Source: Patescibacteria group bacterium
GTDB lineage: Bacteria; Patescibacteriota; Minisyncoccia; Phycocordibacterales; DATDWN01
Assembly (NCBI GenBank): GCA_013816135.1
Contig: JACDEV010000002.1
Coordinates: 33,120-97,119 of the forward strand
DNA length: 64,000 bases
Direction: 5' to 3'
Shown: piece after piece, positions 1 through 64,000 of the stretch
Position numbering within the stretch: position 1 is the first letter of the stretch
Layout of the letters: each line of letters starts with the position of its first letter
Program-made: the position numbers and the translations under genes
Notes under the pieces: model-generated
Told to the model about the DNA's origin: nothing
The model's database searches: none
Seen by the model: the letters and a program-made list of their open reading frames with translations, nothing else

Positions 1-126
1 ATATACATATATAGTAGCAGGTTCTTCCCACATAGGGGTATTTCTAGGTGTCTGTCCTCTGTGAGAATGTGATGCTTTATCTTTCAAACCTTCATAAGCT
101 TCAGTTTCTACAATCATGAAAGACAT
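1..126 (-). CDS. DNA-3-methyladenine glycosylase (MPG/AAG family), N-terminal part; gene continues beyond window start
   Basis: Reverse-strand translation gives MSFMIVETEAYEGLKDKASHSHRGQTPRNTPMWEEPATIYVY, matching the conserved MPG-family motif (RIVETEAY...AH..RG.T.RN..MF...G..YVY). An in-frame stop lies just upstream of the first ATG. Confidence 0.6.
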   Translation of the reverse strand, partial: MSFMIVETEAYEGLKDKASHSHRGQTPRNTPMWEEPATIYVY

Positions 127-246
127 AATCTTATCTCTAGTCTTTCTTGTTAAATATTTTCCAATAAGATCTCTAGCTACTAAAACAGAATTCCTATTAA
201 AGAATTCTGGTTTTAGTATTCTCTTCATTTGTAAAATATCTAATTA

Positions 247-579
247 CTATTTCATACAAATTCCTCCAACATCTCCAAAAGGCAATTTAGATCCTGGTTC
301 AGGCTTACACTGATAACCAGCTATACAAGTTTTAGCTGTAGCTGTGTTTCCACCACAATGCTGTCCAGGTCCAGCAAAAGTTGAATATGTTGTTGTAGTG
401 CTAATAGTTGTAGTAGTAACTCCACCAGATGATGCAGAAGTATCGGTATTATTATTTGTATTCACAGTTGTGTCCGTATTATCCATTGTATCGGGAACAT
501 CATTTCTCATAAAGTAAAACGCTCCACCTAAAACTACTAAAACCGCTATTAATATAACTAAAATTTTATTTGTATTCAT
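247..579 (-). CDS. small secreted Thr-rich protein with N-terminal signal/TM segment and Cys-rich C-terminus (hypothetical)
   Basis: 110-aa ORF. Hydrophobic N-terminus (ILVILIAVLVVLGGAFYF), poly-Thr linker, and 4 Cys in the last 40 aa. Confidence 0.4.
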   Translation of the reverse strand: MNTNKILVILIAVLVVLGGAFYFMRNDVPDTMDNTDTTVNTNNNTDTSASSGGVTTTTISTTTTYSTFAGPGQHCGGNTATAKTCIAGYQCKPEPGSKLPFGDVGGICMK

Positions 580-650
580 ATTTTAAGTATATACCCCAAT
601 AAACTTTACGCAAGTAATTTTAACATTTAATTAATACAGTAATTTCTTTA

Positions 651-766
651 GATTTTTGTTTGAGTTCAAGGCGCGACGTTTTGTTTTTGACCAAGGTGTA
701 CATGCTAGTACTCCGCGGGAGAAAATGAAACTAGCAACGCAGAAATCGAACAAAAAAATAAGAAAT
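651..766 (-). repeat. conserved ~115-nt 3'-UTR element, copy A (second copy at 61071-61186, ~85% identical)
   Basis: Starts immediately after the lexA stop codon. Aligns base-for-base with 61071-61186 over its whole length. Contains the GTAC-N5/6-GTAC mini-hairpin and the CAACGCAGA block. Confidence 0.6.
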
Positions 767-1344
767 TAATACTTTCGTATTACACCTTTAACTATAGCTG
801 CAATCTTCAAATCATACTGAGGATATATCGGTGAATAGTTCTTATTAGCCGGTTTTAAATAAACTACATTCCCTTTCTTCTTGAAGTACTTCATTGTCCA
901 GCCACCATCAACTTCTGCAATAACAATATCTCCGTCCTTTGGGTTTCCTCGTCTCTCTACTAAAACCAAGTCACCTTCCTTAATCCCTTCGTCAATCATT
1001 GAATCACCTTTTACTTCCAAAAGATAAGTTGATTCTTTGTTCCCCACTAAGTATTCATTAATACTAAGAGTCTCGGAACTCATCTCGTCTACTGAGGTTG
1101 GAAATCCTGCTTCAACAAGTCCAAGTAAAGGAATCTCACCAAATATCTTCATGGGAGTAAGTTTACCGTTTGAGTCTTTATCTATGACCTCATCATCAAC
1201 AAGTTTATTAATCAATTTATAAACAGCGTTCTTGGACTTGAAACCAACAAGGGTCATGATCTCTTTGTAACCTGGCATCCTTCTATTTTTTCTATAGAAG
1301 GATAGAATCTTATTTTTGTAGTCAGAGTAGTTTTGATCACTCAT
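766..1344 (-). CDS. lexA: LexA repressor (S24 peptidase, SOS regulator)
   Basis: N-terminal wHTH followed by an S24 domain. Ala-Gly cleavage site (VEAGFP), GDSM catalytic Ser motif and a downstream Lys. Confidence 0.9.
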   Translation of the reverse strand: MSDQNYSDYKNKILSFYRKNRRMPGYKEIMTLVGFKSKNAVYKLINKLVDDEVIDKDSNGKLTPMKIFGEIPLLGLVEAGFPTSVDEMSSETLSINEYLVGNKESTYLLEVKGDSMIDEGIKEGDLVLVERRGNPKDGDIVIAEVDGGWTMKYFKKKGNVVYLKPANKNYSPIYPQYDLKIAAIVKGVIRKY

Positions 1345-1348
1345 ATAT

Positions 1349-1549
1349 TTATATTATTGAAAATGTACCAAATGACCTCATCATCCAGTTTGTTTGTGAA
1401 CGTCTTATGTTCGACAAACTCTGAAGAATGAACTTATGTCTTCTGGCTTCTTTTGAATAAGAAAGACCTTTGATAATCTTCTCATCAATCTGATCATTTA
1501 AAACTTCTAATTCCCTCCTCAATGCTCTTTCTAAATTTTGTTTGCTCAT
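1349..1549 (-). CDS. small hypothetical protein co-transcribed with lexA from the SOS promoter
   Basis: 66-aa ORF from the internal ATG (MSKQNLERALRRELEVLNDQ...). Sits 4 nt upstream of lexA on the same strand, directly downstream of the LexA-box promoter. No SD-like sequence in the ~22-nt region upstream of the ATG. Confidence 0.4.
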   Translation of the reverse strand: MSKQNLERALRRELEVLNDQIDEKIIKGLSYSKEARRHKFILQSLSNIRRSQTNWMMRSFGTFSII

Positions 1550-1577
1550 AATTTTTGGGCTAGATTTGTATACATTT

Positions 1578-1607
1578 ATTATAGGTGAACTGTAGTTCAC
1601 TAGTCAA
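1578..1607 (-). promoter_or_regulatory. sigma70-like promoter (TTGACT-N18-TATAAT) with embedded Cheo-type LexA box GTGAAC-TGTA-GTTCAC
   Basis: On the minus strand, -35 TTGACT is the reverse complement of 1602-1607 and -10 TATAAT of 1578-1583. The palindrome GAAC-N4-GTTC at 1587-1598 lies in the spacer, the classic arrangement for SOS operators of Gram-positive-type LexA. Confidence 0.65.
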
Positions 1608-1711
1608 CAAAATAACTGTGGATAGCGACATACAACCTAATTTAATTAAGAGGTCAATAATACTTGACACATTTTTAATATATGCTATCATTTTAAATGG
1701 AGGCAAAGGTA

Positions 1712-1927
1712 ATGCCAAATTTGGACAGTCAGCGTGCAAGACTCGTCCGTTATGGACGGAGCACGGGATTTCAATCCCAAAACGGCGTCATCAACATGAG
1801 CGCCGACCAGCTTCAGGCTTCAATGAAGCCGAGACTGATTCCGACGAAAACGGCCGTTCCGCCAACCTGGAACAGCCGTCGACGTGGAGCTTGGAGTTCG
1901 GATACGGATGGTAAGGATCAGAACTAG
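1712..1927 (+). CDS. small basic hypothetical protein in a GC-rich island
   Basis: SD GGAGG (1700-1704) 7 nt before the ATG. Preceded by TTGACA (1664-1669) with an extended -10-like TGCTATCAT. Followed by the hairpin AAAGGCCGTCGCAAGACGGCCTTT at ~1988-2013. Confidence 0.3.
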   Translation: MPNLDSQRARLVRYGRSTGFQSQNGVINMSADQLQASMKPRLIPTKTAVPPTWNSRRRGAWSSDTDGKDQN

Positions 1928-2073
1928 TTTGATCCGAAGTTCTAAAATCTCTCCCTCGTAAGACCCCGCAAGTCTCCCCCTCAAACAAAGGCCGTCGCAA
2001 GACGGCCTTTCCTCATATCTATAAGTTATTTTGAAAAAAAATTTATATATGCTAGATTTTCACTGGAGAAAAA

Positions 2074-2274
2074 ATGGGTACACCTTTTTCGATACCGAAA
2101 GTGAGCTTTCAAGAATTCAATAATGGGAAGAGTGTCTGCATAGTAGTAAGTGGCACGACCCCAGCAAAGAGTTCAACTGTGAAATGGTCGCATGGAAGTC
2201 ATCTAGGTACTGCCACAGTTGTCTGGGTCGAATTAACACAAGGTCGGCAAGAAGTTTGGGTAAGAAAAAACTGA
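2074..2274 (+). CDS. small hypothetical protein (66 aa) in a GC-rich island
   Basis: SD GGAG 6 nt before the ATG. A perfect hairpin terminator follows immediately. Confidence 0.35.
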   Translation: MGTPFSIPKVSFQEFNNGKSVCIVVSGTTPAKSSTVKWSHGSHLGTATVVWVELTQGRQEVWVRKN

Positions 2275-2279
2275 TTAGT

Positions 2280-2317
2280 AAAACCCGTTTTATACATTTA
2301 TGTATAAAACGGGTTTT
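2280..2317. terminator. perfect palindromic bidirectional rho-independent terminator
   Basis: AAACCCGTTTTATACATTTATGTATAAAACGGGTTTT: a 16-bp stem flanked by A-runs and T-runs on both sides. Confidence 0.7.
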
Positions 2318-2322
2318 GAATT

Positions 2323-2559
2323 TTATATGAACTTCAACTTCTCACTACGTGTGAGTTTTTTTATATTTGATTCTGCTTTAGAAGCAGTGGAACGATTCCG
2401 AAACTTTTTTGACCACACTAGCGAAACTGGTCGCCTGGCTTTCGTATATTTTGCTCCTTTTTTCGACAAATTATGTTCTTCTAATCTTCTTTTCAAATCA
2501 ACTGTTATACCTGTGTAGAGAGTTTCATCTGCACATTTTAGAATATATAGATAATACAT
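2323..2559 (-). CDS. GIY-YIG nuclease family protein (UPF0213-like)
   Basis: MYYLYILKCADETLYTGITVDLKRRLEEH is a canonical GIY-YIG motif. Start placed at the internal Met to avoid overlapping the upstream gene. Confidence 0.8.
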   Translation of the reverse strand: MYYLYILKCADETLYTGITVDLKRRLEEHNLSKKGAKYTKARRPVSLVWSKKFRNRSTASKAESNIKKLTRSEKLKFI

Positions 2560-2563
2560 CGAA

Positions 2564-3148
2564 TTAATGTCCTTGGGATTGCCAGACCTTGATAGACTCA
2601 ACAGGATGAACCAACATAATAATATTTAATGTCAGATTATCTCTTATCCAAAACAGACAACCAAGTTCCATAATTATAACTAAGAAAATTGAAACCCATA
2701 TTTTTGAAAACCGAGCGATATAAAATCCAACAGACATCATAAGAATATCTGATACGGAGTTCAATACACTATCCCCTACATACCCTTGAGAAATAGTGGC
2801 AGCCCGGTAGCGATCGATTATAAAGTGTGAGTTTTCCAAAAGTTCCCAGCCAGCTTCTAAAACCACTGCAATCAAAAATCTATATTTTACCGGTAATTTT
2901 CTTGCGAAGTAACGCAATACCGCATAAAAAATTATTCCGTGGATTATGTGAGAAAAAGAATAAGCATCTGCAAATCTTTGCGAGTTCTCACTCCCCCAGA
3001 TATTTCCATCCCACCATCCGAACATCCCATCTGGGCCGAGGAGTGACCTACCGCCGAAATATTCAATGCCTGCGACAAATACAGCTGTCAAAAGAAAACT
3101 AATTATCACAAATCGATTATTTTTTAAGTAATTTATAACTTTGTCCAT
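2564..3148 (-). CDS. DUF2585/UPF0314-like integral membrane protein
   Basis: Several TM helices. The conserved-looking SHIIHG and WELLEN blocks are recalled as typical of this family. Confidence 0.5.
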   Translation of the reverse strand: MDKVINYLKNNRFVIISFLLTAVFVAGIEYFGGRSLLGPDGMFGWWDGNIWGSENSQRFADAYSFSHIIHGIIFYAVLRYFARKLPVKYRFLIAVVLEAGWELLENSHFIIDRYRAATISQGYVGDSVLNSVSDILMMSVGFYIARFSKIWVSIFLVIIMELGCLFWIRDNLTLNIIMLVHPVESIKVWQSQGH

Positions 3149-3163
3149 TTACTAATTATACAC

Positions 3164-4852
3164 TCAATATTCTTCTACAAATAATCTTGCTAGTCTTATT
3201 TTCAGATAACTTGGTTTTTTCTTTTGCTTCAAAAGTAGATTATAAACCGGAGATAAGGTCATAGTTCCTGTTTTCTTGAAAGCTGAGATAATGTCATCTA
3301 GTTCGCTCCGTTTCAGTTCTCGTTTTAAGTAAGTTATATCTGGACACTTTTTCTCTGCTCTCAACTCCTCCACATGAGAAACAACTGTTTCTGCTTTCAA
3401 TCCTCTAGCATCGGCAATGTCTGATAATGGTACTTCCTGTTCAAGCATTCCCGCAGTGATCTCTTGAGTAGATTTTTTTACTTCTCTATTCTCTTCCTTT
3501 TCTTTTCTTTTTATCTTTAATTTTTCTTCTGGCTCAATTGATTTTATAAATTTCTGTTGGATCTCCTGAATATCTTTTTCCGAAAGCTCATTTAAGTCAG
3601 TGACCGCATCTACTGATAAATCCCGAAATCTTTGATCCATTTCTAAGACTTCTGGATCTACCTCCAGGGCTATATCGTTAAATCCCAAAAGCTTCATACC
3701 TCCAAGTGACCTTACACGTGAAAGAGCAACATATCCCATTCCTTTTACAAACGATTTGGAAAGGTCTACTTCCATAGCATCTAGTGACATTCCCTGACTC
3801 TTATGTACTGTAATAGCCCACGCTAACCTTAAGGGGTACTGTGTAATTTCCGCTTTAACTTTGCCTTCTTCTTCTACTTTCCAAGATTGGGGAGAAACAG
3901 ACAATTTCATGCCGTTAGTTGTTTCCACAATAGGATCACCAAAAGAATTAAAATCAGAAATTACTCCTAATGTTCCGTTTACATAAATACCTTCATTATG
4001 ATTTTTTGTAAACATAACACGAGCACCTTTTTTTAAAGTTAATACCTCAGGAGACAAACAACTTTTTTTTAAACTTTCCATTAGCCCAGATGAGCCTTTC
4101 CATGTCATGTTGTATTCTTTCTCATCACCCTTTATTAGATTAAGGTGTCTTTTGTTCACCACATCTACATCGATGTTGTGAGTATAAACTCTAGTTGCAA
4201 CTGCTCCTGATTCAGGATCTTTATTAAATCTGGTTTTCAAAAGCTCGATAGTTTTTTTAGTAACTTTGTTTTCGCGTATCTGATTCAAGATAGCAAGATA
4301 AGTATTATCCTTTTGGCGATGCTGTTCCGAGAGGTGACAAATGGTAAATTTTGAAGCTAACCAGCTTTCTGCTTTATAAGCAAACTCAGACTCAGCTGAC
4401 TCCCTTATGCCTCTAGTAACAGGCGGTAGTTGAAAAAAATCCCCACATAAAATAATCTGCATACCTCCGAATGGCCTTTCATTATGTTTCATTTGTCGGC
4501 ATATCCACTCTATGAGGTCTAGTCTGAAATGATGTAGCATTGAAACTTCATCAATTATCAAAACCTTAGTACGTTCAAATCTTTTATATAAATACTGTCT
4601 TTCCATCAAATCCTCAATGTCATAATCAGTCAGAATGTCTCTAACTCCCAAACCGGACCATGAATGTATAGTCATTCCACCCAAGTGTGTAGCAGCTATT
4701 CCTGTTGAAGCTGTGACAGCTACATCTACCGCATGAGATTTCAAATAATTTATATAGGAATTCAAAACATAAGTTTTTCCACTTCCCGCCGGGCCTGTCA
4801 AAAAAACATTTTTTCCCATTTTTAAAATATCTAATGCTTCAGATTGCAACAT
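3164..4852 (-). CDS. PIF1/RecD-like ATP-dependent DNA helicase
   Basis: Walker A LTGPAGSGKTYVL and Walker B VLIIDEVSML. SF1 helicase motifs with a RecD/Pif1-type arrangement. Confidence 0.8.
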   Translation of the reverse strand: MLQSEALDILKMGKNVFLTGPAGSGKTYVLNSYINYLKSHAVDVAVTASTGIAATHLGGMTIHSWSGLGVRDILTDYDIEDLMERQYLYKRFERTKVLIIDEVSMLHHFRLDLIEWICRQMKHNERPFGGMQIILCGDFFQLPPVTRGIRESAESEFAYKAESWLASKFTICHLSEQHRQKDNTYLAILNQIRENKVTKKTIELLKTRFNKDPESGAVATRVYTHNIDVDVVNKRHLNLIKGDEKEYNMTWKGSSGLMESLKKSCLSPEVLTLKKGARVMFTKNHNEGIYVNGTLGVISDFNSFGDPIVETTNGMKLSVSPQSWKVEEEGKVKAEITQYPLRLAWAITVHKSQGMSLDAMEVDLSKSFVKGMGYVALSRVRSLGGMKLLGFNDIALEVDPEVLEMDQRFRDLSVDAVTDLNELSEKDIQEIQQKFIKSIEPEEKLKIKRKEKEENREVKKSTQEITAGMLEQEVPLSDIADARGLKAETVVSHVEELRAEKKCPDITYLKRELKRSELDDIISAFKKTGTMTLSPVYNLLLKQKKKPSYLKIRLARLFVEEY

Positions 4853-4949
4853 GGTTTCATTCTACCAACCGGACTGTGTATAAGGATAGTTGACAGTCAA
4901 GTGTAAGTATTAGAAAATCCAACATTTACTCAGGCGATTTTTAAAGAAA

Positions 4950-5603
4950 TTATTTACTTAAAACTTTCCAAGCCTCTATTTTCTTGTGATCACCTGATAA
5001 TAAAATTTTCGGTACTTTGTATTTCTTACCTTTATATTGGAATATTTCTGGACGTGTATATACATCATGACTTGATACCCGAGACTCTTCTAGAGAGGAA
5101 AAGTTCCCAAGTACTCCTTCCACTTGCCTTGCAACACAATCCAAGAGAACCATTGCTGGCAACTCACCACCAGTTAGCACAAAAGGACCTACAGAAACAT
5201 CTTCCATTTTGAAAACTTTTTTTATTCTTGCATCAATTCCTTCATATCTTCCTGCAACTAAAATAATATCAGTGTATTTTTTTGAAGTCTGTTTTGCATA
5301 TTCAGTATTGAACTGCTTACCTCCTGGCGAAAAGAAAATTATCTTCACTTTTGATTTTTTGTTTCTTTTTATTTGCGTTAAAGCCTTTTCAATTGCCTTA
5401 ATGGTTGGTAAAGCCTGAATAACCATTCCGGGTCCTCCGCTGTAAGGCTTCTGATCTACTCTCTTCCATTTGTCATCAGAATAATCTCTTGGATTATAAA
5501 AACTGACTTTTATTTTCTTATCCGCAATTGCTCGCGAGATAATAGACTCATTCAGATATGAGTCAAAAGCGCTGGGAAACAATGTTATGACGTGAAATTT
5601 CAC
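4950..5603 (-). CDS. trmD: tRNA (guanine37-N1)-methyltransferase
   Basis: TrmD signature blocks: ITLFP, GRYEGIDARI, VGPFVLTGGELPAMVLLD. Confidence 0.9.
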   Translation of the reverse strand: MKFHVITLFPSAFDSYLNESIISRAIADKKIKVSFYNPRDYSDDKWKRVDQKPYSGGPGMVIQALPTIKAIEKALTQIKRNKKSKVKIIFFSPGGKQFNTEYAKQTSKKYTDIILVAGRYEGIDARIKKVFKMEDVSVGPFVLTGGELPAMVLLDCVARQVEGVLGNFSSLEESRVSSHDVYTRPEIFQYKGKKYKVPKILLSGDHKKIEAWKVLSK

Positions 5604-5636
5604 ACCCTACTTATACCACAAATTTTGACATTAGAA

Positions 5637-5660
5637 AAGGGCGCACATTGCGCCCTTTTA
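5637..5660 (-). terminator. hairpin AAAAGGGCGCACATTGCGCCCTTTT between the Cys-rich ORF and trmD
   Basis: 9-bp GC-rich stem with a flanking T-run on the minus strand. Confidence 0.5.
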
Positions 5661-5672
5661 ATTACCCAAAAG

Positions 5673-5885
5673 CTATCTTCCCGACGCCATCTGCTCAGGC
5701 TCGTACAGCTTCACTTTTCCCCCAGCCAAAAGCTCAGTCTCTGTAGAGAAGTTTGGTAGATCGCTACCACATTGAATGCATGTAGTCTGCCCTACCAACT
5801 CCTGCTTGTAGCCGCACTCCTTTCCAGAACGGCCATCGACTACTGGTGTATTTCTACAAGTGATCCACGGTAATTGGAGAGTCAT
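5673..5885 (-). CDS. hypothetical Cys-rich small protein (possible zinc ribbon) at the position where rimM is usually found
   Basis: 70-aa ORF with C-x13-C-x11-C-x2-C spacing. GC-richer than its surroundings. Own terminator hairpin downstream. Confidence 0.25.
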   Translation of the reverse strand: MTLQLPWITCRNTPVVDGRSGKECGYKQELVGQTTCIQCGSDLPNFSTETELLAGGKVKLYEPEQMASGR

Positions 5886-6030
5886 CCATCCCCCTGGTTT
5901 GTATCTAAGTAAAATGATAACACCATTTTTTCGAAAAAAATCTAATGAGCAATCTAGAAGTGCATAACTTTTGTAGACATTAACAAAAATAACCTCGTGT
6001 GAGGTTATTTTTGTTAATTTGTTAATTAGA

Positions 6031-6354
6031 TTAAAGCTTTAAGTCGCTCATTGCATCGTCTAAGGACTTTGTAGCACTTGTTCTTACTTCGTTAATACTT
6101 CCTGCTGGCTCATTTATTTTTAGATTTACACGAGCGTTGTTCTTCATTCCTACTACGCGCAATAGTGTTCGGATTGCCTTTGCGGTATTTCCTTCTCTGC
6201 CGATTATCTTTCCCATATCGTCCTTGTGAACATCTAGTGTCATCAAAACCCCCATTTCATCTACGGTTCGAACTATTTTTACATCCTCAGGATGTTCAAC
6301 CAAAGTTTTTATTATAAAATCTAGAAACTGTACGTCTTTTTCCATGATGGACAA
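6031..6354 (-). CDS. KH-domain RNA-binding protein (YlqC/UPF0109 family)
   Basis: GKIIGREGNTAKAIRTLL matches the KH GxxG loop. Conserved position between rpsP and trmD. Confidence 0.8.
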   Translation of the reverse strand: MSIMEKDVQFLDFIIKTLVEHPEDVKIVRTVDEMGVLMTLDVHKDDMGKIIGREGNTAKAIRTLLRVVGMKNNARVNLKINEPAGSINEVRTSATKSLDDAMSDLKL

Positions 6355-6453
6355 TCAGTTAAATTATAAACCTGCACTATAATTGTAATAACTAAAAAAC
6401 TTAGTGTCAATTGTAAAATCAATAAAGAAAACAATTAATTGCGTAAAAAGAGA

Positions 6454-6906
6454 TTAAGCAGGTACTTCTTCGGTGGCGGGAGCTGGAGATGGAGTCTCTA
6501 CTGGAGTTTCCACCTCTATTTTTTCCTCAGCTTTTTCCTCAGCTTTTTCTGGAGCAGTTGCTGGTTTTGCTTCTGGTTTTTCTTCTGGAGTTGCTTCTAC
6601 CGCCTCTCCAACTGGTGCATCCTTAACAATTGCTTTCTTTAAAGGAAGAACGTTGACCTTCTTTCCAGAAATAATATTCTTGCTTACAAGAAGATTGTGA
6701 ACCGTTCCAGAAACCTGTGCTCCTTTTGAGATCCAGTAAGTTACTCTGTCTGCCTTGAAAGTAGATTTGTCTCCTCTTCTTGCATCATAGCTACCCAAAA
6801 CTTCCAATGATTTTCCGCTTTTTGCAGCGTTTTGAGACTCAGTAACAACAAGACGAAATGACGGTTCGTGTGTCCGTCCTACTCTCTGTAATCGTATTTT
6901 TAACAT
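6454..6906 (-). CDS. rpsP: 30S ribosomal protein S16 with a long Ala/Pro/Glu-rich C-terminal extension
   Basis: MLKIRLQRVGRTHEPSFRLVV is the S16 N-terminus. The C-terminal ~70 aa are low-complexity and encoded by tandem 15-bp repeats near 6527-6556. Confidence 0.85.
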   Translation of the reverse strand: MLKIRLQRVGRTHEPSFRLVVTESQNAAKSGKSLEVLGSYDARRGDKSTFKADRVTYWISKGAQVSGTVHNLLVSKNIISGKKVNVLPLKKAIVKDAPVGEAVEATPEEKPEAKPATAPEKAEEKAEEKIEVETPVETPSPAPATEEVPA

Positions 6907-6999
6907 GTACGCTATAGTAACAGAATGAAACAAAATGGTCAATTAAACAAAGCAAGTCTGACCCCCTCATTTGGAATCAGACTTGGTGACCGAGAGAAG

Positions 7000-7263
7000 T
7001 TAACACTTTTGACGGTCAATATAATTGGCACAATTACGAAGAAGGGTTTCTCGAGGAAGATTCATCTGTCCTGTGCCTTTTGAGCCTTCAGGAAGTGCCG
7101 AGTCATAAAGGGTAATGTCTGCCATCCAACACCGAGCATTGTTCTCCCGAGCTTTATGAGTCCTCAAAAGATTTCTTAAACGCTGTAGCTCCTTTCCTCG
7201 CTCGGACAAGCTCATTTCTTTAATATCACGATCCAGTTTCATCCTGAACCTTCTTTTTGACAT
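7000..7263 (-). CDS. hypothetical protein
   Basis: 87-aa ORF. A second 45-aa ORF in another frame (7235-7372) overlaps its start, so a frameshift or two tiny genes are possible. Confidence 0.25.
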   Translation of the reverse strand: MSKRRFRMKLDRDIKEMSLSERGKELQRLRNLLRTHKARENNARCWMADITLYDSALPEGSKGTGQMNLPRETLLRNCANYIDRQKC

Positions 7264-7460
7264 AAACCTTTGGTTTCAACAAAGAAAGATTATCGATGGT
7301 TTTTTGTATTGCCTCTTGTTGTTCTTTGCGACTTTTACTATTCCAAAGCTTGGTTACTTCATCCATTATGTACTCCTAATGACAAATTTATCATGAGTAT
7401 AATTTAATGTCTATAATTTTAATTTCTTATTAAAGTTCTAATCTGCTATACTAAACCGAA

Positions 7461-9401
7461 ATGGAAAAAGAAGGGAAAGTTTTTACAGGACCTATAAGTA
7501 TCAACACAAAAGGTGTTGGTTTTTTCGATATAGACCCAGGCGACAAAAAAAATGGAACAAGTATTGAGATTCAGCCCCAATTCATAAATAGGGCTTTTCA
7601 TGGAGATATTGTAGAAGTAACCTTAACTGGAGAGAAAATTCGAAATCGCGAGCAAGGCAAAGTAACAAAAATAGTAAAAAGATCAAAGGATGAGTTTGTA
7701 GGATTGATTGAAAAAAAAGAAGGAGCAACCTTTGTCACTCCAGATGACAAGCGTCTGTATGTAGACATCTTTCTTCCTGAAGGGAGCAACGCTCCAGAAG
7801 GAGAAAAAGTCTTAGTCAAAATCACCGATTGGGAAGCCAAAAATCTACAAGGTGAAGTCTTGAAGGTTATTGGTAAAAAAGGCGAAAATAATACAGAAAT
7901 GGAATCTATAGTCTTGGAAAAAGGCTTTAGAATAGAATTCCCCCACTCTGTTGAAGAAGAGGCGGAAAAGATCAAAAGAGAATATAAGAACAACTTTGAA
8001 GACGAGATAAAAAATCGCAGAGATATGCGTGGTGTAACAACAATGACTATCGACCCTGCTGATGCAAAGGACTTTGACGACGCAATTTCATTTGCAGATT
8101 TAGGAAATGACCAATTTGAGATTGGAATTCATATTGCTGATGTATCATATTTTGTTACTCCAGGAACTGAGCTCGATAGAGAATCAGAAAAGAGAGGTTT
8201 ATCTGTATATCTAGTTGATAGAACTATTCCTATGCTTCCTGAAGTCTTATCAAACGATTTGTGTTCACTTAATCCCAATGAAGATAAGTTTACTTTTTCT
8301 GCGGTATTCAAAATGACTGGCGAAGGAAAAGTTCTTGAAGAATGGTTTGGACGAACTGTAATCCACAGTGATAAAAGATTTACATATGAAGATGCAAATG
8401 ACGTAATCATCGGGAAAACAGATGGTCCATACAAGACAGAACTCCTAAAGCTTAACGAGATTGCAAAAAAACTGGAAAAAGCCAAATCCCAAAATGGCGC
8501 AATGAGCTTTGAAACCGAAGAAGTTAAATTTGAACTAGATAAAAATGGAAAACCTCTACGTGTATATAAAAAATCACGACTTGATACTCACAAGCTGGTT
8601 GAAGAATTTATGCTTTTAGCTAATCGCGCTGTGGCAAAGTACGTTTTCATGTCCCAGAATAAAGGATTGATGAAAGATAAAAAACAATCCGTTTACCGTA
8701 TCCATCCTCATCCAGATGTAGATAGAATCCAAAACCTTGCAGTTTTTCTGAAAGCTATGGGTTTTGATCTAAAGAACAAAGATGGAAAAGTAACTTCTGC
8801 GGATTTGAATGCACTACTCAAAGAAGCTAAAGGCACTCCAAACGAAGGCTTAATAAATACTGCAACTGTCCGAAGCATGGCCAAAGCTACTTACTCTACA
8901 AAAAACATCGGACACTTTAGCTTGGCGTTTACTTACTATACTCACTTCACCTCTCCTATCAGACGATATCCTGACGTTTTGGTGCATAGATTTTTGGAAC
9001 GTGAACTTAAAGGTGGAAAAGTGGAACAGAATGAATATGAGAAATTTGAAGCTATTTGCCTAGCTTCATCAGAACTGGAGAAAAAAGCATCTGATGCTGA
9101 ACGCTCTTCAATAAAATATAAACAAGTCGAATATATGACTGAACACATTGGGGAAATCTATGACGGTACGATTACGGGAGTAACTGAATGGGGAATTTAT
9201 ATAGAAGAAAAAGAAACAAAATGCGAAGGTATGGTAAAAACAAGAGACATTGGCGATGACTTCTATGTTCTGGATGAAAAAAACTATACATTGAAAGGAG
9301 AAAAAACTGGAAAAAAATATACTCTGGGAGATTCAGTAAAATTTAAAGTGGTTTCTGCAGATATGGAACGAAGAGTCTTGGATTACGCATTGCTAAGCTA
9401 A
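7461..9401 (+). CDS. rnr: ribonuclease R (RNB exoribonuclease with C-terminal S1 domain)
   Basis: N-terminal cold-shock-like OB fold, RNB catalytic domain (DPADAKDFDDAIS block), C-terminal S1 domain. Confidence 0.9.
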   Translation: MEKEGKVFTGPISINTKGVGFFDIDPGDKKNGTSIEIQPQFINRAFHGDIVEVTLTGEKIRNREQGKVTKIVKRSKDEFVGLIEKKEGATFVTPDDKRLYVDIFLPEGSNAPEGEKVLVKITDWEAKNLQGEVLKVIGKKGENNTEMESIVLEKGFRIEFPHSVEEEAEKIKREYKNNFEDEIKNRRDMRGVTTMTIDPADAKDFDDAISFADLGNDQFEIGIHIADVSYFVTPGTELDRESEKRGLSVYLVDRTIPMLPEVLSNDLCSLNPNEDKFTFSAVFKMTGEGKVLEEWFGRTVIHSDKRFTYEDANDVIIGKTDGPYKTELLKLNEIAKKLEKAKSQNGAMSFETEEVKFELDKNGKPLRVYKKSRLDTHKLVEEFMLLANRAVAKYVFMSQNKGLMKDKKQSVYRIHPHPDVDRIQNLAVFLKAMGFDLKNKDGKVTSADLNALLKEAKGTPNEGLINTATVRSMAKATYSTKNIGHFSLAFTYYTHFTSPIRRYPDVLVHRFLERELKGGKVEQNEYEKFEAICLASSELEKKASDAERSSIKYKQVEYMTEHIGEIYDGTITGVTEWGIYIEEKETKCEGMVKTRDIGDDFYVLDEKNYTLKGEKTGKKYTLGDSVKFKVVSADMERRVLDYALLS

Positions 9402-9407
9402 AAGGAA

Positions 9408-9442
9408 AACCTCGTGACGCTTGTAAACGACACGAGGTTTTG
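9408..9442 (+). terminator. rnr terminator hairpin
   Basis: AACCTCGTG...CACGAGGTT followed by TTTT. Confidence 0.5.
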
Positions 9443-9469
9443 AGCTAAAAGCAAGGTATGCAAATAAAA

Positions 9470-9754
9470 TTAGTGAATGACTGTGTCCCTCTGGCCAATA
9501 TGTGTGTCAATTGACCACCCAGCATTCACACCCGCTCCATTCACTTCACAAACGTTAATTTCGGAACCAACTTCCGGATTAACCCCTCCGTGAAAAGGAG
9601 CCTTAAAAACTTCAAGAACCTTAAAAGTGAGGTGCATCGTCTTCCCTTTCTCGACCTTGCTCTTGAGCCGAACTCTCCAGTGAGCACCATCTTCGTAATA
9701 GTTAGCCTCGTCTCCGACTTCCAGAATGTCTGACTGGTACATGTGTCCCTCCAC
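9470..9754 (-). CDS. hypothetical protein (GC-richer than surroundings)
   Basis: 94-aa ORF. No recognisable motif. Confidence 0.3.
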   Translation of the reverse strand: MEGHMYQSDILEVGDEANYYEDGAHWRVRLKSKVEKGKTMHLTFKVLEVFKAPFHGGVNPEVGSEINVCEVNGAGVNAGWSIDTHIGQRDTVIH

Positions 9755-9856
9755 TTTTAAAACTACAACGACAGCGTGAAAGTGTCAAATTTGGGGAGTC
9801 CGATATTAGAGATTAAAATTATTCAGTTATTTCTCGGACTAAAAGGCAAGAATAAT

Positions 9857-12103
9857 TTACTTTGCTACTGAAACAGCCTCCTCAAAAGCCACTGACAATA
9901 GTTTCGAACCTCCACCCATTCCCATTGTCACTCCATATAATATTCCAGCACGGGACATAGTTTCACGATTGTGAGTAATGACGATAAGCTGAGAATACTT
10001 AGAAAGATTCTCAATCATGTCAGCGTATTTTTTTGAATTAGCTTCATCTAGCGCCGCGTCAGTTTCATCGAGAATAATAAAGGGTGGTGGATTAACTTGA
10101 GAAATTGCAAACAATAAAGCAATGGAGGTTAGTGCTCTTTCACCACCAGAAAGCATCATCAAACCTTTGACTTTTTTCTTTGGCAAATTTACTTCTATCT
10201 CTATTCCCTCCTCTTCTTCTATCATTTCTGGAACTTCAATATCGTCCTCATCTAATGAAAGATCTGTATCTTTTTTCTTCTTTTTAACCGGAACTGTTAC
10301 AGAAAGCTTAGCTTCGCCACCTCCAAACATAACAGCAAAATATTCTTTAAACTGTGTGTTTATCTTATCTAAACCTGTCTTAAACTCCACACTTAATCGC
10401 GTATCAAGATCCTTTATTAACTCAGTTAATGATGAGGCAGATTTTTCTAAGTCTGTAATTTCTTTTTCCAAAAAAGCATCTCTTTCAGTAGCCTCTGTAA
10501 ACTCTTTGACCACATCAGATCCTCCCAGACCTCCAGCATCTTCCAATCGTATTTTTATCTTTTCTATTTTTCTTCGTCGTTCTTCCTGGAGAGTTCTTGC
10601 TTCATTGAAATCAAATGAAAGCGATTGGAACTGGAGAACATGAGTACCAAGAAGCATACCCAGCTCTGTTAGTTCTCTTTTAAAATCCTCTTTAAGAAGT
10701 TTCAAAGTCTCTTCTTCCAAATTCAAACTATGAAGTTTTGAACGAACTTCTTGTGACTCAGCCATGATCCTGAAAACAGCTTTTTCAGCATCTCTATTAG
10801 TATCTTTTTCTTTATCTATTGCTTCCTTCAATTCAGAATATTCTTTGCTAAGTTTATTTTCTCGATTTTTTATTTCTTCAAGTGAATCTTCTATCTGTTT
10901 CTTTGATTCTTTTAGATTTTCAATATCCTTTTGTGCATCTGCAATGAGAGACATATCTATTTTGTCTTTGTTCTGGTCTATAAAGTCAGTCAAAAAAGTC
11001 GATATTACATCCAATGATTTGACTAATTCTTCAATATTTCCTGAATTCTTTACCTGCTTTATTTGATCTTCAATTTTGCTCGATACTTCTTCAACAGATG
11101 AAAGAGTGACTGTCTTGTGATCCAGAGAGTGAGCTACTTCTTCCTGTTTTTTTACCATTCTTGCAAGAGATGATATTTCACCATCAAGCCGACCGAAATC
11201 TCTAAACAACTTATCTTTCTCTTCTCGAGTATCATGAAGAGATTTTTCCAGAGAAATCAGCTTTTCAGATTTTATATCTTTATTCTTTGCTCCTTCTAAT
11301 ACAGCCTTGGCTTCATTTAATTCATTTTCTAATGATTTTTCTTTTTCTAAAAGTGGTGACTTCTCAATATTCAATCTGTTTGTAGTCCTGTTTATATATT
11401 CATCTTCCCGACAACAATATTCCAAAGCTTCTTTCTGTAGTTCTTCCTTCATCTCTATGGTTTTCTGAACTTTCTCAACCTGCTTTTTTAGAAACCGGAT
11501 GTGTGGCATTATCTCTCTGCGGAGAGAACCCACTTGCTCTATGTTTTCGCGAGTCTTTACAAGCTTCCTTTCACTTTCTTGTTTCTTGTATTGATACATC
11601 TTCAATCCTAGTGCTTCCTCAATCATTGATTTTCTTTCCTTGATGGACGCATTCAGAACTCTATCAGCTTCGCCTTGAGAAATTATATGGTGTCCAGAAG
11701 AACCTATGTGAGCGCTAGCTAAAAGTTCAATGACGTCCCTTAGTCTGACCTGTGAGCCATTTATTAGATATTCATTTACAGAATCACGATGAACCACTCT
11801 TTCTATAGTTACTGTCTCAAAATCAAGAGGAAGGAATTTAGAGCTATTATCAAAAACAACCTTGACGCTTGCACGATTTCCTCGAGGCAACTCTCCTGCA
11901 CCATTGAAAATAAGATCTTCTCCTTTTTTGCCACGAAGTGATTTAATTGATTGCTCGCCTAAAACAAATCTAAATGCCTCAGCGATATTTGATTTACCTG
12001 AACCGTTCGGTCCGACAATAGCTGAGACTTTTGAAGAAAAATTAAGCTCGCTTTTTTTGGCGAAAGATTTGAATCCGGAAAGTTCGATACTCTTCAAGTA
12101 CAT
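9857..12103 (-). CDS. smc: SMC-family chromosome partition ATPase, unusually short (748 aa) and apparently hinge-less
   Basis: N-terminal head IELSGFKSFA...VGPNGSGKSNI (Walker A). C-terminal LSGGERALTSIALLFAI...FIILDETDAALD (ABC signature and Walker B). The middle is continuous coiled coil with no hinge-like Gly-rich block. Conserved rnc-smc synteny. Confidence 0.8.
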   Translation of the reverse strand: MYLKSIELSGFKSFAKKSELNFSSKVSAIVGPNGSGKSNIAEAFRFVLGEQSIKSLRGKKGEDLIFNGAGELPRGNRASVKVVFDNSSKFLPLDFETVTIERVVHRDSVNEYLINGSQVRLRDVIELLASAHIGSSGHHIISQGEADRVLNASIKERKSMIEEALGLKMYQYKKQESERKLVKTRENIEQVGSLRREIMPHIRFLKKQVEKVQKTIEMKEELQKEALEYCCREDEYINRTTNRLNIEKSPLLEKEKSLENELNEAKAVLEGAKNKDIKSEKLISLEKSLHDTREEKDKLFRDFGRLDGEISSLARMVKKQEEVAHSLDHKTVTLSSVEEVSSKIEDQIKQVKNSGNIEELVKSLDVISTFLTDFIDQNKDKIDMSLIADAQKDIENLKESKKQIEDSLEEIKNRENKLSKEYSELKEAIDKEKDTNRDAEKAVFRIMAESQEVRSKLHSLNLEEETLKLLKEDFKRELTELGMLLGTHVLQFQSLSFDFNEARTLQEERRRKIEKIKIRLEDAGGLGGSDVVKEFTEATERDAFLEKEITDLEKSASSLTELIKDLDTRLSVEFKTGLDKINTQFKEYFAVMFGGGEAKLSVTVPVKKKKKDTDLSLDEDDIEVPEMIEEEEGIEIEVNLPKKKVKGLMMLSGGERALTSIALLFAISQVNPPPFIILDETDAALDEANSKKYADMIENLSKYSQLIVITHNRETMSRAGILYGVTMGMGGGSKLLSVAFEEAVSVAK

Positions 12104-12198
12104 ATTGTTTTATTATATCAAAAATTGTTAGAAAAAATATAAGTGAAAAGGCATTACGCAGAGCGTAACGCCTTTTTCTCTAGGTATCTACCAGAAGG

Positions 12199-12480
12199 CT
12201 AAATTCTAATGGATGATATAGCTTGTTTGTTACCTGAAAGATGATTAGTGTAAGCTGTCCAGAAAATCTTCAATGCACTTCTGGAACGTCGAATTGCCTC
12301 CACACGTCTTCCCCTACGTTCCAACTCTTCTGCTTCCGACTTCAGTAACAAAGCTGACTCTGGATAAGAAAACTCTGATGCTTCCCCTGCAATTACCAGC
12401 GTTTGCCTGAGTTCTGATAGCTTCGCAGTCACTTCAAACTTCAGCGTTCTCTTCATCTCTTCTCCTAATGTACATACCAA
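12199..12480 (-). CDS. hypothetical protein
   Basis: 93-aa ORF between rnc and smc, GC-richer than surroundings. An imperfect hairpin at 12148-12180 follows. Confidence 0.25.
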   Translation of the reverse strand: MVCTLGEEMKRTLKFEVTAKLSELRQTLVIAGEASEFSYPESALLLKSEAEELERRGRRVEAIRRSRSALKIFWTAYTNHLSGNKQAISSIRI

Positions 12481-12527
12481 GATTGGTATTTTTTTATATA
12501 ATGTCGTGAATTTATACTTAAGTCAAG

Positions 12528-13220
12528 TTACTCCCAACCTCGAGTTTCTAGTGCCCTCTTTGCTGCTCCTTGTTCTGCGTCCTGTTTTGATTCTCCTTCA
12601 CCTGTAGCAACGAGGTCCTTACCTATGTAAACACCAACTGTAAATCTTTTTTCATGATCTGGCCCTGATTCCTTTACGGTTTTATATGAAGGTGTGATAC
12701 CGTCATATTCCTGAGCTTTTTCCTGGAATAATGATTTTGCATCAATGAATGTTTTTTCAGAAATAATAGCTTCAATGAGAGTTGTGAAATTGCGTTCAAT
12801 AAATTTCCTTACAGTGTCATATCCTTGATCAATATATATTGATCCAATCAAAGCTTCTAGTGCATTAGCAAGAATGTATTGCCTCGCACGTCCCACATCT
12901 TTACTTTCACCTTTTGAAAGAAGTAAATAGTCTCCCATATTTAAATTTACAGCGATGGAAGCGCATGTATCAGCATTAACCAATGCTGAACGATAAGCTG
13001 TTAGATCACCTTCGGTTTTGTCCGTATATTTATTGTAAAGAAAATCAGTAATAACAAGTTCCAACACAGCATCTCCTAAAAACTCCAGTCTTTCGTTATG
13101 TGAAAGTCCTGATTGCTTATTTTCATTTATATATGAACGATGAACAAAAGCCTGTTTTAAAACATCTTTATCTTTGAAGGTTACTTCCGCTTTTTTTTCG
13201 AACTCTGCAAAATCAGGCAT
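12528..13220 (-). CDS. rnc: ribonuclease III
   Basis: RNase III signature ERLEFLGDAVLELVITDFLY plus a C-terminal dsRBD. Confidence 0.9.
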   Translation of the reverse strand: MPDFAEFEKKAEVTFKDKDVLKQAFVHRSYINENKQSGLSHNERLEFLGDAVLELVITDFLYNKYTDKTEGDLTAYRSALVNADTCASIAVNLNMGDYLLLSKGESKDVGRARQYILANALEALIGSIYIDQGYDTVRKFIERNFTTLIEAIISEKTFIDAKSLFQEKAQEYDGITPSYKTVKESGPDHEKRFTVGVYIGKDLVATGEGESKQDAEQGAAKRALETRGWE

Positions 13221-13235
13221 ATGAAGTAGTGGATT

Positions 13236-14147
13236 TTAGGCTTTTTTTAATAACAAATTGATTGCTTTGGTCACGAGTGGAAGGATATCATTATAGAAGT
13301 TTAGGTCAAGTATGTCAGCTAATTTGAACCATTTTGCATCATCTAGCCCACCTTTCTGCTCAACGACTATATCTTTATATTGTGATTCTGCCAAAAAGTA
13401 AACTACATGTTTTCTAGTCTTGCCTTTTTCAGGGTGGTAAGCAATGTATTCGTTTTCACCAAGTTTCTCTTTAATCTCAATATCGAGTCCGAGTTCCTCT
13501 TTTATTTCACGGATAGTTCCTTCCTCAATAGTTTCATTGGCAACTTCAGGACTATCACCTATTTTTCCTTTTGAAAGTGTCCACCTCCCGAAAACATCGT
13601 GTACTAATGCAAGATAAATATCTTCTCCATCTTTGGCATAGACAACTGCTCCGCCTAATTTTTCATTATGGACCACAGCACCATTTGCAATCTTATTTTT
13701 TGTCTTGGAAGTTTCGTCCTTGCCTGGCTCGCCAAGTTCTTTGTATACAGCACCCAATACTCCGTTAACAAACTTACTTGATGTGTCTCCTCCAAAAGCT
13801 TTGGATAATTCAATTGCTTCATTGATAGCCACCTTAGGAGGAACTTGTGATCGGTCGGCAAAAAGCAGTTCGTACAATCCTATACGCAAAATATTTCTAT
13901 CTATTATATTGATTTTATCCATTGGCCAATCAGGAGCAGCTTTAACAATAATCAAATCAATATCTTTTTGTTTACCTAAAACTCCCTTGAGCAAAGTTTC
14001 CATAAAGGAAAAATCTCCCAAACCGGGAGCAAATTCCTCTGCATTACGCGCAAAAATTTCCATAGCCTGATCAGAATTTCGTGAACCGAAATCCCATTCA
14101 AATAGTGTCTGCAATATTATTGATCTGGAAAGGTGCCGGTTTGCCAT
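13236..14147 (-). CDS. nusB: NusB-like antitermination domain fused to a C-terminal Nudix hydrolase domain
   Basis: The N-terminal ~140 aa are a NusB fold (LFEWDF...FVNGVLGAV). The C-terminal half carries the Nudix box GX5EX7REIKEELGL. Confidence 0.75.
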   Translation of the reverse strand: MANRHLSRSIILQTLFEWDFGSRNSDQAMEIFARNAEEFAPGLGDFSFMETLLKGVLGKQKDIDLIIVKAAPDWPMDKINIIDRNILRIGLYELLFADRSQVPPKVAINEAIELSKAFGGDTSSKFVNGVLGAVYKELGEPGKDETSKTKNKIANGAVVHNEKLGGAVVYAKDGEDIYLALVHDVFGRWTLSKGKIGDSPEVANETIEEGTIREIKEELGLDIEIKEKLGENEYIAYHPEKGKTRKHVVYFLAESQYKDIVVEQKGGLDDAKWFKLADILDLNFYNDILPLVTKAINLLLKKA

Positions 14148-14340
14148 AATTAAGTGGTTCTAATTCCTAGAAATAGCATACCAAAAAATAAATTCTTAGT
14201 CTAGGGTAGTAACAATCAACTTAAACTTTCAAATTTGAGTGAAATCCGAGGCGGATAAGGAAAAGAACTGGAGACGTATAGTAATACGTTGACAGGTATT
14301 TTCTGAAATCCAACGACGGAGTTCGCCAAATTTGAAAGTT

Positions 14341-14568
14341 TTATCTACCTTCCTTCTTTGCTGCTTGAGCTTTTTTGTTGCGCTTTGTAATCTTTGCCTG
14401 AACATCTATTACCTGTCTGCCTTTGTACAATCCAGTTACAAGTGATGCTCGGTGTCGAAGATGAGGAACGTTTGTGCTTTTATCTACAGTTACTGCAGGA
14501 GAAGATAAGCCATCGTGAGATCGCCTGTTGTTTCTATGACTTTTGGTGCTACGCATTCTTACTACCAT
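14341..14568 (-). CDS. rpmF: 50S ribosomal protein L32
   Basis: RRSHDGLSSPAVTVDKSTNVPHLRHRASL...GLYKGRQVI matches the L32 consensus. The true start may be the downstream Met (14556). Confidence 0.8.
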   Translation of the reverse strand: MVVRMRSTKSHRNNRRSHDGLSSPAVTVDKSTNVPHLRHRASLVTGLYKGRQVIDVQAKITKRNKKAQAAKKEGR

Positions 14569-14631
14569 AATGTGAATACATTACATTAAAGCCTCAGAAA
14601 AATCAACTCACTTACATAAACTATTCATATA

Positions 14632-14660
14632 TAAAAAAACCGCCGATAAAATCGGGGTTC
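14632..14660 (-). terminator. rho-independent terminator after the Nudix gene
   Basis: Minus-strand hairpin AACCCCGATTTTATCGGCGG followed by 7 T. A 13-bp inverted repeat AGGTCTCATGAGG/CCTCATGAGACCT (14661-14700) overlaps the Nudix stop codon. Confidence 0.6.
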
Positions 14661-14681
14661 GAGGTCTCATGAGGTAATTAC

Positions 14682-15140
14682 TTATTTCCTCATGAGACCT
14701 AAGTGCTGTAATGCCTTTAGCAAGGCCATCTGATGGGTTCGAAAAACTTTTTTGATAGCTTCCTCATCACTTATCCAGTAGGGAGAGGAAAGACGATCCG
14801 TACCATCTAGAATTTCATGCATTCTTATCTTTCCTTCCAAATCCTCTTCCTTAATAAGGTAAAAGAACATTGGAAAGTTCTCAACGACTACATGAATTTC
14901 TTCTGGAACAACAGCAGGCTTTAACCTTAGACCTGTTTCTTCCCATAACTCCCTACGCATCGTGAGAACAGGAGTTCTTTCTTTTTTTCTTTTTTTACGC
15001 CCACCGCCTGGAAATTTGGTTTGTGTGGGTTTCTTCGAGTATCTGGAATCGACACTTTTACTGTCGATTACCAAAACCTCTAATCTACCCTTACAAAATC
15101 TCCAAACAATGGCTCCTGCCCAACCTTTGAGCCATTCCAC
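14682..15140 (-). CDS. Nudix hydrolase
   Basis: Nudix box GGGRKKRKKERTPVLTMRRELWEETGL. Confidence 0.8.
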   Translation of the reverse strand: MEWLKGWAGAIVWRFCKGRLEVLVIDSKSVDSRYSKKPTQTKFPGGGRKKRKKERTPVLTMRRELWEETGLRLKPAVVPEEIHVVVENFPMFFYLIKEEDLEGKIRMHEILDGTDRLSSPYWISDEEAIKKVFRTHQMALLKALQHLGLMRK

Positions 15141-15223
15141 ATAGTTACCTCTTTCCTTTCTTATGGTTTGTACTTTATATAATCCCTAATTGCATCCTAC
15201 AATGGTTTATTAAAAACGTCAAC

Positions 15224-15838
15224 TCAACCAATAGATATTTTTAGGTTTCGACAAAAAGTCCTTCGGTGTAGTTCTGATATTCCATGCAATTCAATCAAGG
15301 ACCTATGTCCCTTTGTTCCGTAACCTTTGTGACTATCAAATCCATAAACTGGAAACTTTTTTGAGAGTTGGCACATCAATTTATCCCTTGATACTTTGGC
15401 TAGTATAGAAGCCCACGCTATAATCTTTTCCTTTTCATCACCCTTGATAATTGTTTGCTGATCCAAAAATTCATCAGGAGCTTTAAGGTTTCCATCCAGA
15501 AGAACTCGACAATTCTTTGCATCAAAGCCTAGTTTTTTCAAACTAGAGGACATAGCCTTTTTTATTGCGAAAACTATTCCTTGAGAATCTATAGTTTTGT
15601 TTCCTATATGAGTTACTGCATAAAAAATTTTACCTTCTTTTGAAAAAGACTTCAAAATTTTATCGAATTTATTTCTCTCCTCTGGTTTTAATTTTTTACT
15701 ATCCTTACCTACAACAGGGAGATATTTGGAATTCTTAAGTTTCCGATAGATTTTATATTCACAAGCAACTACACAGACTGAAACTGGACCTCCCAATGGT
15801 CCCTTGCCGACTTCATCTATTCCCAAAATCATTTTCAT
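15224..15838 (-). CDS. rnhB: ribonuclease HII
   Basis: ILGIDEVGKGPLGGPV N-terminal catalytic motif. Confidence 0.9.
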   Translation of the reverse strand: MKMILGIDEVGKGPLGGPVSVCVVACEYKIYRKLKNSKYLPVVGKDSKKLKPEERNKFDKILKSFSKEGKIFYAVTHIGNKTIDSQGIVFAIKKAMSSSLKKLGFDAKNCRVLLDGNLKAPDEFLDQQTIIKGDEKEKIIAWASILAKVSRDKLMCQLSKKFPVYGFDSHKGYGTKGHRSLIELHGISELHRRTFCRNLKISIG

Positions 15839-15910
15839 CCCACAATATTAACATGAAGATTTTTGTATATGAAAAATCGTCCCGCGCACAACGCTTGGAC
15901 GATTTTATAT

Positions 15911-16240
15911 CTAGAATGAATATGTCTTAAGTACTCTATCCACTTTCTCCTTGAATTCCTCACACGGTGTGAGTTGTGCAAGATTAGGACTCTGAAGAAG
16001 CGGGATTTCATCGTTTGCAACTCGGGCGGTTCGATTTTCAGTCTGTTCTCGAAGAAGGACAAGGTCTAAGGCCGCTTGGGTAATTTCGTAAACCGACTGT
16101 GGTTGCCAATTCTTGTAGCTGACTTCCAACTTGCCTGCCGGATTTCGCCGACGATTCCGATTCACCACTTCTTTCAAGTGATTTTCTGCTGCTTCTAGAT
16201 CGGACACATCAGCACGGAGATCTTGACTTGTTTCGAACAT
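15911..16240 (-). CDS. hypothetical protein (GC-richer than surroundings)
   Basis: 109-aa ORF upstream of rnhB on the same strand. Confidence 0.3.
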   Translation of the reverse strand: MFETSQDLRADVSDLEAAENHLKEVVNRNRRRNPAGKLEVSYKNWQPQSVYEITQAALDLVLLREQTENRTARVANDEIPLLQSPNLAQLTPCEEFKEKVDRVLKTYSF

Positions 16241-16332
16241 TTGGACCTCAAGGTTAGTTTATTTCTTAGAAGAATATAGTGAAAAAAGCTCCCAATGTCA
16301 ATATAAAGAAAAGGTAGTGTCACATGATATAA

Positions 16333-19300
16333 TTGCAAATCATGGCCTCCAAATTCATTCATCTCCACACTCATTCCCACTACTCACTTCTAAATGCTCT
16401 GCCAAAAATAAAAGCCTTAGTAGACGAAGCAAAAAAAAATGACATGCCGGCTTTGGCGCTGACAGATAATTGCAATTTATACGGAGCTGTAGAGTTCTAT
16501 CAAGCCTGCAAAAAAAAAGATATCAAACCCATTATAGGAATTGATGCTTATGTTTCCTATCGTTCAAGACACGATAAACAAACTGGTATCGACAAAGAAA
16601 GATATCGATTGGTACTCCTTGCAAAAAATGATGTTGGATATAAGAACCTGATAAAACTTGTGACTTTGGCTCATGTTGAAGGTTTTTACTACAAACCTAG
16701 AATTGACCGTGAACTCATGGAAAAATACAGTGAAGGGTTAATAGCTATCGCTCCTTCATTTCAAAGCGATATACTTTCCTCTCTGAAATTGGCCAACACA
16801 GAAAAAGCAATGGAGAGATTGGCTTGGTACAAAAAAACATTTAATGGTTCAGACGAAGAACCCAACTTTTATCTTGAAGTAACTCATCATCCTGAAATAA
16901 AAGGCCATGATGAAAACATGACGAAAATTATAGCCTTTGCAAAAGAAACAAAAACGCCACTTGTTGCAGCAAATGATGTTTACTATATTTCACCAGAAGA
17001 CAGACCGGCAAGAGAAACTTTAATGGCAGTACAACAGAATATTGATATTGCAGACAGAAGTCCAGAGACTGACGACTTATCATTTATCTCTGATAAAACA
17101 GCAAAAAAATATTTCAAAGATCTACCTGATGCTTTAGAAAACACCACCAAAATTGCAGATAGATGTAATCTAGAAATTTCAATTGGTAAATGGTTCTTAC
17201 CTAAGTACATAGTCGAAAGTGGACTTTCATATGATGACGAACTACGCCGAATTGTAGAAGAAGGAATACCAAAACGAAAACTTGCTAAAACTCCCGAGTT
17301 ATTAGAAAGAATGGAATATGAATTGAAAATCATAAAAGATAAAGGCTATGCTCCATATTTTCTTGTAGTATCTGATCTTCTACGTTACGCTCACGCTAAT
17401 GGAATACTAACTACTATCAGAGGGTCGGTTGCGGGATCATTAGCAACGTATCTAGCTGGTATTACAAATGTTAATCCGATCGAATATCTTCTTCCATTTG
17501 AAAGATTTCTAAACCCTGAAAGACCATCGGCACCAGATATCGATATGGACTTTGCAGATAATAGAAGAGACCAGATGATCGACTATGCTCGAGGAAAATA
17601 TGGTTTCGACAAAGTAGCCCAGATAGGAACCTTCGGTACTATGGCCGCAAGAGGAGCTGTCAGAGATGTTACTAGAGCTTTAGGATTTCCATATGTAACT
17701 GGAGATACAATTGCCAAACTTATTCCTATGGGAGCACAGGGTTTCCCAATGACAATCGACAGAGCCTTGAAAGAAGAGCCTGATTTAAAAAAATTATATG
17801 AAGCGGAGTCAGATGTAAAAAAGATAATAGATATGGCAAAAAAGATTGAGGGTTGTGCTCGCCATATTTCTGTTCATGCTGCCGGAGTTGTTATTTCTCC
17901 AACCCCGCTTACAGATTATGTTCCTCTCCAATACGATACAAAAGGCGACAACAAAATAATTACCCAATATGACATGCATGCAGTGGGAGAAGACGGCGTT
18001 GGTCTATTAAAATTTGATTTTCTTGGAATCAGAAATCTTTCGATACTCGCAGATGCGGTAAAGCTCGCTGAAAAGATTGAAGGTGTAAAAGTTGATATTG
18101 AAAATGTGCCTGTTGATGATAAAAAAGTTTTTGAAATGTTGGCTCGCGGAGAAACAGTAGGTCTCTTTCAGCTAAACGGTGATGGAATGACTAGGTCTCT
18201 TATGGAACTAAAACCTACCGCAATCCACGACATTAACTTGATGGTGGCGCTTTATCGTCCTGGTCCGATGGAAAACATTAACGAATACATTGCTAGAAAG
18301 CACGGTAAAAAACCTGTGGTTTATCTCCACCCTAAAATGAAAAAGTTTTTAGATAAAACATACGGTGTGCTTGTTTATCAAGACGATTTGCTGATGACTG
18401 CAATTGAAGTTGCAGGTTACACTTGGGGAGAAGTAGATAAATTTCGTAAAGCTGTCGGAAAAAAAATCCGTGAAGAAATGGCCAAACAACATATTAAGTT
18501 CGTGGAAGGATGTATCACGCATGGTGGAATGGAAAGAAAAAAAGCTGAAGAACTTTGGAATCTATTTGAGCCTTTCCAAGGATATGGATTCAACAAAGCA
18601 CATGCTGCAAGTTATGGAAAAGTAGCTTATCAAACTGCTTACATGAAAACTCATTTTCCAGCAATTTATATGTCAGCAGTGTTAACCGCCGAATCAGGAA
18701 ATATTGAAATGATTTCTGAAATAGTCGGCGAATGTAAAAGAATGAAGATTCCAGTTCTACCTCCTGATGTAAATGAATCATTTGAAGGCTTCACTGTCGT
18801 TAAGACGACAGTGAACAATATACAGCCTGTGATTAAAGAATCCGTTGACTCGATCAGGTTTGGACTTACAACAATAAAAAACTTTGGAGAAGGGATAGCT
18901 ACTTCGATAATTGAAGAAAGAAAAGCCAATGGTCCATTCGTTTCTATTTCCGACTTCCTACGCAGGATTAAAGATAAGAACTTAAACAAGAAATCCCTTG
19001 AATCTCTAATTAAAACAGGGGCTTTGGATTCATTTGACCAAACTCACACAGAAAATTTTAGAGCTATGCTTCTTTTTAACCTAGACCGTTTATTAACTTT
19101 TAACAAAGAAGAAAGAAGTAAAGAAACTGATCAGGATTCCCTCTTCTCCCTTATGGCAACACCAGCTCAAGCTAGTGAAGTTCATCTTGAAAAATCTCCA
19201 CCTAGTAATCCGACTGACAAGTTGGGATGGGAAAAAGATTTACTTGGTTTGTACATTTCCGGACATCCTTTAGATAGCTTTAGAGAAAAACTATCTGGTC

Positions 19301-19590
19301 GTGATTCAAATATAAAAAAACTAAAAGAAACTTCAAAGGAAAAGGACTCTGTTGTGGTTGGAGGAATAATTGAAGAAATAAAAAGCGTTATGACTAAAAA
19401 AGGTGATAAAATGATTTTCTTGAAAATTGCTGATTTGTCCGACAACATTGAGGCTGTAGCTTTTCCTAAAATATTTGAGGAATTCCAAGATATATTAACT
19501 CCTGAGAACTGTGTAGTTGTAAAAGGTACTTTCTCTACTCGAAATGGTGGAAAAAGTATACTAGTTGATAAAGTGAAATTAATGGAGTGA
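16333..19590 (+). CDS. dnaE: DNA polymerase III alpha subunit
   Basis: PHP domain (FIHLHTHSHYSLL), polymerase core, and C-terminal OB fold. 1085 aa. Confidence 0.9.
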   Translation: MQIMASKFIHLHTHSHYSLLNALPKIKALVDEAKKNDMPALALTDNCNLYGAVEFYQACKKKDIKPIIGIDAYVSYRSRHDKQTGIDKERYRLVLLAKNDVGYKNLIKLVTLAHVEGFYYKPRIDRELMEKYSEGLIAIAPSFQSDILSSLKLANTEKAMERLAWYKKTFNGSDEEPNFYLEVTHHPEIKGHDENMTKIIAFAKETKTPLVAANDVYYISPEDRPARETLMAVQQNIDIADRSPETDDLSFISDKTAKKYFKDLPDALENTTKIADRCNLEISIGKWFLPKYIVESGLSYDDELRRIVEEGIPKRKLAKTPELLERMEYELKIIKDKGYAPYFLVVSDLLRYAHANGILTTIRGSVAGSLATYLAGITNVNPIEYLLPFERFLNPERPSAPDIDMDFADNRRDQMIDYARGKYGFDKVAQIGTFGTMAARGAVRDVTRALGFPYVTGDTIAKLIPMGAQGFPMTIDRALKEEPDLKKLYEAESDVKKIIDMAKKIEGCARHISVHAAGVVISPTPLTDYVPLQYDTKGDNKIITQYDMHAVGEDGVGLLKFDFLGIRNLSILADAVKLAEKIEGVKVDIENVPVDDKKVFEMLARGETVGLFQLNGDGMTRSLMELKPTAIHDINLMVALYRPGPMENINEYIARKHGKKPVVYLHPKMKKFLDKTYGVLVYQDDLLMTAIEVAGYTWGEVDKFRKAVGKKIREEMAKQHIKFVEGCITHGGMERKKAEELWNLFEPFQGYGFNKAHAASYGKVAYQTAYMKTHFPAIYMSAVLTAESGNIEMISEIVGECKRMKIPVLPPDVNESFEGFTVVKTTVNNIQPVIKESVDSIRFGLTTIKNFGEGIATSIIEERKANGPFVSISDFLRRIKDKNLNKKSLESLIKTGALDSFDQTHTENFRAMLLFNLDRLLTFNKEERSKETDQDSLFSLMATPAQASEVHLEKSPPSNPTDKLGWEKDLLGLYISGHPLDSFREKLSGRDSNIKKLKETSKEKDSVVVGGIIEEIKSVMTKKGDKMIFLKIADLSDNIEAVAFPKIFEEFQDILTPENCVVVKGTFSTRNGGKSILVDKVKLME

Positions 19591-19787
19591 GAATTTAAAT
19601 AGTTTTTCCAAGACACGCATAAAGTTCTATTGAACTTTTGCTATGCTCGTCAATCAAGAAAACAAACAATAAAATGAGTTGGTCCTCTCGCAAACTCGGG
19701 ATTACCCTCAAACAGTGCTTCGGACTATTCATTTTATTGTTGTTTTCTAATTGACTGTGCAATGTCTTGGAAAAACTATTTAAATTC
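19591..19787. repeat. MITE-like element: perfect 25-bp terminal inverted repeats flanking an imperfectly palindromic ~150-bp core
   Basis: GAATTTAAATAGTTTTTCCAAGACA (19591-19615) is the exact inverse complement of 19763-19787. Inner arms (CAATCAAGAAAACAAACAATAAAATGAGT) also pair imperfectly. Starts 1 nt after the dnaE stop. Confidence 0.5.
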
Positions 19788-19800
19788 TTTGATGGAAAGA

Positions 19801-19862
19801 CTGATGGTATAAAAAAGCGTCGAGATTTCTCTCGACGCGGGACTGCTTTCGCACTCCCGCGT
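19801..19862 (-). terminator. tandem hairpins terminating the 135-aa gene
   Basis: GCGTCGAGATTTCTCTCGACGC preceded by an A-run (T-run on the minus strand). CGACGCGGGA...TCCCGCGTCG is a second 10-bp stem. Confidence 0.5.
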
Positions 19863-19874
19863 CGGGTGTGCAAA

Positions 19875-20282
19875 TTACTCTACTTCTTGCTGGAGTTTTC
19901 GGATTGTATGGGAATTTTCCCTTTTTTCGGCGATTTTTGTGACTAGCTCTTTGCTGAGAAACATTATCTCTTTGTCCTTTTCGCGGATCTGCTCATTCGC
20001 CCAAGCAACGTAATTGAGAAGAGTACGTCTGTTGATCAGGATTTCCGGGACTACCCCAATGTACAATTCAACTTCGGATTGCATCATTTGGAGACTCCGA
20101 CCACTGAGCGTTTTCAATCGAATTTCCAGTGTTTCTCGGTACCCTCTATTCCACCCCTTACACTTCTTCTTTCCCTTATGGATCCAATCTTCTGCTAGTC
20201 CTCGCGCTGTACGCCCATGAACGGGACGATGCCATGAAAACGTAACTCGAACACTACCATCATTTATAAACTTGTCAGCCAT
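19875..20282 (-). CDS. hypothetical protein (basic N-terminus, coiled-coil C-terminus)
   Basis: 135-aa ORF, GC-richer than surroundings. Divergent from thrS. Confidence 0.35.
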   Translation of the reverse strand: MADKFINDGSVRVTFSWHRPVHGRTARGLAEDWIHKGKKKCKGWNRGYRETLEIRLKTLSGRSLQMMQSEVELYIGVVPEILINRRTLLNYVAWANEQIREKDKEIMFLSKELVTKIAEKRENSHTIRKLQQEVE

Positions 20283-20369
20283 TTAATCCTCCAATTTTGA
20301 AATTATCACACAAGGTACCACTAGTCAAAGGGCATTCTACTTTTTTAGAAACTCTGGTATGCTGAATAT

Positions 20370-21635
20370 ATGACTGACGAAAATGCAAAAAACAGCGGAA
20401 ACGAGATGGACAAAAATGACCACAGAGTACTAGGTAAAGAACTAGATCTATTTGTTTTTTCAGATGTTGTTGGAAAAGGACTACCTCTTTATACAGAAAA
20501 AGGAGCAGCAATAAGACGTGAATTAGAAAGGTTCATTGTGGATGAAGAAATTAAACGCGGGTACAGACATGTCTCAACTCCAGATATAGCAAAACTAGAT
20601 TTATACAAAAAATCTGGACATTACCCATACTACAAAGACACAATGTATGCTCCTATAGATATTGATGGAGAAGAGTTTATGCTTCGTCCAATGACTTGTC
20701 CTCATCATTACGAATTATATTTATCAAAACCACACTCATACAAAGAACTTCCAGTACGTATTGCAGAGATGGCAAAATTATATAGATACGAAGCTTCTGG
20801 AAACCTTTCAGGACTTGTAAGAGTTCGGTCTTTCTGCCTGGCTGATGCCCATATAATTTGTGCAAACAACGAACAATCCCTCGCTGAAGTAAAAAAGGCG
20901 CTTGATTTGATAACATATATAGCAGAAGTTTTTGGTTTGAAAAAAGGAGAGGATTTCTGGTACAGACTCTCTTTAGGTAACAGAAAAGACGATAAAAAAT
21001 ATCATAAAGACGATAAAATCTGGGACGAGTCAGAGGAAATCCTTAGAAGTGTATTGAAAGGCCAAGATGTAAGATTTTATGAAGCAGAAGACGAAGCTGC
21101 ATTCTATGGTCCAAAAATTGATGTACAAATGAAAGATGTTCGTGGACTGGAAAACACTGCTTTTACTGTTCAGTATGATGCTCTTGCTCCTGGCAAATTT
21201 GAACTTTCATACACAGATTCTGACGGTAAAATAAAACTTTGTACTTCAGTTATCCATCGATCATCTATCGGTGCTATTGAAAGGAGTATGGCTTTCCTTA
21301 TCGAAAAATATCAAGGGAGCTTCCCTCTTTGGCTTTCTCCTGTCCAAGTCAAAGTAATTCCTGTACGTGAAAACCACAATGCGTATGCTAAAGAAATATT
21401 TGATATGCTTATTGATCAAGGCATACGAGCAGAACTAGATAACTCAGATGAGAACTTAGGAAAGAAGGTTAGAGATGCCAAGAATAATAAAATGCCTTAC
21501 TGGATTGTAATAGGAGATAAGGAAATAGAAGCTGAAAAAATAACACTTGAATCAAGAGATAATGGTCAATTAGGACAACTATCAAAAGACGAAGTGATGA
21601 CCAAATTACAGACAGAAATTAAGAATAAAAAATAA
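20370..21635 (+). CDS. thrS: threonyl-tRNA synthetase, catalytic core plus anticodon-binding domain only (no N-terminal TGS/editing domains)
   Basis: HRVLGKELDLF and LRPMTCPHH class II ThrRS core motifs, then a C-terminal class II anticodon-binding domain. Only ~25 aa precede the catalytic core, versus ~240 aa in canonical ThrRS. Confidence 0.85.
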   Translation: MTDENAKNSGNEMDKNDHRVLGKELDLFVFSDVVGKGLPLYTEKGAAIRRELERFIVDEEIKRGYRHVSTPDIAKLDLYKKSGHYPYYKDTMYAPIDIDGEEFMLRPMTCPHHYELYLSKPHSYKELPVRIAEMAKLYRYEASGNLSGLVRVRSFCLADAHIICANNEQSLAEVKKALDLITYIAEVFGLKKGEDFWYRLSLGNRKDDKKYHKDDKIWDESEEILRSVLKGQDVRFYEAEDEAAFYGPKIDVQMKDVRGLENTAFTVQYDALAPGKFELSYTDSDGKIKLCTSVIHRSSIGAIERSMAFLIEKYQGSFPLWLSPVQVKVIPVRENHNAYAKEIFDMLIDQGIRAELDNSDENLGKKVRDAKNNKMPYWIVIGDKEIEAEKITLESRDNGQLGQLSKDEVMTKLQTEIKNKK

Positions 21636-21638
21636 CAT

Positions 21639-21875
21639 ATGAAAAAACTATACAAAAGTGAAAAGGATAATGTCTTAACGGGAGTAATTGGAGGAATTGC
21701 TGAATATTATGAAATAGATTCTACTATTCTACGACTCATTTATATTCTCATTGTAATTTTGACTGGTATTGTTCCAGGAATTATCGGATACATTATTGCT
21801 AGTTTAGTAGTTCCCCAAAGATCTAAGGTAAGTCCAGTTTCTGAAGCTGTTTCTTCTGAACCTGAAGTAAAGTAA
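21639..21875 (+). CDS. PspC-domain membrane protein
   Basis: VLTGVIGGIAEYYEIDSTILRLIYIL is a PspC domain followed by a TM helix. Starts 3 nt after the thrS stop. Confidence 0.6.
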   Translation: MKKLYKSEKDNVLTGVIGGIAEYYEIDSTILRLIYILIVILTGIVPGIIGYIIASLVVPQRSKVSPVSEAVSSEPEVK

Positions 21876-21923
21876 TCTGTGATTAGCAAAACCTATTTTG
21901 TTAATTCACTAAATATCAGGTAA

Positions 21924-22418
21924 TTAAATAGAAAATAAATAATTTTCTATTTCTTTTAACGAATGAAAAACAATAACTTTTTTCTTATAAACATCTATTA
22001 GTTCCTCAATTAATGGTGCATGACTTCCATAACCTTTTTTGTATTTCTTCTTAGTTACATGAGTTAGTAAGTTCCAAAGATCTGCAATTTTTTCTTCTTC
22101 TTTGTATATTGAACGTTTGATAATAAAATAGTACTGATAAAGAATACTTTTAAATTTTAAAACAAAAATTATATCTGCCTTATCTAAACCATACATTATA
22201 AGGTGTCTTGTAGAACCTGACATCACCCACTCACTAGTATCATATATTTTATTTACTTCTATCACACTCTGATCTCTAATTGCTGGCTCAGAGTATTTTA
22301 TTTTCCAGAAAAAGTCGTCTGTATCATAGTGTGGAATATTAAATTTATTAGATAACTTTAAAGCAAGAGTAGTCTTCCCTCTCCCAGAATCTCCTAAGAT
22401 TAAAATTTTTTTATACAT
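21924..22418 (-). CDS. P-loop NTPase/kinase (topology modulation protein FlaR-like, adenylate-kinase fold)
   Basis: ILILGDSGRGKTTLA Walker A, then HYDTDDFFW, typical of the FlaR/AAA_33-like small kinases. Confidence 0.55.
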   Translation of the reverse strand: MYKKILILGDSGRGKTTLALKLSNKFNIPHYDTDDFFWKIKYSEPAIRDQSVIEVNKIYDTSEWVMSGSTRHLIMYGLDKADIIFVLKFKSILYQYYFIIKRSIYKEEEKIADLWNLLTHVTKKKYKKGYGSHAPLIEELIDVYKKKVIVFHSLKEIENYLFSI

Positions 22419-22497
22419 AATTAATACTCCATAATATAACTCTTTAAATCAGGATCATTTCCCCCAAGTTCAACACAGGAGTACTTTAAATGTGGAA

Positions 22498-24585
22498 TTA
22501 TATATCTATAGTAGCCTTTGTCGCATTTGACTGTATAAATGATTTTCTAGCTGGAACATCAGTTCCCATGAGAATATCAAAGACTTTGTCTGCAGCTCCA
22601 ATATCCTGAACAGCTACTTGTTTTAGAATTCTTCTAGCAGGATCCATAGTTGTTTCCCAAAGTTCATCTGAGTTCATTTCTCCAAGACCCTTGTATCGTT
22701 GGATTGAAATCTTAGCTTTTTTCTTTTCGTCTTTCTTTGTAGTTTTTTCTTCTACTTCATCTTCTTCAGTTTCTTCAGGCTCATCTGCAACTTCATCAAC
22801 TTCCGCAATATCATCTACGTTTTCCTTTCCAATAATTTTTACTTTGTCTTCATCTGAATAAGCATAAAATACTTCCTTTCCTTTCTTGATCTTATATAGA
22901 GGTGGTTGAGCGATATAAATAAATCCTCCATCAATAAGTGGTTTAAAGAATCTGTAGAGCAATGTCAGAATAAGAGTTCTGATGTGGGCACCGTCCACGT
23001 CAGCATCTGTAGCTATAATTATCTTGTGATATCTAAGTTTTGTAATATCAAATGTATCTCCGATAGCCGTACCCAAAGCGATAACCAGATTCTTTATCTG
23101 TTCAGATTCCAACATTCTATCAAGTCTTGCTCTTTCGATGTTTAGTATCTTTCCTCGAAGTGGAAGAATGGCTTGTGTTCTTCTATCGCGTCCCGTCTTT
23201 GCAGTACCTCCCGCAGAATCTCCCTCCACAATAAACAGTTCTGAATCTTCAGCACTCTTCGACTGACAGTCAGCTAACTTTCCAGGGAGAGTCATTCCTT
23301 CCAAAGCTCCTTTACGCAACACAGAATCCTTCGCAGCTTTTGCCGCTTTTCTAGCTTTCAAAGCTAAGACAACTTTATTTATAATAGCTTTAGCGTCATC
23401 TGGATTTTCCTCTAGGAAATAAGTAAAAGCTTCTGAGAAAACAGTGTTAACTGAGCCTTGTGCCTCAACTGTTCCAAGTTTACCTTTTGTCTGACCTTCA
23501 AACTGAATCTCACGAAGTTTAATTGACACAACAGCGGTCAAACCCTCAAGCACATCTTCTCCAGTGAAGTTATCTTCAGATTCTTTTATAAGATTATTTT
23601 TTCTTCCGTATGAATTAAGAATTCTAGTGAGCGCAGTTTTAAAACCAGTTACATGTGTACCTCCTTCTGGAGTATTAATATTGTTTGCAAATGCTGATAG
23701 TCTGCAAGTTATATCATCTACATATTGGAGAGATATTTCTACCGACTCCCATTCATTAGTTTTCTTCTCAATATAAAAAACATTCTTATGAATAGGCTTC
23801 TGAGTGCTGTTCATGAACTTTACCAAAGAAAGCAATCCTCCTTCGAAATAAAAAGACATGGAAGGAATCTCTAGTTCGAGCTCTGAAATCTTGAATACAT
23901 CGTCTTCTTTTATTTTGCCTTCATATTTTGAAGCGTCGTTTACAGTGATCCTGAGGCCTTTCACTAGATACGCTTGCTGACGCATATGGTCCATTATTCG
24001 CTTTGGATTGAATTCAATTATTGGGAAAATAGCTGGATCAGGTTCGAATACAACGATAGTTCCGTTTTTCTTTGTTGTACCTACTTTCTTTACAAGAGCT
24101 TTTTTCTTTCCTTGAGAATACTCTTGCATATATACACCACCTTCTTTGTGAACAATAACTTTACAATAAATAGAAAGAGCGTTTACAACAGATGCTCCCA
24201 CTCCGTGCAATCCTCCTGACACTTTGTATCCGCCATCTTCTCCACCAAATTTTCCTCCGGCATGGAGAGTAGTCATAATAGTTTCAAGAGCTGAAACTTT
24301 TGTTTGTTTGTGAATATCAACTGGAATACCTCGCCCGTTATCGGATACTCGGATTCGGTTACCCGGAAGAAGTGTTACCTCAATATCGTTTGCAAAACCA
24401 CCCATGGCCTCATCACGAGAGTTATCAAATATTTCTGTTATGAGGTGATGGAGACCATCAAGACCCGTAGTCCCAATGTACATTCCAGGACGCTTTCTAA
24501 CAGGTTCTAGTCCTTCAAGTATCTGAATGGCATCAGCTCCATATGAGTCCTTTTTTGCCTTTTTTCCTAAAATTTCCTTAGCCAT
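22498..24585 (-). CDS. gyrB: type IIA topoisomerase ATPase subunit B (DNA gyrase B or ParE) with an acidic C-terminal insertion
   Basis: GHKL ATPase, transducer and TOPRIM domains. PGMYIGTT and EIFDNSRDEAMGG motifs. Confidence 0.85.
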   Translation of the reverse strand: MAKEILGKKAKKDSYGADAIQILEGLEPVRKRPGMYIGTTGLDGLHHLITEIFDNSRDEAMGGFANDIEVTLLPGNRIRVSDNGRGIPVDIHKQTKVSALETIMTTLHAGGKFGGEDGGYKVSGGLHGVGASVVNALSIYCKVIVHKEGGVYMQEYSQGKKKALVKKVGTTKKNGTIVVFEPDPAIFPIIEFNPKRIMDHMRQQAYLVKGLRITVNDASKYEGKIKEDDVFKISELELEIPSMSFYFEGGLLSLVKFMNSTQKPIHKNVFYIEKKTNEWESVEISLQYVDDITCRLSAFANNINTPEGGTHVTGFKTALTRILNSYGRKNNLIKESEDNFTGEDVLEGLTAVVSIKLREIQFEGQTKGKLGTVEAQGSVNTVFSEAFTYFLEENPDDAKAIINKVVLALKARKAAKAAKDSVLRKGALEGMTLPGKLADCQSKSAEDSELFIVEGDSAGGTAKTGRDRRTQAILPLRGKILNIERARLDRMLESEQIKNLVIALGTAIGDTFDITKLRYHKIIIATDADVDGAHIRTLILTLLYRFFKPLIDGGFIYIAQPPLYKIKKGKEVFYAYSDEDKVKIIGKENVDDIAEVDEVADEPEETEEDEVEEKTTKKDEKKKAKISIQRYKGLGEMNSDELWETTMDPARRILKQVAVQDIGAADKVFDILMGTDVPARKSFIQSNATKATIDI

Positions 24586-24657
24586 ATTGGAAATATTATA
24601 TCAAAAATAAGTATGCTAAACAAGCGATTTATTCATATTTTTAGGCTTAAATTATAC

Positions 24658-24686
24658 TTGACAAATAGTTATTATTGTGCTAATAT
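24658..24686 (+). promoter_or_regulatory. consensus sigma70 promoter TTGACA-N17-TAATAT
   Basis: -35 at 24658-24663, -10 at 24681-24686. SD GAAGAGG precedes the ATG at 24741. Confidence 0.6.
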
Positions 24687-24740
24687 TGTAAATAGAAAGA
24701 CTCACAGTCTAGCTATCTAACAACTGAAGAGGTATAAGAC

Positions 24741-24938
24741 ATGAGAAACTTTATGAGAGGATTTGCAACCGGCTTTGGTGCTGAAGTGGTCATGGGGGTT
24801 CTCCTCTATGTTTTCCTTCAGTCACAGAATGCCCTTCGACCGGGCACCGGAACCACGTACATCGCTGTAATGGGAAGCTTCGCACTGTTTTTCGGCGTTA
24901 TCACAGGCATTGGAGTAATCACCCGGAAAAAAATCTAG
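24741..24938 (+). CDS. small membrane protein (65 aa, two predicted TM segments), GC-rich
   Basis: ORF with a strong promoter, an SD and a strong terminator. Confidence 0.45.
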   Translation: MRNFMRGFATGFGAEVVMGVLLYVFLQSQNALRPGTGTTYIAVMGSFALFFGVITGIGVITRKKI

Positions 24939-24968
24939 AGGCAAGCCGCCACCAATCCCGATACAGAA

Positions 24969-25005
24969 CCTCGCACAGATGTGCGACTCTGTGCGGGGTT
25001 TTTGT
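24969..25005 (+). terminator. rho-independent terminator
   Basis: CGCACAG-ATGTGCGACT-CTGTGCG followed by GGG TTTTT. Confidence 0.65.
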
Positions 25006-25064
25006 ATTTATTTAAACTCGTTGAAACAAAGCAATTTATTCAGATTTTTAGCCTTAAATTAAGG

Positions 25065-25093
25065 TTGACAATAGAATAAATTTAAAGTATAAT
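25065..25093 (+). promoter_or_regulatory. consensus sigma70 promoter TTGACA-N17-TATAAT
   Basis: -35 at 25065-25070, -10 at 25088-25093. The ~45 nt upstream are a near-duplicate of the sequence upstream of the 24658 promoter. Confidence 0.65.
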
Positions 25094-25129
25094 CCGAAAA
25101 GACGAAACGGTGAACAAGTACCGAAAGGA

Positions 25130-25555
25130 GTGGTCGTGAGGAGATTTGTATTCTATGTAAGGGTCCTATGGGCACCAGTATCAGTGGTTGCCCTAATTGT
25201 ATTGGGCCTCGCTATTCTGGATGGTCCAACTACGATTACGGTCGCGGAACGGACAGACATTGCCCAGCCTGGCGACATCGATATGGCTGTGGCAAATCAA
25301 CAGTTCGCCTCAGCCAAGCCATCCGACATCGTTTTCCTGGACTCATACGGTTACCTAGATTTCCAGGAAACCGAGAATGAAACGGGTTTGTATATTCTCC
25401 GCTCCGGCTCATATACAATCCGGATCGGTCCAAAAGCAGTAACCCAGTACCATGCGAAAATAATCAAGAATGGTACAGCGGAGTACGACGCGATTCGTGA
25501 TCTGGAACAAAAACGAAGAAATATCTCCGATCCAGGACCAGTCGTCTGGTTCTAA
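25130..25555 (+). CDS. small secreted/membrane-anchored hypothetical protein, GC-rich (~50% GC)
   Basis: SD AGGAG followed by a GTG start. N-terminal hydrophobic segment VLWAPVSVVALIVLGLAIL. Strong terminator follows. Confidence 0.45.
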   Translation: MVVRRFVFYVRVLWAPVSVVALIVLGLAILDGPTTITVAERTDIAQPGDIDMAVANQQFASAKPSDIVFLDSYGYLDFQETENETGLYILRSGSYTIRIGPKAVTQYHAKIIKNGTAEYDAIRDLEQKRRNISDPGPVVWF

Positions 25556-25580
25556 CCCCGTCACAGAAACCCGTACAGAA

Positions 25581-25617
25581 ATGTACGAACTCTGTACGGG
25601 GTTTTTGTATTCTAAAA
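25581..25617 (+). terminator. rho-independent terminator homologous to the one at 24969-25005
   Basis: CCGTACAG-AAATGTACGAACT-CTGTACGG followed by GG TTTTT. Same GGGGTTTTTGTATT tail as the previous terminator. Confidence 0.65.
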
Positions 25618-25776
25618 ATATCGTTGACTCATAAGTTTTCTGAGACTTTCACAGGCTGACGAGCCGAGAATAGCAAAATCCTAGCAAGGATTTATGTGTG
25701 TTGAAGAAAACTTATGAGGAGAAAGAGATTGTGGATTTGAGTTGAATTTTTGGCCATTTTTGGCTAGACTGTCTAG

Positions 25777-26943
25777 ATGAACAAAGACGATATACAGCCG
25801 GACCTTAACCCTACCGAATACATCATTTCAAAGGATAATGAGAACACGGTTTTGGAATCTTTGGAAAAGCGCGAGGATGCCGAGGCTATTCGCATAAGGC
25901 GATATCTCGATATGTCCGACCTTTCTAGAAAAGACGGTAGTCCCCTATCTGAAATCATAAAGAGAGTAAAAAACCTACCTCTTATCAAAGGTTTTGACGA
26001 TGTGGTTATTCCAGAGATAGTGCCGGCTGACATAAGCTTTGATTTATTTGACTTTGCCGCAGATCATCCAGCCCGTAGCAAATCTGATACATATTATGCG
26101 GACGATAAAAACATACTCCGAACACATGACACGGTCATGTGGTATTACTATTTAAATCTGCCTGAAATAAAACAAAGAATTGCAGAAAATAAAACACTCG
26201 GCGTTCTTTGTTATGGAAAAGTTTACAGAAAAGATGAGATAGATCGAAAGCATATGAACATCTTCCATCAGATGGGAGGGTTATACTTGGTTCCGGATAA
26301 TAAAGAAGCGTTGACGATTGATGACTTGAAAAATATCTTATCTGAAATAGTTAAAGGGATCTTTGGACCTCAAGTGGAATTCAGATTCCTTTTAGACACT
26401 TTCCCTTACACAGATCCAAGCCTTCAAGTAGAAGTTATGGTAAACGGCGACTGGCTAGAGATATTGGGTGGAGGTATGCCAAAGAAAAGCGTCCTCAAAA
26501 ACTTTGGATTAGAAGGCTACCACGGGTGGGCATTCGGATTCGGTTTAGAAAGACTAGCGATGATCAGCTTAGAGCTTCCAGATATACGCCTACTATGGTC
26601 ACCTGATCCTAGGGTAATAAAACAGCTTAAATTAGGTAATAAGTATGTAGAAGTAAGCAAATATCCGGAAATAACGCGGGATATTTCTTTCATTGTAGAT
26701 AAAGATTTCATGCCAAATAACTACTTCGACTTAATCCGGGATATCGGCGGGGACTTAGTTGAACAGGTAGAGATGCTAGATAAATATGAGAACACAGAAA
26801 AATTCGGTGTAGATAAGATTAGTTACGCCTATAGAATAATTTACAGAAGTAATGATAAAACTTTGCGAAGCGAAGAAGTCGATGCTTTGCACAAAAAAAT
26901 AGAAGAAGAAACTATAAAAGCCTTCGGGGCTTCAGTTCGATAA
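25777..26943 (+). CDS. pheS: single-chain (mitochondrial-type) phenylalanyl-tRNA synthetase: PheS-like class II catalytic domain plus C-terminal FDX-ACB anticodon-binding domain
   Basis: Class II motifs HPARSKSDTYY, FRFLLDTFPYTDPSLQVEV, WLEILGGGM, GWAFGFGLERLAM. The C-terminal ~100 aa (ITRDISFIVDKDF...) match the ferredoxin-fold FDX-ACB module. No pheT gene in the window. Confidence 0.7.
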   Translation: MNKDDIQPDLNPTEYIISKDNENTVLESLEKREDAEAIRIRRYLDMSDLSRKDGSPLSEIIKRVKNLPLIKGFDDVVIPEIVPADISFDLFDFAADHPARSKSDTYYADDKNILRTHDTVMWYYYLNLPEIKQRIAENKTLGVLCYGKVYRKDEIDRKHMNIFHQMGGLYLVPDNKEALTIDDLKNILSEIVKGIFGPQVEFRFLLDTFPYTDPSLQVEVMVNGDWLEILGGGMPKKSVLKNFGLEGYHGWAFGFGLERLAMISLELPDIRLLWSPDPRVIKQLKLGNKYVEVSKYPEITRDISFIVDKDFMPNNYFDLIRDIGGDLVEQVEMLDKYENTEKFGVDKISYAYRIIYRSNDKTLRSEEVDALHKKIEEETIKAFGASVR

Positions 26944-26947
26944 ATAT

Positions 26948-28195
26948 ATGCCAGGTATAAGCAATATAATCACATATGTATTCTTATTTGCTTCCCTCAA
27001 CTTTGAGGTTTTTTTGCTTATCACCTATTTTGAAAACAGATTGGATATAAAAGCAGAGGAAAACATGGTTTCAGAAGGTATTATTGATTATCCTTCTGTA
27101 ACCATCATCGTTCCATGCTGGAATGAAGAATACACTGTTTCAAAAACTATATTTTCCCTTCTTGATTTGAATTATCCGAAAGACAAACTAAAAATAACCA
27201 TAATTGATGATGGTTCTACTGATAACACTTGGCAAAAGATTCAGGAATTCAAAAATCATCCGCAGATTGATATACACACAAAAGTAAATGGAGGAAAACA
27301 TACAGCTTTGAATTATGGTATTTCAAAACTGACAACTGATCTTGTTGGCTGCTTGGATGCTGATTCCTATGTTGATAAAGAAGCATTGATGCAGATAGTT
27401 CCTTATTTCAAGGACAAAGAAACTATGGCTGTAGCCCCATCGGTCAAACTCTGGGAACCAAAGGGACCACTTCAGCTTTTACAAAAAGTAGAATATGGTA
27501 TCGGAATATTTACAAGAAAAATGTTTCACTATATGCAGGCGGTTTATATAACACCTGGACCTTTTTCAATATTTAGAAGAGAAGTATTTGAAAAACTTGG
27601 AGGCTATGAACACGCACACAATACTGAAGATATCGAAATTGCTCTTAGGATGCAAAAGAATGGTTACAAGATAGTCCATGCTCATAATGCTGTGGTTTAT
27701 ACAGTTGCTCCAAGTACAATGAAAAAACTCTTGAAACAGAGAATCCGATGGTCCTATGGTTTTATCCAAAATGCGTCTGACTATAGAGAGATATTCTTTA
27801 ATAAAAAATATGGCAATCTAGGAATGATGGTGTTGCCAATGGCTGGTATTTCTATTATCTCAATTATCAGTTTATCAGCTATCATGGTTTATAATTTACT
27901 TCATTTTGCTTTTAACTTGTACCAAAAAATCCAGACTGTAGGATTTACTTTCCATTTTACAAAATTCAGTTTTGACTGGTTTTACATAAACACTGAGATC
28001 CTGGCTATTATTGGCGTCGTAGCCACACTAGGAACAATAACAATGATTCTTATTTCAAAGAAAATGTCTGAAGGTAAACTACGGTTTGGAATGGATTTGA
28101 TTTATTTCCTAACTTTGTATATGTTTATTGCTCCCTTATGGATAGGAAAGGCTGCTTATAATGCAGTGTTCAAAGTTAAAGCATCATGGCGATAG
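26948..28195 (+). CDS. family 2 glycosyltransferase, membrane-embedded processive type
   Basis: DDGSTD and DAD motifs plus QRIRW (QxxRW). Multiple C-terminal TM helices. Confidence 0.8.
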   Translation: MPGISNIITYVFLFASLNFEVFLLITYFENRLDIKAEENMVSEGIIDYPSVTIIVPCWNEEYTVSKTIFSLLDLNYPKDKLKITIIDDGSTDNTWQKIQEFKNHPQIDIHTKVNGGKHTALNYGISKLTTDLVGCLDADSYVDKEALMQIVPYFKDKETMAVAPSVKLWEPKGPLQLLQKVEYGIGIFTRKMFHYMQAVYITPGPFSIFRREVFEKLGGYEHAHNTEDIEIALRMQKNGYKIVHAHNAVVYTVAPSTMKKLLKQRIRWSYGFIQNASDYREIFFNKKYGNLGMMVLPMAGISIISIISLSAIMVYNLLHFAFNLYQKIQTVGFTFHFTKFSFDWFYINTEILAIIGVVATLGTITMILISKKMSEGKLRFGMDLIYFLTLYMFIAPLWIGKAAYNAVFKVKASWR

Positions 28196-28198
28196 AAG

Positions 28199-28903
28199 AT
28201 GAATAAAGAAGTTCAAACAAAAAAATACTTATACTCATTTCTAATAACTGTGATTATTTTTTCAACAGCTATTTATATCTCACATTATTTCAATCAAAAG
28301 AAGCTAGATGAAATAAGAAGTATACAAGATAAAATCGCTATAGACATACTTTCATCAGAGACACAATTTTCTTTACTTGAAGAATCATCTTGTAAAGATA
28401 TAGGTTCAGGCACTTTATCTTCTGAGTTAGGTAACCTTGAAGACAAGCTTACATATACTACAAATCAACGAGGTTATAATGATCCGGAAGTACTAACTTT
28501 GAAAAGATACTATGCTCTCCTAGAAATCAAAGACTATCTCTTGATGAACAAGATTAGTCAAAAATGTAAAAAAACACCCCTTTCTATAATCTACTTCTAT
28601 TCCAACGATGGGACATGCGAAGACTGTGAAAGAGAAGGATACGTATTGACCAATTTGCGAGAAACTTATCCTGATCTTAGAGTTTATTCCTTTGATTACA
28701 ATGCCGACCTTTCAGCAGTGAAGACTCTCATCTCTATAAACAAGGTCAAAAATGACTTACCAGCTATCTTCGTCAAAGATAAGGCTTACTATGGTTTTCA
28801 AAGTATAGAAGATGTTGAAAAGGCTGTACCAGAACTTTTAGTTCTAAAAGCTCAGATTGAGGCTTCATCAACTACAAAAACAGCTACAACAACAAAGAAG
28901 TAA
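28199..28903 (+). CDS. membrane-anchored hypothetical protein with a CEDC (CxxC) motif, possibly thioredoxin-like
   Basis: N-terminal TM helix. FYSNDGTCEDCE motif. Thr-rich C-terminal tail. Confidence 0.45.
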   Translation: MNKEVQTKKYLYSFLITVIIFSTAIYISHYFNQKKLDEIRSIQDKIAIDILSSETQFSLLEESSCKDIGSGTLSSELGNLEDKLTYTTNQRGYNDPEVLTLKRYYALLEIKDYLLMNKISQKCKKTPLSIIYFYSNDGTCEDCEREGYVLTNLRETYPDLRVYSFDYNADLSAVKTLISINKVKNDLPAIFVKDKAYYGFQSIEDVEKAVPELLVLKAQIEASSTTKTATTTKK

Positions 28904-28904
28904 T

Positions 28905-31900
28905 TTATTTAGTTTTTGTTCTAAGATACTCTTCTAAGTCCTGATCGAATTTATCCATACTTTTTTCGATCAACTCATCAAAATCAGGAACCACATTTGT
29001 GTGCTCGTCTCCAAAGATACTAGCAAGCTCCTGACGCTGAGATTCATTCCCCAGCAGAATTGCTGAGTACATATGCTCTCCGAATCCTCGTTCAGATTCG
29101 TTGACTTGAAGAAAATTAGAAATATTTTTTCCGTTTCCACAGGTGTCCCCTCCATCTCCAACAAAGTAAAAAGCGGATGCATAGTCAGGAAATTCTTCCA
29201 CTTGTTTGTTAAGCTCAGTTGCTGACTTTTTTATTCCTTCCAGCATATTTGTGCCACCATTTGCATTCAGTCCTTTCATTAATCTGACCTTTATAGTTGA
29301 GTTTGTACCGTCACCAAAATCATACCTTTGAGGTGAGTCGTAGTCTTGTTGGAAACCTTTTATTTCGGTTACGGAATCAGAAAAAGTATCAATTGAAAAT
29401 CTTATGTATCCAAACGCATCAGAAATACGACTAAATAGTTCAGAATAAAATACTAAAAGTTTCCTAGCACTTTTTAATTTTTCTCCTGCCATTGATCCTG
29501 AAACATCCACAAGAATAGAAGCCATAAATCTAGGTTTAATCGAAGGACGGATCTCTCGAGGATTCTTAACCATGCCAAAAATTAGATTTCTTGTTCTCAT
29601 TACTGCCCGACGATTAAATGACCCTTGTCGAGTTAACGAGTCTTCATCTAAACCTACTTCCTCTTGCCTTGGCAAGCGTTCTGCAAAATACTTAAACCAC
29701 TTATCAACTAAAATTGAGACTTCTTCTCGTATATCCTCATATTCACTGTATAGTTTATTCTCCTGTTCTACTTCTTTCTGTACTCGATCAAGATCTTCAA
29801 GTTTTTTTTCGTCTAATTCCTTCAATATTTCATCTCTTTTCTTTTCATCCATAAATCCGTCTTCTACCATCTTATCTACCCCCTCTCTTATCTTATCTTT
29901 CATCTGATCTTCTTTAGCTTCAATCTTATCTTGAAGTTCTTTCTTCATATCATCAAAAATTTCAGCTTCTTCAATCTCTTTTTTCAAATCAGCGAGCTCT
30001 TTGAATTTTTCTGCCTTCTCCATATTTTCATCGAGTCTCTTTTTTTGCTCCCCCATCTTATCCATTGTGTCTTTTGCTTCCTGAAGCTCTGACTCTGACT
30101 GTTCCATTTCTTTGTCTGTTGCATCAGGCATCTGATCTGTCGGGCTTTCCGATTTTCCTTCACCTTTTTCTTTCCCAGGTTTTTTACTTTTCTTTCCTTC
30201 TTTATCACCTTTTTTACTTTCTTTGTCTTGAGGACCTTCTACACCTCCGTCCTCAGCTTCCTCGGAAGATTCGTTGTTTTTTTCTTTATCTTTATCCTTC
30301 TTGTCCTTTTTATCCTCAGGTTTAGGATTCGGTGTAGCATCAAAACGTCTCCAACTATTTCCATCCCATATTTCTGACCAGGCATGGCCAGTACTTTGGG
30401 TAATAGATGATTTTCCTTCCTTAGAACCTTGGACTTTATGTCCTATAATTAGTCGAGCTGGTACTCCTGCCTTACGAACCATCGCAATGAATTTGGTATT
30501 TGCAGAATAACACTCTAGATATTCAGAGCTATCTAAGTTTTGAATATAATTATCACCAGTAGAATCTTTTCGCAATTTATATTGTAAAGCTTGGGCCATT
30601 TGTAAATCTCCACCTCCAGGATAAAAGTGATTGGCAAGTATGTGCTGACGAGCTTGTTCTGCTTTTTGAATTGAATTACCCATCATGCGAGAAATTACTA
30701 CTTCAGTTTTCGCAGATAAAGTACCTTTATAAAGTGAAGTGGAGTCTTCAATAATTGGAGAATTGATAAATGCATTCTCTTCTTTTTGAAAGCTAATTGA
30801 AAATTTAACAGGAGCATTTGCCTTTATATAAAAACATCCATTTTGATCACGAGAAATTTCAGGTTTATCACCTCCTTCATATGTAAGTGATGAAATATCC
30901 AAAGCGTAACTATTTGGTATTGGTAGGGATTTTAAACCCTTATCTAAAATTCCTGAAATAGTAGAGTGATCAAGATTCTTACTTGACTCATTATATAAAG
31001 TAAGTTGTTTCTTCTTGCTCCAAGTCTTTGTCTCCTTATCATAATAGCTTTTCCTTCCACTTATATAATATCCACCTAAAGCTGGTTCAATCTCAAAAAT
31101 AGGCGTTGCTTCCATTTTTTCTTTTGATTCATTACCTTGTGCTGGTGGAGGAGTATGATATTCATCCTGATCATCTTCAGGAATAGCTGGATCTTCGGGT
31201 GCTCCCGGTGGCACAGCTTCCTGTTTGAATTCTTCAAGTTCTTTTTCAAGTTCCTTCATACTGTCACTTGAATCGTTACTTTGTGTTTCTTTTTGGATAG
31301 TTTTTAATTCATCACGGACTGTTTCTGTTAATTTCTTATATCCTTCTTCATTGCCATTCTGAACATATTCGTTGTAAGAATTATTTAGGTTTTCGAATAA
31401 AGCACGTTCGTCTCCTGAGAGCTGAGAAATTGCTGCATCTCTTTCTTCAGATGAAACAAGCTTCATTTCTTCTGATAACCAGTTCATTTTTAAGGCTTTT
31501 AAAACTTTTTCTGATCTAGAAAAATCATTTATTTTCTCAATAGTGTCTTTTGCTTCATTCTCCAACGTATTAATTATTTGTTTTTGTCCTGTATATCCAT
31601 AAGAATCATAAACTTTTTTTTGGATTCTAGATTTTGTTATATGGCTATATAAATTATCGAGCTCCTCGAGTGGAATATCCTTTCCTCTCATACTTTCTAC
31701 AAACTTAGCAAACCTTGGATAATCATAATGTGCAACAAAAGCCGTAGTGTCACGAATACGTGCTGAAACTTTTTCCAATCCTTCTTTTTCTATATCTTCA
31801 GCATTGTATATAAGGGCATCTGGAGTTATGTCGTGAGCTACTTCTTCAGCCGAAAGATTTCCATCCAATAGACCTTGAAGTTTCTCGGCGCGAGAGGCCT

Positions 31901-32057
31901 TATCAACTGGGTGATGTAATGCCCATTCCTTACCCGGTAAAACTTTTATATTTCCTTCTGCTGAACTTTCAGCCAAAAAAATCATCTCACGGCTGAATTT
32001 TGAATTCTTTACATGCTGTGGCTGAAACATTCCACCGAATTTATCTAATCCTTTCAT
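28905..32057 (-). CDS. multidomain protein: transglutaminase-like Cys-peptidase core, K/E/D-rich coiled-coil linker, C-terminal vWA (MIDAS) domain
   Basis: TGase-like core CYSANTKFIAMVRKAGVPARLIIG...GHAWSEIWDGNSWRRFDAT (C/H/D triad). ~250 aa of charged low-complexity coiled coil. vWA MIDAS motif ILVDVSGSMAG plus GGTNM and GDGGDT. Confidence 0.8.
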   Translation of the reverse strand: MKGLDKFGGMFQPQHVKNSKFSREMIFLAESSAEGNIKVLPGKEWALHHPVDKASRAEKLQGLLDGNLSAEEVAHDITPDALIYNAEDIEKEGLEKVSARIRDTTAFVAHYDYPRFAKFVESMRGKDIPLEELDNLYSHITKSRIQKKVYDSYGYTGQKQIINTLENEAKDTIEKINDFSRSEKVLKALKMNWLSEEMKLVSSEERDAAISQLSGDERALFENLNNSYNEYVQNGNEEGYKKLTETVRDELKTIQKETQSNDSSDSMKELEKELEEFKQEAVPPGAPEDPAIPEDDQDEYHTPPPAQGNESKEKMEATPIFEIEPALGGYYISGRKSYYDKETKTWSKKKQLTLYNESSKNLDHSTISGILDKGLKSLPIPNSYALDISSLTYEGGDKPEISRDQNGCFYIKANAPVKFSISFQKEENAFINSPIIEDSTSLYKGTLSAKTEVVISRMMGNSIQKAEQARQHILANHFYPGGGDLQMAQALQYKLRKDSTGDNYIQNLDSSEYLECYSANTKFIAMVRKAGVPARLIIGHKVQGSKEGKSSITQSTGHAWSEIWDGNSWRRFDATPNPKPEDKKDKKDKDKEKNNESSEEAEDGGVEGPQDKESKKGDKEGKKSKKPGKEKGEGKSESPTDQMPDATDKEMEQSESELQEAKDTMDKMGEQKKRLDENMEKAEKFKELADLKKEIEEAEIFDDMKKELQDKIEAKEDQMKDKIREGVDKMVEDGFMDEKKRDEILKELDEKKLEDLDRVQKEVEQENKLYSEYEDIREEVSILVDKWFKYFAERLPRQEEVGLDEDSLTRQGSFNRRAVMRTRNLIFGMVKNPREIRPSIKPRFMASILVDVSGSMAGEKLKSARKLLVFYSELFSRISDAFGYIRFSIDTFSDSVTEIKGFQQDYDSPQRYDFGDGTNSTIKVRLMKGLNANGGTNMLEGIKKSATELNKQVEEFPDYASAFYFVGDGGDTCGNGKNISNFLQVNESERGFGEHMYSAILLGNESQRQELASIFGDEHTNVVPDFDELIEKSMDKFDQDLEEYLRTKTK

Positions 32058-32061
32058 ATTA

Positions 32062-35000
32062 TTATGCCCTTACACGCTTTTTTGAAGTCCAAGTATTCAT
32101 TACTGTTCGAATTCTCTCCTGATCTTCTTTTTTATCTATATGAGTCAAGAAATACTTATCTAAGAGATTCCTAGCTACAGTTTCAGGATTTGCAGTAGCT
32201 TTCTCTTCTGGAGTCATCTTGCTAAGGGAGTATGCACAGCGTCGCAATTCACGACTAGTGATTGGCTGTGTAACAGGCAAAGCATTTCTTGATTCTCTAG
32301 TTTTTTCAAAAACTTTAATAAAGTCTGCTCTTAAATTATTGGAAAATTGGACTAATGCCAAAGAAGCATCCAAATCGAACTTTTGTGTACTTGTAGGGTC
32401 TTGAGCACCGTTCTCTATGCCATTTACATATCTATCCCAAAGTTTTACAAATTCGTTGCGCTCTAAGCTAGCCTCATATGTCAGATCTTCCAGCGAATCT
32501 ATACCTCTTGCCAACCGTAAAGCTTCCGATGCGTCATAAGGCAAATTCGGATTATTATCACCAGTATCTGGATTTCGTTTTAAAGGCGGATAATCTATTT
32601 CCATTTCTACCATACGGCTTCTGGTAGCAAGCTGAGGATCAAATGTTCCAGGATATCCAGGATTCATTGAACCGATCAAAATAACACTAGGTAATGCTTT
32701 TATTGTTTTTCCTGAGCTAGTCTTCAAAGTCAGTGAGCGCTTTTCATCCATAAGAGAATGTAGGAAGATCTGAGCCTGTTCCGGCATAGCATTCAATTCA
32801 TTAAAATAAACTATAGCCCCAGGAGTAGTAATTCCATTAAGTACGGCAGATGGCACCTTCACAGTTTGTGAAGCCCCATCCTTTGATTCGAGCATAACAT
32901 CTTCAGATAATTCAAATTCGGTGGTCCATTTTGAACAATCAATTCCAAAATACGGACGATGTGTTAAAGAAGAAAACATCTTTATCCTAACATCTTTTCC
33001 AGTGCCGGCATGGCCTTTCAAGTTTAAAAGATCTGCTTGCAAATCTAATTGCATCTTCAAAGCTTCTGCCATTTTTTCCAAATCCTTTTCTGTTTGGCTG
33101 TCTATAACCCAATGACTCTGCCATTCAGGAACATAACCTTTGCCGTTAGTATATCCTACTTCAGGCTCAGTTTTTACCTCGTCTATTCGTCTCAAAATTG
33201 AAATATTATGTTCCGCAGCAAAAGCTGAATATTCTTTTAATTTTTCTTTATATTCGTTTTGCCATACAACATCTAGTTCTGGTATTCTTTCACTTTTTTT
33301 TGGCCTTCGAGAATAAGTTTCCTTCAAAGCTTCTCTTTTCTTCTCAAATTCTGTCCTCAAAGGAGATTTTTCTCCTTGTGACCAGTCTGTATATTCTTTC
33401 CTTATATTTTTAAATTCTTTTGCACTCAAATATGATGGTGGAATAGACTCTCCTCGATAAGAAAGCAGTCCTAGTCTCCATTCATTTTCTTGTTCCCAAC
33501 CTTCATATAAACGAACATGTTCAACCTTGCCTGTAGACGTTTTAATTGATAGTGAAATATCGCCATAAATATCTGTAGCTTTGACACCTGGGCCGTGACT
33601 TCTCTCATCTTCTTCGAAAGTGACATCTACTTTACGTTCTACTTTTTCCTTTACTTTGGCTTCCCATTTTGGGAAAGGAGTTTTTCCAAACAAAATCATT
33701 TGCTGTCCTGTTTCTGCTACTTTTGTCATTGCCCCTCTTTCAATTTCGGTCAATGCATTGGAAATTCTTACTTTTAAACCTTTTTCTAATTCTTTTGCAA
33801 CATCAGGATTATCATTTGAAAGGCCCTTTATTTCTATTTCCAAAGTTTTTTTAGCTTCACTAGAAGAAAGGTACTGTTCAGCATCTTTTCTGCTAGTAAA
33901 TCCTTTTGTTCGCAATCTATCAATTAAACCGTCTGCATCTTGAGAAAGTACATCTACAGTCGTTCCTATTCTTTCAGAAGCTTTTTCTCTGACTTTTGCA
34001 TATTCTAATTTAAACTTTTCTTCATTTGTCGCTGCAATATGTTGTAATTCATTTCGAGCAGAGATTATGGCTTTGTATGCTTCATCAGCTTCCAGAGGAA
34101 CATCTTTTAGTAAGGAACCTAGTCTGGATTTTAATTGTGGATATCGGAATTCCAACCAATCATCCATCTGTGATTTGCTGGTAAAAGCTTCAATATCTAC
34201 CCTCGTTCTTTCTATCATTCCTGCTATATCTTTTGTGATCTCTCCACCACGTTGCCGAAAAAGTTCCAAAGACTTTTGTTCAAGTTCAGTCGATAATTCG
34301 CTCACTTCTTCACGTAAGTTATTTTCAAGAAGAGCTTCGACTGCCCTGACCTTGGTCATCATAGCTCTGGCTTCCCCCACAGAAGAAATAGTGAGTCCGC
34401 TGATAAGATTTGCTCGCACTGAAGTTAAAGCCTCTTGTGCAACTTTGAGTGCAAATTCTTTTTCTTTAGAGACAATAGGTTCTTCTAAACCTTCTATAAT
34501 GTAATCAATTTCATTTTGTTTAAGACCTTGTCTTACAAGAACACCTTTGAGTTTTTCAAATCCTTGCCTAACACGAAGTGCATCTTCTTCAGTTGTCATC
34601 TTCGAAATCACCTCACTAATCTGTTCTTTATATTTTATACGCAATGGATCCAGGTGTTCCAAGCTCTCTCCAGTTTTGGCAACCTTCTTTAAAGCTTCTG
34701 CTTCAAAAAGATCTCCAATAGAAACACCTTCTGCGATTTTGGCCACACGTCTTTTCTCCAGCTCTTCTTCAAAATCAGCAAAATTAGGTTCCAATATGAC
34801 CAAGAAACCATCTTTATTGATAGCTCTGATTCTTCCAGTAGAATCAAAATTAACCTGAGTTAGTCCTGGAACTCTCTTAACTTCTTCGAGCGTATCTTTA
34901 GTAATTACAACTAGATCTTCTTTTGAATAAAAAAAGAAAAAATTACCTGTAGGATCTATCTGAAGATTACTTATACTTTCATATTTTTTTGGGAATAGAA

Positions 35001-35949
35001 CTGAAACTGGACTCCATATAGAGGTATCTTGACTCATATCTAATTTAAATACTTCACTAGGATTATTATTTCTACAATAAAATATTGTATTAGGATTTTT
35101 CGGATCCTTTACAATATTATTCTTTATTCCCGAAATATTATCAAAAAAGAGTGGCTTTTCATTTATTTTATTCTTATCTACAATATTTATACCAATATCA
35201 GTAATTAAAACTCCATATTTCTCATGTGAAATATCGCAATATTCCCCGGGCAATCCTTCAAAAGTTTCAATGTATTTCTGCAGGTCTTCTGGAACAACTT
35301 CAGAGTTAGGGTCTATTCTTTTCCAGTTTCGAGGAGCTTGAATAACTCCTGCGGCATTCTCAGTAATGTAGGATATAAATAGATTTTTACCTTTATTACC
35401 AAAAACAATATATTTACCACCATTAAGGATGTGAGCTGAAGGTTCACTAAGTAGAAGGTGTTCTTTTTGATGAAAGTTAGCTATTGGAAAACACCAGTCA
35501 TTACTATGTCTTTTTATAATATCTCCTCCTTTTTTATGTAAAAATGGTGGTAAATCCTTTAAATTGAGTACCATTGAATGTACTTGACTATCATTTCCTA
35601 AGTGAGTTTTTCTTTTGTCTTGAACTATTTTTTTTATATCAATGTCTACATTGGTTTTATTCAATGAATCACTGAAATCCTTAACTTCTTCACCTTTATC
35701 ATCATAAATAGTTATTTTATCTGAATTTTCCAAAACGACTATTGTATAGTCATTCCATGGTAAGATATTTTCAATTTTTTGTGATCTTCCACCTTCTTTA
35801 TTGATCGGTTTTTCAGATCTTCTTATCTCCTTAAGCTCTAGTTCTGCTAATGCCTCATTATCCTTTGGAGCTGATGATTGTTGTGGAACTGGAACATCAC
35901 TATGGGCCGGAATTCCTGACATTGCTCCTTCACGATTAAAAATAGACAT
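32062..35949 (-). CDS. giant (1295 aa) protein with a C-terminal MoxR-like/AAA_5-type AAA+ ATPase domain
   Basis: Walker A LKGHAGTGKD (~33000), Walker B IVYFNELNAM, sensor-1/Arg-finger region ILIGSMNPGYPGTFDPQLATRSRM. The N-terminal ~900 aa are unassigned (possible beta-rich repeats then long helical region). 2 nt separate it from the downstream vWA gene. Confidence 0.75.
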   Translation of the reverse strand: MSIFNREGAMSGIPAHSDVPVPQQSSAPKDNEALAELELKEIRRSEKPINKEGGRSQKIENILPWNDYTIVVLENSDKITIYDDKGEEVKDFSDSLNKTNVDIDIKKIVQDKRKTHLGNDSQVHSMVLNLKDLPPFLHKKGGDIIKRHSNDWCFPIANFHQKEHLLLSEPSAHILNGGKYIVFGNKGKNLFISYITENAAGVIQAPRNWKRIDPNSEVVPEDLQKYIETFEGLPGEYCDISHEKYGVLITDIGINIVDKNKINEKPLFFDNISGIKNNIVKDPKNPNTIFYCRNNNPSEVFKLDMSQDTSIWSPVSVLFPKKYESISNLQIDPTGNFFFFYSKEDLVVITKDTLEEVKRVPGLTQVNFDSTGRIRAINKDGFLVILEPNFADFEEELEKRRVAKIAEGVSIGDLFEAEALKKVAKTGESLEHLDPLRIKYKEQISEVISKMTTEEDALRVRQGFEKLKGVLVRQGLKQNEIDYIIEGLEEPIVSKEKEFALKVAQEALTSVRANLISGLTISSVGEARAMMTKVRAVEALLENNLREEVSELSTELEQKSLELFRQRGGEITKDIAGMIERTRVDIEAFTSKSQMDDWLEFRYPQLKSRLGSLLKDVPLEADEAYKAIISARNELQHIAATNEEKFKLEYAKVREKASERIGTTVDVLSQDADGLIDRLRTKGFTSRKDAEQYLSSSEAKKTLEIEIKGLSNDNPDVAKELEKGLKVRISNALTEIERGAMTKVAETGQQMILFGKTPFPKWEAKVKEKVERKVDVTFEEDERSHGPGVKATDIYGDISLSIKTSTGKVEHVRLYEGWEQENEWRLGLLSYRGESIPPSYLSAKEFKNIRKEYTDWSQGEKSPLRTEFEKKREALKETYSRRPKKSERIPELDVVWQNEYKEKLKEYSAFAAEHNISILRRIDEVKTEPEVGYTNGKGYVPEWQSHWVIDSQTEKDLEKMAEALKMQLDLQADLLNLKGHAGTGKDVRIKMFSSLTHRPYFGIDCSKWTTEFELSEDVMLESKDGASQTVKVPSAVLNGITTPGAIVYFNELNAMPEQAQIFLHSLMDEKRSLTLKTSSGKTIKALPSVILIGSMNPGYPGTFDPQLATRSRMVEMEIDYPPLKRNPDTGDNNPNLPYDASEALRLARGIDSLEDLTYEASLERNEFVKLWDRYVNGIENGAQDPTSTQKFDLDASLALVQFSNNLRADFIKVFEKTRESRNALPVTQPITSRELRRCAYSLSKMTPEEKATANPETVARNLLDKYFLTHIDKKEDQERIRTVMNTWTSKKRVRA

Positions 35950-36372
35950 ATGATTTAAGTTAGATTAATTCTAACTTATTAATTTTATAAAAGCCAAGGA
36001 GAACAACACACTGTCAGGTTTTCCTTCGCCTCTCAAACTTGTCGTCACGTGGCCGTTCGCCTCCTTACAGGAGCAGTACACCTTGCCTGGTTTTTTCATT
36101 CACTTTGTTCTGAAAAAACCAGGCAAGGTCTTGCGACTGGGACCCTTATCCCAGTCTCACCTCTCAGGTAAACCTGACAGCGTGGCACGCAAAAATCCGC
36201 TTTCGCGGATTTTTTCGTGAGCCACCTTGTCTTCTGGGAAACACCACAAGAGTACTTCCATTTGCTAAAGCAAATTAGGTCGCCCACGGTTTTCCCAATC
36301 CTTCCTCCACGGGAAACTCCCGTTTCCCGACCCCTTCCCGCTGACAGGAAAATCTCACTAATGTGAGATTTT

Positions 36373-36448
36373 TGGAGCCACCTGTCAGGTTTGAACTGAC
36401 GACCTGCCGTTTACAAAACGGCTGCTCTACCAACTGAGCTAAGGTGGC
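36373..36448 (-). tRNA. tRNA-Thr (anticodon UGU), CCA encoded
   Basis: Reverse complement GCCACCTTAGCTCAGTTGGTAGAGCAGCCGTTTTGTAAACGGCAGGTCGTCAGTTCAAACCTGACAGGTGGCTCCA folds as a cloverleaf. 7-bp acceptor stem, anticodon loop TTTGTAA, T-arm GTCAG/CTGAC. Confidence 0.85.
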
Positions 36449-36564
36449 AATAATTAAATTCGTGGCGGGCAGGGCTAAGGTGGCAATATTTACTTTTAAT
36501 CCTAGGCTTTAGGCCACCAAATTAACTCATTGAATTTAACATTCTTCGAGCTTTATTTCAAGCT

Positions 36565-36945
36565 TTAAACCTTGTTGCTTTTTATACCTGGTCTCTCTTC
36601 TGACAATCTTTCAAGGAAAAAAGAAACAGATCCATTACTTCGGAGTATTCTTCTTCCACGAAGATCATCTCCAGCGCTATAGTATTTTTTTGCTACATAA
36701 TCCTTCAATCGAACGATAAGTTCATATAAGTATGAAGGTAAAAAATCAAACAAAAATAGGTTCATTATTTTACGATATAGATTGTACTTGCTAATACCGT
36801 GATTTATCAAAGCATGTATCTTCACATCTCCTTTGTGAAAAAGGTCAGATAAAAAGCCGATCTTTTTAACCTTAGTTTCAAAGATCTTTGAAACTACCAA
36901 CATAAACAATACGAACAAAGATAATACAAATAATACAGTTGTCAT
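36565..36945 (-). CDS. hypothetical membrane-anchored protein
   Basis: 126-aa ORF with an N-terminal TM helix. Confidence 0.4.
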   Translation of the reverse strand: MTTVLFVLSLFVLFMLVVSKIFETKVKKIGFLSDLFHKGDVKIHALINHGISKYNLYRKIMNLFLFDFLPSYLYELIVRLKDYVAKKYYSAGDDLRGRRILRSNGSVSFFLERLSEERPGIKSNKV

Positions 36946-36954
36946 AATATTTAA

Positions 36955-37449
36955 TTATTTAGAAACAGAGTATCGAGTGAACCTGGATATTTCTATGTTT
37001 TCGCCAAATTTCTGAACTGCCCTCTGGATAAGGCTCAAAATCGTTATCTCTGGGTTTTTTATAAAAGGTTGATTTAACAATACATCTTCTGGTTCTCCAC
37101 CTTCGGTCACGTCTTCCAATTTTAGGAAGCGAGGATTAGCGGCAGCGATGTGCATTGCTATGTCGCGAGCCATTTTCTTGAATTCTTCGTTCTGTGCAAC
37201 GAAGTCTGTCTCACATAGTAATTCTACCATAGTGCCTACAGTTCCGGTAGCATGAATATAAGAAGAAACTACTCCTGCAGCCAAAGTTCTATCACCTTTT
37301 TTGCTAGCAATATCAGCGCTTTTTGCCTGTAATATAGCCACTGCCTTCTCCTTATCCCCACCTGCTTCCTCTAATGCCTTCTTACACTGCATGACAGATA
37401 CACCCGTCATGTCACGTAACTCTTTTATAAGTTCTGTTGTTATTTCCAT
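36955..37449 (-). CDS. tsf: elongation factor Ts (short form)
   Basis: N-terminal UBA-like ELRDMTGVSVMQCKKALEEAGGD. Adjacent to rpsB. Confidence 0.85.
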   Translation of the reverse strand: MEITTELIKELRDMTGVSVMQCKKALEEAGGDKEKAVAILQAKSADIASKKGDRTLAAGVVSSYIHATGTVGTMVELLCETDFVAQNEEFKKMARDIAMHIAAANPRFLKLEDVTEGGEPEDVLLNQPFIKNPEITILSLIQRAVQKFGENIEISRFTRYSVSK

Positions 37450-37508
37450 AATTTTAAATTAAATATACGAATATGCGAATAATTCGAATCAACGAATGGC
37501 TACGAATA

Positions 37509-38255
37509 TTACTGAGTCAATGCTGGAGCGTCTGTCTTTTTCATCTGGCCGGCTTTGTAAGCTTCTGCCACTTTCTGAAGGAAGTATTCGATGCTTGTTC
37601 TTGATGCATCGTTTCCTGGAATTGGAAATTCAACTTCGTTTAGGTTGTTATCTGTACCAGAAAGGCTAATCACAGGAATTCCCATCTTCTGAGCTTCTTT
37701 GACAGCGATAAATTCCTTCTTGCTGTCCACAACAAAGATAGCTTTTGGAAGATTCTTCATAACTGAAAGTCCGAAGAAAAATTCTCTAAGCTTATCTATT
37801 TCACGGTCGATAAGTAATCTTTCTTTTTTTGTATATTTTACCAATTCCCCTTTCTCTCTCTGTGACACAAGAGTCTCTAGCTTTTCTACTCGCTTTCGGA
37901 TTTCTGGGAAGTTAGTCAAAGATCCTCCGATAAATCGTCCAGCTACGTATGGCATGTTGATTCCCTCAGCTACCGCTGTGATAGCTGCTCTAGCCTCATT
38001 TTTACCGCTCACAAATAGAATCTTGCTACCTGTCTCTCCTAGGCTCTCAACGAAGTCTAGTGCTCTTTTCAAAGAGTCTTTTGTTTTCTCAAGGTCAAAA
38101 ATCTCAATCTTATTCTTTACTCCGAAGATAAAAGGCTTTGTGCTTGGGTGTCGTCTTGATTTAACGAAACCGAAGTGTGCCCCTACAGAAAAAAGAGCGT
38201 CTACAACGCTGTTATCTATAGTTGTTGCAATTTCTGTATCTGTTGTTTTTGTCAT
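37509..38255 (-). CDS. rpsB: 30S ribosomal protein S2
   Basis: LFSVGAHFGFVKSRRHPSTKPFIFG matches the S2 signature. Confidence 0.9.
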   Translation of the reverse strand: MTKTTDTEIATTIDNSVVDALFSVGAHFGFVKSRRHPSTKPFIFGVKNKIEIFDLEKTKDSLKRALDFVESLGETGSKILFVSGKNEARAAITAVAEGINMPYVAGRFIGGSLTNFPEIRKRVEKLETLVSQREKGELVKYTKKERLLIDREIDKLREFFFGLSVMKNLPKAIFVVDSKKEFIAVKEAQKMGIPVISLSGTDNNLNEVEFPIPGNDASRTSIEYFLQKVAEAYKAGQMKKTDAPALTQ

Positions 38256-38309
38256 GTATAAAAACTAGCTTAGCAGAAAGTCATACTTAGCGCAACTGTA
38301 TTGTGAGTC

Positions 38310-38358
38310 AAAAAAAGACCACTTAGTGGTCTAGGTCGGTGGCTCAAGCCACCGACCT
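38310..38358 (-). terminator. double-hairpin rho-independent terminator
   Basis: AGGTCGGTGGCTCAAGCCACCGACCT and AGACCACTTAGTGGTCT followed by 7 T on the minus strand. Confidence 0.6.
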
Positions 38359-38390
38359 CAGTATTTAACTAGATTTAAAAATTGTGTGCT

Positions 38391-38861
38391 TTAATCGCCT
38401 GGATAGAAAACTCTTGTACCACTTTGAGAGATCAAGTATGGTGCCCACGCAACCAAACCCCACCAGGGTTTTGATGGACACCACATGACGGTAATGGGGC
38501 AAGAATCAATGAAGAAGAGATTGACCACGTCACCTTTAGTAACAAGCAATCCCTCTTCACCATTCCATTGCAAAGTGATGAGTTCTTCAATGACCGCTAG
38601 AGCTTGCGACTTATCAAAAACATGTTGAGTTGGCAACATTTTTCTGATCTCGTAATCCCTCATATCCTGAGTGATCTGGGTACTGTTGAGTTTAACAATT
38701 GTCCCCATCTCTGTTGGATGCGTATTCGCAACGGCTAGTTGAAGAAAAGAGTCTCGCACATAGAGTCCTTCTCGAGTGCGATAGAACCTAGATGGGTCCC
38801 GATATTGACTTATCGTAAGTTCTGATGAAATAGCTGGAGTCAAACTTGTAATTGCTGTCAT
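38391..38861 (-). CDS. hypothetical protein
   Basis: 156-aa ORF followed by a strong terminator. Confidence 0.4.
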   Translation of the reverse strand: MTAITSLTPAISSELTISQYRDPSRFYRTREGLYVRDSFLQLAVANTHPTEMGTIVKLNSTQITQDMRDYEIRKMLPTQHVFDKSQALAVIEELITLQWNGEEGLLVTKGDVVNLFFIDSCPITVMWCPSKPWWGLVAWAPYLISQSGTRVFYPGD

Positions 38862-39065
38862 AACTTCACCTCTATCTATACCATAACATCTTAAACTAAT
38901 TTGTCAAACGTTTTTCGAATAATGCTAAATTAAAATCTCGTTGGCTCATAATCTTTTTGGAGGCTCAGAAGCGCGACGGCGCGAGGATTCGAGAGATTTT
39001 TCAGTAAGAAAAATCGCGTACTCCAAAAAGGTTGTGAGTCAAGAAGAGATTTTATAAATACAAAA

Positions 39066-40037
39066 TTACTCACTATCATCAACCACTCCTTGCCCATCGT
39101 AATTCGCCATTGCCTCCAAAATAGGCTCAATTCCCCCAGCTTGGATCTTTTCGATATTGTGCCATGACTGCTTGATACGGTGGTCAGTAATTCTATCTTG
39201 TAAAATATTATAAGTACGAATTTTCTCGGATCTGTCCGCAGTACCGATTTGAGACTTTCTGTCGGCTGAATATTTTGCCGCTTCTTCCTCTTCTTTTTTT
39301 GCTTCAAGTTTGGCAATAAGTATGCTCATAGCCATTTCTTTGTTTTTGAGCTGATTTCTCTGGGAAGTAGAGCGAACATCAATTCCTGTAGGTATATGAA
39401 TGATACGTACCGCAGTTTCCACCTTGTTCACATTCTGACCTCCAGCGCCTCCAGATCTCGAAGTCTCAATTTCAAGATCAGATGGCTTTATCTCAATACT
39501 AGTCTTTTTTCTAACGGGTAGAACAGCAACTGTAGCAGTAGAGGTATGAACTCTGCCCATCTTCTCGGTTGCTGGGATTCTCTGAACTCTATGAACTCCA
39601 GTTTCAAATCGTAAATTCTTATAAACATCTTTACCTCTTATCTCGAAAGAAGCTTCTTTGTAACCTCCAACAGCACTGTGTGATTCGTTCACTACATGAG
39701 CAACCCAGCCTTGGTTTTTGGCATAAGTACAATACATATTAGCTAGTTCTTCGGCAAAAAGAGAAGCTTCTTCTCCTCCTGCTCCTGCTCGAACTTCTAA
39801 GATAACTTCGTTTGGAAATTCTTCTATCTTTTCATCCTCCTTTAAAATCTCATCCATCTGGTTAAATAGTGCTTCTTTTTGTTCACGAAGAGACTTCAAT
39901 TCTGACTCCGCTAATTCAGCAAGATTTGGATCATGCTTGATCATATCTTCTGTAGCGACTTCTTCATCTACAAGTTTATTATAGAGTTCAGCTAAGTAAG
40001 AGGTCTTCTGATTTTGTTGAAATCTTTCTATGTCCAT
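39066..40037 (-). CDS. prfA: peptide chain release factor 1
   Basis: GGQ motif ([11 protein letters not shown]) and the PAT tripeptide ([14 protein letters not shown]) that is diagnostic of RF1. Confidence 0.85.
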
Positions 40038-40164
40038 TGTGTTAAGTATAGCAATTAAGAACCAAGAAAATAGCCCTGGATGCTAGGCGCGGAAAGATTT
40101 TCGAGTGAGATGTACATTGAGTACATTGAACGAGAAAATCTGCATCGCAACAACGCAGACAGGG

Positions 40165-40437
40165 TTATTTTGTTGTGTTCTTACCGGCTTTAGCTTTGGC
40201 GACTCTCGCTTTGAACTTCTCCGCTCTTCCAGCAGTATCGAGTGACTTCTCATTTCCAGTATAAAAAGGATGTGATGCACTAGAAACTTCAAGTCGAAAC
40301 AATGGATATTCTTTACCATCTTTAGCTTTGCCTTGTTCAGTTGTAACTACTGTAGACGAAATAACAAACTCAGCTGAATTTGAGTTATCAATAAATAGTA
40401 CTTTCCTATAGTTCTTTGGATGTATGTCTTTTTTCAT
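40165..40437 (-). CDS. rpmE: 50S ribosomal protein L31 (type B, non-zinc)
   Basis: MKKDIHPKNYRKVLF...HPFYTG. Confidence 0.85.
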   Translation of the reverse strand: MKKDIHPKNYRKVLFIDNSNSAEFVISSTVVTTEQGKAKDGKEYPLFRLEVSSASHPFYTGNEKSLDTAGRAEKFKARVAKAKAGKNTTK

Positions 40438-40547
40438 GTTTTTATTGCTCCACTACTCTATCAAAATAGGCCTATTTTTGCAAGATTTGCAATATAAAGA
40501 TTTCTATGTAGTATTTTCAGGAGAACAACGTAATTGAAGAGGTTAAT

Positions 40548-40925
40548 ATGGTTTTCAATCCGAAGACAGATCAGTGGATGAAAAGAGTCCAAGCAGAAGA
40601 AATTGAACGAATTCGAAAGGAAATTCGTAAACTTCCTCGAAACATAAGCTCATTGATTGAAAAAGGTGAAGACACAATAGATGAGCATTTCAAATTCAGA
40701 GATAAAGAAAAGGAAACTGGTAGATATACAAGTGAGGACGTTATTGGTTTGAATGTCTTTCATCTTGGAGAAAACATTCCTGGGGATGTTTTGAAATATC
40801 TAATGATGCTTTACACTGCCTCTGGCTTTTATCATGTTGGCTTTATGTGCGATCAATTCTCGACTGAAAACAGTGCGACTCGAGTGAAATACCCGAACTC
40901 AATCACATTAAGAATTTCTCGCTAA
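40548..40925 (+). CDS. hypothetical protein
   Basis: 125-aa ORF. Confidence 0.3.
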   Translation: MVFNPKTDQWMKRVQAEEIERIRKEIRKLPRNISSLIEKGEDTIDEHFKFRDKEKETGRYTSEDVIGLNVFHLGENIPGDVLKYLMMLYTASGFYHVGFMCDQFSTENSATRVKYPNSITLRISR

Positions 40926-40986
40926 AAACCCATCACCCTGGGACAGAATTCCTGTCATATCATGTGTATGGGTTTTCTGTTTTAAG

Positions 40987-42390
40987 CTAAAAATTTAAAG
41001 GGTCGATCATAGTGGTCTGGATGCGCTCTGCAATACTCATCACACTATTTCCATACGAAATATTCGGCGGTTGTCGATTTGAAGAACAAACTGACCCCGA
41101 ATAATACTTACACGCGGCATTTCTTTCAGCTGTATATGAACCTGAAACTGCACCTAGTTCTTTCATATAAATAGCAGTTGCCATAAATGCGTCACGAGCA
41201 TTCCATGGATTAGCATTATCCCCAGAAATTCCTATCATTGAACCTACCTTATCTTTAAAAAGTTCCCAAGTTGATGGAATAAATTGTGATGGACCCATAC
41301 CTCCTCCATATCCTCGACTGGAACTATAGGTTGCTCCGAGCGGACATGATATAGGTGTGGTCTTCCAATCTTTTCCTAGTCGTGCCGTTATGGTTTGAAA
41401 CGGAACTGTATCCCTCGGTGCCTTCATTACCTTCTCAAAAATCGTGCCAGAATTTTTACCAACACCATCTCCGCTTGTAATATCTGTTAGTAAACATGAA
41501 CCTACATTTTGACCAAGGTTGCTTTCTTGGGTCAAAATAGCCAATAGGAAAGCTGTACGAGTTCCTGTCTTTTCAGCTGCTTGTTGGGCATATTGTAATG
41601 CTTCTCCGAAAGAAATAGCTCCTGTATCTCGCAACTTAAATAAAGCTGCCTTAATTTCATTTGCTCTCTTCTGCTTTTCAGCTAGGACTTGTTCGTAGGT
41701 TTTCTCTTGGGTTTTGTTAACAGTTATTAAATACTGTTTTTGTTTTTCATTAATTTCCACCTGTTTCTTCTGAGCCTCAACTGCCATTTTGGTGTCTATT
41801 TCTTTTATTTTAGCGGTGTCTAGAGAAGCTTTTTCTTTTTCTGTCACTGCTTTTGTATCACGAATCTGGTTAAAAAGATCCTGAAGAGATTTCTTTATCA
41901 TTCGGAATGAATCGATATCTGAGAAAAAATCTGAAATATTTTTGTTACCCAAAACAACTTCCATTAGTGAAAATTGATCAATCTGATTTGTCTTCCGAAG
42001 AAGTTGTGAAAGGGATTCATGCCCCTTTTCTATTTTTGCCTCAAGCTGATTTATTTTTACAGTTTTTTTATTAATATCTACACCCAACTGTTGAATGTTT
42101 ATATTTCTCTGTTTTATTAGGGCCTGAGCCTGTTTAATCTTCGCGTTCAGTATAGCTGCATCTTGTTGAAGAGATTTAGTATTGGCTTTTGTGCTGTTTA
42201 ATATAGATTGCCACTTAAGAATATCCTGTTCTGTTTGAGCAAGTTCATCTCTCCAAATGGCTTCTTGCTCTTCTTGAGTTATTGCAAAAACCTTTTCAAA
42301 TTTGAAAAAAGTGACTGAAAATAGACATAGGAATACAAAAAAACCAATCAAAATAGACTTTCTGGATAATTGAAAGGACATTGTATGCAT
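40987..42390 (-). CDS. membrane-anchored coiled-coil protein with C-terminal lytic transglycosylase (SLT/GH23-like) domain
   Basis: N-terminal TM helix and ~250 aa of coiled coil. The C-terminus has ILTQESNLGQ (catalytic Glu context) and GGMGPSQFIPSTW. Confidence 0.7.
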   Translation of the reverse strand: MHTMSFQLSRKSILIGFFVFLCLFSVTFFKFEKVFAITQEEQEAIWRDELAQTEQDILKWQSILNSTKANTKSLQQDAAILNAKIKQAQALIKQRNINIQQLGVDINKKTVKINQLEAKIEKGHESLSQLLRKTNQIDQFSLMEVVLGNKNISDFFSDIDSFRMIKKSLQDLFNQIRDTKAVTEKEKASLDTAKIKEIDTKMAVEAQKKQVEINEKQKQYLITVNKTQEKTYEQVLAEKQKRANEIKAALFKLRDTGAISFGEALQYAQQAAEKTGTRTAFLLAILTQESNLGQNVGSCLLTDITSGDGVGKNSGTIFEKVMKAPRDTVPFQTITARLGKDWKTTPISCPLGATYSSSRGYGGGMGPSQFIPSTWELFKDKVGSMIGISGDNANPWNARDAFMATAIYMKELGAVSGSYTAERNAACKYYSGSVCSSNRQPPNISYGNSVMSIAERIQTTMIDPLNF

Positions 42391-42553
42391 TCTATTTATT
42401 ATACCTTCAATTCACACTTATTTAAAGACGAAATAACCTATAGAATATTACCTCTTATAGCAAAATTAGCGAAAAGAACTTAGATGCTAGGTGCAAAAGT
42501 TGCAACCTGCGTGCAGTGGCAAGCAACACAGATGAGTTCGTTTCGCTGATTTT

Positions 42554-43192
42554 TTAGGCTTCTGGGATGACTTCCTCCTCCTTCTTACCCTTCTTTTCTA
42601 CTTCAATTGTAGACAAGTCTACTGGTGTAGTATCTTCTACTTCTTCTTCCTTAGGAGCTGCAGCAGAAGCTACAACCTGATCAGGAAGCTCGATTAAAGT
42701 TACACCTGTTGGAAGTTTGATTTCAGAAGCAATAATTACACTGTCGAAAGTTTCAAGAGTTGAAATATCAACCTTAATGTCATGAGGAATATGTTGTGGA
42801 TCTGCGGAAATTTTTAATTCGTGTAGGGCTTTTACCAAGCTTCCTCCTAAGTCTTTAACTGCAGGAGCAACGCCTATGAAATCCAATGGTACAGAAACTT
42901 CGAGTTTCTTTCCTTTTTCGAATACGTAGAAATCAGCATGTCGTGGGATATCAGAAACTGGATCAAGGTCAACAGCTTTGATAAGTGCATCAACTGGACC
43001 TGTAGCACTCTGAAGAGTTACAACTCCTGATTCACCTACTGCATGCCAAACTTTAATAAATTCCTTTCGTATTAGAGTAATTGGAGTAGCGTTTGTCTTC
43101 TTTCCGTAAAAAACTGCAGGCATTTTGCCTTCTTTCCTGAGGAGATCTAGATTTTCTTTATTATCTCGTAGAGCAGCATCTAATGTAGTCAT
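42554..43192 (-). CDS. rplY: 50S ribosomal protein L25 / general stress protein Ctc
   Basis: L25 N-domain (RKEGKMPAVFYGK) with the Ctc-type C-terminal extension. Confidence 0.85.
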   Translation of the reverse strand: MTTLDAALRDNKENLDLLRKEGKMPAVFYGKKTNATPITLIRKEFIKVWHAVGESGVVTLQSATGPVDALIKAVDLDPVSDIPRHADFYVFEKGKKLEVSVPLDFIGVAPAVKDLGGSLVKALHELKISADPQHIPHDIKVDISTLETFDSVIIASEIKLPTGVTLIELPDQVVASAAAPKEEEVEDTTPVDLSTIEVEKKGKKEEEVIPEA

Positions 43193-43407
43193 TCGGCCAG
43201 TATATAGAAAAGGTGATAAAAAATCAACCTCCGATCACAATTACAAAATCTCTTTCTCATCATATCTTTTTTTGAGCCACATAAAAGCCTACTGGCTTTT
43301 TGTTCTGTCTCGGCTACCCGCCTGCGAATGCTCCAAAAAAAATATTACTCGACGAGATTTTGTACACTAGCTCAAATCTAAGTTTCGAAGTTACTTATTG
43401 TTATCTG

Positions 43408-44274
43408 TTATATGTTATTGAAAAAGCGGAGTTTTTTTTCGACTACATCTTGAACAGCTTTAATTGAAGTTTTGAGATATTTGTAAGGAGCTACTTCGTC
43501 TGGGTTTTCGTTTAATCCGAGCATCAAGCCTTGCTTAAAGGCTACTCTGATCTCTGTATTTATATGTACGATTGAAACACCGTTTGCGATCGCCTGTTTA
43601 AAGTCATCTTCTGAGTTACCTGAACCACCATGGAGAACTAACGGAATACCGACTGCCTCTGATATTGCTTTCGTCCTTTCAATGTTTAATTTCGGATCAA
43701 TGCCTCCACGTAGCATGCCATGGAAGTTTCCAATGGCAGGAGCGAGCATGTCGACTCCAGTTTGTTCCACAAACTCTTTAGCCTTTACAGGATCAGTAAG
43801 AGAACTCTCATCAAGAAGAACTCCGTCTGGTATAGCATCCAAGACCTTGGAGGATGTCCCTATGAAACCAAGTTCGGCTTCGACAAGAATATCGGGATTT
43901 ACACTTCGGGCGTACTCTACACATTGTTTTGTGATTTTTACATTTTCTTCAAATGAAAGTTTTGCTCCGTCGAAGATGACCGAGTCAAAACCAGCATCAA
44001 TTGCTTCTTTTACCCTTTCAAATGAATATGTATGATCAGCATTTAGAAAAATAGGATAATTATATTGTTCACGAATGCTTTTTACCAAGGCAGTCACTTG
44101 AGGAACCCCTATATAGTCTCTCTCACCTTCTGATGCGCCAATAATAACAGGTAAGTTTAAAGATTGTGCTGCTCGAAAGATACCCCACAAAGCCTCAAGA
44201 TTAGAAATATTGAAATGACCGACCGCAACTTTATTTTCTTTAGCTTCTTTTACGCATTCTCTTAGTGTTTTCAT
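43408..44274 (-). CDS. fba: class II fructose-bisphosphate aldolase family
   Basis: VAVGHFNISNLE, LVLHGGSG and GNFHG motifs. Confidence 0.85.
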   Translation of the reverse strand: MKTLRECVKEAKENKVAVGHFNISNLEALWGIFRAAQSLNLPVIIGASEGERDYIGVPQVTALVKSIREQYNYPIFLNADHTYSFERVKEAIDAGFDSVIFDGAKLSFEENVKITKQCVEYARSVNPDILVEAELGFIGTSSKVLDAIPDGVLLDESSLTDPVKAKEFVEQTGVDMLAPAIGNFHGMLRGGIDPKLNIERTKAISEAVGIPLVLHGGSGNSEDDFKQAIANGVSIVHINTEIRVAFKQGLMLGLNENPDEVAPYKYLKTSIKAVQDVVEKKLRFFNNI

Positions 44275-44348
44275 TGGATAATTGTAACATAAATTTTTTT
44301 AGGTAAAAATGACTATGATTAGAGCTGATATTTTGATATAATTTGTAA

Positions 44349-45350
44349 ATGTTACAAACAGATATTCTTTCTATTGGAGATATAACAACAGATGCTTTCA
44401 TAAAAATCAGCAACGCAGAAGTTCATTGTGATATCGATAAACAAAACTGTAAGCTCTGTGTTAACTTCGGCGACAAGATTCCTTACGACTCCGTAACTCT
44501 GGTTAAAGCTGTAGGAAACAGCGCAAATGCTGCAGTTTCTGCAGCCAGACTTGGACTGAATTCGGCTTTGCTTGCATATGTTGGAGATGATGAAAACGGA
44601 AAAGACGATATTGAAATTTTGAAAAAAAATAATGTCGACACTAAATATGTCAGAGTAGAAGAAGGAAAGAAAACAAACTACCACTATGTCCTATGGTATG
44701 ACGTTGATAGGACAATATTAGTTAAACATGAAAGTTTTAGTTATGAATTAGGAGATATTGAACCACCAAAATGGATCTATTTAAGTTCGCTCGGGGACAA
44801 CACTCTAGATTTTCATATACAAATCGCAGACTATATTGAAAAAAATCCTAACATTAAGCTTGCTTTCCAACCTGGAACATTCCAAATTAAAATTGGGAAA
44901 GAAGCTCTAAAAAAAATCTACAGCCAGACTGAAATATTTTTTTGTAATGTCGAGGAAGCTCAGCTTATTTTAAGTGAATCTTCACGAGCTATTCCTGTTC
45001 TTGTAAAAGGTATTGCTTCCTTGGGTCCAAAAACTGTAGTTATTACTGATGGTTTCGCTGGAGCTTATGCGTGTGATACAAAAAACGATGCAGAGACAAT
45101 ATGGTTTATGCCTGTTTATCCTCATACTCCTATCGAAAGAACAGGAGCTGGTGATGCTTTTGCTTCAACTATAGTTTCTGCAATCATTCTAGGTAAAACA
45201 CTCCAAGACGCTTTGACTTGGGCACCTATAAACTCCATGTCAGTTGTACAAAAAGTCGGAGCACAAGAAGGACTACTTTCTAAAACGGAGATTGAAAACT
45301 ATCTAGCAAAAGCTCCTGAGGATTACAAACCTTCAAAACTAAATTCCTAA
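44349..45350 (+). CDS. PfkB-family carbohydrate kinase (possible 6-phosphofructokinase/ribokinase-like)
   Basis: C-terminal GAGDAFAS anion-hole motif. Ribokinase-fold blocks. Confidence 0.8.
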   Translation: MLQTDILSIGDITTDAFIKISNAEVHCDIDKQNCKLCVNFGDKIPYDSVTLVKAVGNSANAAVSAARLGLNSALLAYVGDDENGKDDIEILKKNNVDTKYVRVEEGKKTNYHYVLWYDVDRTILVKHESFSYELGDIEPPKWIYLSSLGDNTLDFHIQIADYIEKNPNIKLAFQPGTFQIKIGKEALKKIYSQTEIFFCNVEEAQLILSESSRAIPVLVKGIASLGPKTVVITDGFAGAYACDTKNDAETIWFMPVYPHTPIERTGAGDAFASTIVSAIILGKTLQDALTWAPINSMSVVQKVGAQEGLLSKTEIENYLAKAPEDYKPSKLNS

Positions 45351-45461
45351 AAGTTTTTAAAATTGCTTTAGATGCTAGGCGTGTGAGATTTTATGAGTGA
45401 GCCGTACATTTAGTACGGTGAAAGAATAAAATTGAAACACAACAACGCAGATGAAGTGTTT

Positions 45462-46463
45462 TTAAGGACTTTTCCTGCCGATTACTTTTTTGGCGGCTAA
45501 GATTATATGCGACTGATTCATTCCATAATGACCAATAAGCTCATCTTGTGTTCCTGATTGTCCAAACTTATCTCTGACTCCGATAAATTCGATTGGTACT
45601 GGAAAATTTTCTGCTAAGGTTTCAGCAATAAGTGACCCCATACCCCCCATAATCTGATGCTCTTCAACAGTGACAATACATCCCGTGGTCCGTGCAAGAT
45701 TTACTACCGATTCAACATCCAAAGGCTTAATGGTTGCGAGATTCATTACCTTGGCGGATATACCTTCTAATTTCAAAGCTTCAGCGGCAAGTAAAGCTCG
45801 ATGGACCAAGGCACCAGTGGCAATTATTCCAACATCTGCATGAACTTCCTCTTCTCCATAAAATAGAACGGCTCTGCCAAGCTCAAAGGGAGTTTCATCT
45901 GTAGTAATAACTGCAGTTTTTTCGCGGGCTAATCGAATATAAACAGGATGACCTATTTCAGCCACTGCCAATGTTGCTTTCCTAGCTTCTATGTAATCAC
46001 ATGGAGAAACTACCACCATCTTTGGAATAACTCTTGTAAGTGCGATGTCTTCAATTGCTTGATGAGTTCCCCCATCAGGGCCTACAGAAACTCCAGCGTG
46101 TGAACCCGCAATGATAACAGCTCTATTGTTGTAGCAAATTGTAGTTCTGATCTGTTCCCAATTTCTACCAGGAGAAAACATTGCATAACTGGAGATGAAA
46201 GGAATTTTTCCCATGGCAGCCATACCAGAAGCAACGGAAGCTAAGTTTTGTTCTGCCACTCCAATTTCCACAAACCTGTCAGGAAATTTATCTCGAAATA
46301 GATTCATCTTAGTTGACTCAGTCAGATCTGCGCATAACCCGACAACCTGAGAATTATTTTCACCTGCTAAAACTAATCCCTCTCCAAAACCATTGCGAAT
46401 AGGAACTTTCTCAACATCTTTTTTAAAAATCTTGGGATTAAGTTTTAAGGATTTGTTGATCAT
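45462..46463 (-). CDS. transketolase, C-terminal subunit
   Basis: Pyrimidine-binding and C-terminal domains of a split transketolase. Confidence 0.85.
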   Translation of the reverse strand: MINKSLKLNPKIFKKDVEKVPIRNGFGEGLVLAGENNSQVVGLCADLTESTKMNLFRDKFPDRFVEIGVAEQNLASVASGMAAMGKIPFISSYAMFSPGRNWEQIRTTICYNNRAVIIAGSHAGVSVGPDGGTHQAIEDIALTRVIPKMVVVSPCDYIEARKATLAVAEIGHPVYIRLAREKTAVITTDETPFELGRAVLFYGEEEVHADVGIIATGALVHRALLAAEALKLEGISAKVMNLATIKPLDVESVVNLARTTGCIVTVEEHQIMGGMGSLIAETLAENFPVPIEFIGVRDKFGQSGTQDELIGHYGMNQSHIILAAKKVIGRKSP

Positions 46464-46472
46464 AGTTTTATT

Positions 46473-47372
46473 TTATTCGTGTTCGGATGTTATCTGTCCC
46501 CCAAGACTACGTAATTCTCTCAAAGCAATTTCTGCTTGTTTTTCTTTCGGTGGTTCACCGGCTATTTCTGTTCCAGGAGGATTACCATGCCATTTATAAT
46601 CTTTTTCCATAAATGAAACTCCTTTGCCAGGAATTGTATTGGCAATGATTACACTCGGGCCATCAAAAACCGCCTGAGCTCTTCCAATAGCTTCCACTAT
46701 ATCCGAAAAATTATGACCATCTATTTCTTCTACATGAAAACCAAAACTTTCGAACTTATGTGATAGCGGAGACAAAGGCATTACTTCATCTGTATATCCG
46801 TCGATTTGAATATTATTTCTATCAACAATAGCGATAAGATTTCCTAACTTTTCTTTAGAAGCCAGCATCATAGCTTCCCAATTCTGACCTTCATCGAGTT
46901 CTCCATCCCCTAACATGCAATAGAAAAATCTATCTGATGTTCTACCAAAGTCCATTCTATCAGCGATAGCCATACCCACAGCCTGAGAAAGACCAGAACC
47001 AAGAGGACCTGAGCTTGTCTCGAGCATTGGCAAGAATTCCCTGTGTGGATGGCCTTGGAGTCTGGATTTATATTTTCTCAAAGTCAAAAGTTCTTTCACA
47101 GGAAAATATCCACAATGAGCCATTGTGGCATACAAGACTGGAGCGATGTGCCCATTGGAAAGTATTAGTCGATCACGTGAAGGCCAAGTTGGGACCTTTG
47201 GATCATGTCTAAGAATAAAAAAATAAAGCGTGGCAAATATGTCAGCCATACCCAACGGTCCAGCAGAATGTCCAGATCCTGCAGAGACTAGCATCTCTAT
47301 GATCGATATCCTTATTTCTTTAGCTTTTTCTTCAAGGAACTCGATTTTTTCGGGAGTAAGATTATTTAACAT
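46473..47372 (-). CDS. transketolase, N-terminal (TPP-binding) subunit
   Basis: GHSAGPLGMADIFATLYF and GDGELDEG TPP-binding motifs. Confidence 0.85.
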   Translation of the reverse strand: MLNNLTPEKIEFLEEKAKEIRISIIEMLVSAGSGHSAGPLGMADIFATLYFFILRHDPKVPTWPSRDRLILSNGHIAPVLYATMAHCGYFPVKELLTLRKYKSRLQGHPHREFLPMLETSSGPLGSGLSQAVGMAIADRMDFGRTSDRFFYCMLGDGELDEGQNWEAMMLASKEKLGNLIAIVDRNNIQIDGYTDEVMPLSPLSHKFESFGFHVEEIDGHNFSDIVEAIGRAQAVFDGPSVIIANTIPGKGVSFMEKDYKWHGNPPGTEIAGEPPKEKQAEIALRELRSLGGQITSEHE

Positions 47373-47423
47373 ACATCAAAATAATTATACGCTTCCTATA
47401 ACTAATCGCAATAAATAATCCAT

Positions 47424-48098
47424 CTATTCGATTGATTTCAAATAGTTATATGCTTCTTCTGGACTACTTGATTCTAAAATATCTTTGCCTGAAATAAGTT
47501 TTGTTGCTCCAGCAGAAACTAATTCCTGCGCTGTCTCTTCATTTACTCCTATATCAATAGCTATTTCTTTTTCAGGATAAGTTGTGTGTAGAGCTGTAAT
47601 TTGTTCGATAGCTTTCGGATCGAGTACAACACCATGTTTACCTAGAAAGTCTGACCCCATACATTGAATAAAATCTACATTTGGAACAAAAGAAGCTATT
47701 CTGGATATATCTGTTGACGGTTTTATAGCTATACCTATTAAAACACTATTTTCTCGACAAAGATCAATAACTTTTTGAAAATTATCTGTCGATTCTATAT
47801 GAGCTACTATGGAAGTCGCGCCTGTTTTTATCCAGTCCAAAACAACGATCTCTGGAGACTTTATCATTAGGTGAATCTCTATTTCCAAATCCTCCCATCG
47901 AGGCCAACCTTCCTGCTCGGTCTTCAATAAATCAAAATATTCCAAATCCCTTCCGTTGTATGGCCAAGTTTTTGTAGGCACGAAAATACCGTCAGAAATA
48001 TCTATCTGAACTATTGTCGCAAACTGAGCGACTTTTCTTATTTCTTCCTCAAGTTGAGCTTTAGTATGAGGGATGATAGCTGGAACTACTGTAGTCAT
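47424..48098 (-). CDS. rpe: ribulose-phosphate 3-epimerase-like TIM-barrel protein
   Basis: IDISDGIFVP and IEIHLMIKSP correspond to the Rpe metal-binding blocks. Overlaps rpiB by 4 nt. Confidence 0.65.
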   Translation of the reverse strand: MTTVVPAIIPHTKAQLEEEIRKVAQFATIVQIDISDGIFVPTKTWPYNGRDLEYFDLLKTEQEGWPRWEDLEIEIHLMIKSPEIVVLDWIKTGATSIVAHIESTDNFQKVIDLCRENSVLIGIAIKPSTDISRIASFVPNVDFIQCMGSDFLGKHGVVLDPKAIEQITALHTTYPEKEIAIDIGVNEETAQELVSAGATKLISGKDILESSSPEEAYNYLKSIE

Positions 48099-48544
48099 AT
48101 TTTTACTTCTTCTATTTTTTTTATTCTTCTTTTGTGTCTTTCATCACCTGAAAATTTTGTATGAAGCCATAGCTCCACTGCTTGCTTTGCTTCCTGAGTA
48201 GTAATGAATTGAGAACCAAGGGACAAAATATTAGCATCATTATGTTCCCGCGAAAGAGTCAGAATATGTTTAGAACCTCCGTAAAATACAGCACATCTGA
48301 CGTTTGAAAATCTATTACAAACCATAGCTTCTCCCTGACCGGACCAGCCAATAACTATTCCTTTTGACTCAGGGTCCTTGGAAACATTATGAGCGACAAC
48401 CGAAACATAATCAGGATAGTCGTCATCGTGCTCGTACTTTGTTGGTCCGCAATCTACCAATTCATTTCCAAGAGAAGCTAGAAAAACCTTGAGTTCCCTC
48501 TTCATTTCAAACCCAGCATGATCTGAACCAATAAAAATCTTCAT
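48095..48544 (-). CDS. rpiB: ribose-5-phosphate isomerase B
   Basis: MKIFIGSDHAGFEMK N-terminus. Confidence 0.85.
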   Translation of the reverse strand: MKIFIGSDHAGFEMKRELKVFLASLGNELVDCGPTKYEHDDDYPDYVSVVAHNVSKDPESKGIVIGWSGQGEAMVCNRFSNVRCAVFYGGSKHILTLSREHNDANILSLGSQFITTQEAKQAVELWLHTKFSGDERHKRRIKKIEEVKI

Positions 48545-48580
48545 AATAGTATTATAACAAAATTACAAAATATATTAGAC

Positions 48581-49132
48581 TTATTTTCCATATCTAATTT
48601 TCAATTCCATCTTGTCCATTTCTGACATTTTATTACCATATTCATCTGGAGCACTGATTATTTTTGTCATAGCCTCTTCTTTTTTCTCCTTACTCCAATC
48701 TTCTGGTATTGAAGTAGTAGCCGATGGTGTAATCAAATAACCACCATCAGTATCTTTGATTAATAAAAAATTGTATCCCCCAAAGTTCGCCCCGAGCTGC
48801 ATTGCTTTATTGGTATGAGAATTTTCGTGACTAAGTGTATCGATAAGAGAATCATGATCAAATCCTAGAATTTCCATAACTCGTTTCGCCTCTAGGAGGG
48901 TCTCAACAAGTATTGACGCTTCATCTAACCTTTCTCGATATGAATAATAATATTCAAGTTCTTCGTCGGTTAGCTCCCTATCTTTCTGTATAATAGTTGC
49001 TTCAATAAGTTTACTAGCAATCTCCTTCTCCTCAGAGATAGTTAAACAATATGATTTTGCATGAAAGATTTTTCCTTGAAGTTTATTCTCAACTTCTTCC
49101 GGTAAACTTGTAATCGTGTGAATTTTTTCCAT
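48581..49132 (-). CDS. hypothetical protein containing an HENSH (HExxH-like) motif
   Basis: 183-aa ORF between rpiB and gap. Confidence 0.4.
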   Translation of the reverse strand: MEKIHTITSLPEEVENKLQGKIFHAKSYCLTISEEKEIASKLIEATIIQKDRELTDEELEYYYSYRERLDEASILVETLLEAKRVMEILGFDHDSLIDTLSHENSHTNKAMQLGANFGGYNFLLIKDTDGGYLITPSATTSIPEDWSKEKKEEAMTKIISAPDEYGNKMSEMDKMELKIRYGK

Positions 49133-49135
49133 ACT

Positions 49136-50164
49136 TTATAAAAAACTTGCAGTCTTTACAACATGTTCAACCAAAGAATGTGTGTATCCCATTTCATTAT
49201 CATACCAAGCCATCACCTTCACCAAATTTCCGCCAATCACTCGTGTCAATCCAAGGTCAGCTATTGAAGCATACTTACTGCCTAGAATATCAGAAGAAAC
49301 AATCGGATCTTCTGTCACTGAAAAAATATTTGCCCAATGTTTATCTTCGCTGGCTTTCTTTAATATTTCATTTACTTCTTTGACACTAGTTTCTCGTTTA
49401 GAAATAAAAGTTATATCGACTATTGATCCTGCAATTACTGGCACTCTGATAGCAATACCATCAAACTTACCTTCAAGCTGAGTCATAACCTTTGTCACTG
49501 CAATTGCCGCTCCTGTAGTTGTTGGAACTATATTCTGTGCAGCAGCTCTTCCTTCCTTAAAGTCCTTTGCATTTGGACCATCCACAATTCCTTGGCTAGC
49601 AGTGTAACCATGAACTGTGTTGAGCACGGCTTTTTCGATTCCTATCGCTCCATCCAAGATAGACAAAACTGGGCTTCCGGCATTTGTAGTACAGGATGCA
49701 TTAGAAGTGACAATTTTCTCATTCAAAGTATCACAATTTATTCCCATAAGTATTGTTCCTTCATCAGCTGCACTTGGATTATCTTTTGCTGGCGCAGTAA
49801 TTACCACTTTCTTTGCCCCAGCTGTGACATGAGCCCGAGCTTTTTCAAACGAAGTAAAGAATCCGGTAGATTCAACTACCACATCTATTTCAAGATCTTT
49901 CCAAGGCAAGTTCACAGGGTCTTTTTCAGATAAAAAAGCAACTTCTTGACCATCGACAATAATATTTTTTTTGTCAGCAGAAGTAGTTACAGAAGTGAAT
50001 TTCTGTCCATAAGCAGTATCGTATTTTAATAAATAAGCGATGTTATCAATATTTCCTAAGTCATTTATAGCGACCACTTCAATATCTTCTCTTGTATGAG
50101 CGATTCTGAAAAAAGCTCTTCCTATTCTTCCACCTCCGTTAATTGCCACTTTGATTTTCTTCAT
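49136..50164 (-). CDS. gap: glyceraldehyde-3-phosphate dehydrogenase
   Basis: INGGGRIGR Rossmann motif and ASCTTN active site. Confidence 0.9.
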   Translation of the reverse strand: MKKIKVAINGGGRIGRAFFRIAHTREDIEVVAINDLGNIDNIAYLLKYDTAYGQKFTSVTTSADKKNIIVDGQEVAFLSEKDPVNLPWKDLEIDVVVESTGFFTSFEKARAHVTAGAKKVVITAPAKDNPSAADEGTILMGINCDTLNEKIVTSNASCTTNAGSPVLSILDGAIGIEKAVLNTVHGYTASQGIVDGPNAKDFKEGRAAAQNIVPTTTGAAIAVTKVMTQLEGKFDGIAIRVPVIAGSIVDITFISKRETSVKEVNEILKKASEDKHWANIFSVTEDPIVSSDILGSKYASIADLGLTRVIGGNLVKVMAWYDNEMGYTHSLVEHVVKTASFL

Positions 50165-50261
50165 ATGAAATTAGCTGAATTTAAATTGTATAAAGAAATT
50201 ATAACAAAATAATAGACAAGAGAAAACCGCCAGCCTAAGCTGACGGTTCCAAAAAAGCTTT

Positions 50262-50456
50262 CTAGATTATGAGCAGAAACCACCCAACTACTGCTCCGAT
50301 ACAAGCAAGCACTCCTGTGATGATCCAGGAGCCGTAACAAGTACGCAATGTAAATTTGCATAGAGTATCTACAGGACAGCGTTTCTTTTTGTGATTTCCT
50401 GAACAGACAACAAGCGATGTGATTGCCATAAAAATGGCTCCGACTACTGCTCCCAT
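50262..50456 (-). CDS. small two-TM membrane protein (hypothetical)
   Basis: 64-aa ORF with two hydrophobic helices. Confidence 0.3.
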   Translation of the reverse strand: MGAVVGAIFMAITSLVVCSGNHKKKRCPVDTLCKFTLRTCYGSWIITGVLACIGAVVGWFLLII

Positions 50457-50530
50457 AATATATTTGTCTCCCTATTTACCCTATAACATAAAGAATTGAA
50501 GGTCAAACAAATCAAAAACCTGAATAAAAG

Positions 50531-53317
50531 TTATTTTTCTATTAAAACTATATTATCTTGCGTTCCCCATACCTCGCTTAATCCGGTATAATCTGCTGAA
50601 ATCGAAATATCCTCAGAATTGTATAAAAAAGGCACAGACCAACTAACATGCATACCTGCTACCAGAGAGCCGAACATGAATACAAATTTATTCTTCTGAA
50701 GAAATTCGGGATGTTTATTTGATGTATATTTATAATAATCCAACCCAGGTATCCAATATTTATCACTATATTTACTTTTAATATACATTCCTACTTCATA
50801 CAAACTTTTACCCACCATTTCATCCAAAGAAAATATTTTTATTTTATCTGATGGTATTAAATCATAATTTATCATTGCAGTGTCTAGATTTAGAACATAT
50901 TCTGCATTATTTCTCGGATCATTATTTTCCCTTATTTGATAATCTAATTGATTTTGCTTAACTATTTCTGGGGTAGGATTTATAGGCTGGAGATTAAAAG
51001 ATGAATGTTTATAAAGATCTACAAGCACAGGATTAAATATCTCGGCCAAAGCTTCCAATGAGAGATTTGAGATTTTTTCCTCCTTCACACTTTCCTTTTT
51101 AGGATTTACTGACTTTCCCCCAGCAGGCCAAGCTTCTCTACTTGGTCCTCGTCCAAAAATATAATCAACTGTATCTCTTGGGCCATTAAACTCTATTGTC
51201 CTTCCTAGCGGAATCTTTGGAGCTTTTATATCAAAAGAATTTACTACTCCGCCCGTCCCATAATCAGGTCTTTGTTCCCAACCGCTGCTTGTAAAAAAAC
51301 CAAACTGATCTTTAAACAACTGATAAAGATAAGCTTTGTCTGTTGGGTTAGTGCTTTGAGAAACAAATTCTTTCCACAAATAATAATCTAATTCATATTT
51401 ATATCCTTCTTTCTGCCACTGTGACAGAACTTTATCTAATCCTCGCATTGAAAGCACTGACTCCTTTAGCATATATTGAATTGCCCTTTGTCCTCCCTCT
51501 TTAAAGTAAAAAGCGCTGTTTGACTCTTTGCCAGCAAAAACATTTTGGGTAACCCTTGCAACCTTAGCCAGATTCCAAAGCTTATCCACTGTATCTTCTG
51601 GTACTTCTAGATTTCCATTATCATCCATCACTTTAGAAATAAGCAGTTGGAATAATTCATTTTCTCCACCCGCCTCTGAATAAATAGTCCCTTCTGTTAC
51701 TTGTGGCAAATAATCATATTCAATTTTATAAATTCTAGACAAAAAAGCAGGGTCCATGTCTTGTCTATCGACATATCTGTCATCTCCTTGATTTAAATTC
51801 CCAGTCATTATAACGCCGTAACCCTCTTTCACAGTTATTGCTGAACCGCTGTTTTGTTGGACACTTACTTCATCACCCACTTTTCTTGTCAAAATATGAT
51901 TCATACTTATAAGAAGTTCATGCGGAATAGCGTTTACTTCGTCGATAATAACTGGCTTTCCTTCTGCCATTGCTCGATAAATTGGTCCGATAAAAAAATC
52001 AGATATGGTTCCACCTTTGAACTGAGTTAAATAAGTTTGAAGTAACCTCTCATGTGCTCGGTTTTTTTCATTTTCTGCGATCTCTGGAGGCAGTGAACTT
52101 AATTTATCTTGATTCTCTATAATCCAATCATCATATTTTTTCTCAACATTTTTTACAAAAACTTCAAGTTCTTCCTTCTTTATTTTTTCAATATCAAGCA
52201 CCTGATGACCATACAACTCAGCACTAGACATGTTCTTTGACCCAGAAATAACTAAAGCAGACCTGTGAGAACTATCTAATTCTTTTCTTTCCTCCTTTTG
52301 TTCTTCCAAAGAGGCGTTCGGATTTTTTTCTAACCATACCTTGTAAGATTCTTCAATTTTTTGGTCGATATCAGGCCGATCATTCAAAATATAATTTTTA
52401 GCAATATGCATTGCTAATTCAGTTTTACCGCTTCCAAGATGTCCATATATCATTACTGGTTTTCCGGAATTCAAGTGGCTGACAACATCTTCGATGTTCT
52501 TAACTACATATGGAGTTTCTGCAATACGACCGTTTTCTAAGTCATCTTTGTATTTTTTTAGTTGCTTAAGGTGTAATCCATAATAAGCTTCAGGTGAGGA
52601 AACAAGTAGATTTTCTTTTTTCCATTGTTCCTCATTTATTTCTTCTCTGATCTCATTTAAAGCTTCCAGTTCAGAACTACCAGGTTCCTCTTTCATACTT
52701 TTCAAAATTTCACTTTCTTCTTTTCTTAAAGAACGAAGGCGTGACTCTATATCATGTTCTTCCCTCAAAGCTTGTCGTAGATTTGCAGTTTTAAATTTTA
52801 TTAATTTTTTTTCTGGAGAATTATCCTTTCCCAAACTTTCTTCTAATTCTCTTTCCAAACTCTCTTCATTAATTAAAGCTTTATTTGCAACTCTAGGCCT
52901 TCTAGACTTTGAAAGAACCTCTTCAGGCTTTAAAGGCATTCTTTCTGTGTTCGAAAGTTCAGTCTCTTTATATAGCTCATTCTTTACTTTATGAAGTTGT
53001 CTTGCTTTCTTTTCGATGTCATTGACCTTATATTCAATTTGAGGCCATTCCACTGGCTCTTCTTCAACAACTATCTCCCCTATAAAATACCCTGAGTAAG
53101 GGTCAGCAGGATTAGAATCACTAATAATTCTGATTGTATGAGGATCTGTTCCAGGTGATTGGGTACCTTGAAGTCTGATTATTTTTCTTCCTTTTGCACT
53201 ACTTTCCCACGCTATAACATTATTATTTTTATCTTTCTTCTCTTTAAAAAAAACGCCTGAAAGCACCTTATTATCTTCTTGTTTTTCAATTGTTTCGCTT
53301 GATGGGAATTTTTCCAT
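50531..53317 (-). CDS. MoxR-like/AAA_5-type AAA+ ATPase (928 aa) with long N- and C-terminal extensions
   Basis: Walker A GHLGSGKTE (~52430), then a ~150-aa insertion, Walker B PVIIDEVNAIP, and sensor/Arg region VIMTGNLNQGDDRYVDRQDMDPAFLSRI. Confidence 0.75.
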   Translation of the reverse strand: MEKFPSSETIEKQEDNKVLSGVFFKEKKDKNNNVIAWESSAKGRKIIRLQGTQSPGTDPHTIRIISDSNPADPYSGYFIGEIVVEEEPVEWPQIEYKVNDIEKKARQLHKVKNELYKETELSNTERMPLKPEEVLSKSRRPRVANKALINEESLERELEESLGKDNSPEKKLIKFKTANLRQALREEHDIESRLRSLRKEESEILKSMKEEPGSSELEALNEIREEINEEQWKKENLLVSSPEAYYGLHLKQLKKYKDDLENGRIAETPYVVKNIEDVVSHLNSGKPVMIYGHLGSGKTELAMHIAKNYILNDRPDIDQKIEESYKVWLEKNPNASLEEQKEERKELDSSHRSALVISGSKNMSSAELYGHQVLDIEKIKKEELEVFVKNVEKKYDDWIIENQDKLSSLPPEIAENEKNRAHERLLQTYLTQFKGGTISDFFIGPIYRAMAEGKPVIIDEVNAIPHELLISMNHILTRKVGDEVSVQQNSGSAITVKEGYGVIMTGNLNQGDDRYVDRQDMDPAFLSRIYKIEYDYLPQVTEGTIYSEAGGENELFQLLISKVMDDNGNLEVPEDTVDKLWNLAKVARVTQNVFAGKESNSAFYFKEGGQRAIQYMLKESVLSMRGLDKVLSQWQKEGYKYELDYYLWKEFVSQSTNPTDKAYLYQLFKDQFGFFTSSGWEQRPDYGTGGVVNSFDIKAPKIPLGRTIEFNGPRDTVDYIFGRGPSREAWPAGGKSVNPKKESVKEEKISNLSLEALAEIFNPVLVDLYKHSSFNLQPINPTPEIVKQNQLDYQIRENNDPRNNAEYVLNLDTAMINYDLIPSDKIKIFSLDEMVGKSLYEVGMYIKSKYSDKYWIPGLDYYKYTSNKHPEFLQKNKFVFMFGSLVAGMHVSWSVPFLYNSEDISISADYTGLSEVWGTQDNIVLIEK

Positions 53318-53372
53318 TTCTATATATAAATTATATATTTATAATAGCTAATTATAGACAACATTGTAATAC

Positions 53373-53401
53373 TTGACAGTATAATGATTGTCTGCTATGC
53401 T
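53373..53401 (+). promoter_or_regulatory. candidate promoter TTGACA-N17-TATGCT (plus strand, intergenic)
   Basis: -35 at 53373-53378, -10 at 53396-53401. The downstream + strand transcript would end at the 53625-53648 terminator. Confidence 0.35.
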
Positions 53402-53624
53402 TATTTTAGAATATATGGTGTATGATTTCGTTAACGTTTAAGGTCTTATGGAGCTATGACTCCAACGCTTAAAAGCGGGTTTCTTGATTAGCCAAATCAT
53501 GAAAGCACTCCCACGCTTCGTTTGTCTAGCCACGACAAACGAAGCACAAGCCCATAAAAGCGGAAGGCCTAGAGTAAAGAAACTGGAGACCCACCATGGA
53601 CCAACATTGAATAAGCTTTTGTAA

Positions 53625-53648
53625 GGGCCCCTCGATAGGGGCCTTTTA
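53625..53648 (+). terminator. plus-strand rho-independent terminator
   Basis: GGGCCCCTCGATAGGGGCC followed by TTTT. Confidence 0.55.
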
Positions 53649-53698
53649 TCTTCCAAAATAGCCTTAGAAATAAGGTTATTTTTGTATTTAAAATTAAC

Positions 53699-53727
53699 TT
53701 GACAAACATAGCTGGGTCTGCTATACT
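53699..53727 (+). promoter_or_regulatory. candidate promoter TTGACA-N17-TATACT (plus strand, intergenic)
   Basis: -35 at 53699-53704, -10 at 53722-53727. The transcript would end at the 53888-53913 terminator (~175 nt). Confidence 0.45.
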
Positions 53728-53850
53728 ATCTACAGTAGTTGGAATTTTTTTCAACTATAGTTCCTTAGGAAAATGTTTATTGTCCGAGTTGATGGTTAGC
53801 CACACCATCATGCTTCTCGGCTTCTAGTTGCTTAGCCACAGCGACAAGAT

Positions 53851-53913
53851 GAAAAAAATGAGACTCTTTAAATAAAGAGTCAAACAAGTCCATCTTAAAG
53901 GTGGACTTTTTTT
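53851..53913. terminator. back-to-back terminators: minus-strand hairpin GAGACTCTTTAAATAAAGAGTC with an A-run (53851-53881) and plus-strand hairpin GTCCATCTTAAAGGTGGAC followed by T7 (53888-53913)
   Basis: The minus-strand hairpin/T-run ends the upstream vWA gene transcript. The plus-strand hairpin/T-run ends the candidate plus-strand sRNA. Confidence 0.55.
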
Positions 53914-53914
53914 A

Positions 53915-63765: not shown

Positions 63766-64000
63766 TCTGGTGTTTAAAAATCTTCACTAATTTAGCTAAG
63801 CCTCGATGGATCCTTACTGCTATAGTATTCTCGCTTTCGCCTGTTATCTCAGATATCTCTTTCAAAGATAGGTCTTCAACGAATCTCATACCTAAAGCCT
63901 GCTTATAAGGTTCTGGTATCTGTGAGAGCATTGCTAAGGCTTGTTCTGCATCCAAACGATTGATCATGTGCTCATACTCGTCAATAGATGGTTCAAATCC
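63758..64000 (-). CDS. ECF-type sigma-70 family sigma factor, C-terminal (region 4) part; gene start lies beyond the window end
   Basis: Region 4 HTH LSLKEISEITGESENTIAVRIHRGLAKL. The reading frame stays open to the window edge. Confidence 0.7.
   Translation of the reverse strand, partial: GFEPSIDEYEHMINRLDAEQALAMLSQIPEPYKQALGMRFVEDLSLKEISEITGESENTIAVRIHRGLAKLVKIFKHQND

What the first reader, a model, noticed from the sequence alone, without database searches (positions are those of the whole stretch)
25620..26943. Monomeric, mitochondrial-type PheRS preceded by a structured leader
The only PheRS-like gene encodes a single chain. A PheS-type class II catalytic core is fused to a C-terminal FDX-ACB anticodon-binding domain, the architecture of mitochondrial PheRS. 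Canonical bacterial PheRS is a PheS/PheT (alpha-beta)2 enzyme, and no pheT is present here. The gene is preceded by a ~150-nt leader with a 12-bp long-range stem (CTCATAAGTTTTC...GAAAACTTATGAG) enclosing a smaller hairpin. No T-box consensus was seen, so this may be a different regulatory RNA.
Basis: partly seen in the sequence, partly recalled or inferred. Interest (0 to 1): 0.55.

Follow-up and report, generated by a model that had tools for sequence, protein, structure and literature searches.

The report
Single-chain PheRS; hairpin is a dispersed repeat
A candidate-phyla-radiation bacterium encodes the one-chain, mitochondria-style enzyme that loads phenylalanine onto tRNA. The hairpin in front of the gene is not a leader: it is one copy of a previously uncatalogued structured repeat found at gene ends across this bacterial group.

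Summary
The ORF at 25777-26943 is real. It encodes 388 aa: a PheS-type class II core plus a C-terminal FDX-ACB domain. The predicted fold matches human mitochondrial PheRS over its whole length (TM 0.76). All four residues that read G34 of tRNA-Phe are invariant in the family. Homologues 66-73% identical occur throughout one large Paceibacteria (Patescibacteria) clade, often next to gyrB.

The protein is not a member of the SrmL "mystery ligase" family. It falls just below the pheS_mito cutoff. It carries a family-specific active-site swap (Glu to Gly, with Thr to Asp nearby). No pheS or pheT is in the window. Absence from the rest of the genome could not be tested.

The "leader" reading fails. 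A conserved promoter abuts the ATG, so the mRNA is leaderless, as for about half the genes here. The hairpin lies upstream of that promoter.

The hairpin is real (14-bp perfect stem) but is one of four copies in the window of a ~125-nt three-way-junction element. The element also occurs in 13 of 80 related loci, nearly always at gene 3' ends. Covariation is very strong: 44 of 44 pairs show compensatory changes. It matches no Rfam family. It is not associated with PheRS in any relative.

The parts
25777..26943 (+). CDS of the single-chain, mitochondrial-type phenylalanyl-tRNA synthetase (388 aa plus stop)
   Evidence: ORF with an in-frame stop directly upstream. Pfam, NCBIfam and PDB matches. 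AF2 model with pLDDT 89.3 whose best fold match is 3CMQ.
25936..26625 (+). Class IIc catalytic core (residues 54-283). It carries motif 2 (YRKDEIDRKHMNIFHQMGG), the Phe pocket (F209, Y211, A252) and motif 3 (GWAFGFGLERLA).
   Evidence: PF01409, E 9e-54. Residue mapping onto human mtPheRS (PMC5521548).
26656..26940 (+). FDX-ACB anticodon-binding domain (residues 294-388) with D335, Y337, S349 and R388
   Evidence: PF03147, 81.5 bits. These residues align with human D364, F366, S375 and R414, which contact G34. They are invariant in 47 family members.
25742..25770 (+). Predicted promoter: -35 TTGAAT at 25742-25747, a 17-nt spacer, -10 TAGACT at 25765-25770, then 6 nt to the ATG. This implies a leaderless mRNA.
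   Evidence: In the 81 loci, 41 TAnA[AC]T hexamers end 6-9 nt before the ATG. The full -35/-10 pattern is present in 34 of 81. The same layout is seen in about half of the window's genes. No transcript data were available.
25610..25736 (+). Copy c1 of the ~125-nt structured intergenic element. Outer stem P0: 25613-25622 with 25725-25734. P1: 25628-25641 with 25705-25718. P1b: 25643-25646 with 25700-25703. Hairpin P2: 25654-25665. Hairpin P3: 25673-25697.
   Evidence: Fold, consensus structure, and covariance-model matches of 105-132 bits.
43241..43366 (-). Copy c2 of the element. It lies between the stop of the fructose-bisphosphate aldolase gene (43408) and the L25 gene, about 20 nt before the L25 promoter.
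   Evidence: 57.8 bits with the single-sequence model (E 5e-11) and 100.7 bits with model R3. Context.
38927..39057 (+). Copy c3 of the element. It lies 9 nt from the stop of the release-factor gene and is antisense to both neighbouring genes.
   Evidence: 32.2 bits with model R1 and 105 bits with R3. Context.
19589..19790 (-). Copy c4 of the element, between the convergent dnaE gene and a 134-aa gene. A ~98-nt perfect hairpin is nested inside P2.
   Evidence: 24 bits with R1. 47.5 bits, E 1.7e-9, with R3 and filters off. Fold.
25567..25608 (+). Intrinsic-terminator hairpin and T-run of the upstream orphan ORF. It is part of terminator repeat D2.
   Evidence: Inverted repeat I6 and direct repeat D2; sequence.
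24622..25627 (+). Lineage-specific ~1.1-kb insert between gyrB and the PheRS gene. It holds two GC-rich orphan ORFs (24741-24938 and 25130-25555). Each lies between a copy of promoter repeat D1 and a copy of terminator repeat D2.
   Evidence: Repeats, GC content of 48-52% against about 36%, and no family match. Relatives have only 20-130 nt at this position.
22498..24585 (-). gyrB. It is the divergent neighbour of the PheRS gene in 34 of the 80 related loci.

Best explanation
The gene encodes the phenylalanyl-tRNA synthetase used by a large clade of Paceibacteria (Patescibacteria/CPR). It is a single chain: a PheS-type catalytic core followed by the FDX-ACB domain that in ordinary bacteria sits at the C-terminus of PheT. 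This is the architecture of mitochondrial PheRS.

Inferred mechanism, by homology:
- Phe and ATP bind in the conserved class IIc pocket (H117, T119, R151, Q165, F209, Y211, A252).
- The FDX-ACB domain reads G34 of tRNA-Phe through D335, Y337, S349 and R388.
- There is no editing (B3/4) module, so fidelity rests on the synthetic site.
- A clade-specific coupled change moves the acidic group that helps hold the substrate's amino group. The equivalent of human Glu159 becomes Gly167, and the equivalent of human Thr120 becomes Asp118.

The mRNA is most likely leaderless, starting at or next to the ATG from a promoter at 25742-25770.

The hairpin upstream is not part of this gene's regulation. It is one copy of a dispersed ~125-nt element: a long stem flanked by A and U tracts that closes a three-way junction with two conserved hairpins. 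The element sits at gene 3' ends in many Paceibacteria. Here it lies behind the terminator of an inserted cassette and 20 nt ahead of the PheRS -35 box. Most likely it works at the RNA level as a terminator or insulator-type 3'-end element, or is tolerated there as a selfish structured repeat.

Shown: architecture, fold, residue conservation, distribution, promoter position, element copies, covariation and genomic context.
Inferred: enzymatic activity, monomeric state, leaderless start, and the function of the element.
For: Protein:
- Pfam finds PF01409 plus PF03147 only.
- The best PDB sequence match is human mtPheRS at E 1e-58, against 1e-33 for bacterial PheS.
- The AF2 model has pLDDT 89.3. 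Foldseek's top hits are 3CMQ and 5MGU, TM 0.76-0.77 over 386-391 columns.
- The G34 contacts D364, F366, S375 and R414 (PMC7540514) align with D335, Y337, S349 and R388, which are invariant in 47 sequences.
- Motif 2, motif 3 and the Phe-pocket residues are conserved.
- More than 7000 homologues were found. The top 120 are all 375-435 aa with the same two domains and 68-73% identity.
- 213 hits were confirmed in species-representative genomes. The named ones belong to the Zambryski-, Kaiser-, Adler-, Taylor-, Nomura-, Vogel- and Colwellbacteria lineages.
- Synteny with gyrB (34 of 80 loci) and with a GT2 glycosyltransferase (19 loci) is conserved.
- The window is otherwise housekeeping genes.
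- A true SrmL protein (P0264, 376 bits) is only 34% identical to the query. It differs at the pocket and anticodon residues.
- A fully listed Paceibacteria genome with canonical pheS and pheT has no single-chain form.
- The coupled swap is HDT...G in this family, against H[TM][ST]...[ED] in almost all other sequences.

Promoter and leaderless start. In several relatives a tRNA gene abuts the ATG.

Element:
- The window holds 4 copies, and relatives hold 18 more matches.
- 92.7% of cells are paired. All 44 pairs show compensatory changes. The covariation score is 0.876 against 0.215 when shuffled (0 of 500 shuffles reach it) and 0.13-0.16 when the partners are slid.
- G.U pairs outnumber A.C mismatches 37 to 10.
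- Of the 19 placeable copies, 17 face the 3' end of a gene. Seven of these lie between convergent genes.
- There is no Rfam match.
Against: - Genome-wide absence of pheS and pheT was not tested. Only 64 kb of a probable 0.6-1 Mb genome was available.
- The query scores below both the pheS_mito and SrmL cutoffs.
- A Glu/Asp that is conserved in nearly all other PheRS is Gly in this family, and one of the two Phe residues that sandwich the substrate is Tyr. An altered substrate cannot be excluded.
- Related single-chain proteins occur in bacteria that surely have canonical PheRS, for example an Oligoflexia MAG (P0124). The architecture alone therefore does not prove a PheRS role.
- There is no transcript evidence for the leaderless start or for transcription of the element.
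- The element occurs in both orientations relative to its neighbours: 6 sense and 4 antisense in tandem contexts. This fits a plain terminator imperfectly.
- The covariation in the outer stems could simply reflect independent host hairpins.
- The covariance-model alignment is fitted to the structure it is used to test.
Confidence: 0.72

Rival explanations
1. The protein is an accessory PheS-like ligase of unknown substrate, of the 'SrmL-like mystery ligase' kind. It coexists with a canonical PheS/PheT enzyme encoded elsewhere in the genome.
For: - The top NCBIfam hit is NF051887 SrmL, at 224.9 bits.
- The query is below the pheS_mito cutoff.
- The conserved acidic residue after FHQ is Gly in all 120 closest homologues, and F234 is replaced by Tyr.
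- Single-chain relatives exist in non-CPR bacteria such as Oligoflexia.
- Absence of pheT was tested only in the window.
Against: - The SrmL cutoff of 300 bits is not met. A true SrmL is only 34% identical and has lost the G34-stacking residue, the Ser and the terminal Arg. It also has His in place of F209.
- This family keeps all four G34 contacts and the Ala252 specificity residue.
- Identity of 66-73% across an order-level clade, together with conserved synteny beside gyrB, is the pattern of an essential translation gene.
- Genomes of this group are very small.
- The one fully listed Paceibacteria genome with canonical pheS/pheT lacks the single-chain form.
- A compensating Asp118 appears exactly where Gly167 appears.
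Confidence: 0.12
2. The hairpin is a cis-regulatory 5' leader (riboswitch, attenuator or T-box substitute) that controls PheRS expression.
For: - The fold is strong and non-random: -53 kcal/mol with z = -4.19.
- It lies on the same strand, directly upstream of the gene.
- An SD-like GAGGAG overlaps the 3' arm.
Against: - The conserved -35/-10 pair lies between the hairpin and the ATG, with the -10 only 6 nt from the ATG.
- Upstream gaps in relatives are mostly 20-130 nt, and in some a tRNA gene abuts the ATG.
- Neither sequence search nor covariance-model search finds the element upstream of PheRS in any of 80 relatives.
- The same element sits at three unrelated sites in the window and in both orientations.
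- A strong intrinsic terminator precedes it.
Confidence: 0.04
3. The element is an independently transcribed, multi-copy small RNA gene, roughly 110-130 nt, whose own closing stem and U-tract act as its terminator. It would have a trans-acting or protein-binding function rather than being a terminator for neighbouring genes.
For: - The core is strand-specific. Reverse-strand scores are 27 bits against about 100 bits.
- G.U pairs far outnumber A.C mismatches, which points to RNA-level selection on one strand.
- Orientation is roughly random with respect to neighbours.
- Junction motifs are conserved (CGAG after P2, AG before P3, an AGYA loop, CGU after P3).
- A TAAAAT-like hexamer overlaps the 5' strand of P0 in copies c1-c3.
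Against: - Four copies in 64 kb, and three in 11 kb of L073, is unusually dense for an sRNA gene.
- No convincing -35 box was seen.
- If transcription started after that hexamer, P0 could not form, and the U-tract would be about 10 nt away from the remaining stem.
- Placement against gene 3' ends is near-universal.
Confidence: 0.25
4. The element is a non-autonomous mobile repeat (MITE, REP, RPE or PATE-like) that spreads into terminator hairpins and has no host function.
For: - It is multi-copy and dispersed.
- The three L073 copies have near-identical cores but different outer stems.
- Copy c4 carries a nested hairpin insertion.
- The 8-bp termini AAAATCTC and GAGATTTT are conserved in copies c2 and c3, with close variants in c1 (AAAATATC / GAGATTGT) and in L048.
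- The outer stems resemble this genome's plain 17-19 bp terminators.
- Copy c1 sits in a lineage-specific insert.
Against: - No transposase, RAYT or Y1 gene is in the window.
- No target-site duplication was recognised.
- Copies within the window are only about 60-77% alike, so they are old.
- P2 and P3 covary across genomes, with 97-99% of cells paired.
- The G.U bias argues for selection on RNA structure.
Confidence: 0.3

Closest known systems
Mitochondrial phenylalanyl-tRNA synthetase (human FARS2, yeast MSF1; 'PheRS-M'; TIGR00469; PDB 3CMQ and 3TUP)
   Same: - Single chain: a short N-terminal region, a class IIc core and a C-terminal FDX-ACB domain.
- No editing domain.
- Best match by both sequence and fold.
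- The G34-reading residues are conserved.
- About 40% identity to eukaryote-type representatives in the library search, and about 32% to human mtPheRS in the structural alignment.
   Different: - Bacterial and chromosomal, beside gyrB.
- The N-terminal region lacks the NLHxxxxHPL motif of the mitochondrial type.
- It lacks the ~20-residue insertion after motif 2.
- Human Glu159 is Gly, Thr120 is Asp, Ser121 is Thr and Phe234 is Tyr.
- The score is below the TIGR00469 cutoff.
- In a neighbour-joining tree it groups with other bacterial single-chain proteins (87% bootstrap), apart from the mitochondrial-type clade.
Canonical bacterial (alpha-beta)2 PheRS (PheS/PheT; TIGR00468 and TIGR00472)
   Same: The catalytic core is homologous to PheS (163.5 bits). 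The FDX-ACB domain is homologous to the C-terminal B8 domain of PheT (71 bits).
   Different: - It has no PheS N-terminal coiled coil, and none of the B1-B7 domains of PheT, including the B3/4 editing site.
- Both cutoffs are missed.
- Some Paceibacteria (Ca. Yanofskyibacterium) still use the canonical pair.
SrmL, 'PheS-related mystery ligase' (NCBIfam NF051887)
   Same: It is also a bacterial single chain, and it aligns over both the core and the C-terminal domain (profile positions 39-344 of 349).
   Different: - The query scores 224.9 against a cutoff of 300.
- A true member (P0264) is 34% identical.
- That member differs at F209 (His), G231 (Glu), W251 (Leu), Y337 (Ile), S349 (Asn) and the terminal Arg.
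Intergenic palindromic repeat families of bacteria (ERIC, Rickettsia RPE, Neisseria Correia elements, REP/BIME)
   Same: - About 100-150 nt, imperfectly palindromic, multi-copy and intergenic.
- They often lie in transcribed 3' regions.
- The hairpin is maintained by compensatory changes.
   Different: - The core here is a three-way junction with two conserved hairpins and conserved junction motifs.
- It is conserved across order-level divergence.
- No target-site duplication or associated transposase was seen.
- This comparison rests on general knowledge of those families, not on a test made here.
Bidirectional intrinsic terminators
   Same: An A-tract, a long stem and a U-tract, placed right after stop codons and often between convergent genes.
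   Different: The 'loop' is a conserved ~65-nt branched module. The core is strand-specific.
T-box and pheST attenuator leaders
   Same: They occupy a position upstream of an aminoacyl-tRNA synthetase gene.
   Different: - No Rfam T-box or leader match.
- The element lies outside the predicted transcript.
- It is not associated with PheRS in relatives.

Membership tests
Mitochondrial-type single-chain PheRS (PheRS-M, TIGR00469) | One polypeptide with a class IIc (PheS-type) catalytic core | tested here: met
   PF01409 at residues 54-283, E 9e-54.
Mitochondrial-type single-chain PheRS (PheRS-M, TIGR00469) | A C-terminal FDX-ACB anticodon-binding domain on the same chain | tested here: met
   PF03147 at residues 294-388, 81.5 bits against a cutoff of 31.1.
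Mitochondrial-type single-chain PheRS (PheRS-M, TIGR00469) | Score at or above the curated equivalog cutoff (258.35 bits) | tested here: not met
   223 bits for this protein. The 60%-identical family representative P0121 reaches 264.3.
Mitochondrial-type single-chain PheRS (PheRS-M, TIGR00469) | Overall fold of mtPheRS | tested here: met
   AF2 model with pLDDT 89.3. Match to 3CMQ at TM 0.76, 386 columns, rmsd 3.6.
Mitochondrial-type single-chain PheRS (PheRS-M, TIGR00469) | Residues that recognise G34 of tRNA-Phe (human D364, F366, S375, R414) | tested here: met
   D335, Y337, S349 and R388, invariant in 47 sequences.
Mitochondrial-type single-chain PheRS (PheRS-M, TIGR00469) | Phe and amino-group binding residues (human H119, S121, Q157, E159, F232, F234) | tested here: inconclusive
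   H117, T119, Q165 and F209 are kept. E159 is Gly167 and F234 is Tyr211, with Asp118 as a possible compensation (PMC5521548).
Mitochondrial-type single-chain PheRS (PheRS-M, TIGR00469) | Monomeric quaternary state and tRNA-Phe aminoacylation activity | not testable with these tools
   Requires biochemistry.
Mitochondrial-type single-chain PheRS (PheRS-M, TIGR00469) | Acts as the sole PheRS (no PheS/PheT in the same compartment or genome) | tested here: inconclusive
   None is present in the 64-kb window or in 0.83 Mb of relatives' flanks. The reverse case, a canonical pair without the single chain, was seen once.
SrmL (NF051887) | Score at or above the curated cutoff (300 bits) | tested here: not met
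   224.9 bits. The true member P0264 scores 375.8 and is 34% identical to the query.
Canonical bacterial PheS (TIGR00468) | Score at or above the cutoff (237.45 bits) and an N-terminal PF02912 domain | tested here: not met
   163.5 bits. No PF02912 was found.
T-box leader or other Rfam cis-regulatory RNA | A match to an Rfam covariance model | tested here: not met
   No match at gathering score, and none other than noise at E <= 10 in 25500-25850.
5' leader of the PheRS mRNA | Lies between the promoter and the start codon, and is conserved upstream of orthologues | tested here: not met
   The predicted promoter at 25742-25770 is downstream of the hairpin. No homologue was found upstream of any of 80 orthologues. 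No transcription-start data were available.
Structured RNA family (new: Paceibacteria three-way-junction intergenic element) | Several independent members whose predicted pairs are kept by compensatory changes | tested here: met
   22 members. 44 of 44 pairs show changes on both sides. 92.7% of cells are paired, against 53% when shuffled and 44-48% when slid. Caveat: the alignment is fitted to the model.
MITE-type mobile repeat | Terminal inverted repeats conserved in sequence, target-site duplication, multiple copies | tested here: inconclusive
   Multiple copies: yes. An 8-bp terminal repeat is conserved only in the window's copies and L048. No target-site duplication was recognised. No transposase is in the window.
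Intrinsic terminator | A stem followed directly by a U-run, located after a stop codon | tested here: inconclusive
   P0 ends in UUUU(G/A)U in copies c2, c3, L048 and L073, but the run is weak in c1 (GAUUGUGG). 17 of 19 placeable copies face the 3' end of a gene. No functional data.

The most novel reading that the evidence does not exclude
An order-level clade of Patescibacteria has discarded the heterotetrameric, editing-competent PheRS. It relies instead on a single-chain enzyme belonging to a bacterial lineage that is sister to mitochondrial PheRS, not derived from it. If so, the 'mitochondrial' enzyme type would be a bacterial invention later recruited by eukaryotes. In addition, the hairpin beside the gene would represent a new, widespread class of structured RNA (a three-way-junction 3'-end element) specific to these ultra-small bacteria.
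Probability: 0.3. Interest if true: 0.75.

Novelty: new variant of a known kind. Interest (0 to 1): 0.6.

Why it matters
Monomeric PheRS is treated in the literature I could read (PMC5521548, PMC11580382) as the organellar form. The origin of that form is unresolved.

A whole bacterial clade that uses a single-chain, editing-less PheRS would matter in several ways:
- It would provide bacterial relatives with which to root the mitochondrial enzyme.
- It would be a natural experiment in translation fidelity without PheRS editing. The ThrRS in the same window also lacks its editing region.
- It would be a compact enzyme with an unusual relocation of the acidic group in the active site.
- It affects marker-gene practice. 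pheT and pheS models would report false 'missing genes' in these genomes, and annotation pipelines call many of these proteins 'hypothetical'.

Separately, the upstream hairpin led to a covarying, multi-copy structured element that is absent from Rfam. Together with pervasive leaderless promoters, it says something about how ultra-small genomes punctuate transcription.

Tried and rejected
- **Hammerhead ribozyme.** CUGACGA in the P2 loop and GAAA at the 3' arm of copy c1 suggested a type III hammerhead. I rejected this because no Rfam ribozyme matched even at E <= 10, the motif is absent from the other copies, and the junction lengths do not fit.
- **T-box, SRP, 6S and 5S RNA.** No Rfam match, and the element's copy number is wrong for these.
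- **Exact-arm scan of JGI metagenomes for the inverted repeat.** It returned one unrelated AT-rich contig, L083.
- **Sequence searches of the leader against relatives.** nhmmer and blastn found nothing. They only revealed the D2 terminator repeat.
- **Literature on a bacterial or CPR monomeric PheRS and on SrmL.** All ten paper searches found no description.
- **Supplementary-table look-ups for pheT presence or absence per genome.** Only one usable genome was found, PMX_810_sub, which has the canonical pair. Four other papers gave nothing.
- **Whole-genome test for pheT.** It was not possible. The protein search tools need a close seed and list only the top 120 hits, so a negative result would have been uninformative.
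- **Replication origin at the divergent gyrB/PheRS gap.** I considered this because of the local GC-skew turn. I dropped it because gene orientation does not switch on a larger scale.
- **N-terminal extension of the ORF.** Excluded by the TAG codon at 25774-25776.
- **Orphan ORFs of the insert.** They match no Pfam, NCBIfam or PHROG family.
Full report
**The observation**

The window holds an ORF at 25777-26943 (+) of 388 codons. A TAG sits directly before the ATG, so the start cannot lie further upstream. Pfam finds two domains and nothing else.

The long-range stem is also real. It is a perfect 14-bp inverted repeat, 25628-25641 with 25705-25718, with 63 nt between the arms. The region folds at -53 kcal/mol with z = -4.19. 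A perfect 14-bp inverted repeat with a gap of 100 nt or less is expected only 0.08 times per shuffled window.

**Where the sequence comes from**

The exact protein is on record from a 'Patescibacteria group bacterium' MAG (H0W91_00925). It also occurs in a metagenome assembly and in a Logan contig. The window is a core chromosomal stretch. It carries dnaE, RNase III, a nusB-NUDIX fusion, RNase HII, SMC, RNase R, ThrRS, gyrB, EF-Ts, S2, a release factor, L25, glycolytic and pentose-phosphate genes, and ribonucleotide reductase.

**What the protein is**

- By sequence, the best solved relatives are human mitochondrial PheRS chains (E about 1e-58, covering both domains). They are well ahead of bacterial PheS (1e-33) and PheT (1e-7, C-terminus only).
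- An AlphaFold2 model built on 47 family sequences has mean pLDDT 89.3. Its best PDB matches are 3CMQ, 5MGU and 8P8X, at TM 0.76-0.77 over 386-391 columns.
- In the human enzyme, G34 of tRNA-Phe is read by Asp364, Phe366 (Tyr in Thermus), Ser375 and Arg414 (PMC7540514). In the HMMER alignment these correspond to D335, Y337, S349 and the C-terminal R388. All four are invariant in the 47-sequence alignment.
- Motifs 2 and 3, and A252 (by my recollection the equivalent of E. coli Ala294), are conserved.

One feature is unusual. The acidic residue after FHQ is human Glu159, which together with Thr120 and Gln157 holds the water that contacts the substrate's amino group (PMC5521548). It is Gly in all 120 closest homologues (FHQ[MFI]G[GA]). 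Exactly these sequences have Asp at the Thr120 position. The pattern is HDT...G, against H[TM][ST]...[ED] in almost all other sequences. The 60%-identical relative P0121 still has HTT...D. I read this as a relocation of the acidic group. That is an inference, not a result. In addition, human Phe234 is Tyr211 here.

**Family relations**

More than 7000 homologues were found. The top 120 are 375-435 aa, have the same two domains, and are 68-73% identical. A scan of one genome per species confirmed 213 loci. The named ones are Zambryski-, Kaiser-, Adler-, Taylor-, Nomura-, Vogel- and Colwellbacteria, Minisyncoccia and 'Paceibacterota'. Synteny is conserved: gyrB is the divergent upstream neighbour in 34 of 80 loci, and the GT2 glycosyltransferase and a 234-aa ORF follow in 19.

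NCBIfam ranks the query between two models and below both cutoffs. SrmL, the 'PheS-related mystery ligase', scores 224.9 against 300. pheS_mito scores 223 against 258.35. The family's 50%-cluster representative P0121 passes pheS_mito (264.3). A true SrmL protein (P0264, 375.8 bits) is only 34% identical and differs at the pocket and anticodon residues.

I built a neighbour-joining tree rooted on E. coli PheS. The Paceibacterial clade has 100% bootstrap support. With 87% support it joins four other bacterial single-chain proteins, one of them from an Oligoflexia MAG. This group sits apart from the eukaryote-type clade. Monophyly of the eukaryote-type clade is only weakly supported (33%). The method is crude and the taxon labels are sparse, so the direction of any transfer is open.

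**Is it the only PheRS?**

In the window, yes (and the Pfam scans). In 0.83 Mb of flanks from 80 related genomes there is also no canonical pheS or pheT. Two loci (L067, L046) have a free-standing ORF resembling the B2 domain of PheT just upstream of the gene.

I could not read a whole genome of this clade, so the key test remains open. One informative data point came from a published table. It lists all 866 genes of Ca. Yanofskyibacterium PMX_810_sub, another member of the Paceibacteria. That genome has one canonical pheS and one pheT and no single-chain form. This fits mutual exclusivity, seen from the opposite side.

The ThrRS in this window also lacks its N-terminal editing region. Loss of aaRS editing therefore seems to be a theme in this genome.

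None of my ten paper searches found a description of a bacterial monomeric PheRS or of SrmL.

**The 'leader' is not a leader**

- When the 110 nt upstream of the start are lined up in 81 loci, a promoter is seen hard against the ATG. The consensus is TT(T/G)A(C/A)N, 17 nt, TAnA(C/A)T, 6-9 nt, ATG.
- 41 TAnA[AC]T hexamers end 6-9 nt before the start, against 0-2 at any other offset. 34 loci show the full two-box pattern.
- In the window the pattern is TTGAAT (25742-25747), 17 nt, TAGACT (25765-25770), 6 nt, ATG. There is no Shine-Dalgarno sequence.
- The same layout holds genome-wide. A TAnnnT hexamer ends exactly 6 nt before the start in 15 of 47 genes, where about 1.6 would be expected by chance. 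SD-like motifs are seen in only 8.
- In some relatives a tRNA gene ends 0-1 nt before the PheRS ATG.
- The mRNA is therefore most likely leaderless, and the hairpin lies upstream of the promoter.
- Relatives mostly have only 20-130 nt upstream. Nothing resembling the hairpin was found there by nhmmer or blastn.
- The window instead carries a ~1.1-kb lineage-specific insert between gyrB and the PheRS gene. It holds two GC-rich orphan ORFs, each framed by a duplicated promoter repeat and a duplicated terminator repeat.

**What the hairpin is**

A covariance model built from the hairpin alone found further copies inside the window. They are 43255-43352 (-) at 57.8 bits (E 5e-11), 38941-39042 (+), and 19605-19773 (-), the last with a ~98-nt hairpin nested in one loop.

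With flanks, the unit is about 125 nt. It consists of:
- an outer stem P0 (AAAAUCUC with GAGAUUUU) flanked by A and U tracts;
- a ~14-bp stem P1 that differs between copies but stays complementary;
- a short P1b;
- a three-way junction carrying a GC-rich 4-bp hairpin P2 (loops GACG, GAAG or GUAG) followed by CGAG;
- a 7-10-bp hairpin P3 with an AGCA or AGUA loop, followed by CGU.

Iterated models found 22 matches in the window plus 13 of the 80 relatives' loci, all at positions unrelated to PheRS. L073 has three in 11 kb. A search of the window with filters off gives exactly four copies.

On the 22-member alignment:
- 92.7% of cells pair.
- All 44 pairs show compensatory changes.
- The covariation score is 0.876, against 0.215 for shuffles (0 of 500 reach it) and 0.13-0.16 for slid partners.

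The alignment is model-fitted, and the outer stems could be independent host hairpins. However, P2 and P3 alone are 97-99% paired and covary fully. G.U pairs outnumber A.C mismatches 37 to 10, and reverse-strand scores are far lower. Both point to RNA-level selection on one strand. No Rfam family matches any copy.

**Context of the element**

Of the 19 copies that could be placed, 17 face the 3' end of at least one gene, often within a few nucleotides of the stop codon. Seven lie between convergent genes. In tandem contexts, 6 are sense and 4 antisense. Copies c1 and c2 both end about 20 nt before the -35 box of a leaderless gene. The outer stems look like this genome's plain terminators, which are 17-19 bp perfect AU-rich hairpins.

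My best reading is an RNA-level 3'-end element of the terminator or insulator type. It may have spread as a repeat. An independent multi-copy sRNA and a purely selfish MITE-like repeat are live alternatives, and I cannot separate them without transcript data. What is settled is that the element is not a PheRS-specific regulator.

**Verdict**

- The protein half of the finding stands. This is a bacterial, clade-wide, mitochondrial-type single-chain PheRS with an unusual active-site swap. 'Sole PheRS' is likely but unproven.
- The leader half is replaced by two different observations: leaderless expression, and a new covarying dispersed element.
- I rate the finding a new variant of known kinds, with interest 0.6.

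Noticed in passing
whole window, e.g. 22498-24585 (gyrB), 20370-21635 (ThrRS), 42554-43192 (L25): Leaderless layout is pervasive. A TAnnnT -10 hexamer ends exactly 6 nt before the start codon in 15 of 47 genes, and 6-8 nt before it in 22 of 47. SD-like motifs precede only 8 of 47 genes.
   Followed up: partly
L003 5915-5988, L010 5915-5988, L071 3644-3716, L079 5915-5987: In several relatives a tRNA gene (Thr-TGT or Met-CAT) ends 0-1 nt before the PheRS ATG. tRNA 3' processing would then leave a leaderless mRNA, reminiscent of mitochondrial tRNA punctuation.
   Followed up: partly
window 20370-21635 (+): The threonyl-tRNA synthetase is only 421 aa and matches the thrS model from profile position 165 onward. 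It therefore lacks the N-terminal region, probably the editing domain. With the PheRS, this makes two synthetases in the window without an editing domain.
   Followed up: no
window 24622-25627: A ~1.1-kb insert between gyrB and the PheRS gene is absent from relatives. It holds two GC-rich (48-52%) orphan ORFs (65 and 141 aa). Each lies between a copy of promoter repeat D1 (24622-24664 and 25029-25071) and a copy of terminator repeat D2 (24986-25024 and 25589-25627), like exchangeable cassettes. The ORFs match no Pfam, NCBIfam or PHROG family.
   Followed up: partly
L067 5557-5967 and L046 4631-5035: A free-standing 134-136-aa tRNA_bind ORF sits directly upstream of the single-chain PheRS gene. 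Its best NCBIfam hit is the B2 region of PheT (pheT_bact positions 45-148, 98.7 bits). It may be a relic of pheT or a tRNA-binding helper acting in trans. It is seen in only these two loci.
   Followed up: partly
window 14223-14341: Another long structured hairpin (15-bp outer arms, about 120 nt, -58 kcal/mol) lies in the 534-nt gap between the nusB-NUDIX gene and a NUDIX gene. It matches no Rfam family and is not a member of the three-way-junction element family.
   Followed up: partly
window 19589-19790 (-): Element copy c4 carries a ~98-nt near-perfect hairpin nested inside its P2 loop. This suggests insertion of one hairpin element into another.
   Followed up: no
L073 1579-1708, 9025-9142, 10533-10665: Three element copies lie within 11 kb of one relative. 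Their ~65-nt cores are almost identical but their outer stems differ. This is as expected if the core spreads into pre-existing hairpins, or if it is homogenised within a genome.
   Followed up: no
L002 (Logan contig SRR11719869_1064801), start = window 25701: An independent assembly of the same sequence breaks inside the element, 76 nt before the PheRS ATG. This may reflect population heterogeneity or an assembly problem at the repeat.
   Followed up: no
window 13236-14147 (-): NusB is fused to a C-terminal NUDIX hydrolase domain in one 302-aa ORF.
   Followed up: no
L048 5834-5967: A long hairpin lies in the unusually long (473-nt) gap upstream of the PheRS gene of L048. It was picked up only as spurious miRNA-like Rfam hits and was not examined further.
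   Followed up: no

Follow-up and report, generated by a model that had tools for sequence, protein, structure and literature searches.

A conserved gene pair of Patescibacteria encoding a propeller-bearing AAA_5 ATPase and a transglutaminase-like vWA protein

Organization of the locus

The analyzed DNA (referred to as the window) is a stretch of 64,000 nt of contig JACDEV010000002.1 from a Patescibacteria group bacterium. It contains two adjacent ORFs on the minus strand, whose coordinates proved identical to those given in a preliminary description of the sequence. Gene A (32062-35949, minus strand) encodes an AAA_5 ATPase of 1295 aa with a long N-terminal extension, while gene B (28905-32057, minus strand) encodes a protein of 1050 aa in which a transglutaminase-like (TGL) domain is combined with a vWA domain, and which may serve as an adaptor and an enzyme. 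The ORFs are separated by 4 nt (TAA-taat-ATG), and not by 2 nt as originally stated. A tRNA-Thr(TGT) gene (36373-36448, minus strand) lies 423 nt upstream of A; the preliminary description mentioned this position, but the adjacency is incidental. The window includes a second pair, composed of an AAA_5 gene and a gene whose product has an HExxH-like motif, a charged linker and a vWA-like C-terminus.

A and B are real genes. The full-length homologues of A form 54 clusters (44-67% identity), and those of B at least 189 clusters, the best 120 of which are full-length and 51-74% identical. A sequence-based check detected no transmembrane segment and no signal-like N-terminus in the pair, which places both proteins in the cytoplasm.

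Distribution and conservation of the gene pair

As to the co-occurrence of the two genes across related genomes, a check proposed in the preliminary description, 39 loci were found to have both genes, and in each of them A directly precedes B in the same orientation. The spacer measures 4-27 nt in all but three of the 35 loci with full-length ORFs, and in these 35 loci the pairwise identities of A correlate with those of B (r = 0.94). The coupling of the genes is strict, and A and B co-evolve.

At 50% identity, the family comprises 126 representatives. A pattern-based scan of 185,579 species genomes, which provides a lower bound, yielded about 47 near-full-length loci. The pair constitutes a small family that occurs solely in the ultra-small bacteria of the CPR (Patescibacteria). 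The family is sparse, and therefore does not represent a core CPR function. No NCBIfam family matching A or B was found, their homologues are named in the source databases in generic terms only, and we found no paper on this architecture, all of which agrees with its earlier assessment as unusual and uncharacterized.

B was more conserved than the flanking proteins, S2, EF-Ts and GAPDH included, in 24 of 30 genome-pair comparisons, and the pair as a whole evolves more slowly than most neighboring genes available for comparison, some housekeeping genes among them. Since A and B are slower than S2, EF-Ts and GAPDH of the same genomes, the most probable target is a conserved protein or complex of the cell, and not a fast-evolving invader. 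The neighborhoods of the 39 loci revealed no third gene conserved beside the pair, and because the neighboring genes are not conserved, a candidate substrate did not emerge from them.

These observations bear on the possibility that the pair constitutes a conflict, defense or threat-signaling module, in which a beta-propeller (found in A, see below) would sense a foreign or host signal, the AAA+/vWA components would set a threshold, and the TGL peptidase would be the effector. Such a module would be modeled on the Esr pathway of actinobacteria (PMC13622651) and on the MoxR-vWA grammar described by Kaur et al. 2020 (PMC7159879), and beta-propeller, MoxR-clade AAA+, vWA and TGL domains all occur in those systems. 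The sparse distribution of the pair, its varied genomic context and the low conservation of the propeller compared with the rest of A are in keeping with this reading. The Uhrbacteria-like pair L009 clusters with pairs of the Paceibacteria type, so that at least one placement points to horizontal transfer. Among more distant TGL-vWA and AAA_5 pairs, L056 adjoins a gene for a reverse transcriptase and L071 one for a serine recombinase. However, no relative was found on viral contigs, the tRNA-derived flanking repeat that would mark an island is absent, and the P-loop variant of A is unlike theirs (GXXXTAKS). Moreover, architecture and length are almost constant throughout the family, whereas conflict systems are defined by their diversification. 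The preliminary description had likened the pair to the NTP-dependent ternary conflict systems; this membership is not supported, because the loci contain no conserved third component, PADLOC returned nothing except a weak TerY vWA match, and evolution of the pair is very slow, also in relation to its syntenic neighbors. We therefore regard the conflict reading as unlikely.

Domain structure of protein A

The AAA+ domain had been described as the sole recognizable module of A. This holds for Pfam, which gave no match within the ~940 N-terminal residues, but not for the predicted structure. Structural modeling of this region, which had been suggested earlier, resolved (i) a beta-propeller, (ii) long helices, and (iii) a beta plus helical region. 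The propeller (residues 39-388; 34786-35835, minus strand) was modeled by AlphaFold2 (AF2) with a pLDDT of about 80-90; it produced generic WD40/propeller matches only in Foldseek, and its mean pairwise identity (0.44) is the lowest among the domains of A. The long helical/coiled-coil region (residues 390-738; 33736-34782, minus strand) was modeled by AF2 as helices that reach 60 residues in length, and has a mean pairwise identity of 0.56. A small beta domain with a helical bundle (residues 742-927; 33169-33726, minus strand; AF2 model) then precedes the AAA+ module, with identities of 0.67 and 0.52 for its two parts. The N-terminal region of A is family-specific (126 relatives among 1.84 billion representatives).

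The C-terminal part of A (residues 951-1295; 32065-33099, minus strand) is a CbbQ/NorQ-like AAA+ module consisting of a large subdomain and a lid. The Pfam AAA_5 match (residues 977-1113) scored 43.5 bits (cut-off 22), confirming the MoxR-clade domain previously placed near this end of the protein. Neither a CbbQ_C domain nor an AAA_3 (MoxR-proper) match was detected in A with Pfam. In the PDB, the AAA profile of the family matched only CbbQ (5c3c, 6l1q) and NorQ (9qh4, 9qhd), with E values of 4e-12 to 1e-9. Identity within the module is 0.70-0.76, and no other part of A is as conserved (0.76).

Both Walker motifs deviate, throughout the family, from the canonical GK[ST] and DE. The Walker A motif (G979-HAGTGK-D986; 32992-33015, minus strand), which is invariant and aligns with GPTGCGKS of CbbQ, has Asp in place of Ser/Thr, and the K-D combination occurs in 128 of 130 family members. 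The Walker B motif (AIVYF-N1050-E1051; 32797-32814, minus strand), likewise invariant and aligned with YLDE of CbbQ, has kept the catalytic Glu but carries Asn where Asp is canonical. With both positions substituted (GKD/NE), ATP hydrolysis by A is not assured. The AAA+ module could be an inactive or binding-only scaffold, with A and B forming a static propeller/coiled-coil/vWA complex and the TGL domain of B acting alone. The replacement of both the Mg-coordinating Ser/Thr and the Walker B Asp fits this proposal, as do the propeller and the long helical regions, which are typical scaffold elements. Nevertheless, 123 of 130 members possess the full K-D/N-E/N/R set, and with it the Walker Lys, the catalytic Glu, the sensor-1 Asn and the Arg finger, in what is the most conserved module of the protein. 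In addition, the replaced positions co-vary: the main family has GKD + NE, whereas a divergent SR1-like clade has GKN + DE. Exactly one carboxylate is kept in both variants, as expected of a working Mg-ATP site. The scaffold proposal thus appears highly improbable, and A would have ATPase activity in spite of its unusual motifs.

Domain structure of protein B

The N-terminal helical domain of B (residues 22-278; 31224-31994, minus strand) was modeled by AF2 with a pLDDT of about 80-90 and gave no match in Pfam or the PDB. It is followed by a conserved acidic, proline-rich motif, PEDPAIPEDDQDEYHTPPP (residues 279-320; 31098-31223, minus strand), which is mostly non-regular in the model, and in which D289, A291, I292, P293, D296, D298, E299, Y300 and H301 are invariant or nearly so.

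The central module (residues 321-580; 30318-31097, minus strand) is composed of a beta-sandwich and a TGL catalytic core. The transglutaminase-like Cys core had been recognized previously, and was substantiated by a Transglut_core match (residues 486-574; 40.7 bits, cut-off 23) and by conservation of the triad: C516 is present in at least 90% of the sequences, and H558 and D573 are invariant. The top Foldseek matches of the B model were to TgpA (6g49, 6g4h; E 8e-8, 290 aligned columns), and a sequence search also paired B with 6g49. The modeled module resembles the periplasmic domain of Pseudomonas aeruginosa TgpA, and the TGL domain is apparently enzymatically active.

The charged spacer noted earlier is real (~52% K/R/D/E in residues 551-800). 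The K/E/D-rich linker (residues 581-800; 29658-30317, minus strand; identity 0.37 and 0.55) comprises in the AF2 model a disordered stretch (586-645; pLDDT <50 at 586-594 and 610-636) and then long helices (648-794). The adjoining segment (residues 801-842; 29532-29657, minus strand) is highly conserved (identity 0.72) despite a pLDDT of <50 at 802-818 and 828-840, and is a candidate for an interface or remodeled element.

The C-terminal vWA domain (residues 843-1050; 28908-29531, minus strand) has a complete MIDAS. Its earlier assignment is upheld by the fold and by D851, S853, S855, T936 and D968, which are invariant in 44 homologues, but not by Pfam, in which VWA and VWA_2 (residues 848-974) scored 16-18 bits, below their cut-offs. 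Foldseek comparison of the AF2 model revealed similarity to NorD of the NorQD complex (9qhe_G), integrin I and the Rea1/MDN1 MIDAS domains (E 5e-6 to 7e-5, probability 1.00). Sequence alignment of B with NorD did not succeed. The domain holds a conserved insert of 21 residues (901-921), visible in the secondary structure of the model; a NorD-type finger would be expected to be far longer.

Alternatively, the pair could act purely as a chaperone that assembles an unlinked target enzyme or complex or inserts its cofactor, with the TGL domain serving for peptide binding or docking only. The known client of CbbQO is Rubisco and that of NorQD is NO reductase; cbbQO and norQD adjoin the genes of their clients, whereas a linked client gene was found in none of the 39 loci. 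In sequence and structure, the closest AAA and vWA relatives of the pair are CbbQ/NorQ and NorD, the MoxR-vWA couples generally act in complex maturation (PMC7159879, PMC9976466), and very slow evolution suits a conserved cellular client. On the other hand, the Cys-His-Asp triad is kept across all clades, which argues for catalysis, and TgpA, the nearest TGL structure, acts as a transglutaminase in vitro (PMC3507681). We consider a purely chaperone role quite unlikely.

Proposed mode of action

The reading that we prefer, with a probability of about one half, is that the two proteins constitute a self-contained remodeling machine of the cytoplasm, of the NorQ-NorD/CbbQ-CbbO type, whose adaptor bears a catalytic TGL domain. 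In its favor, the AAA_5 and Transglut_core matches exceed the Pfam cut-offs, and B follows the layout of NorD (PMC9976466, PMC13036017), in which a disordered charged linker connects the N-terminal domains with a vWA domain at the C-terminus. The conserved catalytic, MIDAS and ATPase residues, the strict gene coupling, the lack of a conserved third gene, the cytoplasmic location, the slow evolution and the similarly organized second pair of the window point in the same direction. Weighing against it are the GKD/NE motifs, the vWA scores below the Pfam cut-offs, the short insert, the unsuccessful alignment with NorD, the lack of a substrate candidate, the sparse distribution and the horizontal transfer suggested by L009. 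The analogy with these couples, drawn already in the preliminary description, is the best available: CbbQ and NorQ were the sole PDB matches of the AAA profile, and among structures the vWA domain matched NorD best. A combination of MoxR, vWA and TGL had previously been predicted to process proteins in an ATP-dependent manner (PMC3495828).

In such a machine, (i) the C-terminal AAA_5 modules of A would form a hexameric ring displaying six beta-propellers on long helical arms, (ii) the vWA/MIDAS domain of B would dock on this ring and, as in NorQD, probably insert a hairpin or loop into the pore, (iii) ATP turnover by A would pull or twist the pre-vWA segment and the charged helical linker of B, (iv) this motion would gate or position the TgpA-like TGL module, and (v) the latter would cleave, deamidate or cross-link a protein bound by the MIDAS site and/or the propellers. 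The complex, its stoichiometry, the finger-in-pore docking, and the chemistry and substrate of the TGL domain are putative, and A may act, as suggested earlier, as an AAA+ remodeler that frees a transglutaminase-like protease.

Comparison with known systems

Midasin/Rea1 and the pair both combine a motor of the AAA_5 clade with a long helical linker, and in both an acidic low-complexity region directly precedes a C-terminal MIDAS; the Rea1/MDN1 MIDAS domains are among the structural matches of B. The similarity is one of architecture. Each chain of A contains a single AAA module, whereas Midasin/Rea1 has six in tandem; in the pair, motor and MIDAS are divided between two polypeptides and accompanied by a TGL enzyme, and the host is bacterial.

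The vWA-MoxR ternary systems (VMAP, iSTAND, FtsH and beta-propeller subsystems; PMC7159879) and Esr (PMC13622651) have in common with the pair a MoxR-clade ATPase and a vWA domain, peptidase (rarely TGL) and beta-propeller domains, and a sparse phyletic distribution. In contrast to these systems, the pair evolves very slowly, lacks a third component, a hypervariable effector, and kinase or FHA partners, and carries the propeller on the ATPase and not on a vWA or sensor protein. CPR genomes were left out of the multicellularity statistics of Kaur et al. 2020 (PMC7159879).

The MoxR-vWA(DUF58)-YebA/TgpA operon (Zhang & Aravind 2012, PMC3495828; TgpA, PMC3507681) contains the same three domain types, and the beta-sandwich and TGL of B are structurally nearest to the TgpA periplasmic domain. 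However, the operon has three genes and the pair only two, one of which encodes a soluble fusion of TGL and vWA (0 transmembrane helices in B, 6-8 in TgpA/YebA), and A is AAA_5/CbbQ-like, with no AAA_3 match and a giant extension.

NorQ-NorD and CbbQ-CbbO resemble the pair in their single AAA_5 module (CbbQ and NorQ being the only PDB sequence relatives of that of A), in the adjacent and co-oriented genes, and in a partner whose N-terminal domains are joined by a disordered linker to a C-terminal vWA with full MIDAS, for which NorD is the best structural match. Unlike them, the pair is confined to the CPR and has no linked client gene, and A, in which CbbQ_C was not detected, has GKD/NE Walker motifs and an additional ~940 N-terminal residues (propeller and helices), while B, compared with NorD and CbbO, includes an apparently active TGL enzyme.

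Organization and predicted structure of the A and B proteins

The two open reading frames are located precisely where the preliminary description had placed them, both on the minus strand: gene A (32062..35949) encodes a protein of 1295 aa, and gene B (28905..32057) a protein of 1050 aa. They are separated by a spacer of 4 nt (TAA-taat-ATG), rather than by the 2 nt originally reported. The same strand carries a tRNA-Thr(TGT) gene (36373..36448), which begins 423 nt upstream from gene A. In a hydropathy scan, neither protein showed a stretch hydrophobic enough for a signal peptide or membrane helix (maximum Kyte-Doolittle values over 19 residues of 1.0 for A and 0.94 for B), and both are therefore cytoplasmic.

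AlphaFold2 models were built from 40 homologues of A (mean pLDDT 79.5) and 44 homologues of B (mean pLDDT 80.5). The long N-terminal part of A, for which structure prediction had been proposed as a check, was modelled as a beta-propeller (residues 39-388), a region of very long helices (390-738), a small beta domain (742-842) and a helical bundle (843-927), followed by the AAA+ module (951-1295). When this N-terminus was compared with the PDB by Foldseek, all matches were generic, to WD40-type propellers or to proteins with a propeller plus helices (UTPs, IFT, Nups, COPI), so that no function can be deduced from them. The model of B comprises a helical domain (22-278), a beta-sandwich (321-425), the transglutaminase-like (TGL) core (449-580), long helices (648-794) and a C-terminal vWA domain (843-1046) carrying a 21-residue insert (901-921). 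A conserved acidic, proline-rich motif is present at residues 284-303, and a charged, disordered stretch (586-645), modelled with low confidence, follows the TGL core. The segment 801-842 shows a pairwise identity of 0.72 although its pLDDT is below 50.

The domain assignments proposed previously were examined with Pfam. Those of AAA_5 and Transglut_core scored above the curated cut-offs, while VWA and VWA_2 (16-18 bits at B 848-974) remained below theirs, and it was the fold comparison that subsequently supported the vWA domain. No NCBIfam model reached its cut-off with A or B.

The predicted nucleotide-binding site of A

The AAA_5 match (residues 977-1113) scored 43.5 bits against a cut-off of 22, in line with a place of A in the CbbQ/NorQ/GvpN group of MoxR-clade AAA+ proteins. 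The other Pfam families reported for A (Sigma54_activat and AAA) gave weak matches, and AAA_3, the MoxR-proper family, gave none at E values up to 1. When a profile of A was compared with the PDB, the sole matches were CbbQ (5c3c, 6l1q) and NorQ (9qh4, 9qhd), with E values of 4e-12 to 1e-9. The helix-2 insert of the MoxR clade is recognizable, as judged from alignment, at residues ~1005-1040 (KWTTEFELSEDVMLESKDGASQTVKVPSAVL), i.e. between the two Walker motifs; this region aligns without a break with its CbbQ counterpart and is nearly invariant among the homologues of A.

The Walker motifs themselves depart from the canonical GxxxxGK[ST] and hhhhDE forms. Walker A of the protein reads GHAGTGKD, with D986 following the lysine where CbbQ has GCGKS, and Walker B reads VYFNE, with N1050 preceding the glutamate where CbbQ has YLDE. 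Conservation extends to the lysine of Walker A, the catalytic Glu1051, Asn1096 of sensor 1 and the arginine finger Arg1112; the last two are kept in at least 125 of the 130 family members, and the complete set (K-D/N-E/N/R) in 123. In the SR1/Absconditabacteria-type relatives and the representative P0295, GKN is combined with a canonical DE. The main family (GKD/NE) and this divergent clade (GKN/DE) thus indicate that the two Mg-site positions co-vary, which keeps one carboxylate between them. This pattern argues for a nucleotide site that is working, although re-wired, rather than dead. The family can be regarded as a natural experiment on the Walker motifs, in which the carboxylate has been shifted from Walker B to Walker A, the sister clade representing a partial alternative.

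The TGL and vWA parts of B

The Transglut_core match (B 486-574) scored 40.7 bits against a cut-off of 23. Of the TGL triad, H558 and D573 are invariant and C516 is present in at least 90% of the sequences. The best Foldseek matches of B were two structures of the periplasmic domain of Pseudomonas aeruginosa TgpA (6g49 and 6g4h; E 8e-8, 290 aligned columns), and TgpA was also the only PDB protein retrieved with a profile of B (6g49; hmmsearch E 4e-3). Next came NorD from the cryo-EM complex NorQD (9qhe_G; E 5e-6), followed by integrin I domains and the MIDAS domains of Rea1/MDN1. The last three groups of matches settle the assignment of the vWA domain, whose MIDAS (DxSxS...T...D) is complete, with D851, S853, S855, T936 and D968 invariant in 44 sequences.

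Two segments of the model are candidates for a pore-inserting finger: the conserved 21-residue insert at 901-921 and the conserved segment of low pLDDT at 801-842. Sequence alignment of the vWA domain with NorD or other solved vWA domains, performed to locate the finger, produced chance matches only.

Distribution, linkage and inheritance

Homologues of A and B formed 54 and at least 189 clusters, respectively, with full-length identities of 44-74%. Where an organism is named for them, it belongs to Patescibacteria lineages such as Komeili-, Taylor-, Kerfeld-, Magasanik-, Levy-, Roizman- and Gribaldobacteria and Paceibacterota, besides occasional labels that are obviously mis-binned. When one genome of each GTDB species was scanned with a pattern-based method, 159 relatives were obtained; approximately 47 of the loci retained from it contain full- or near-full-length orthologues of B, under the titles Parcu-/Paceibacteria, Kerfeld-, Uhr-, Levy-, Davies-, Roizman-, Peri- and Peregrinibacteria. 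For the N-terminal 960 residues of A, just 126 relatives were found among 1.84 billion representatives (at 50% identity), nearly all of them collinear proteins of ~1,300 aa or fragments of these, and it is on this basis that we consider the family small and sharply defined and, as far as can be seen, restricted to the CPR.

The two genes are tightly linked. Co-occurrence in related genomes, a check suggested in the preliminary description, was found in a strict form: every one of the 39 loci with both genes has A directly upstream of B and in the same orientation. Six further loci have a match to B and none to A, and in each of them the B match is located no more than 400 nt from a contig end. 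In the 35 loci with full-length ORFs, the spacers measure 4-27 nt in all but three, and the pairwise identities of A correlate with those of B (r = 0.94). Lengths are nearly fixed across the family (A ~1270-1330 aa, B ~1025-1120 aa).

Both proteins are unusually constrained. Compared with a shared flanking protein in pairs of genomes, B was the more conserved in 24 of 30 cases and A in 18 of 30. Between the window and L009, an Uhrbacteria-like locus, identity amounts to 67% for A and 65% for B, versus 39% for S2, 37% for EF-Ts and 43-47% for GAPDH; between the syntenic loci L019 and L024 the values are 74% and 88%, versus 49-53% for five syntenic neighbours. The mean pairwise identity is at least 0.44 for every folded domain of both proteins.

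Clustering of B mostly follows the taxonomic labels: Peri- and Peregrinibacteria group together, as do Levy- and Roizmanbacteria, and the Paceibacteria form a group of their own. This fits an old, mostly vertical inheritance with many losses. The exception is the L009 pair, which clusters with the Paceibacteria-type pairs and away from L021, an Uhrbacteria locus to which its identity is 48-50%; this makes it likely that some transfer has occurred within the CPR. Several third-party MAG titles name non-CPR organisms ('Gammaproteobacteria', Methyloversatilis, Pseudomonadales, Bdellovibrionales). The one that was checked, L009 (CAZPCZ010000015.1, TPA_asm), is mislabelled: its title, 'uncultured Gammaproteobacteria', is wrong, since its S2 is 70-90% identical to that of Candidatus Uhrbacteria.

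A 52-kb contig of another assembly (L078; GCA_020064125.1, JAITZQ011203765.1) carries an identical B sequence, the same 1295-aa A and the same two downstream genes. The contig numbering of that assembly exceeds 1.2 million, and the CPR genome of the window may thus also be contained within an assembly, very large and fragmented, that belongs to another organism or community.

Genomic surroundings

The neighbourhood of the pair was analyzed in two ways: 18 window proteins were compared by tblastn with 77 related loci, and 704 flanking ORFs were clustered all against all. In the 7 kb to each side of the pair, no family recurred in more than 4 of the 39 loci, so that neither a conserved third gene nor a linked client enzyme was found. 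The neighbours in the window (pheS, a GT2 glycosyltransferase gene, tsf, rpsB and prf) were not detected beside the pair in any of the 77 related loci. Linkage to tRNA-Thr, considered at the outset, was rejected, as the other loci have different nearby tRNA genes or none.

No tRNA-derived direct repeat, the signature of an integration island, was present at the far end of the pair. A 19-nt stretch overlapping the 5′ end of tRNA-Thr (36438..36456) recurs 36 nt further upstream (36474..36492) with 95% identity (repeat family D9), and may be the remnant of a partial tRNA duplication.

The 423-nt region between tRNA-Thr and gene A (35950..36372, minus strand) has a GC content of 0.46, compared with 0.37 for the window, and is strongly structured (MFE -168.6 kcal/mol; z = -9.4 relative to shuffled sequences). 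An Rfam search of this region identified no family; it may represent an undescribed ncRNA or an operon leader. Eighty-eight nucleotides of it are 80% identical to a site in the Kaiserbacteria locus L071 (12530-12614), which is situated away from the AAA/TGL pair of that locus.

Distant TGL-vWA proteins of ~870 aa were found in Doudna- and Kaiserbacteria (862 and 876 aa; L056, 5117..12064, and L071, 1631..9387). Their partners are AAA_5 proteins of another architecture, with the AAA module near the N-terminus. A reverse-transcriptase gene is placed between the two genes in L056 and a gene of a large serine recombinase adjoins them in L071, which hints that some relatives are mobile. Diverged pairs also occur in SR1- and Gracilibacteria-type genomes (genetic code 25), with the order B then A in three; this order is seen in the SR1/Absconditabacteria-type loci L051, L052 and L054, where the combination of GKN with the canonical DE complements the main family's GKD/NE.

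The window contains a second AAA_5 and vWA-like pair (50531..56140, minus strand). Its 741-aa ORF (53915..56140) contains the HExxH-like motif HELSH, a middle part that is acidic and charged, and a C-terminal MIDAS-like motif (DMSGS...TDG), and gave a weak match to the TRAP vWA domain (E 0.043). The 928-aa AAA_5 protein is encoded ~600 nt downstream (50531..53317) and has a canonical Walker A, GHLGSGKT. The organization is similar to that of A and B, with sequence similarity detectable only in the AAA core.

Defence and viral interpretations

The preliminary description had likened the pair to the ternary conflict systems, a comparison that did not hold. In those systems a third component is conserved (VMAP, iSTAND, FtsH or a TPR-propeller protein), and effector or sensor modules are variable or hypervariable (PMC7159879). 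In contrast, no conserved third component occurs within 7 kb on either side in the 39 A/B loci, and the architecture is fixed, with B outconserving flanking proteins in most comparisons (24/30). In the beta-propeller subsystem of conflict systems the propeller lies on the C-terminal side of the vWA domain and the P-loop reads GXXXTAKS (PMC7159879), whereas in the A/B pair the propeller is on the other protein, at the N-terminus of the ATPase, and the P-loop is GHAGTGKD.

Searches of PADLOC-DB 2.0 returned no model for A and, for B, only TerY (vWA; E 1.8e-4) and a chance-level match to LmuB; a defence annotation was consequently rejected. A phage or plasmid origin was also discarded: an IMG/VR scan found no relative of the pair on viral contigs, fold matches in BFVD were confined to vWA domains, and PHROGs gave only a CobS-like AAA match and a weak match to a tail protein. 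CPR-C4, published as a 'highly conserved CPR protease', is an unrelated protein of 221 aa. A literature search found no paper on the A/B family, and its members carry generic names in the databases.

Proposed mode of action

A common operon encoding MoxR, vWA and YebA/TgpA proteins has been proposed to form an ATP-dependent protein-processing system (Zhang and Aravind, PMC3495828), and TgpA, an essential protein of P. aeruginosa, acts as a transglutaminase in vitro (PMC3507681). From these two points, together with the NorD-like layout of B and the nearest AAA module in A, we read the pair as a soluble, two-gene, fused variant of the MoxR-vWA-TGL protein-processing theme. A ring of A would remodel B, and through this remodelling the active TGL enzyme would be gated, or positioned, on a substrate protein that might be held by the MIDAS site, the propellers of A, or both.

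CPR (Patescibacteria) account for a large share of bacterial diversity and are mostly uncultured, with genomes of ~1 Mb. Some of their lineages devote ~7 kb to the A/B module, which is under tighter conservation in them than S2, EF-Ts or GAPDH. This constraint suggests an important cytoplasmic activity, and its extreme degree points to a conserved cellular target.

A bolder reading, which we consider unlikely, is that the pair constitutes a CPR-specific, split 'midasin-like' mechanoenzyme, in which an AAA+ ring, armed with beta-propellers and re-wired at its Mg-ATP site (GKD/NE), would drive a cysteine enzyme tethered through MIDAS, and this enzyme would process some conserved core machine of the cell, e.g. 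ribosomal or division components. If true, the pair would represent an ATP-dependent protein-processing machine of a new class, set apart from Clp, Lon, FtsH, HslUV and the proteasome, and the P-loop site would gain a new functional variant, defined by the co-varying swap between Walker A and Walker B.

The module joins three themes, each only partly understood: (i) the 'finger-in-pore' remodelling of MoxR-type AAA+/vWA pairs, (ii) bacterial TGL enzymes, including the essential TgpA, and (iii) propeller-armed motors. The pair is a compact and well-defined target for heterologous expression, mutagenesis and cryo-EM.

Comparison with known systems

Judged by their defining features, A and B form neither a ternary conflict system, nor a classical MoxR-DUF58-TgpA operon, nor a midasin. 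The MoxR-vWA/DUF58-TGL operon consists of three separate genes (PMC3495828), whereas here there are two, with TGL and vWA fused in B. YebA/TgpA is a polytopic membrane protein with 6-8 TM helices, and B, whose TGL module shares the TgpA fold (Foldseek, hmmsearch), has no TM segment. The ATPase of that operon belongs to MoxR-proper (AAA_3), unlike A. Midasin/Rea1 combines six tandem AAA modules, a D/E-rich region and a C-terminal MIDAS in one chain, whereas A has a single AAA module and the acidic linker and MIDAS are on B; what midasin and B have in common is limited to the MIDAS fold and the layout of linker and MIDAS.

In NorQD and CbbQO, a hexameric MoxR-type ring docks one vWA adaptor with its finger in the pore, and an ATP-driven twist of the adaptor linker remodels the client bound at the MIDAS site (PMC9976466, PMC13036017). 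The modelled B resembles NorD (layout as in PMC9976466) in having N-terminal domains (folded at 22-580), a disordered charged linker and a C-terminal vWA domain, and A has the nearest AAA module. The A/B pair differs from NorQD and CbbQO in that A is extended by 940 residues, the Walker residues are swapped, a TGL enzyme is built into B and a linked client gene is lacking. Of all the systems compared, it is nevertheless NorQD and CbbQO that the A/B pair would appear to resemble most closely in the way it works.

Follow-up and report, generated by a model that had tools for sequence, protein, structure and literature searches.

Tandem structured modules flanked by copies of the tRNA 3′ end behind a tRNA-Thr gene in a Patescibacteria genome: possible small integrative cassettes

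The window considered here, a stretch of 64,000 nucleotides from a Patescibacteria group bacterium (contig JACDEV010000002.1), harbors a tRNA-Thr(UGU) gene (36373–36448, minus strand; identified by ARAGORN, with an Rfam tRNA score of 69.6 bits) that is followed by a GC-rich, hairpin-dense sequence and, behind it, by a giant AAA+ operon on the same strand. What this intergenic sequence is, and to which of its neighbors it belongs, is the question raised by the locus. A sequence-only reading had noticed copies of the tRNA ends in it and had offered three answers, namely the scar of an element that delivered the operon, a long structured leader of the operon, or an unclassified non-coding RNA. 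The description underlying these proposals was borne out: the hairpins, the rise in GC content and all tRNA-end copies are present. GC content reaches 0.49–0.505 over positions 36000–36499 versus 0.25–0.40 on either side, and the minus strand from 36372 to 35990 folds with −171.1 kcal/mol (z = −9.4; plus strand, −150.5 kcal/mol). The hairpin ACCTTGCCTGG...CCAGGCAAGGT possesses 19-nt arms of 100% complementarity (36080–36098 and 36111–36129), and the hairpin AAAAATCCGC-TTTC-GCGGATTTTT has 15-nt arms (36186–36200 and 36205–36219). The source of the repeats, designated S1, is the last ~20 nt of the tRNA gene, comprising the end of the T-loop, the 3′ strands of T-stem and acceptor stem, and CCA. 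Its segment AAACCTGACAG matches three times in the 64 kb where 0.05 matches are expected, a number reached by 0 of 100 shuffles; besides the site within the tRNA (36382–36392), one copy lies in the same orientation at 36011–36021 and one is inverted at 36170–36180, the latter two having originally been placed one base off. An additional repeat, GAGCCACCT (36219–36227), and a 19-nt inverted pair of 89% identity (36007–36025 and 36166–36184) had been missed. Among 76 related loci, an inverted copy of the tRNA 3′ end is found downstream in 20 and a direct copy in 13, versus one for a control using the 5′ part of the tRNA, in agreement with the earlier view that such copies are footprints of insertion.

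It has been shown that positions 36007–36372 of the minus strand constitute a tandem array consisting, from the tRNA outward, of a long-form module A, a module B, and the 3′ stump of a module C, each preceded by a terminator-like hairpin and flanked by an inverted (AS) and a direct (S2) copy of the tRNA 3′ end. All features that follow lie on the minus strand. The terminator-like tail of the tRNA itself is hairpin T1, AAAATCTCAC-ATTA-GTGAGATTTT (36349–36372; inverted repeat with 10-nt arms, 100% complementary), equivalents of which occur behind tRNA-Thr in relatives too. It is followed by AS(A), CCUGUCAG (36341–36348), which, as read from the sequence, repeats the tRNA 3′ part CUGACAGG in inverted orientation and makes up the 5′ strand in the stem that encloses module A; full-length versions are seen at the related loci L030 (GCCACCUGUCAG) and L018 (GCCACUUGUCAG...). 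The core of module A in its long form (36234–36340; covariance model R2 matches 36273–36340 with E = 4e-15) comprises in order GGGAAGGGGUC, the hairpin H1 (GGGAAAC-GGGA-GUUUCCC), GUGGAGGAAGGAUU, and the hairpin H3 (UGGGAAA...UUUCCCA), whose loop in the window holds an extra inserted domain; a long form with the same loop insert is present in L018 and L088. The 3′ strand of the closing stem is S2(A), GACAAGGUGGCUC (36219–36231), a direct repeat of the tRNA 3′ end GACAGGUGGCUC carrying one extra A, a version that recurs in L030 and L029.

A second terminator-like tail, hairpin T2 (CACGAAAAAAUCCGC-GAAA-GCGGAUUUUUGCGUG, 36186–36218, an inverted repeat), separates module A from AS(B), GCCACGCUGUCAGGUUU (36165–36186; two inverted repeats, one of them with 11 nt at 100%), an inverted copy of the tRNA sequence AAACCUGACAG(G)GUGGC that is followed by a small hairpin, CAGG-UUUA-CCUG, which covaries across loci (CAGAC/GUCUG, CAGGC/GCCUG, CAGAGUC/GACUCUG). 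AS(B) reproduces the actual end of the tRNA, T-loop included (AAACCUGACAG), and not S2(A), an arrangement that fits an entry of module A between the tRNA and module B. The core of module B (36056–36161; model R1, 107 bits, E = 1.5e-25) consists of GGUGAG, the P2 hairpin, CGCAAGAC, the long P3 hairpin that accounts for the 19-bp perfect stem, GGUGUACUG, P4 (CUCC-UGUAA-GGAG), and GCGAA. Module C is represented by its truncated 3′ end only, GUGACGACAAGUUUGAGAGGCGAAGGAAAACCUGACAGUGUG (36007–36048), in which the same-orientation tRNA-end copy at 36011–36021 is contained; 33 of 39 positions align with the 3′ end of module C in L014, where the module is ~150 nt long, and alignments are also obtained with L024 and L037.

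The AAA+ operon does not have its leader in this array, nor is the array the att scar of that operon. The operon, which serves here as context, encodes an AAA_5 ATPase (1295 aa) and a transglutaminase/vWA protein (1050 aa) on the minus strand at 28905–35949, as assigned by Pfam. The AAA+ gene does start at 35949, as had been stated, whereas the structured sequence does not run directly into it: ~58 AT-rich bases intervene, and they contain a promoter-like element, TTGGCT-18 nt-TAGAAT (35968–35997, minus strand), that scores 9/12 in a consensus scan and may act as the promoter of the AAA+ gene. Orthologous AAA+ genes feature a similar TAnAAT ~12–20 nt before the ATG in a short AT-rich stretch. 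A long structured 5′ leader or riboswitch would account for the very stable fold and for the adjoining of the operon on the same strand, but the chance that the region is one is close to nil, given the promoter-like site between structure and ATG, the two terminator-like hairpins within the region, and the existence both of modules without the operon and of the operon without modules. In relatives, the same modules are followed by a different or a convergent gene (convergent in L007, L027, L004, L003, and L050), and the sequences upstream of AAA+/transglutaminase orthologues of 62–67% identity (L203–L209) contain no module according to nhmmer and ARAGORN, unrelated tRNAs being present in L207. 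A false lead is thereby removed for the window, in that its giant AAA+ operon lacks a structured leader of any length.

The idea of a delivery scar fared partly better in that the gene pair does constitute an insertion relative to related genomes. A convergent, conserved gene for a thioredoxin-like membrane protein (28199–28903, plus strand; tblastn) shows 57–76% identity (E ≤ 1e-86) to the gene downstream of tRNA-Thr in L007, L030, L004, and L050, and in relatives it directly follows the tRNA trailer or modules, or stands after one small gene (L030). In the window, the AAA+/transglutaminase pair separates this gene, which it abuts stop-to-stop, from the tRNA trailer array. The pair occupies the tRNA-Thr site only in the lineage of the window and is absent there in more than 70 relatives; elsewhere in Parcubacteria it is a conserved two-gene unit in varied neighborhoods, once beside an IS200-type transposase. 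These facts, together with a tRNA-end copy (36011–36021) located 60 nt before the operon, speak for the repeats being the att scar of an island that brought the operon into tRNA-Thr. However, that copy is part of module C, at its 3′ end, the repeats flank cassettes of ~100–150 nt rather than the 7-kb pair, and the same repeats are found in relatives that lack the operon. No further tRNA-end copy, at the far end of the pair or elsewhere in the window, was detected with up to three mismatches, nor did a Pfam scan of ten ORFs around the locus reveal an integrase domain. An origin of the repeats in such an island is thus very improbable; the pair was also rejected as an integrase-type tRNA island in its own right, as it has no tRNA-end repeats at both ends and no integrase, its absence from the site in relatives notwithstanding.

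The remaining suggestion is supported insofar as the region holds unclassified conserved structured elements, two families of which were recovered by covariance models. In module B, 13 sequences share three hairpins in which 97.3% of the cells are paired and 16 of 18 pairs undergo compensatory change; the covariation score is 0.646 versus 0.222 for shuffled alignments and at most 0.136 with slid partners. The underlying alignment was derived from a seed of five sequences by covariance-model realignment, as MAFFT had mis-registered the P2 hairpin. Module A possesses a near-invariant core, which is present on at least 120 metagenome contigs and in which the inner H1 pair covaries (AU 35/CG 27), as do an H3 pair (GC 32/CG 17/UA 15) and an optional hairpin. 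Its flanks pair with each other at −17.2 kcal/mol versus −10.9 kcal/mol for mismatched partners, and this holds in 88% of 90 cases. Eighty-one of 122 module A instances are located directly behind a tRNA on the same strand, covering 31 anticodon types, and at tRNAs both AS (median 12 nt) and S2 (median 14 nt) match the adjoining gene. Protein-coding genes harbor module A too, rpmG at its 3′ end and GT4, rplP, and rnhA genes at their 5′ ends; here the S1/S2 repeats measure 13–62 nt (median 26, 66 instances) and end at the gene boundary. At the 5′-end targets the core runs antisense to its host gene, but the order of the parts as seen from the gene body does not change.

A comparison of the tRNA-Thr neighborhood among relatives without the operon reveals that the arrangement varies, modules being present at some of the 76 loci. 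Module A alone follows tRNA-Thr in L030, L018, L021, and L050, module B alone in L007, L027, L010, L048, L065, L004, and L003, and module C in L012, L014, L024, and L037, while L008, L013, L025, and L035 carry no module. Hybrid or truncated copies are exemplified by L029 and by the C stump of the window. By reading, module B in L006 is accompanied by a MITE-like 6-nt flanking repeat.

Comparison with known families identified no relatives of the modules. Rfam 15, whose families include tmRNA, RNase P, SRP, 6S, riboswitches, small ribozymes, group I and II introns, Drum, ROOL, GOLLD, and HEARO, yields only the tRNA at the gathering threshold when applied to the window and only sub-threshold miRNA-like hairpins at E ≤ 10; RNase P, tmRNA, and SRP RNA, which the earlier reading had looked for and not found, gave no match with Rfam or ARAGORN either. 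Neither a typical module A nor module C finds a match at E ≤ 10, and 27 related loci contain tRNA, rRNA, and one group I intron but nothing else known to Rfam. Visual inspection for RNase P CR-I/P4, hammerhead, HDV-like ribozyme, and SRP motifs gave nothing consistent. With respect to partner genes, no recombinase, integrase, transposase, or reverse transcriptase recurs near the 122 module A instances, and when the 1088 ORFs located up to 3.5 kb away were clustered all against all, the largest family covered nine instances. Exact-pattern scans for modules A and B among 2.9 million viral contigs returned 0 matches, and full-text searches of the literature found no description of the element. 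The cassettes thus match no described RNA or mobile-element family that was found.

Several established routes to such repeats were rejected. A retro-copy of the mature tRNA is excluded by S2, which runs on into the genomic trailer (e.g., CACAA) and not into CCA. A diversity-generating retroelement would not explain that S1 carries A at only 114 of 314 mismatches, and no reverse transcriptase cluster is seen. A group I intron is contradicted by the missing Rfam match and the uninterrupted host gene copy. As to a MITE, different copies of module A have different flanks, in each case identical to the end of the gene beside them, and the direct repeats are not short and of fixed length.

The instances of the cassette conform to one layout, which reads, from the gene body outward, body, site, tail, AS, core, site′, tail′. 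The site is a stretch of 12–17 nt inside the gene end, AS is its inverted copy, and the tail is the remainder of the gene end, that is, the tRNA trailer plus hairpin or the last or first codons with the stop or start codon. Site′ and tail′ (together S2) form a second, orphan copy of the gene end, and pairing of AS with site′ closes the core in a stem identical to the target. By duplicating the gene end, the cassette leaves the gene intact. Where S1 and S2 disagree, AS follows S1 in 58 cases versus 2, implying that the AS:S2 closing stem is not kept by compensatory change; compensatory evolution of this stem was accordingly ruled out, the bias between G-U and A-C in the stem being weak (24 versus 17). 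At 16 loci, codons of orphan and live gene ends differ synonymously in 116 cases and non-synonymously in 49, with 110 identical, as counted on a peptide-based alignment that favors similar peptides. That the differences are mostly synonymous fits a spare gene end that is in use, now or formerly, when the cassette is absent.

We consider it somewhat probable, on balance, that the modules behind tRNA-Thr are small non-autonomous integrative cassettes that recombine through the target-matched stem. The cassette would enter, and probably leave, the gene end by a single reciprocal exchange within the site (Campbell-type), and it would bring its own spare gene end, keeping the host gene whole. By the same process, the A-B-C array would have been built by repeated entry at one site, with the newest module nearest the tRNA. 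The near-invariant core and the target-matched stem may be a handle for machinery encoded elsewhere in the genome, which could be a recombinase acting on the folded strand or an RNA-dependent activity. The antisense orientation of the core at 5′-end targets with the same layout points to the DNA level rather than the RNA level, as do the continuation of S2 into the genomic trailer and the mostly synonymous differences of the orphan copies. Several observations count against the cassette reading. No recombinase-type gene recurs beside the instances, AS follows S1 where S1 and S2 disagree, and the viral contigs gave 0 matches. A single crossover accounts for S1 and S2 but not for more than 35 different host fragments with matching inverted copies; the repeats of the tRNA class are short for homologous exchange; and a core so strongly conserved, like the better-folding sense strand and the missing terminator-like hairpins, fits an RNA function as well. 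In the search for an empty site at rpmG, the loci fetched represent cassette-free lineages only (rpmG followed by tRNA-Trp or a terminator), among these loci no near-identical genome pair with and without the cassette was obtained, and no circular junction of the cassette was seen.

The points that fit an RNA function feed an unlikely rival, according to which the modules are ordinary, immobile chromosomal genes for non-coding RNAs (RNP scaffolds, regulators, or ribozymes) that are co-transcribed with the host gene. The closing stem would then aid folding or processing, e.g., through RNase P or RNase Z recognizing a mimic of the tRNA minihelix, and the repeats would be by-products of local duplication. 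The covariation of module B, the near-invariant, single-stranded, purine-rich core of module A with its GA-rich K-loop-like hairpins of a type typical of protein-binding RNA, and the position on the same strand at a fixed short distance behind tRNAs are all what such genes would display. The tRNA-sense strand yields the better fold in 77 of 90 module A and 10 of 13 module B instances, and no terminator-like hairpin intervenes between tRNA and core in 38 of 58 tRNA-linked module A copies, whereas in the clade of the window such a hairpin precedes each module. Likewise, the stem reproduces acceptor and T-stem exactly in L030 and L018 but is often no clean minihelix: AS lacks the acceptor part in L084, and in L106 pairing extends across discriminator, CCA, and trailer. 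At the 5′ ends of GT4, rplP, and rnhA, an antisense core has no tRNA promoter upstream. Immobile genes also sit poorly with the patchy occurrence among close relatives, the truncated and hybrid copies, and orphan gene ends that keep a coding potential superfluous for RNA processing.

A ribozyme is the central element of another rival, which regards the cassette as an intron-like or viroid-like RNA element whose core cleaves or splices itself, with AS as a guide pairing to the site in S1 and in S2; an RNA of unit length would be excised or circularized, and the spare gene end would be joined again to the transcript. AS is able to pair with either copy, both gene-end copies remain coding, and an invariant unpaired core amid variable stems is typical of small ribozymes. 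Group I introns are, moreover, common in tRNA genes of Patescibacteria, the study in question being concerned with anticodon-loop introns only (PMC13011429). This explanation is nevertheless improbable, since no ribozyme or intron model of Rfam matches even at E ≤ 10, group I and II introns are far larger than the core of ~70 nt, the live copy of the gene needs no splicing to be complete, and the mRNA at 5′-end targets would carry the antisense of the core. By analogy to guide systems, the cassette might alternatively encode or be a programmable targeting molecule, in which the core would be a scaffold for a trans-encoded enzyme and AS and site′ would be target-matching arms, one per DNA strand, directing recombination or cleavage to the end of a chosen gene in the manner of IS110 bridge RNAs, TIGR tigRNAs, or the folded single-stranded att sites of CTX phage and integron attC. 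An invariant core combined with target-dependent flanks (31 tRNA types and four protein genes) and arms that match both target strands suit this idea, as do the perfect palindrome with 29-nt arms formed by S1, hairpin, and AS in L106 and the occurrence of dual-strand guide systems in CPR bacteria (PMC12045711). We regard it as rather unlikely, for AS and site′ cover one and the same stretch and pair with each other, unlike the adjacent guides of bridge RNAs and tigRNAs, and neither an Rfam match nor, in the neighborhoods of the 122 module A instances, an adjacent IS110, Tas, or Xer-like gene is found.

The proposed integrative cassettes share features with several known systems. Some integrative elements enter the ends of tRNA or protein genes while supplying a replacement end, as exemplified by P4-type islands in tRNA genes and phage 21 or e14 in icd. 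Like these, the cassettes display direct repeats of the gene end on either side, an intact gene with a displaced copy kept beside it, and tandem accretion at one tRNA that is patchy among relatives. In contrast to these elements, the cassette insert measures only ~100–250 bp and holds neither genes nor an integrase, an inverted copy of the crossover region is added beside a conserved structured core, and a single core family is found at more than 35 unrelated target sequences. Integron attC cassettes and CTX-type phages, which integrate by way of single-stranded att sites that fold, resemble the present system in comprising small non-autonomous units that are mobilized in trans (as is presumed for the cassettes), in the formation of arrays, and in a hairpin-forming imperfect palindrome at the boundary, whose folded stem imitates a duplex recombination site. 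In the cassettes, S1-hairpin-AS and AS-core-S2 both form palindromes. The differences are that no integron integrase, attI, or dif site lies near the cassettes, that the stem has the sequence of whichever gene is the target instead of that of a conserved recombinase site, and that the cargo is a conserved non-coding core rather than an ORF. The guides of bridge RNAs and tigRNAs consist of two segments that address adjacent, non-overlapping stretches of the target on opposite strands (PMC12045711). IS110 bridge RNAs (PMC11208160) and TIGR tigRNAs (PMC12045711), systems that are present in CPR bacteria, are akin to the cassettes in combining a conserved RNA-like scaffold with exchangeable segments matching both target strands. 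The cassette segments, however, overlap on the target and are complementary to each other, they consist of 12–17 nt plus a long copy of the gene end, and neither an adjacent recombinase or Tas gene nor any sequence or Rfam similarity to those systems is found.

Small size, non-coding nature, high copy number, and richness in hairpins are shared between the cassettes and several bacterial repeat families. MITEs, REP/BIME, Correia, and RPE elements are small non-coding multi-copy repeats located in or next to genes and sometimes co-transcribed with them. In contrast to these, the copies of module A have no terminal inverted repeats in common, their termini are copies of the respective target, and the duplications are long and variable (13–62 nt) and end at the gene boundary. 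Finally, tRNA-like processing signals are employed by non-coding RNAs such as mascRNA/MALAT1 and by an element before 5S rRNA in Haloferax, and tRNA 3′ trailers give rise to small RNAs. The position directly behind tRNA genes and, in some instances, stems equal to acceptor plus T-stem of the neighbor are reminiscent of these cases, whereas cassettes also reside at the ends of protein genes with stems copied from coding sequence and often possess no free discriminator or CCA.

A bolder and more doubtful proposal, put forward only tentatively, is that Patescibacteria possess a hitherto undescribed class of mobile elements, minimal in size and target-programmable, to which modules A, B, and C belong, each with an invariant structured core of ~70–110 nt. 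The closing stem would then be a built-in duplex copy of the chosen target, and a trans-encoded activity, or the core acting as a ribozyme, would integrate the cassette reversibly at nearly any conserved gene end. If the cassette reading holds, gene-free insertion cassettes would be widespread in Patescibacteria, whose tiny genomes were considered poor in mobile DNA, and genes for tRNAs, ribosomal proteins, and other housekeeping functions would be targeted at their termini, without damage, by elements that simply copy the target in their targeting part. This would account for many GC-rich structured regions that stand unannotated between the genes of CPR bacteria, as well as for pseudo gene ends there, and would contribute no fewer than two new RNA-like conserved motifs (A and B). 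Should recognition of the core turn out to rest on a sequence-matched recombination system, programmable integration could be a field of interest for it.

Upstream of tRNA-Thr, the 5′ end of the gene is duplicated as well. The copy had been described as 15 nt long; it is in fact a 19-nt repeat, TAAATATTGCCACCTTAGC (36474–36492, minus strand), a direct copy of the 11 nt at the 5′ end of the tRNA plus 8 nt of leader that is 95% identical to 36438–36456. Upstream 5′-end copies of a comparable kind accompany tRNA-Thr at six independent loci of the 76.

The stretch 3′ of tRNA-Thr(UGU), the sole tRNA of the window (36373-36448, minus strand), has a GC content of 0.49-0.505 from 36372 to about 36007, against 0.25-0.40 around it, and its minus-strand fold reaches -171 kcal/mol (z = -9.4). 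A repeat search returned two hairpins, one with perfect 19-nt arms (36080-36098/36111-36129) and one with 15-nt arms (36186-36200/36205-36219), together with copies of the tRNA-end 11-mer AAACCTGACAG at 36011-36021 in tRNA orientation and at 36170-36180 inverted; the window contains this 11-mer three times, with 0.05 occurrences expected. The tRNA 5′ end plus leader is copied at 36474-36492 (19 nt, 95%). Every repeat and both hairpins described in the sequence-only reading are present, two coordinates being one base off, and the observation is thereby confirmed. Genes near the tRNA are rpsB, a short tsf (EF-Ts of 164 aa; 36955-37449, minus strand) and a release factor gene, which together with an exact protein match assign the window to a metagenome-assembled Patescibacteria genome near Candidatus Zambryskibacteria; an ORF of 126 aa with unassigned function, also kept in relatives, lies between tsf and the tRNA (36565-36945).

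Species-representative genomes were scanned with the rpsB product, which gave 80 loci, and an empty-site panel was formed of 76 loci with the order rpsB-tsf-(small ORF)-tRNA-Thr, among them the window itself and the contigs from which it comes, L001/L002 (L-numbers denote loci or contigs of the compared genomes). In relatives, parts of the 370-nt stretch are found singly behind tRNA-Thr. Module A (window 36234-36340) occurs without the others in L030, L018, L021, and L050, module B (window 36056-36161) in L007, L027, L010, L048, L065, L004, and L003, and module C (about 150 nt) in L012, L014, L024, and L037; the final 42 nt of the window's stretch (36007-36048) agree with the 3′ end of module C at 33 of 39 aligned positions. 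Other relatives (L008, L013, L025, L035) carry a terminator-like hairpin only. Module content thus varies across the 76 loci, some being devoid of any module. None of modules A, B, and C matched any Rfam family, even at E ≤ 10. A full-text search of the published literature found no description of the modules, and pattern scans of viral contigs gave no module A or B match.

A gapped pattern of the module A core matched at least 120 metagenome contigs. The core is near-invariant and consists, in order, of GGAAAGGGGUC, hairpin H1, GUGGAGGAAGG, an optional hairpin, and hairpin H3 with loop ACCGUGGG; covariation is seen at the inner H1 pair and a single H3 pair as well as within the optional hairpin, and the covariance model R2 of module A detects the copy of the window (E = 4e-15). 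In the window, L018, and L088 the H3 loop holds an additional domain, giving a shared long form. For module B, a covariance model built from five seed sequences found 13 copies in 0.89 Mb, only one of them in the window. In its alignment 97.3% of cells are paired, both partners have changed in 16 of 18 pairs, and the covariation score is 0.646 as compared with 0.222 for shuffled alignments (0 of 500 reach 0.646) and at most 0.136 with slid partners, marking module B as a structured, covarying element. Three of its copies lie off tRNAs (two in L006, one in L043), and one behind tRNA-Lys has flanks that mimic tRNA-Lys, not tRNA-Thr. A copy at L006:4708-4809 (plus strand) sits within the final codons of a release-factor gene, giving a new in-frame stop; flanked by AAGAGG on both sides, it resembles an insertion of the MITE type that duplicated 6 nt.

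Among the matches listed, 81 of 122 module A instances lie directly behind a same-strand tRNA, with 31 anticodon types represented. The layout is constant: the tRNA 3′ end (S1) is followed by a short hairpin, either terminator-like or of the GA-rich GAACGNAGUGA type, then by AS, the reverse complement of the T-arm/acceptor 3′ part of the same tRNA (median 12 nt), the core, and S2, a direct copy of that part (median 14 nt). The flanks of module A cores pair at -17.2 kcal/mol with their own partner, as compared with -10.9 for flanks of different instances. In the 76-locus panel, copies of the tRNA 3′ part were found inverted at 20 loci and directly repeated at 13, against one locus for the tRNA 5′-part control, which bears out the earlier view of tRNA-end copies as insertion footprints. 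S2 continues into the genomic trailer and carries no CCA, indicating that it was copied from DNA or a precursor rather than from mature tRNA. A GA-rich hairpin, NGAAC-GNA-GUGAN, with tandem G.A pairs and a K-loop-like appearance, occurs in 23 of 58 tRNA-linked cassettes, as the spacer between tRNA and AS in L092, L121, L182, L084, L117, L118 and others; a similar CGAGC-GAAG-UGAG hairpin is an optional insert of module A (e.g., L104, L166). It may be a protein-binding motif.

The window holds an array. Next to S1 lies the terminator-like hairpin T1 (36349-36372), followed by AS(A), the A core, and S2(A) (36219-36231), all on the minus strand; beyond these come a second such hairpin (T2), AS(B) with a small hairpin, the B core, and a C stump bearing a third tRNA-end copy. 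What AS(B) reproduces is the true tRNA end, T-loop bases included, rather than S2(A); this fits B being the older module, with A inserted between it and the tRNA, and the order A-B-C would be that expected from repeated entry at one site. L106 (about 4120-4185) has a perfect palindrome (29-nt arms) made up of the tRNA 3′ end together with its terminator and inverted copy. Its direct copy S2, farther downstream, has by now diverged, and the two copies of the tRNA end therefore differ either in age or in how they are maintained. In L113 and L114, either pseudo-tRNA 3′ halves or the remains of a second, degenerate tRNA stand between the intact tRNA and module A and are matched by the cassette flanks, an arrangement consistent with several insertion rounds. 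Copies of the tRNA 5′ end 36-117 nt upstream of tRNA-Thr were seen at six independent loci (window 36438-36492; L039, L041, L066, L068, L074), those of L039, L041, and L068 reading as pseudo 5′ halves (GCCACCTTAGCTGTCTTGGTAGGTG). Such copies might be scars left by 5′-side cassettes.

Instances without a tRNA keep this layout at protein genes, identified by Pfam: the 3′ end of rpmG (protein L33) and the 5′ ends of a GT4 glycosyltransferase gene, rplP (protein L16), and rnhA, the latter three genes being on the opposite strand. At all of these targets the terminal 13-62 nt of the gene are doubled (median 26 nt, 66 instances), one copy being continuous with the intact gene and the other an orphan past the core, and the inner 12-17 nt (the site; the remainder is the tail) recur in inverted form immediately before the core. 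Starting at the gene body, the parts invariably run body-site-tail-AS-core-site′-tail′, and the core is consequently antisense to the gene at 5′ targets. Across 16 loci, live and orphan codons showed 110 identities, 116 synonymous and 49 non-synonymous differences, in frames picked by best peptide alignment and hence biased towards similarity; for rpmG of L149 there were eight synonymous and no non-synonymous differences. Runs of 14-20 identical residues despite about 50% diverged codons would not be expected from neutral decay, even with this bias, and the spare gene end has probably been under protein-level selection. Such selection fits use of that end while the cassette is absent, i.e., reversible integration, or alternatively the origin of one copy in a related genome. 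In rpmG cassettes L130, L125, and L141 the orphan site is CTGCTTGTGG, the live one CTGCAAGTGG or CTGCAAATGG; this conserved AA-to-TT change produces a 2×2 mismatch halfway along the closing stem, where it could indicate a crossover or cleavage point. Over 66 module A instances, A stands in the gene-proximal copy at 114 of 314 S1/S2 mismatches (36%), a mild excess far from the adenine specificity of a diversity-generating retroelement, which was rejected.

In the best-supported account, all three modules are integrative cassettes, small and non-autonomous. One exchange within the site between a cassette [site-tail-AS-core] and a gene end would yield the observed order and an intact gene, repeated exchanges would build arrays, and a trans-encoded activity would recognize both the invariant core and the stem that matches the target. 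Such an exchange would account for the S1/S2 repeats, but not for the matching AS at each of more than 35 targets. No enzyme gene was linked to the cassettes in the neighborhoods of the 122 module A instances among the matches listed, and the rpmG loci looked up held no filled/empty pair in near-identical genomes. Cores acting as RNA would fit, too, given that in 77 of 90 cases the better fold is that of the tRNA-sense strand, that 38 of 58 tRNA-linked copies have no terminator-like hairpin in between, and that AS follows S1 where S1 and S2 differ (58 versus two cases). The antisense core at 5′ targets is difficult to explain by a function that acts only as RNA and is bound to the transcript of the host gene, and readily explained by an event at the DNA level under the constraint of keeping the gene intact. 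Among known systems, integrative elements carrying a replacement gene end and integron/CTX-type folded att sites are nearest in working principle, dual-strand guide RNAs (IS110, TIGR) in logic only. Since at least one defining feature of each was tested and found lacking, the elements are placed in no existing family; that they form a new target-programmable class seems rather unlikely.

The GC-rich region had been taken for the leader of the giant operon, the AAA_5 ATPase and transglutaminase/vWA gene pair at 28905-35949 (minus strand). In relatives, the gene after the modules is often convergent and varies by locus, so the modules are not part of that operon and the leader interpretation is not supported. 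In Parcubacteria the pair forms a conserved unit of two genes (60-67% identity) placed in varied neighborhoods, and upstream of each copy there is no more than a short AT-rich segment containing a TAnAAT box; the window pair has the same feature (TTGGCT-18-TAGAAT, 35997 to 35968, by consensus match). A thioredoxin-like gene, conserved and convergent in relatives directly past the tRNA-Thr trailer or past one small gene, lies right after the pair in the window (28199-28903), which makes the pair a lineage-specific insertion at this position. The proposed tRNA island scar is thus upheld as to insertion relative to relatives and not as to delivery at the tRNA: the window scan found no tRNA-end repeat on the far side of the pair, and no integrase domain turned up in the ten ORFs scanned around the locus. 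The contig L152, which bears a cassette, has a group I intron within its 16S rRNA gene (8628-9066; Rfam, 72 bits). In three Komeilibacteria contigs of the L203-L206 set an IS200-type Y1 transposase ORF lies closely upstream of the AAA+/transglutaminase pair (about 150-550 nt); the fourth, L203, in which this ORF was not called, seems to carry a degraded copy.

Follow-up and report, generated by a model that had tools for sequence, protein, structure and literature searches.

A probable ERIC/MITE-type palindromic repeat family at gene 3' ends in a Patescibacteria genome

In the window, by which we mean the whole 64,000-nt stretch of DNA analyzed, the minus-strand genes rpmE, tktC, rplY and prfA are each followed by an intergenic segment with a hairpin stem. 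The first-pass annotation had proposed that these four segments share the same sequence blocks. This proved correct for the segments after rpmE and tktC (copies B and D), extended only to the two ends of the segment after rplY (copy C), and did not hold for the one after prfA (segment A). Copy B (40067-40170, minus strand; core 40078-40160) lies between rpmE (40165-40437) and prfA (39066-40037), both minus-strand genes assigned by Pfam, and its outer stem, AAAATAGCCCTG/CAGGGTTATTTT, encloses the rpmE stop codon (40165-40167). Copy B is listed here by the strand of its host transcript; its better fold is on the plus strand (-45.4 kcal/mol, z -9.3, vs -32.1 for the minus strand). Copy D (45355-45466, minus strand; core 45370-45452) is located between two convergent genes, the C-half of tkt (tktC, 45462-46463, minus strand) and a pfkB kinase gene (44349-45350, plus strand). 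The tktC stop codon TAA (45462-45464), 10 nt from the core, falls within the outer stem TTAAAA/TTTTAA, and the fold energies are -30.5 for the plus and -17.8 for the minus strand. On the minus strand both copies carry TCTGCGTTGTT, a GTAC-N5-GTAC hairpin, CTCACTC, AAAATCT and CCTAGCATC, and they are 73% identical over 93 nt (family D4). As initially described, the GTAC hairpin is extended to a longer stem in both (ATGTAC/GTACAT and CCGTAC/GTACGG). Covariance models (CMs) detected both with E about 1e-24: copy B scored 92.5 bits with model R1 (E 2.5e-24) and 76.7 bits with model R2, and copy D 91.5 and 78.5 bits, respectively. We refer to these elements and their relatives as family 1.

Copy C (42461-42553, minus strand) follows rplY (42554-43192, minus strand), and the end of its outer stem at 42553 adjoins the rplY stop codon (42554-42556). 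The 5' block GATGCTAGG (42483-42491) and the 3' block AGCAACACAGA (42522-42532) are retained, both inside an outer stem of roughly 20 bp in the fold of 42391-42553. Its 12-mer TTAGATGCTAGG is identical in copy D, the local alignment of C with D gave a z of 5.2, and model R2 scored C at 12.2 bits in the right orientation. In place of the P3-P5 interior there are about 30 nt with no significant fold (z about 0). As the GTAC hairpin and CTCACTC are absent, segment C is an internally truncated family-1 copy within a long outer stem.

Segment A (38941-39042, minus strand), after prfA, has a 22-bp outer stem, and 24 nt lie between the end of its hairpin and the prfA stop codon. It folds on the plus strand with -47 kcal/mol (z -6.4), and its interior on that strand reads GCTCAGAAGCGCGACGGCGCGAGGATTCGAGAGATTTTTCAGTAAGAAAAATCGCGTA. 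We rejected it as a member of family 1: neither covariance models nor nhmmer gave a family-1 match, and its alignments with family 1 gave z values no higher than 1.9, as did those of control spacers. The motif AAGCGCGACGGCGCGAG...ATTTTCAG.AGAAAAT is common to segment A and two copies in a Parcubacteria locus (L029, 4870-4882 and 9767-9779, plus strand), which differ from one another by compensatory arm changes. Segment A is a real hairpin from a different repeat family, family 2, analogous to family 1. The closeness to stop codons noted in the first-pass annotation was confirmed for all four segments.

At least six related members had been counted in 64 kb; the number was right and the composition was not, with segment A out. 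The CMs detected six copies in addition to the truncated C, with E-values from 1e-10 to 1e-24, five with their cores on the plus strand (B, D, E1, E2 and F) and one on the minus strand (G); the host genes of E1, E2, F and G were assigned by Pfam. Copy E1 (641-768, minus strand; core 662-747; R1, 78.3 bits) follows a LexA-like S24 peptidase gene (766-1344, minus strand); it has TA at both ends, and the stop codon TAA consists of TA and the first A of the arm. Copy E2 (61062-61187, minus strand; core 61083-61167; R1, 90.5 bits) follows an RRM-protein gene (61187-61561, minus strand). It is 82 to 87% identical to E1, arms included, with three compensatory arm changes. A separate canonical terminator is present downstream of E2 on the minus strand (about 61016-61041), and thus termination cannot be the general function of family 1. 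Copy F (14225-14340, minus strand; core 14242-14323; R1, 80.0 bits) lies directly after rpmF/L32 (14341-14568, minus strand) and upstream of nusB-NUDIX, with an apical hairpin ACGTAT/ATACGT in place of GTAC. The degenerate copy G (57290-57404, minus strand; core 57306-57387) is in the opposite orientation, between nrdA (57446-60241) and nrdB (56249-57274), both on the minus strand. It scored 46.4 bits with R1 (E 7.7e-11) and 35.9 bits with R2 on the minus strand, which is its well-folding strand and that of its host genes.

Every family-1 copy is an imperfect hairpin of 100-130 nt. Conservation is highest in an internal core rather than at the termini, which is unusual for MITEs of DDE transposases; on the well-folding strand the core reads GA-TGC-NA-GGCG ... 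GAGTGAG-xxGTAC-N5-GTACxx ... CAAC-NNC-GCA-GA. The outer arms vary by subfamily yet remain complementary. In a metagenome alignment of 118 CM matches, 88.6% of cells were paired, compared with at most 48% in slid controls, and both-side changes occurred in 587 cells vs 193 ± 11 in shuffles. The well-folding strand, which is the plus strand in most window copies, has G.U pairs and tandem G.A mismatches (G.U/U.G, 122, vs A.C/C.A, 57). In most copies it is the strand antisense to the host gene that folds better, by 6-13 kcal/mol, which argues against simple selection on a hairpin in the host mRNA. TA or YTAG is often found at both ends, and TAG or TAA is made at the junction.

Family-1 copies are intergenic, with one end against the stop codon of the upstream gene. 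In the window, five copies and the truncated C lie behind the stop codons of minus-strand genes, all in a single orientation, and copy G is inverted. Among the metagenome matches listed, 68 of the 94 evaluable copies had an open reading frame (ORF) of at least 150 codons ending no more than 80 nt upstream, and 36 of these 68 ORFs ended exactly 20-22 nt from the core, the peak of the distances. In the other orientation such an ORF was present for 31 of 99 of the listed matches, at scattered distances, and about 72% of the evaluable copies among those listed were in one orientation. These data support the earlier description of a dispersed, orientation-biased 3'-end family. TA is ubiquitous in this AT-rich genome, so that TA targeting alone does not account for the contact of every copy with a stop codon. 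The proposal of a mark for a translation regulon had to be abandoned, as the hosts are unrelated: in the window they also include the LexA-like peptidase, transketolase and the nrdA/nrdB spacer, and elsewhere thiolases, ABC ATPases, SDRs, LepA and RNase Y. Near-identical copies were found behind unrelated genes.

Family 1 also occurs outside this genome. With a pattern of 25 fixed bases, we found at least 120 additional metagenome stretches, and the family covers CPR, Proteobacteria, high-GC soil bacteria and a viral contig. Copies were detected in a Paceibacteria metagenome-assembled genome (L026; 57.4 bits), on a Comamonas plasmid (42.9 bits) and on a phage-like viral contig (L094; 57.5 bits); the L026 copy, like copy B, directly follows rpmE. 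The distribution is patchy: only 1 of 38 other Patescibacteria loci had a copy, and GC-rich contigs had as many as four per 6 kb. Tandem arrays and nested insertions exist. Pfam scans of window ORFs of about 80 amino acids or more revealed no transposase. RAYT, IS200-like and integrase genes were neither present in the window nor enriched near copies, and no protein family was enriched among 973 neighbor ORFs. We found no pair of filled and empty sites; the mobility of family 1 is an inference.

We propose, with a probability of about 0.68, that copies B and D, the truncated C and the four other window copies belong to a widespread ERIC/MITE-type family of small, non-coding and non-autonomous palindromic repeats that are co-transcribed with their hosts, forming a hairpin at the 3' end. 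Family 1 would then be an element of a familiar kind in a host where it was not expected, a CPR bacterium with a tiny genome. The elements would represent present or past non-autonomous mobile DNA, spreading in trans and landing on TA. As the arm starts with a purine, an element landing in the TA of a stop codon would restore TAA or TAG and be tolerated. Once inserted, the elements would be transcribed within the host mRNA as a 3' untranslated or intercistronic part, and the hairpin might influence 3'-end formation and mRNA decay, as with ERIC (RNase E) and Correia (RNase III). The window encodes RNase III and an RNB-domain exoribonuclease of the RNase II/R type. By analogy with ERIC and Correia, the terminator or 3'-processing role suggested in the first-pass annotation is plausible.

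It is unlikely, in our estimation, that family 1 is instead a single-stranded DNA element of the REPIN or attC type, whose AGGCG strand would fold and be recognized by a dedicated enzyme, for example a HUH/Y1 transposase or a tyrosine recombinase. On this view the protein would recognize the conserved core, including its tandem G.A mismatches, and the orientation bias would come from the direction of replication, not of transcription. Such an element would account for the folding asymmetry between strands, consistent in every lineage, ERIC included, for the excess of G.U pairs over A.C mismatches and for a core conserved above the termini. It would also fit the CAGATG repeat at the P1/P2 junction, which is direct and not inverted, and the BIME-like nesting of hairpins in hairpins. 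Also in its favor, the folding strand in the window is the plus strand, whose GC skew is negative; however, this skew would put the folding strand on the leading-strand template, not on the strand exposed for IS200/IS605-type mobilization. Moreover, no mobility gene of the kinds named above turned up in the window or in excess near copies, a conserved GTAG tag is absent, and the AAC/GTT pairing of the R-box, the defining feature of attC, is missing too, as AAC lies opposite GGC in an internal loop. Less probable still is a cis-acting RNA element selected by the host rather than mobile DNA, namely an elaborate intrinsic terminator working in both directions, or a stabilizer or processing site of the 3' end, located right behind stop codons for modulation by the terminating ribosome. 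The start of the hairpin at or over the stop codon, the covarying base pairs, the two RNases encoded in the window and the A-tract and T-tract flanking the outer stem in B, in L026 and in the GC-rich subfamily are compatible with this explanation. So are plain terminators at the same rpmE site in related Parcubacteria, promoter-like sites after A and C, before the next gene, and the detection of a 75-nt sX9 RNA in Xanthomonas (PMC3300014). Nevertheless, E2 needs its own terminator, E1 is without a U-tract, and the mRNA-sense strand is the poorer folder. The patchy taxonomy, the near-identical copies behind unrelated genes, the tandem arrays and nested insertions, and the inverted copy in the nrdA-nrdB spacer also speak against host selection.

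The far better folding of the plus strand, the U-rich tract after the plus-strand hairpin of copy B and the filing of part of the family as an sRNA in Rfam might point to independent sRNA genes antisense to host gene 3' ends. We consider this very improbable, since in the region of the four initial segments none of the plus-strand copies has a promoter-like site upstream, Rfam sX9 matches the opposite (TCTGCG) strand, and dozens to hundreds of copies next to unrelated genes, in both orientations, are unlike sRNA genes. As for chance similarity in AT-rich intergenic DNA, it applies only to the likeness of segment A to family 1, which was that of control spacers. Lone short blocks are not rare, GATGCTAGG occurring 18 times with one mismatch vs 8.5 expected. 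Nevertheless, the CM E-values of the six copies, the independent matches of the 25-base pattern and the covariation controls refute chance for B, C and D and leave it a negligible probability for the family.

The ERIC/MITE-type reading can be set against known repeats. Rfam RF02228 (sX9) matched the 3' half of Xanthomonas-type copies, from the apical GTAC hairpin to the outer arm, with 36.1 bits (E 9e-5), below the gathering threshold of 44; these copies also satisfied the family-1 pattern and CM. sX9, which lies on the TCTGCG strand, is confined to half of the element, has been described as an sRNA of unknown function and not as a repeat, and gave no match to the window copies even at E up to 10. 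It is among the most abundant annotated "sRNAs" and highly multi-copy (PMC9029176). Correia/NEMIS, a Neisseria MITE with no known transposase, is a 104-157 bp palindromic repeat with TA duplication whose co-transcribed hairpins are cut by RNase III. By eye, it has GGCGTTGCC, CGCCTTG, GTAC-N5-GTAC and A5/T5 in the arms in common with family 1, but motif order and spacing differ, and real N. gonorrhoeae copies (L218) went undetected by the family-1 CM and reached an E of only about 2-3 with nhmmer; this is a likeness by eye, not homology. REPINs/REP-RAYT and BIMEs resemble family 1 in that they are hairpin doublets outside genes that evolve by compensatory changes, lie behind genes in very high copy number, nest in mosaics and require strand-specific folding. 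In contrast, family 1 forms one long hairpin instead of a pair of short REPs, has no GTAG tag, save coincidentally in Xanthomonas-type arms, and no RAYT gene was found. The Yersinia 168-bp repeat YPAL/RU-2 inserts at or beside regions of dyad symmetry and shares a transcript with the genes upstream of it (PMC2229807), a habit that fits the family-1 cores nested in terminator-like outer stems (B and L026). The arm CAGACTGCTGACAAACCCCGA looks similar to CAGGCTGCTGAAAAAGGCCCA, and the published RU-2 sequence (PMC2759123) is devoid of family-1 core motifs.

Like family 1, ERIC (IRU, 127 bp; RU-1) is an imperfect palindrome of about 125 nt, multi-copy and intergenic. De Gregorio et al. are said to have found in 2005 that ERIC copies overlapping or adjoining stop codons are preferentially in one orientation. 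ERIC has TIRs and is co-transcribed (PMC2229807, PMC3184786), carries TA at each terminus (PMC3184786), and its orientation decides its effect on the upstream mRNA via RNase E (PMC2229807). It differs from family 1 in its apex (CTTAC-ATAAG-TAAG rather than GTAC-N5-GTAC) and in its hosts, having been described only from Enterobacteriaceae and Vibrio, whereas family 1 occurs in Paceibacteria (CPR), high-GC soil bacteria, Comamonas and a viral contig. Unlike in ERIC, the outer arms of family 1 are not conserved between subfamilies. nhmmer gave no match between ERIC and family 1, and the best pairwise score merely equaled the maximum of 100 shuffles. In a targeted search, an E. coli ERIC copy aligned with the family model over its full length and colinearly (14.3 bits, E 0.004), with the blocks TGCAGGAAGGCG, GTGAGTGA, apical hairpin, GTGAGCGA and AACGCAGCA in the same order as in family 1. 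This copy abuts the ybhI stop codon in the family-1 orientation and shows the same folding asymmetry between strands (-50.5 vs -36.1 kcal/mol). On these alignments, a homology of family 1 with ERIC is weakly suggested.

The intergenic feature flagged in the first-pass annotation is real and non-random and is of a known kind, an ERIC-like palindromic repeat, newly seen here in a CPR genome and belonging to a family much wider than catalogued. Four segments, A (38950-39065), B (40070-40164), C (42481-42553) and D (45369-45452), had been proposed to form one subfamily of shared blocks. All of these blocks were present, on the minus strand, in B and D, which are 73% identical over 93 nt, but not in A and C. 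We built a covariance model, R1, from aligned B, D and three similar stretches of the window (662-747, 61083-61167 and the newly found 14242-14323), with their common hairpin written as the structure. With filters off, R1 detected exactly five copies on the plus strand of the window at 78-92 bits, B (92.5 bits) and D (91.5 bits) giving significant full-length matches to the core, from stem P2 to stem P5. The full elements around the other three cores are denoted E1 (641-768), E2 (61062-61187) and F (14225-14340). A sixth, degenerate copy was found on the minus strand (57306-57387, 46 bits, E 8e-11), and beyond these six nothing in the window scored above 15 bits.

Segment C was detected by neither R1 nor nhmmer, and a second, broader model of the family, R2, gave 12.2 bits in the correct orientation (E = 1 for the window as a whole). 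The two core ends are kept in C, namely TTAGATGCTAGG, which is identical to D, and AGCAACACAGA (alignment z 5.2 against D), and they lie inside an outer stem of ~20 bp whose end at 42553 adjoins the rplY stop codon. C is thus an internally truncated copy. Segment A had no covariance-model or nhmmer match, and its z of at most 1.9 was like that of control spacers; it was therefore rejected as a member. The proposed subfamily thus stands for B and D in full and for C as a truncated form, whereas A is a foreign hairpin. In total, the window contains six copies of this family (family 1) and one truncated copy, each element being 100-130 nt long. The degenerate copy, G (57290-57404, minus strand), lies in the nrdA-nrdB spacer in the opposite orientation and is the sole window copy whose well-folding strand is the mRNA strand.

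Segment A forms a strong hairpin in its own right (-47 kcal/mol, z -6.4). Its interior, AAGCGCGACGGCGCGAG...AGAGATTTTTCAGTAAGAAAAAT, was found twice more in locus L029 of Parcubacteria GW2011_GWA1_56_13, and the arms of the copies show compensatory changes between them, indicating that A belongs to a second family of hairpin repeats. The core of this second family reads AAGCGCGACGGCGCGAG...AGAG.ATTTTCAG.AGAAAAT, and its copies span 38941-39042 of the window, after prfA, and 4825-4950 and 9737-9835 of L029, where one of the two occupies the rpmE-prfA spacer in sense orientation. A viral scan with a 17-mer of this second family returned 18 matches, all of them chance occurrences in GC-rich coding DNA.

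The window has a GC content of 36.9% and comes from a member of the Patescibacteria (CPR), within the Paceibacteria/Parcubacteria group. The best relatives of its RF1 are found in an uncultured MAG (76% identity) and a Taylorbacteria MAG (64%), followed by other Parcubacteria. Window-identical DNA is also recorded in GCA_020064125.1 and in a Logan assembly. The DNA of two comparison loci from the same organism (L001 and L002) does not differ from that of the window (100% identity) and thus brings no comparative signal. Pfam confirmed the gene names given in the first-pass annotation, with prfA (39066-40037), rpmE (40165-40437), rplY (42554-43192), a class-II aldolase gene (43408-44274) and a split transketolase (45462-46463 and 46473-47372) on the minus strand, and a pfkB kinase gene (44349-45350) on the plus strand. 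The Pfam scan of the window ORFs also returned an RNase III (12528-13220) and, at 7461-9401, an exoribonuclease with an RNB domain, of the RNase II/R type. A tRNA-Thr (UGU) gene (36373-36448, minus strand) was the sole RNA gene identified by Rfam and ARAGORN in the window. The Rfam scan at gathering threshold yielded nothing besides it, and a scan of 38800-45600 at E up to 10 yielded no match on the elements.

Other features of the window were recorded along the way. A promoter-like block with TTGACA occurs as a direct repeat at 24622-24664 and 25029-25071 (86% identical), and a terminator-like block at 24986-25024 and 25589-25627 (79% identical). These pairs bracket two small ORFs (24741-24938 and 25130-25555), neither with a Pfam match, and the whole (24622-25627) looks like a duplicated small expression unit. 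The 221-nt spacer at 25556-25776, just upstream of pheS (25777-26943, plus strand), is strongly structured (-75 kcal/mol on the plus strand) and had no match in Rfam; it could be an unrecognised leader, e.g., a divergent T-box-like element. Three very large minus-strand ORFs, within 28905-35949 and 50531-53317, encode proteins of 1050 aa (transglutaminase core), 1295 aa (AAA_5) and 928 aa (AAA_5 and a weak nSTAND3). Such ORFs are unusual in a CPR genome of small size, and a link with defence or the cell surface is possible.

A full family-1 copy is a single long imperfect hairpin. Read inwards along the strand that folds better, a variable outer stem P1 is followed by a symmetric GA/GA mismatch and P2 (UGC/GCA), then by an asymmetric loop that is conserved (NA-G-GC opposite AA-C-NNN), P3, P4 of 8-12 bp, a loop in which GAGUGAG faces UGAACGA and which holds more tandem G.A, and lastly an apical hairpin xxGUAC-N5-GUACxx. 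The strand containing AGGCG (A strand) folded better than its complement with TCTGCG (T strand) by 6-13 kcal/mol in every copy tested, with values of -45.4 vs -32.1 kcal/mol for B, -30.5 vs -17.8 for D, -72 vs -65.8 for the copy of locus L026, from a Paceibacteria MAG, and -53.4 vs -42.5 for that of locus L114. G.U and U.G pairs numbered 122, against 57 A.C and C.A mismatches, chiefly at the base of P5. Six of the seven window copies have their A strand on the plus strand, where it is antisense to the host genes and has a negative GC skew. Some GC-rich metagenome copies (L166 2811-2996, L184 3241-3444, L179 5910-6083, L124 1826-2028 and L155 511-657) carry extra small hairpin modules within the usual arms, including CCCGCTGCCGCCGGGGCAGCGGG and GGGTACCCACCGAAGGTGGGTCC, a mosaic organisation reminiscent of BIMEs.

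To follow the family beyond the window, R1 was run on RF1-centred loci of 80 species, 1.3 Mb in total, where it detected one copy. This copy, in L026, lies directly after the rpmE stop codon and ahead of prfA, is oriented like B and has an outer stem that takes in the last five rpmE codons. R2 run on 38 Patescibacteria loci (~550 kb) also found the L026 copy and no further one. The distribution is thus patchy, dense in the source genome and absent from most relatives. A loose pattern returned one true copy among viral contigs, in a contig of 59% GC. A tighter one that fixes 25 bases (TCTGCGNNGTT..GTACNNNNNGTAC..CGCCTNGCA) matched at least 120 metagenomic stretches (37% to 73% GC), which originate from soil, peat, sediment and groundwater. 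Up to four copies per 6 kb were present in some GC-rich contigs. No match was obtained by BLAST with the GC-rich consensus against plasmids or with the viral copy against phages, and text searches of the literature for k-mers of the element found nothing.

Alignment of 118 copies with R1 gave standard pairs in 88.6% of pair cells, vs 68% in shuffles and at most 48% with slid partners, the fit of the alignment to the model itself favouring the structure. Changes on both sides occurred in 21 of 26 pairs, and doubly changed cells numbered 587 vs 193 +/- 11 in shuffles. Given the slid controls and the independent subfamilies, the covariation is convincing. Copy number also varies between loci: the thiolase locus L098 (3650-4040) has three Xanthomonas-type copies in tandem, repeated every 132 nt after the thiolase gene, vs one copy at each of the orthologous loci L109, L141 and L188, indicating that it changes by tandem duplication and dispersal.

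The proposed adjacency of the elements to stop codons was borne out. In B, C, D, E1, E2 and F, the stop codon lies within P1 or directly against it. With every copy set on the T strand, crude gene calls placed the end of a co-directional gene upstream 68 times and a gene start 30 times. We then applied a stricter test, requiring an ORF of at least 150 codons ending at most 80 nt away, which 68 of 94 evaluable copies passed in the T orientation vs 31 of 99, at scattered distances, in the A orientation. Thirty-six of the T-orientation ORFs end 20-22 nt from the core, i.e., their stop codon abuts a 21-nt arm, and another 13 end at 10 nt, with a TGA inside the arm and C-termini ...LAGC. The proteins encoded upstream are mutually unrelated (thiolases, ABC ATPases, short-chain dehydrogenases, LepA, RNase Y and RND pumps). 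In the window, the hosts are rpmE, rplY, tktC, rpmF and genes for an RRM protein and a LexA-like peptidase, and the inverted copy G lies between nrdA and nrdB. Since hosts such as the LexA-like peptidase, tktC, nrdA/nrdB and, elsewhere, thiolases and ABC ATPases extend beyond translation, the earlier suggestion of a translation-specific regulon mark is refuted.

The rpmE-prfA spacer harbors a family-1 element in the window and in L026, and none in 25 other Patescibacteria, species too distant to define an empty site. In six of the comparison loci (L007, L012, L013, L015, L020 and L063), this spacer contains unrelated long hairpins of 60-130 nt, and other Patescibacteria have short canonical terminators there. 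Hairpin elements seem to have landed in this spacer repeatedly.

Like MITEs, family-1 elements are short (<300 bp), non-coding, multi-copy and dispersed. Complementarity of the two arms is kept in every copy; the arm sequence is conserved inside subfamilies (E1 and E2; the GC-rich CAGGCTGCTGAAAAAGG arm) and differs among B, D, F and the L114 and L026 copies. The layout of the commonest GC-rich subfamily is YTAG, CAGGCTGCTGAAAAAGGCCCA, core, TCTGGACCTTTTTGAGCAGCCTG, about 12 nt, TTTTTCAGCAGCCTG and YTAG. Both ends are TA or YTAG in many copies, including direct TTAG...TTAG pairs, which may reflect a target-site duplication, although CTAG and TA are themselves palindromic; E1 is flanked by TA...TA. 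At the junction, TAG or TAA arises where TA meets the purine that opens the arm. These features suggest a non-autonomous mobile element that would land on TA and be tolerated in a stop codon, since an arm opening with a purine would restore TAA or TAG. Carried along in the mRNA of its host gene, it would form a 3' hairpin that, by analogy, could influence termination and decay. No transposase domain of a cognate autonomous IS was detected in Pfam scans of window ORFs of at least about 80 aa, and clustering of 973 neighbouring ORFs revealed no enriched gene family near the copies.

A terminator or 3'-processing role, as envisaged in the first-pass annotation, may be considered by analogy. U-rich tails are found in B and in the L026 copy, and the presence of promoter-like sites after A and C and of plain terminators after rpmE in related species fits a position at transcript ends. 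However, a terminator scan flagged only sub-hairpins of B, E1 has no U-tract, and a separate canonical terminator follows E2, so that the element is not simply a terminator. At odds with the mobile-element reading, the antisense strand folds better and the core is more conserved than the termini; moreover, every copy touches a stop codon, even in an AT-rich genome. These three features keep alive a model in which the element acts as single-stranded DNA, as REPINs and attC sites do. They also keep alive a broader proposal, namely that these elements, ERIC, sX9 and the metagenomic subfamilies form one ancient superfamily whose strand-specific core with tandem G.A is a site for a cross-phylum protein partner, mobilising or processing them from CPR to Proteobacteria and phages. 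We regard this proposal as rather unlikely. If true, it would account for three observations: ERIC has been assigned no transposase, conservation is higher in the core than at the termini, and the strand that folds well is antisense to host genes. The 35-year-old question of how ERIC-type elements spread would then become testable by phylogenetic profiling. To our knowledge, no transposase has been assigned to ERIC, nor an established means of spreading to ERIC and Correia elements.

Palindromic repeats of small size, among them ERIC, Correia and REP, influence both how operons are expressed and how plastic genomes are. Here, a streamlined CPR genome of ~37% GC carries them densely behind ribosomal-protein and central-metabolism genes, and a covarying core common to distant phyla and a viral contig extends the range of this kind of element. 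Most long structured spacers of the window are thereby explained without new regulators. The covariance model and search pattern can be used for annotation, to avoid mistaking repeats for sRNA genes as with sX9, and the comparative data set is large enough for a search for a protein partner.

Among known elements, sX9 (RF02228) matched the 3' half of the T strand of Xanthomonas-type metagenome copies (36.1 bits, E 9e-5; gathering score 44), at a locus with three tandem copies of 132-nt period after a thiolase gene, and did not match the window copies at E up to 10. sX9 was described as a 75-nt RNA of unknown function (PMC3300014), and its annotations rank among the commonest for 'sRNAs' of bacterial genomes (PMC9029176), as would be expected of a repeat. 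BLAST with the Xanthomonas-type tandem unit identified a copy on a Comamonas plasmid (R2 42.9 bits), one on a Yersinia plasmid and an element in the nuoL-nuoM spacer of E. coli. The latter (L237/L240; L240 2501-2671) is an unannotated element of ~130 nt with 86% identity over 50 nt to the sX9-type core; it is present at 99% identity or more in 724 of 5426 complete E. coli genomes, with more distant matches in 771 others.

Other candidates were set aside. The R''/R' boxes of integron attC sites (RYYYAAC/GTTRRRY) are unpaired in family 1, where AAC faces GGC in an internal loop and the hosts are housekeeping genes. Neither the core nor most arms have the conserved GTAG of REP/REPIN-RAYT systems, and no Y1 transposase was found among the scanned window ORFs or the 973 neighbouring ORFs. 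Several short motifs are common by eye to Correia elements, but homology to Correia/NEMIS was rejected, the covariance model finding nothing at five N. gonorrhoeae copies (L218) and nhmmer giving E ~2-3.

The closest likeness is to ERIC. R2 aligned with the E. coli ERIC of the ybhI-ybhJ spacer full-length and colinearly at 14.3 bits (E 0.07 in 15 kb, 0.004 for the locus alone). nhmmer returned no match between ERIC and family 1, and the best pairwise score, 30, equalled the shuffle maximum. The two may plausibly be homologous. ERIC elements have TIRs, carry TA at both termini and are co-transcribed with flanking genes, and their effect on upstream mRNA via RNase E is orientation dependent and ribosome sensitive (PMC2229807, PMC3184786). 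The E. coli copy shows a strand asymmetry like that of family 1 (-50.5 vs -36.1 kcal/mol) and is likewise set against an upstream stop codon. Stop-codon-adjacent ERIC copies in a preferred orientation were reportedly described by De Gregorio et al. in 2005. Family 1 thus resembles ERIC, an imperfect palindrome of ~127 bp, in being intergenic, adjacent to stop codons and in a preferred orientation, with TA termini.
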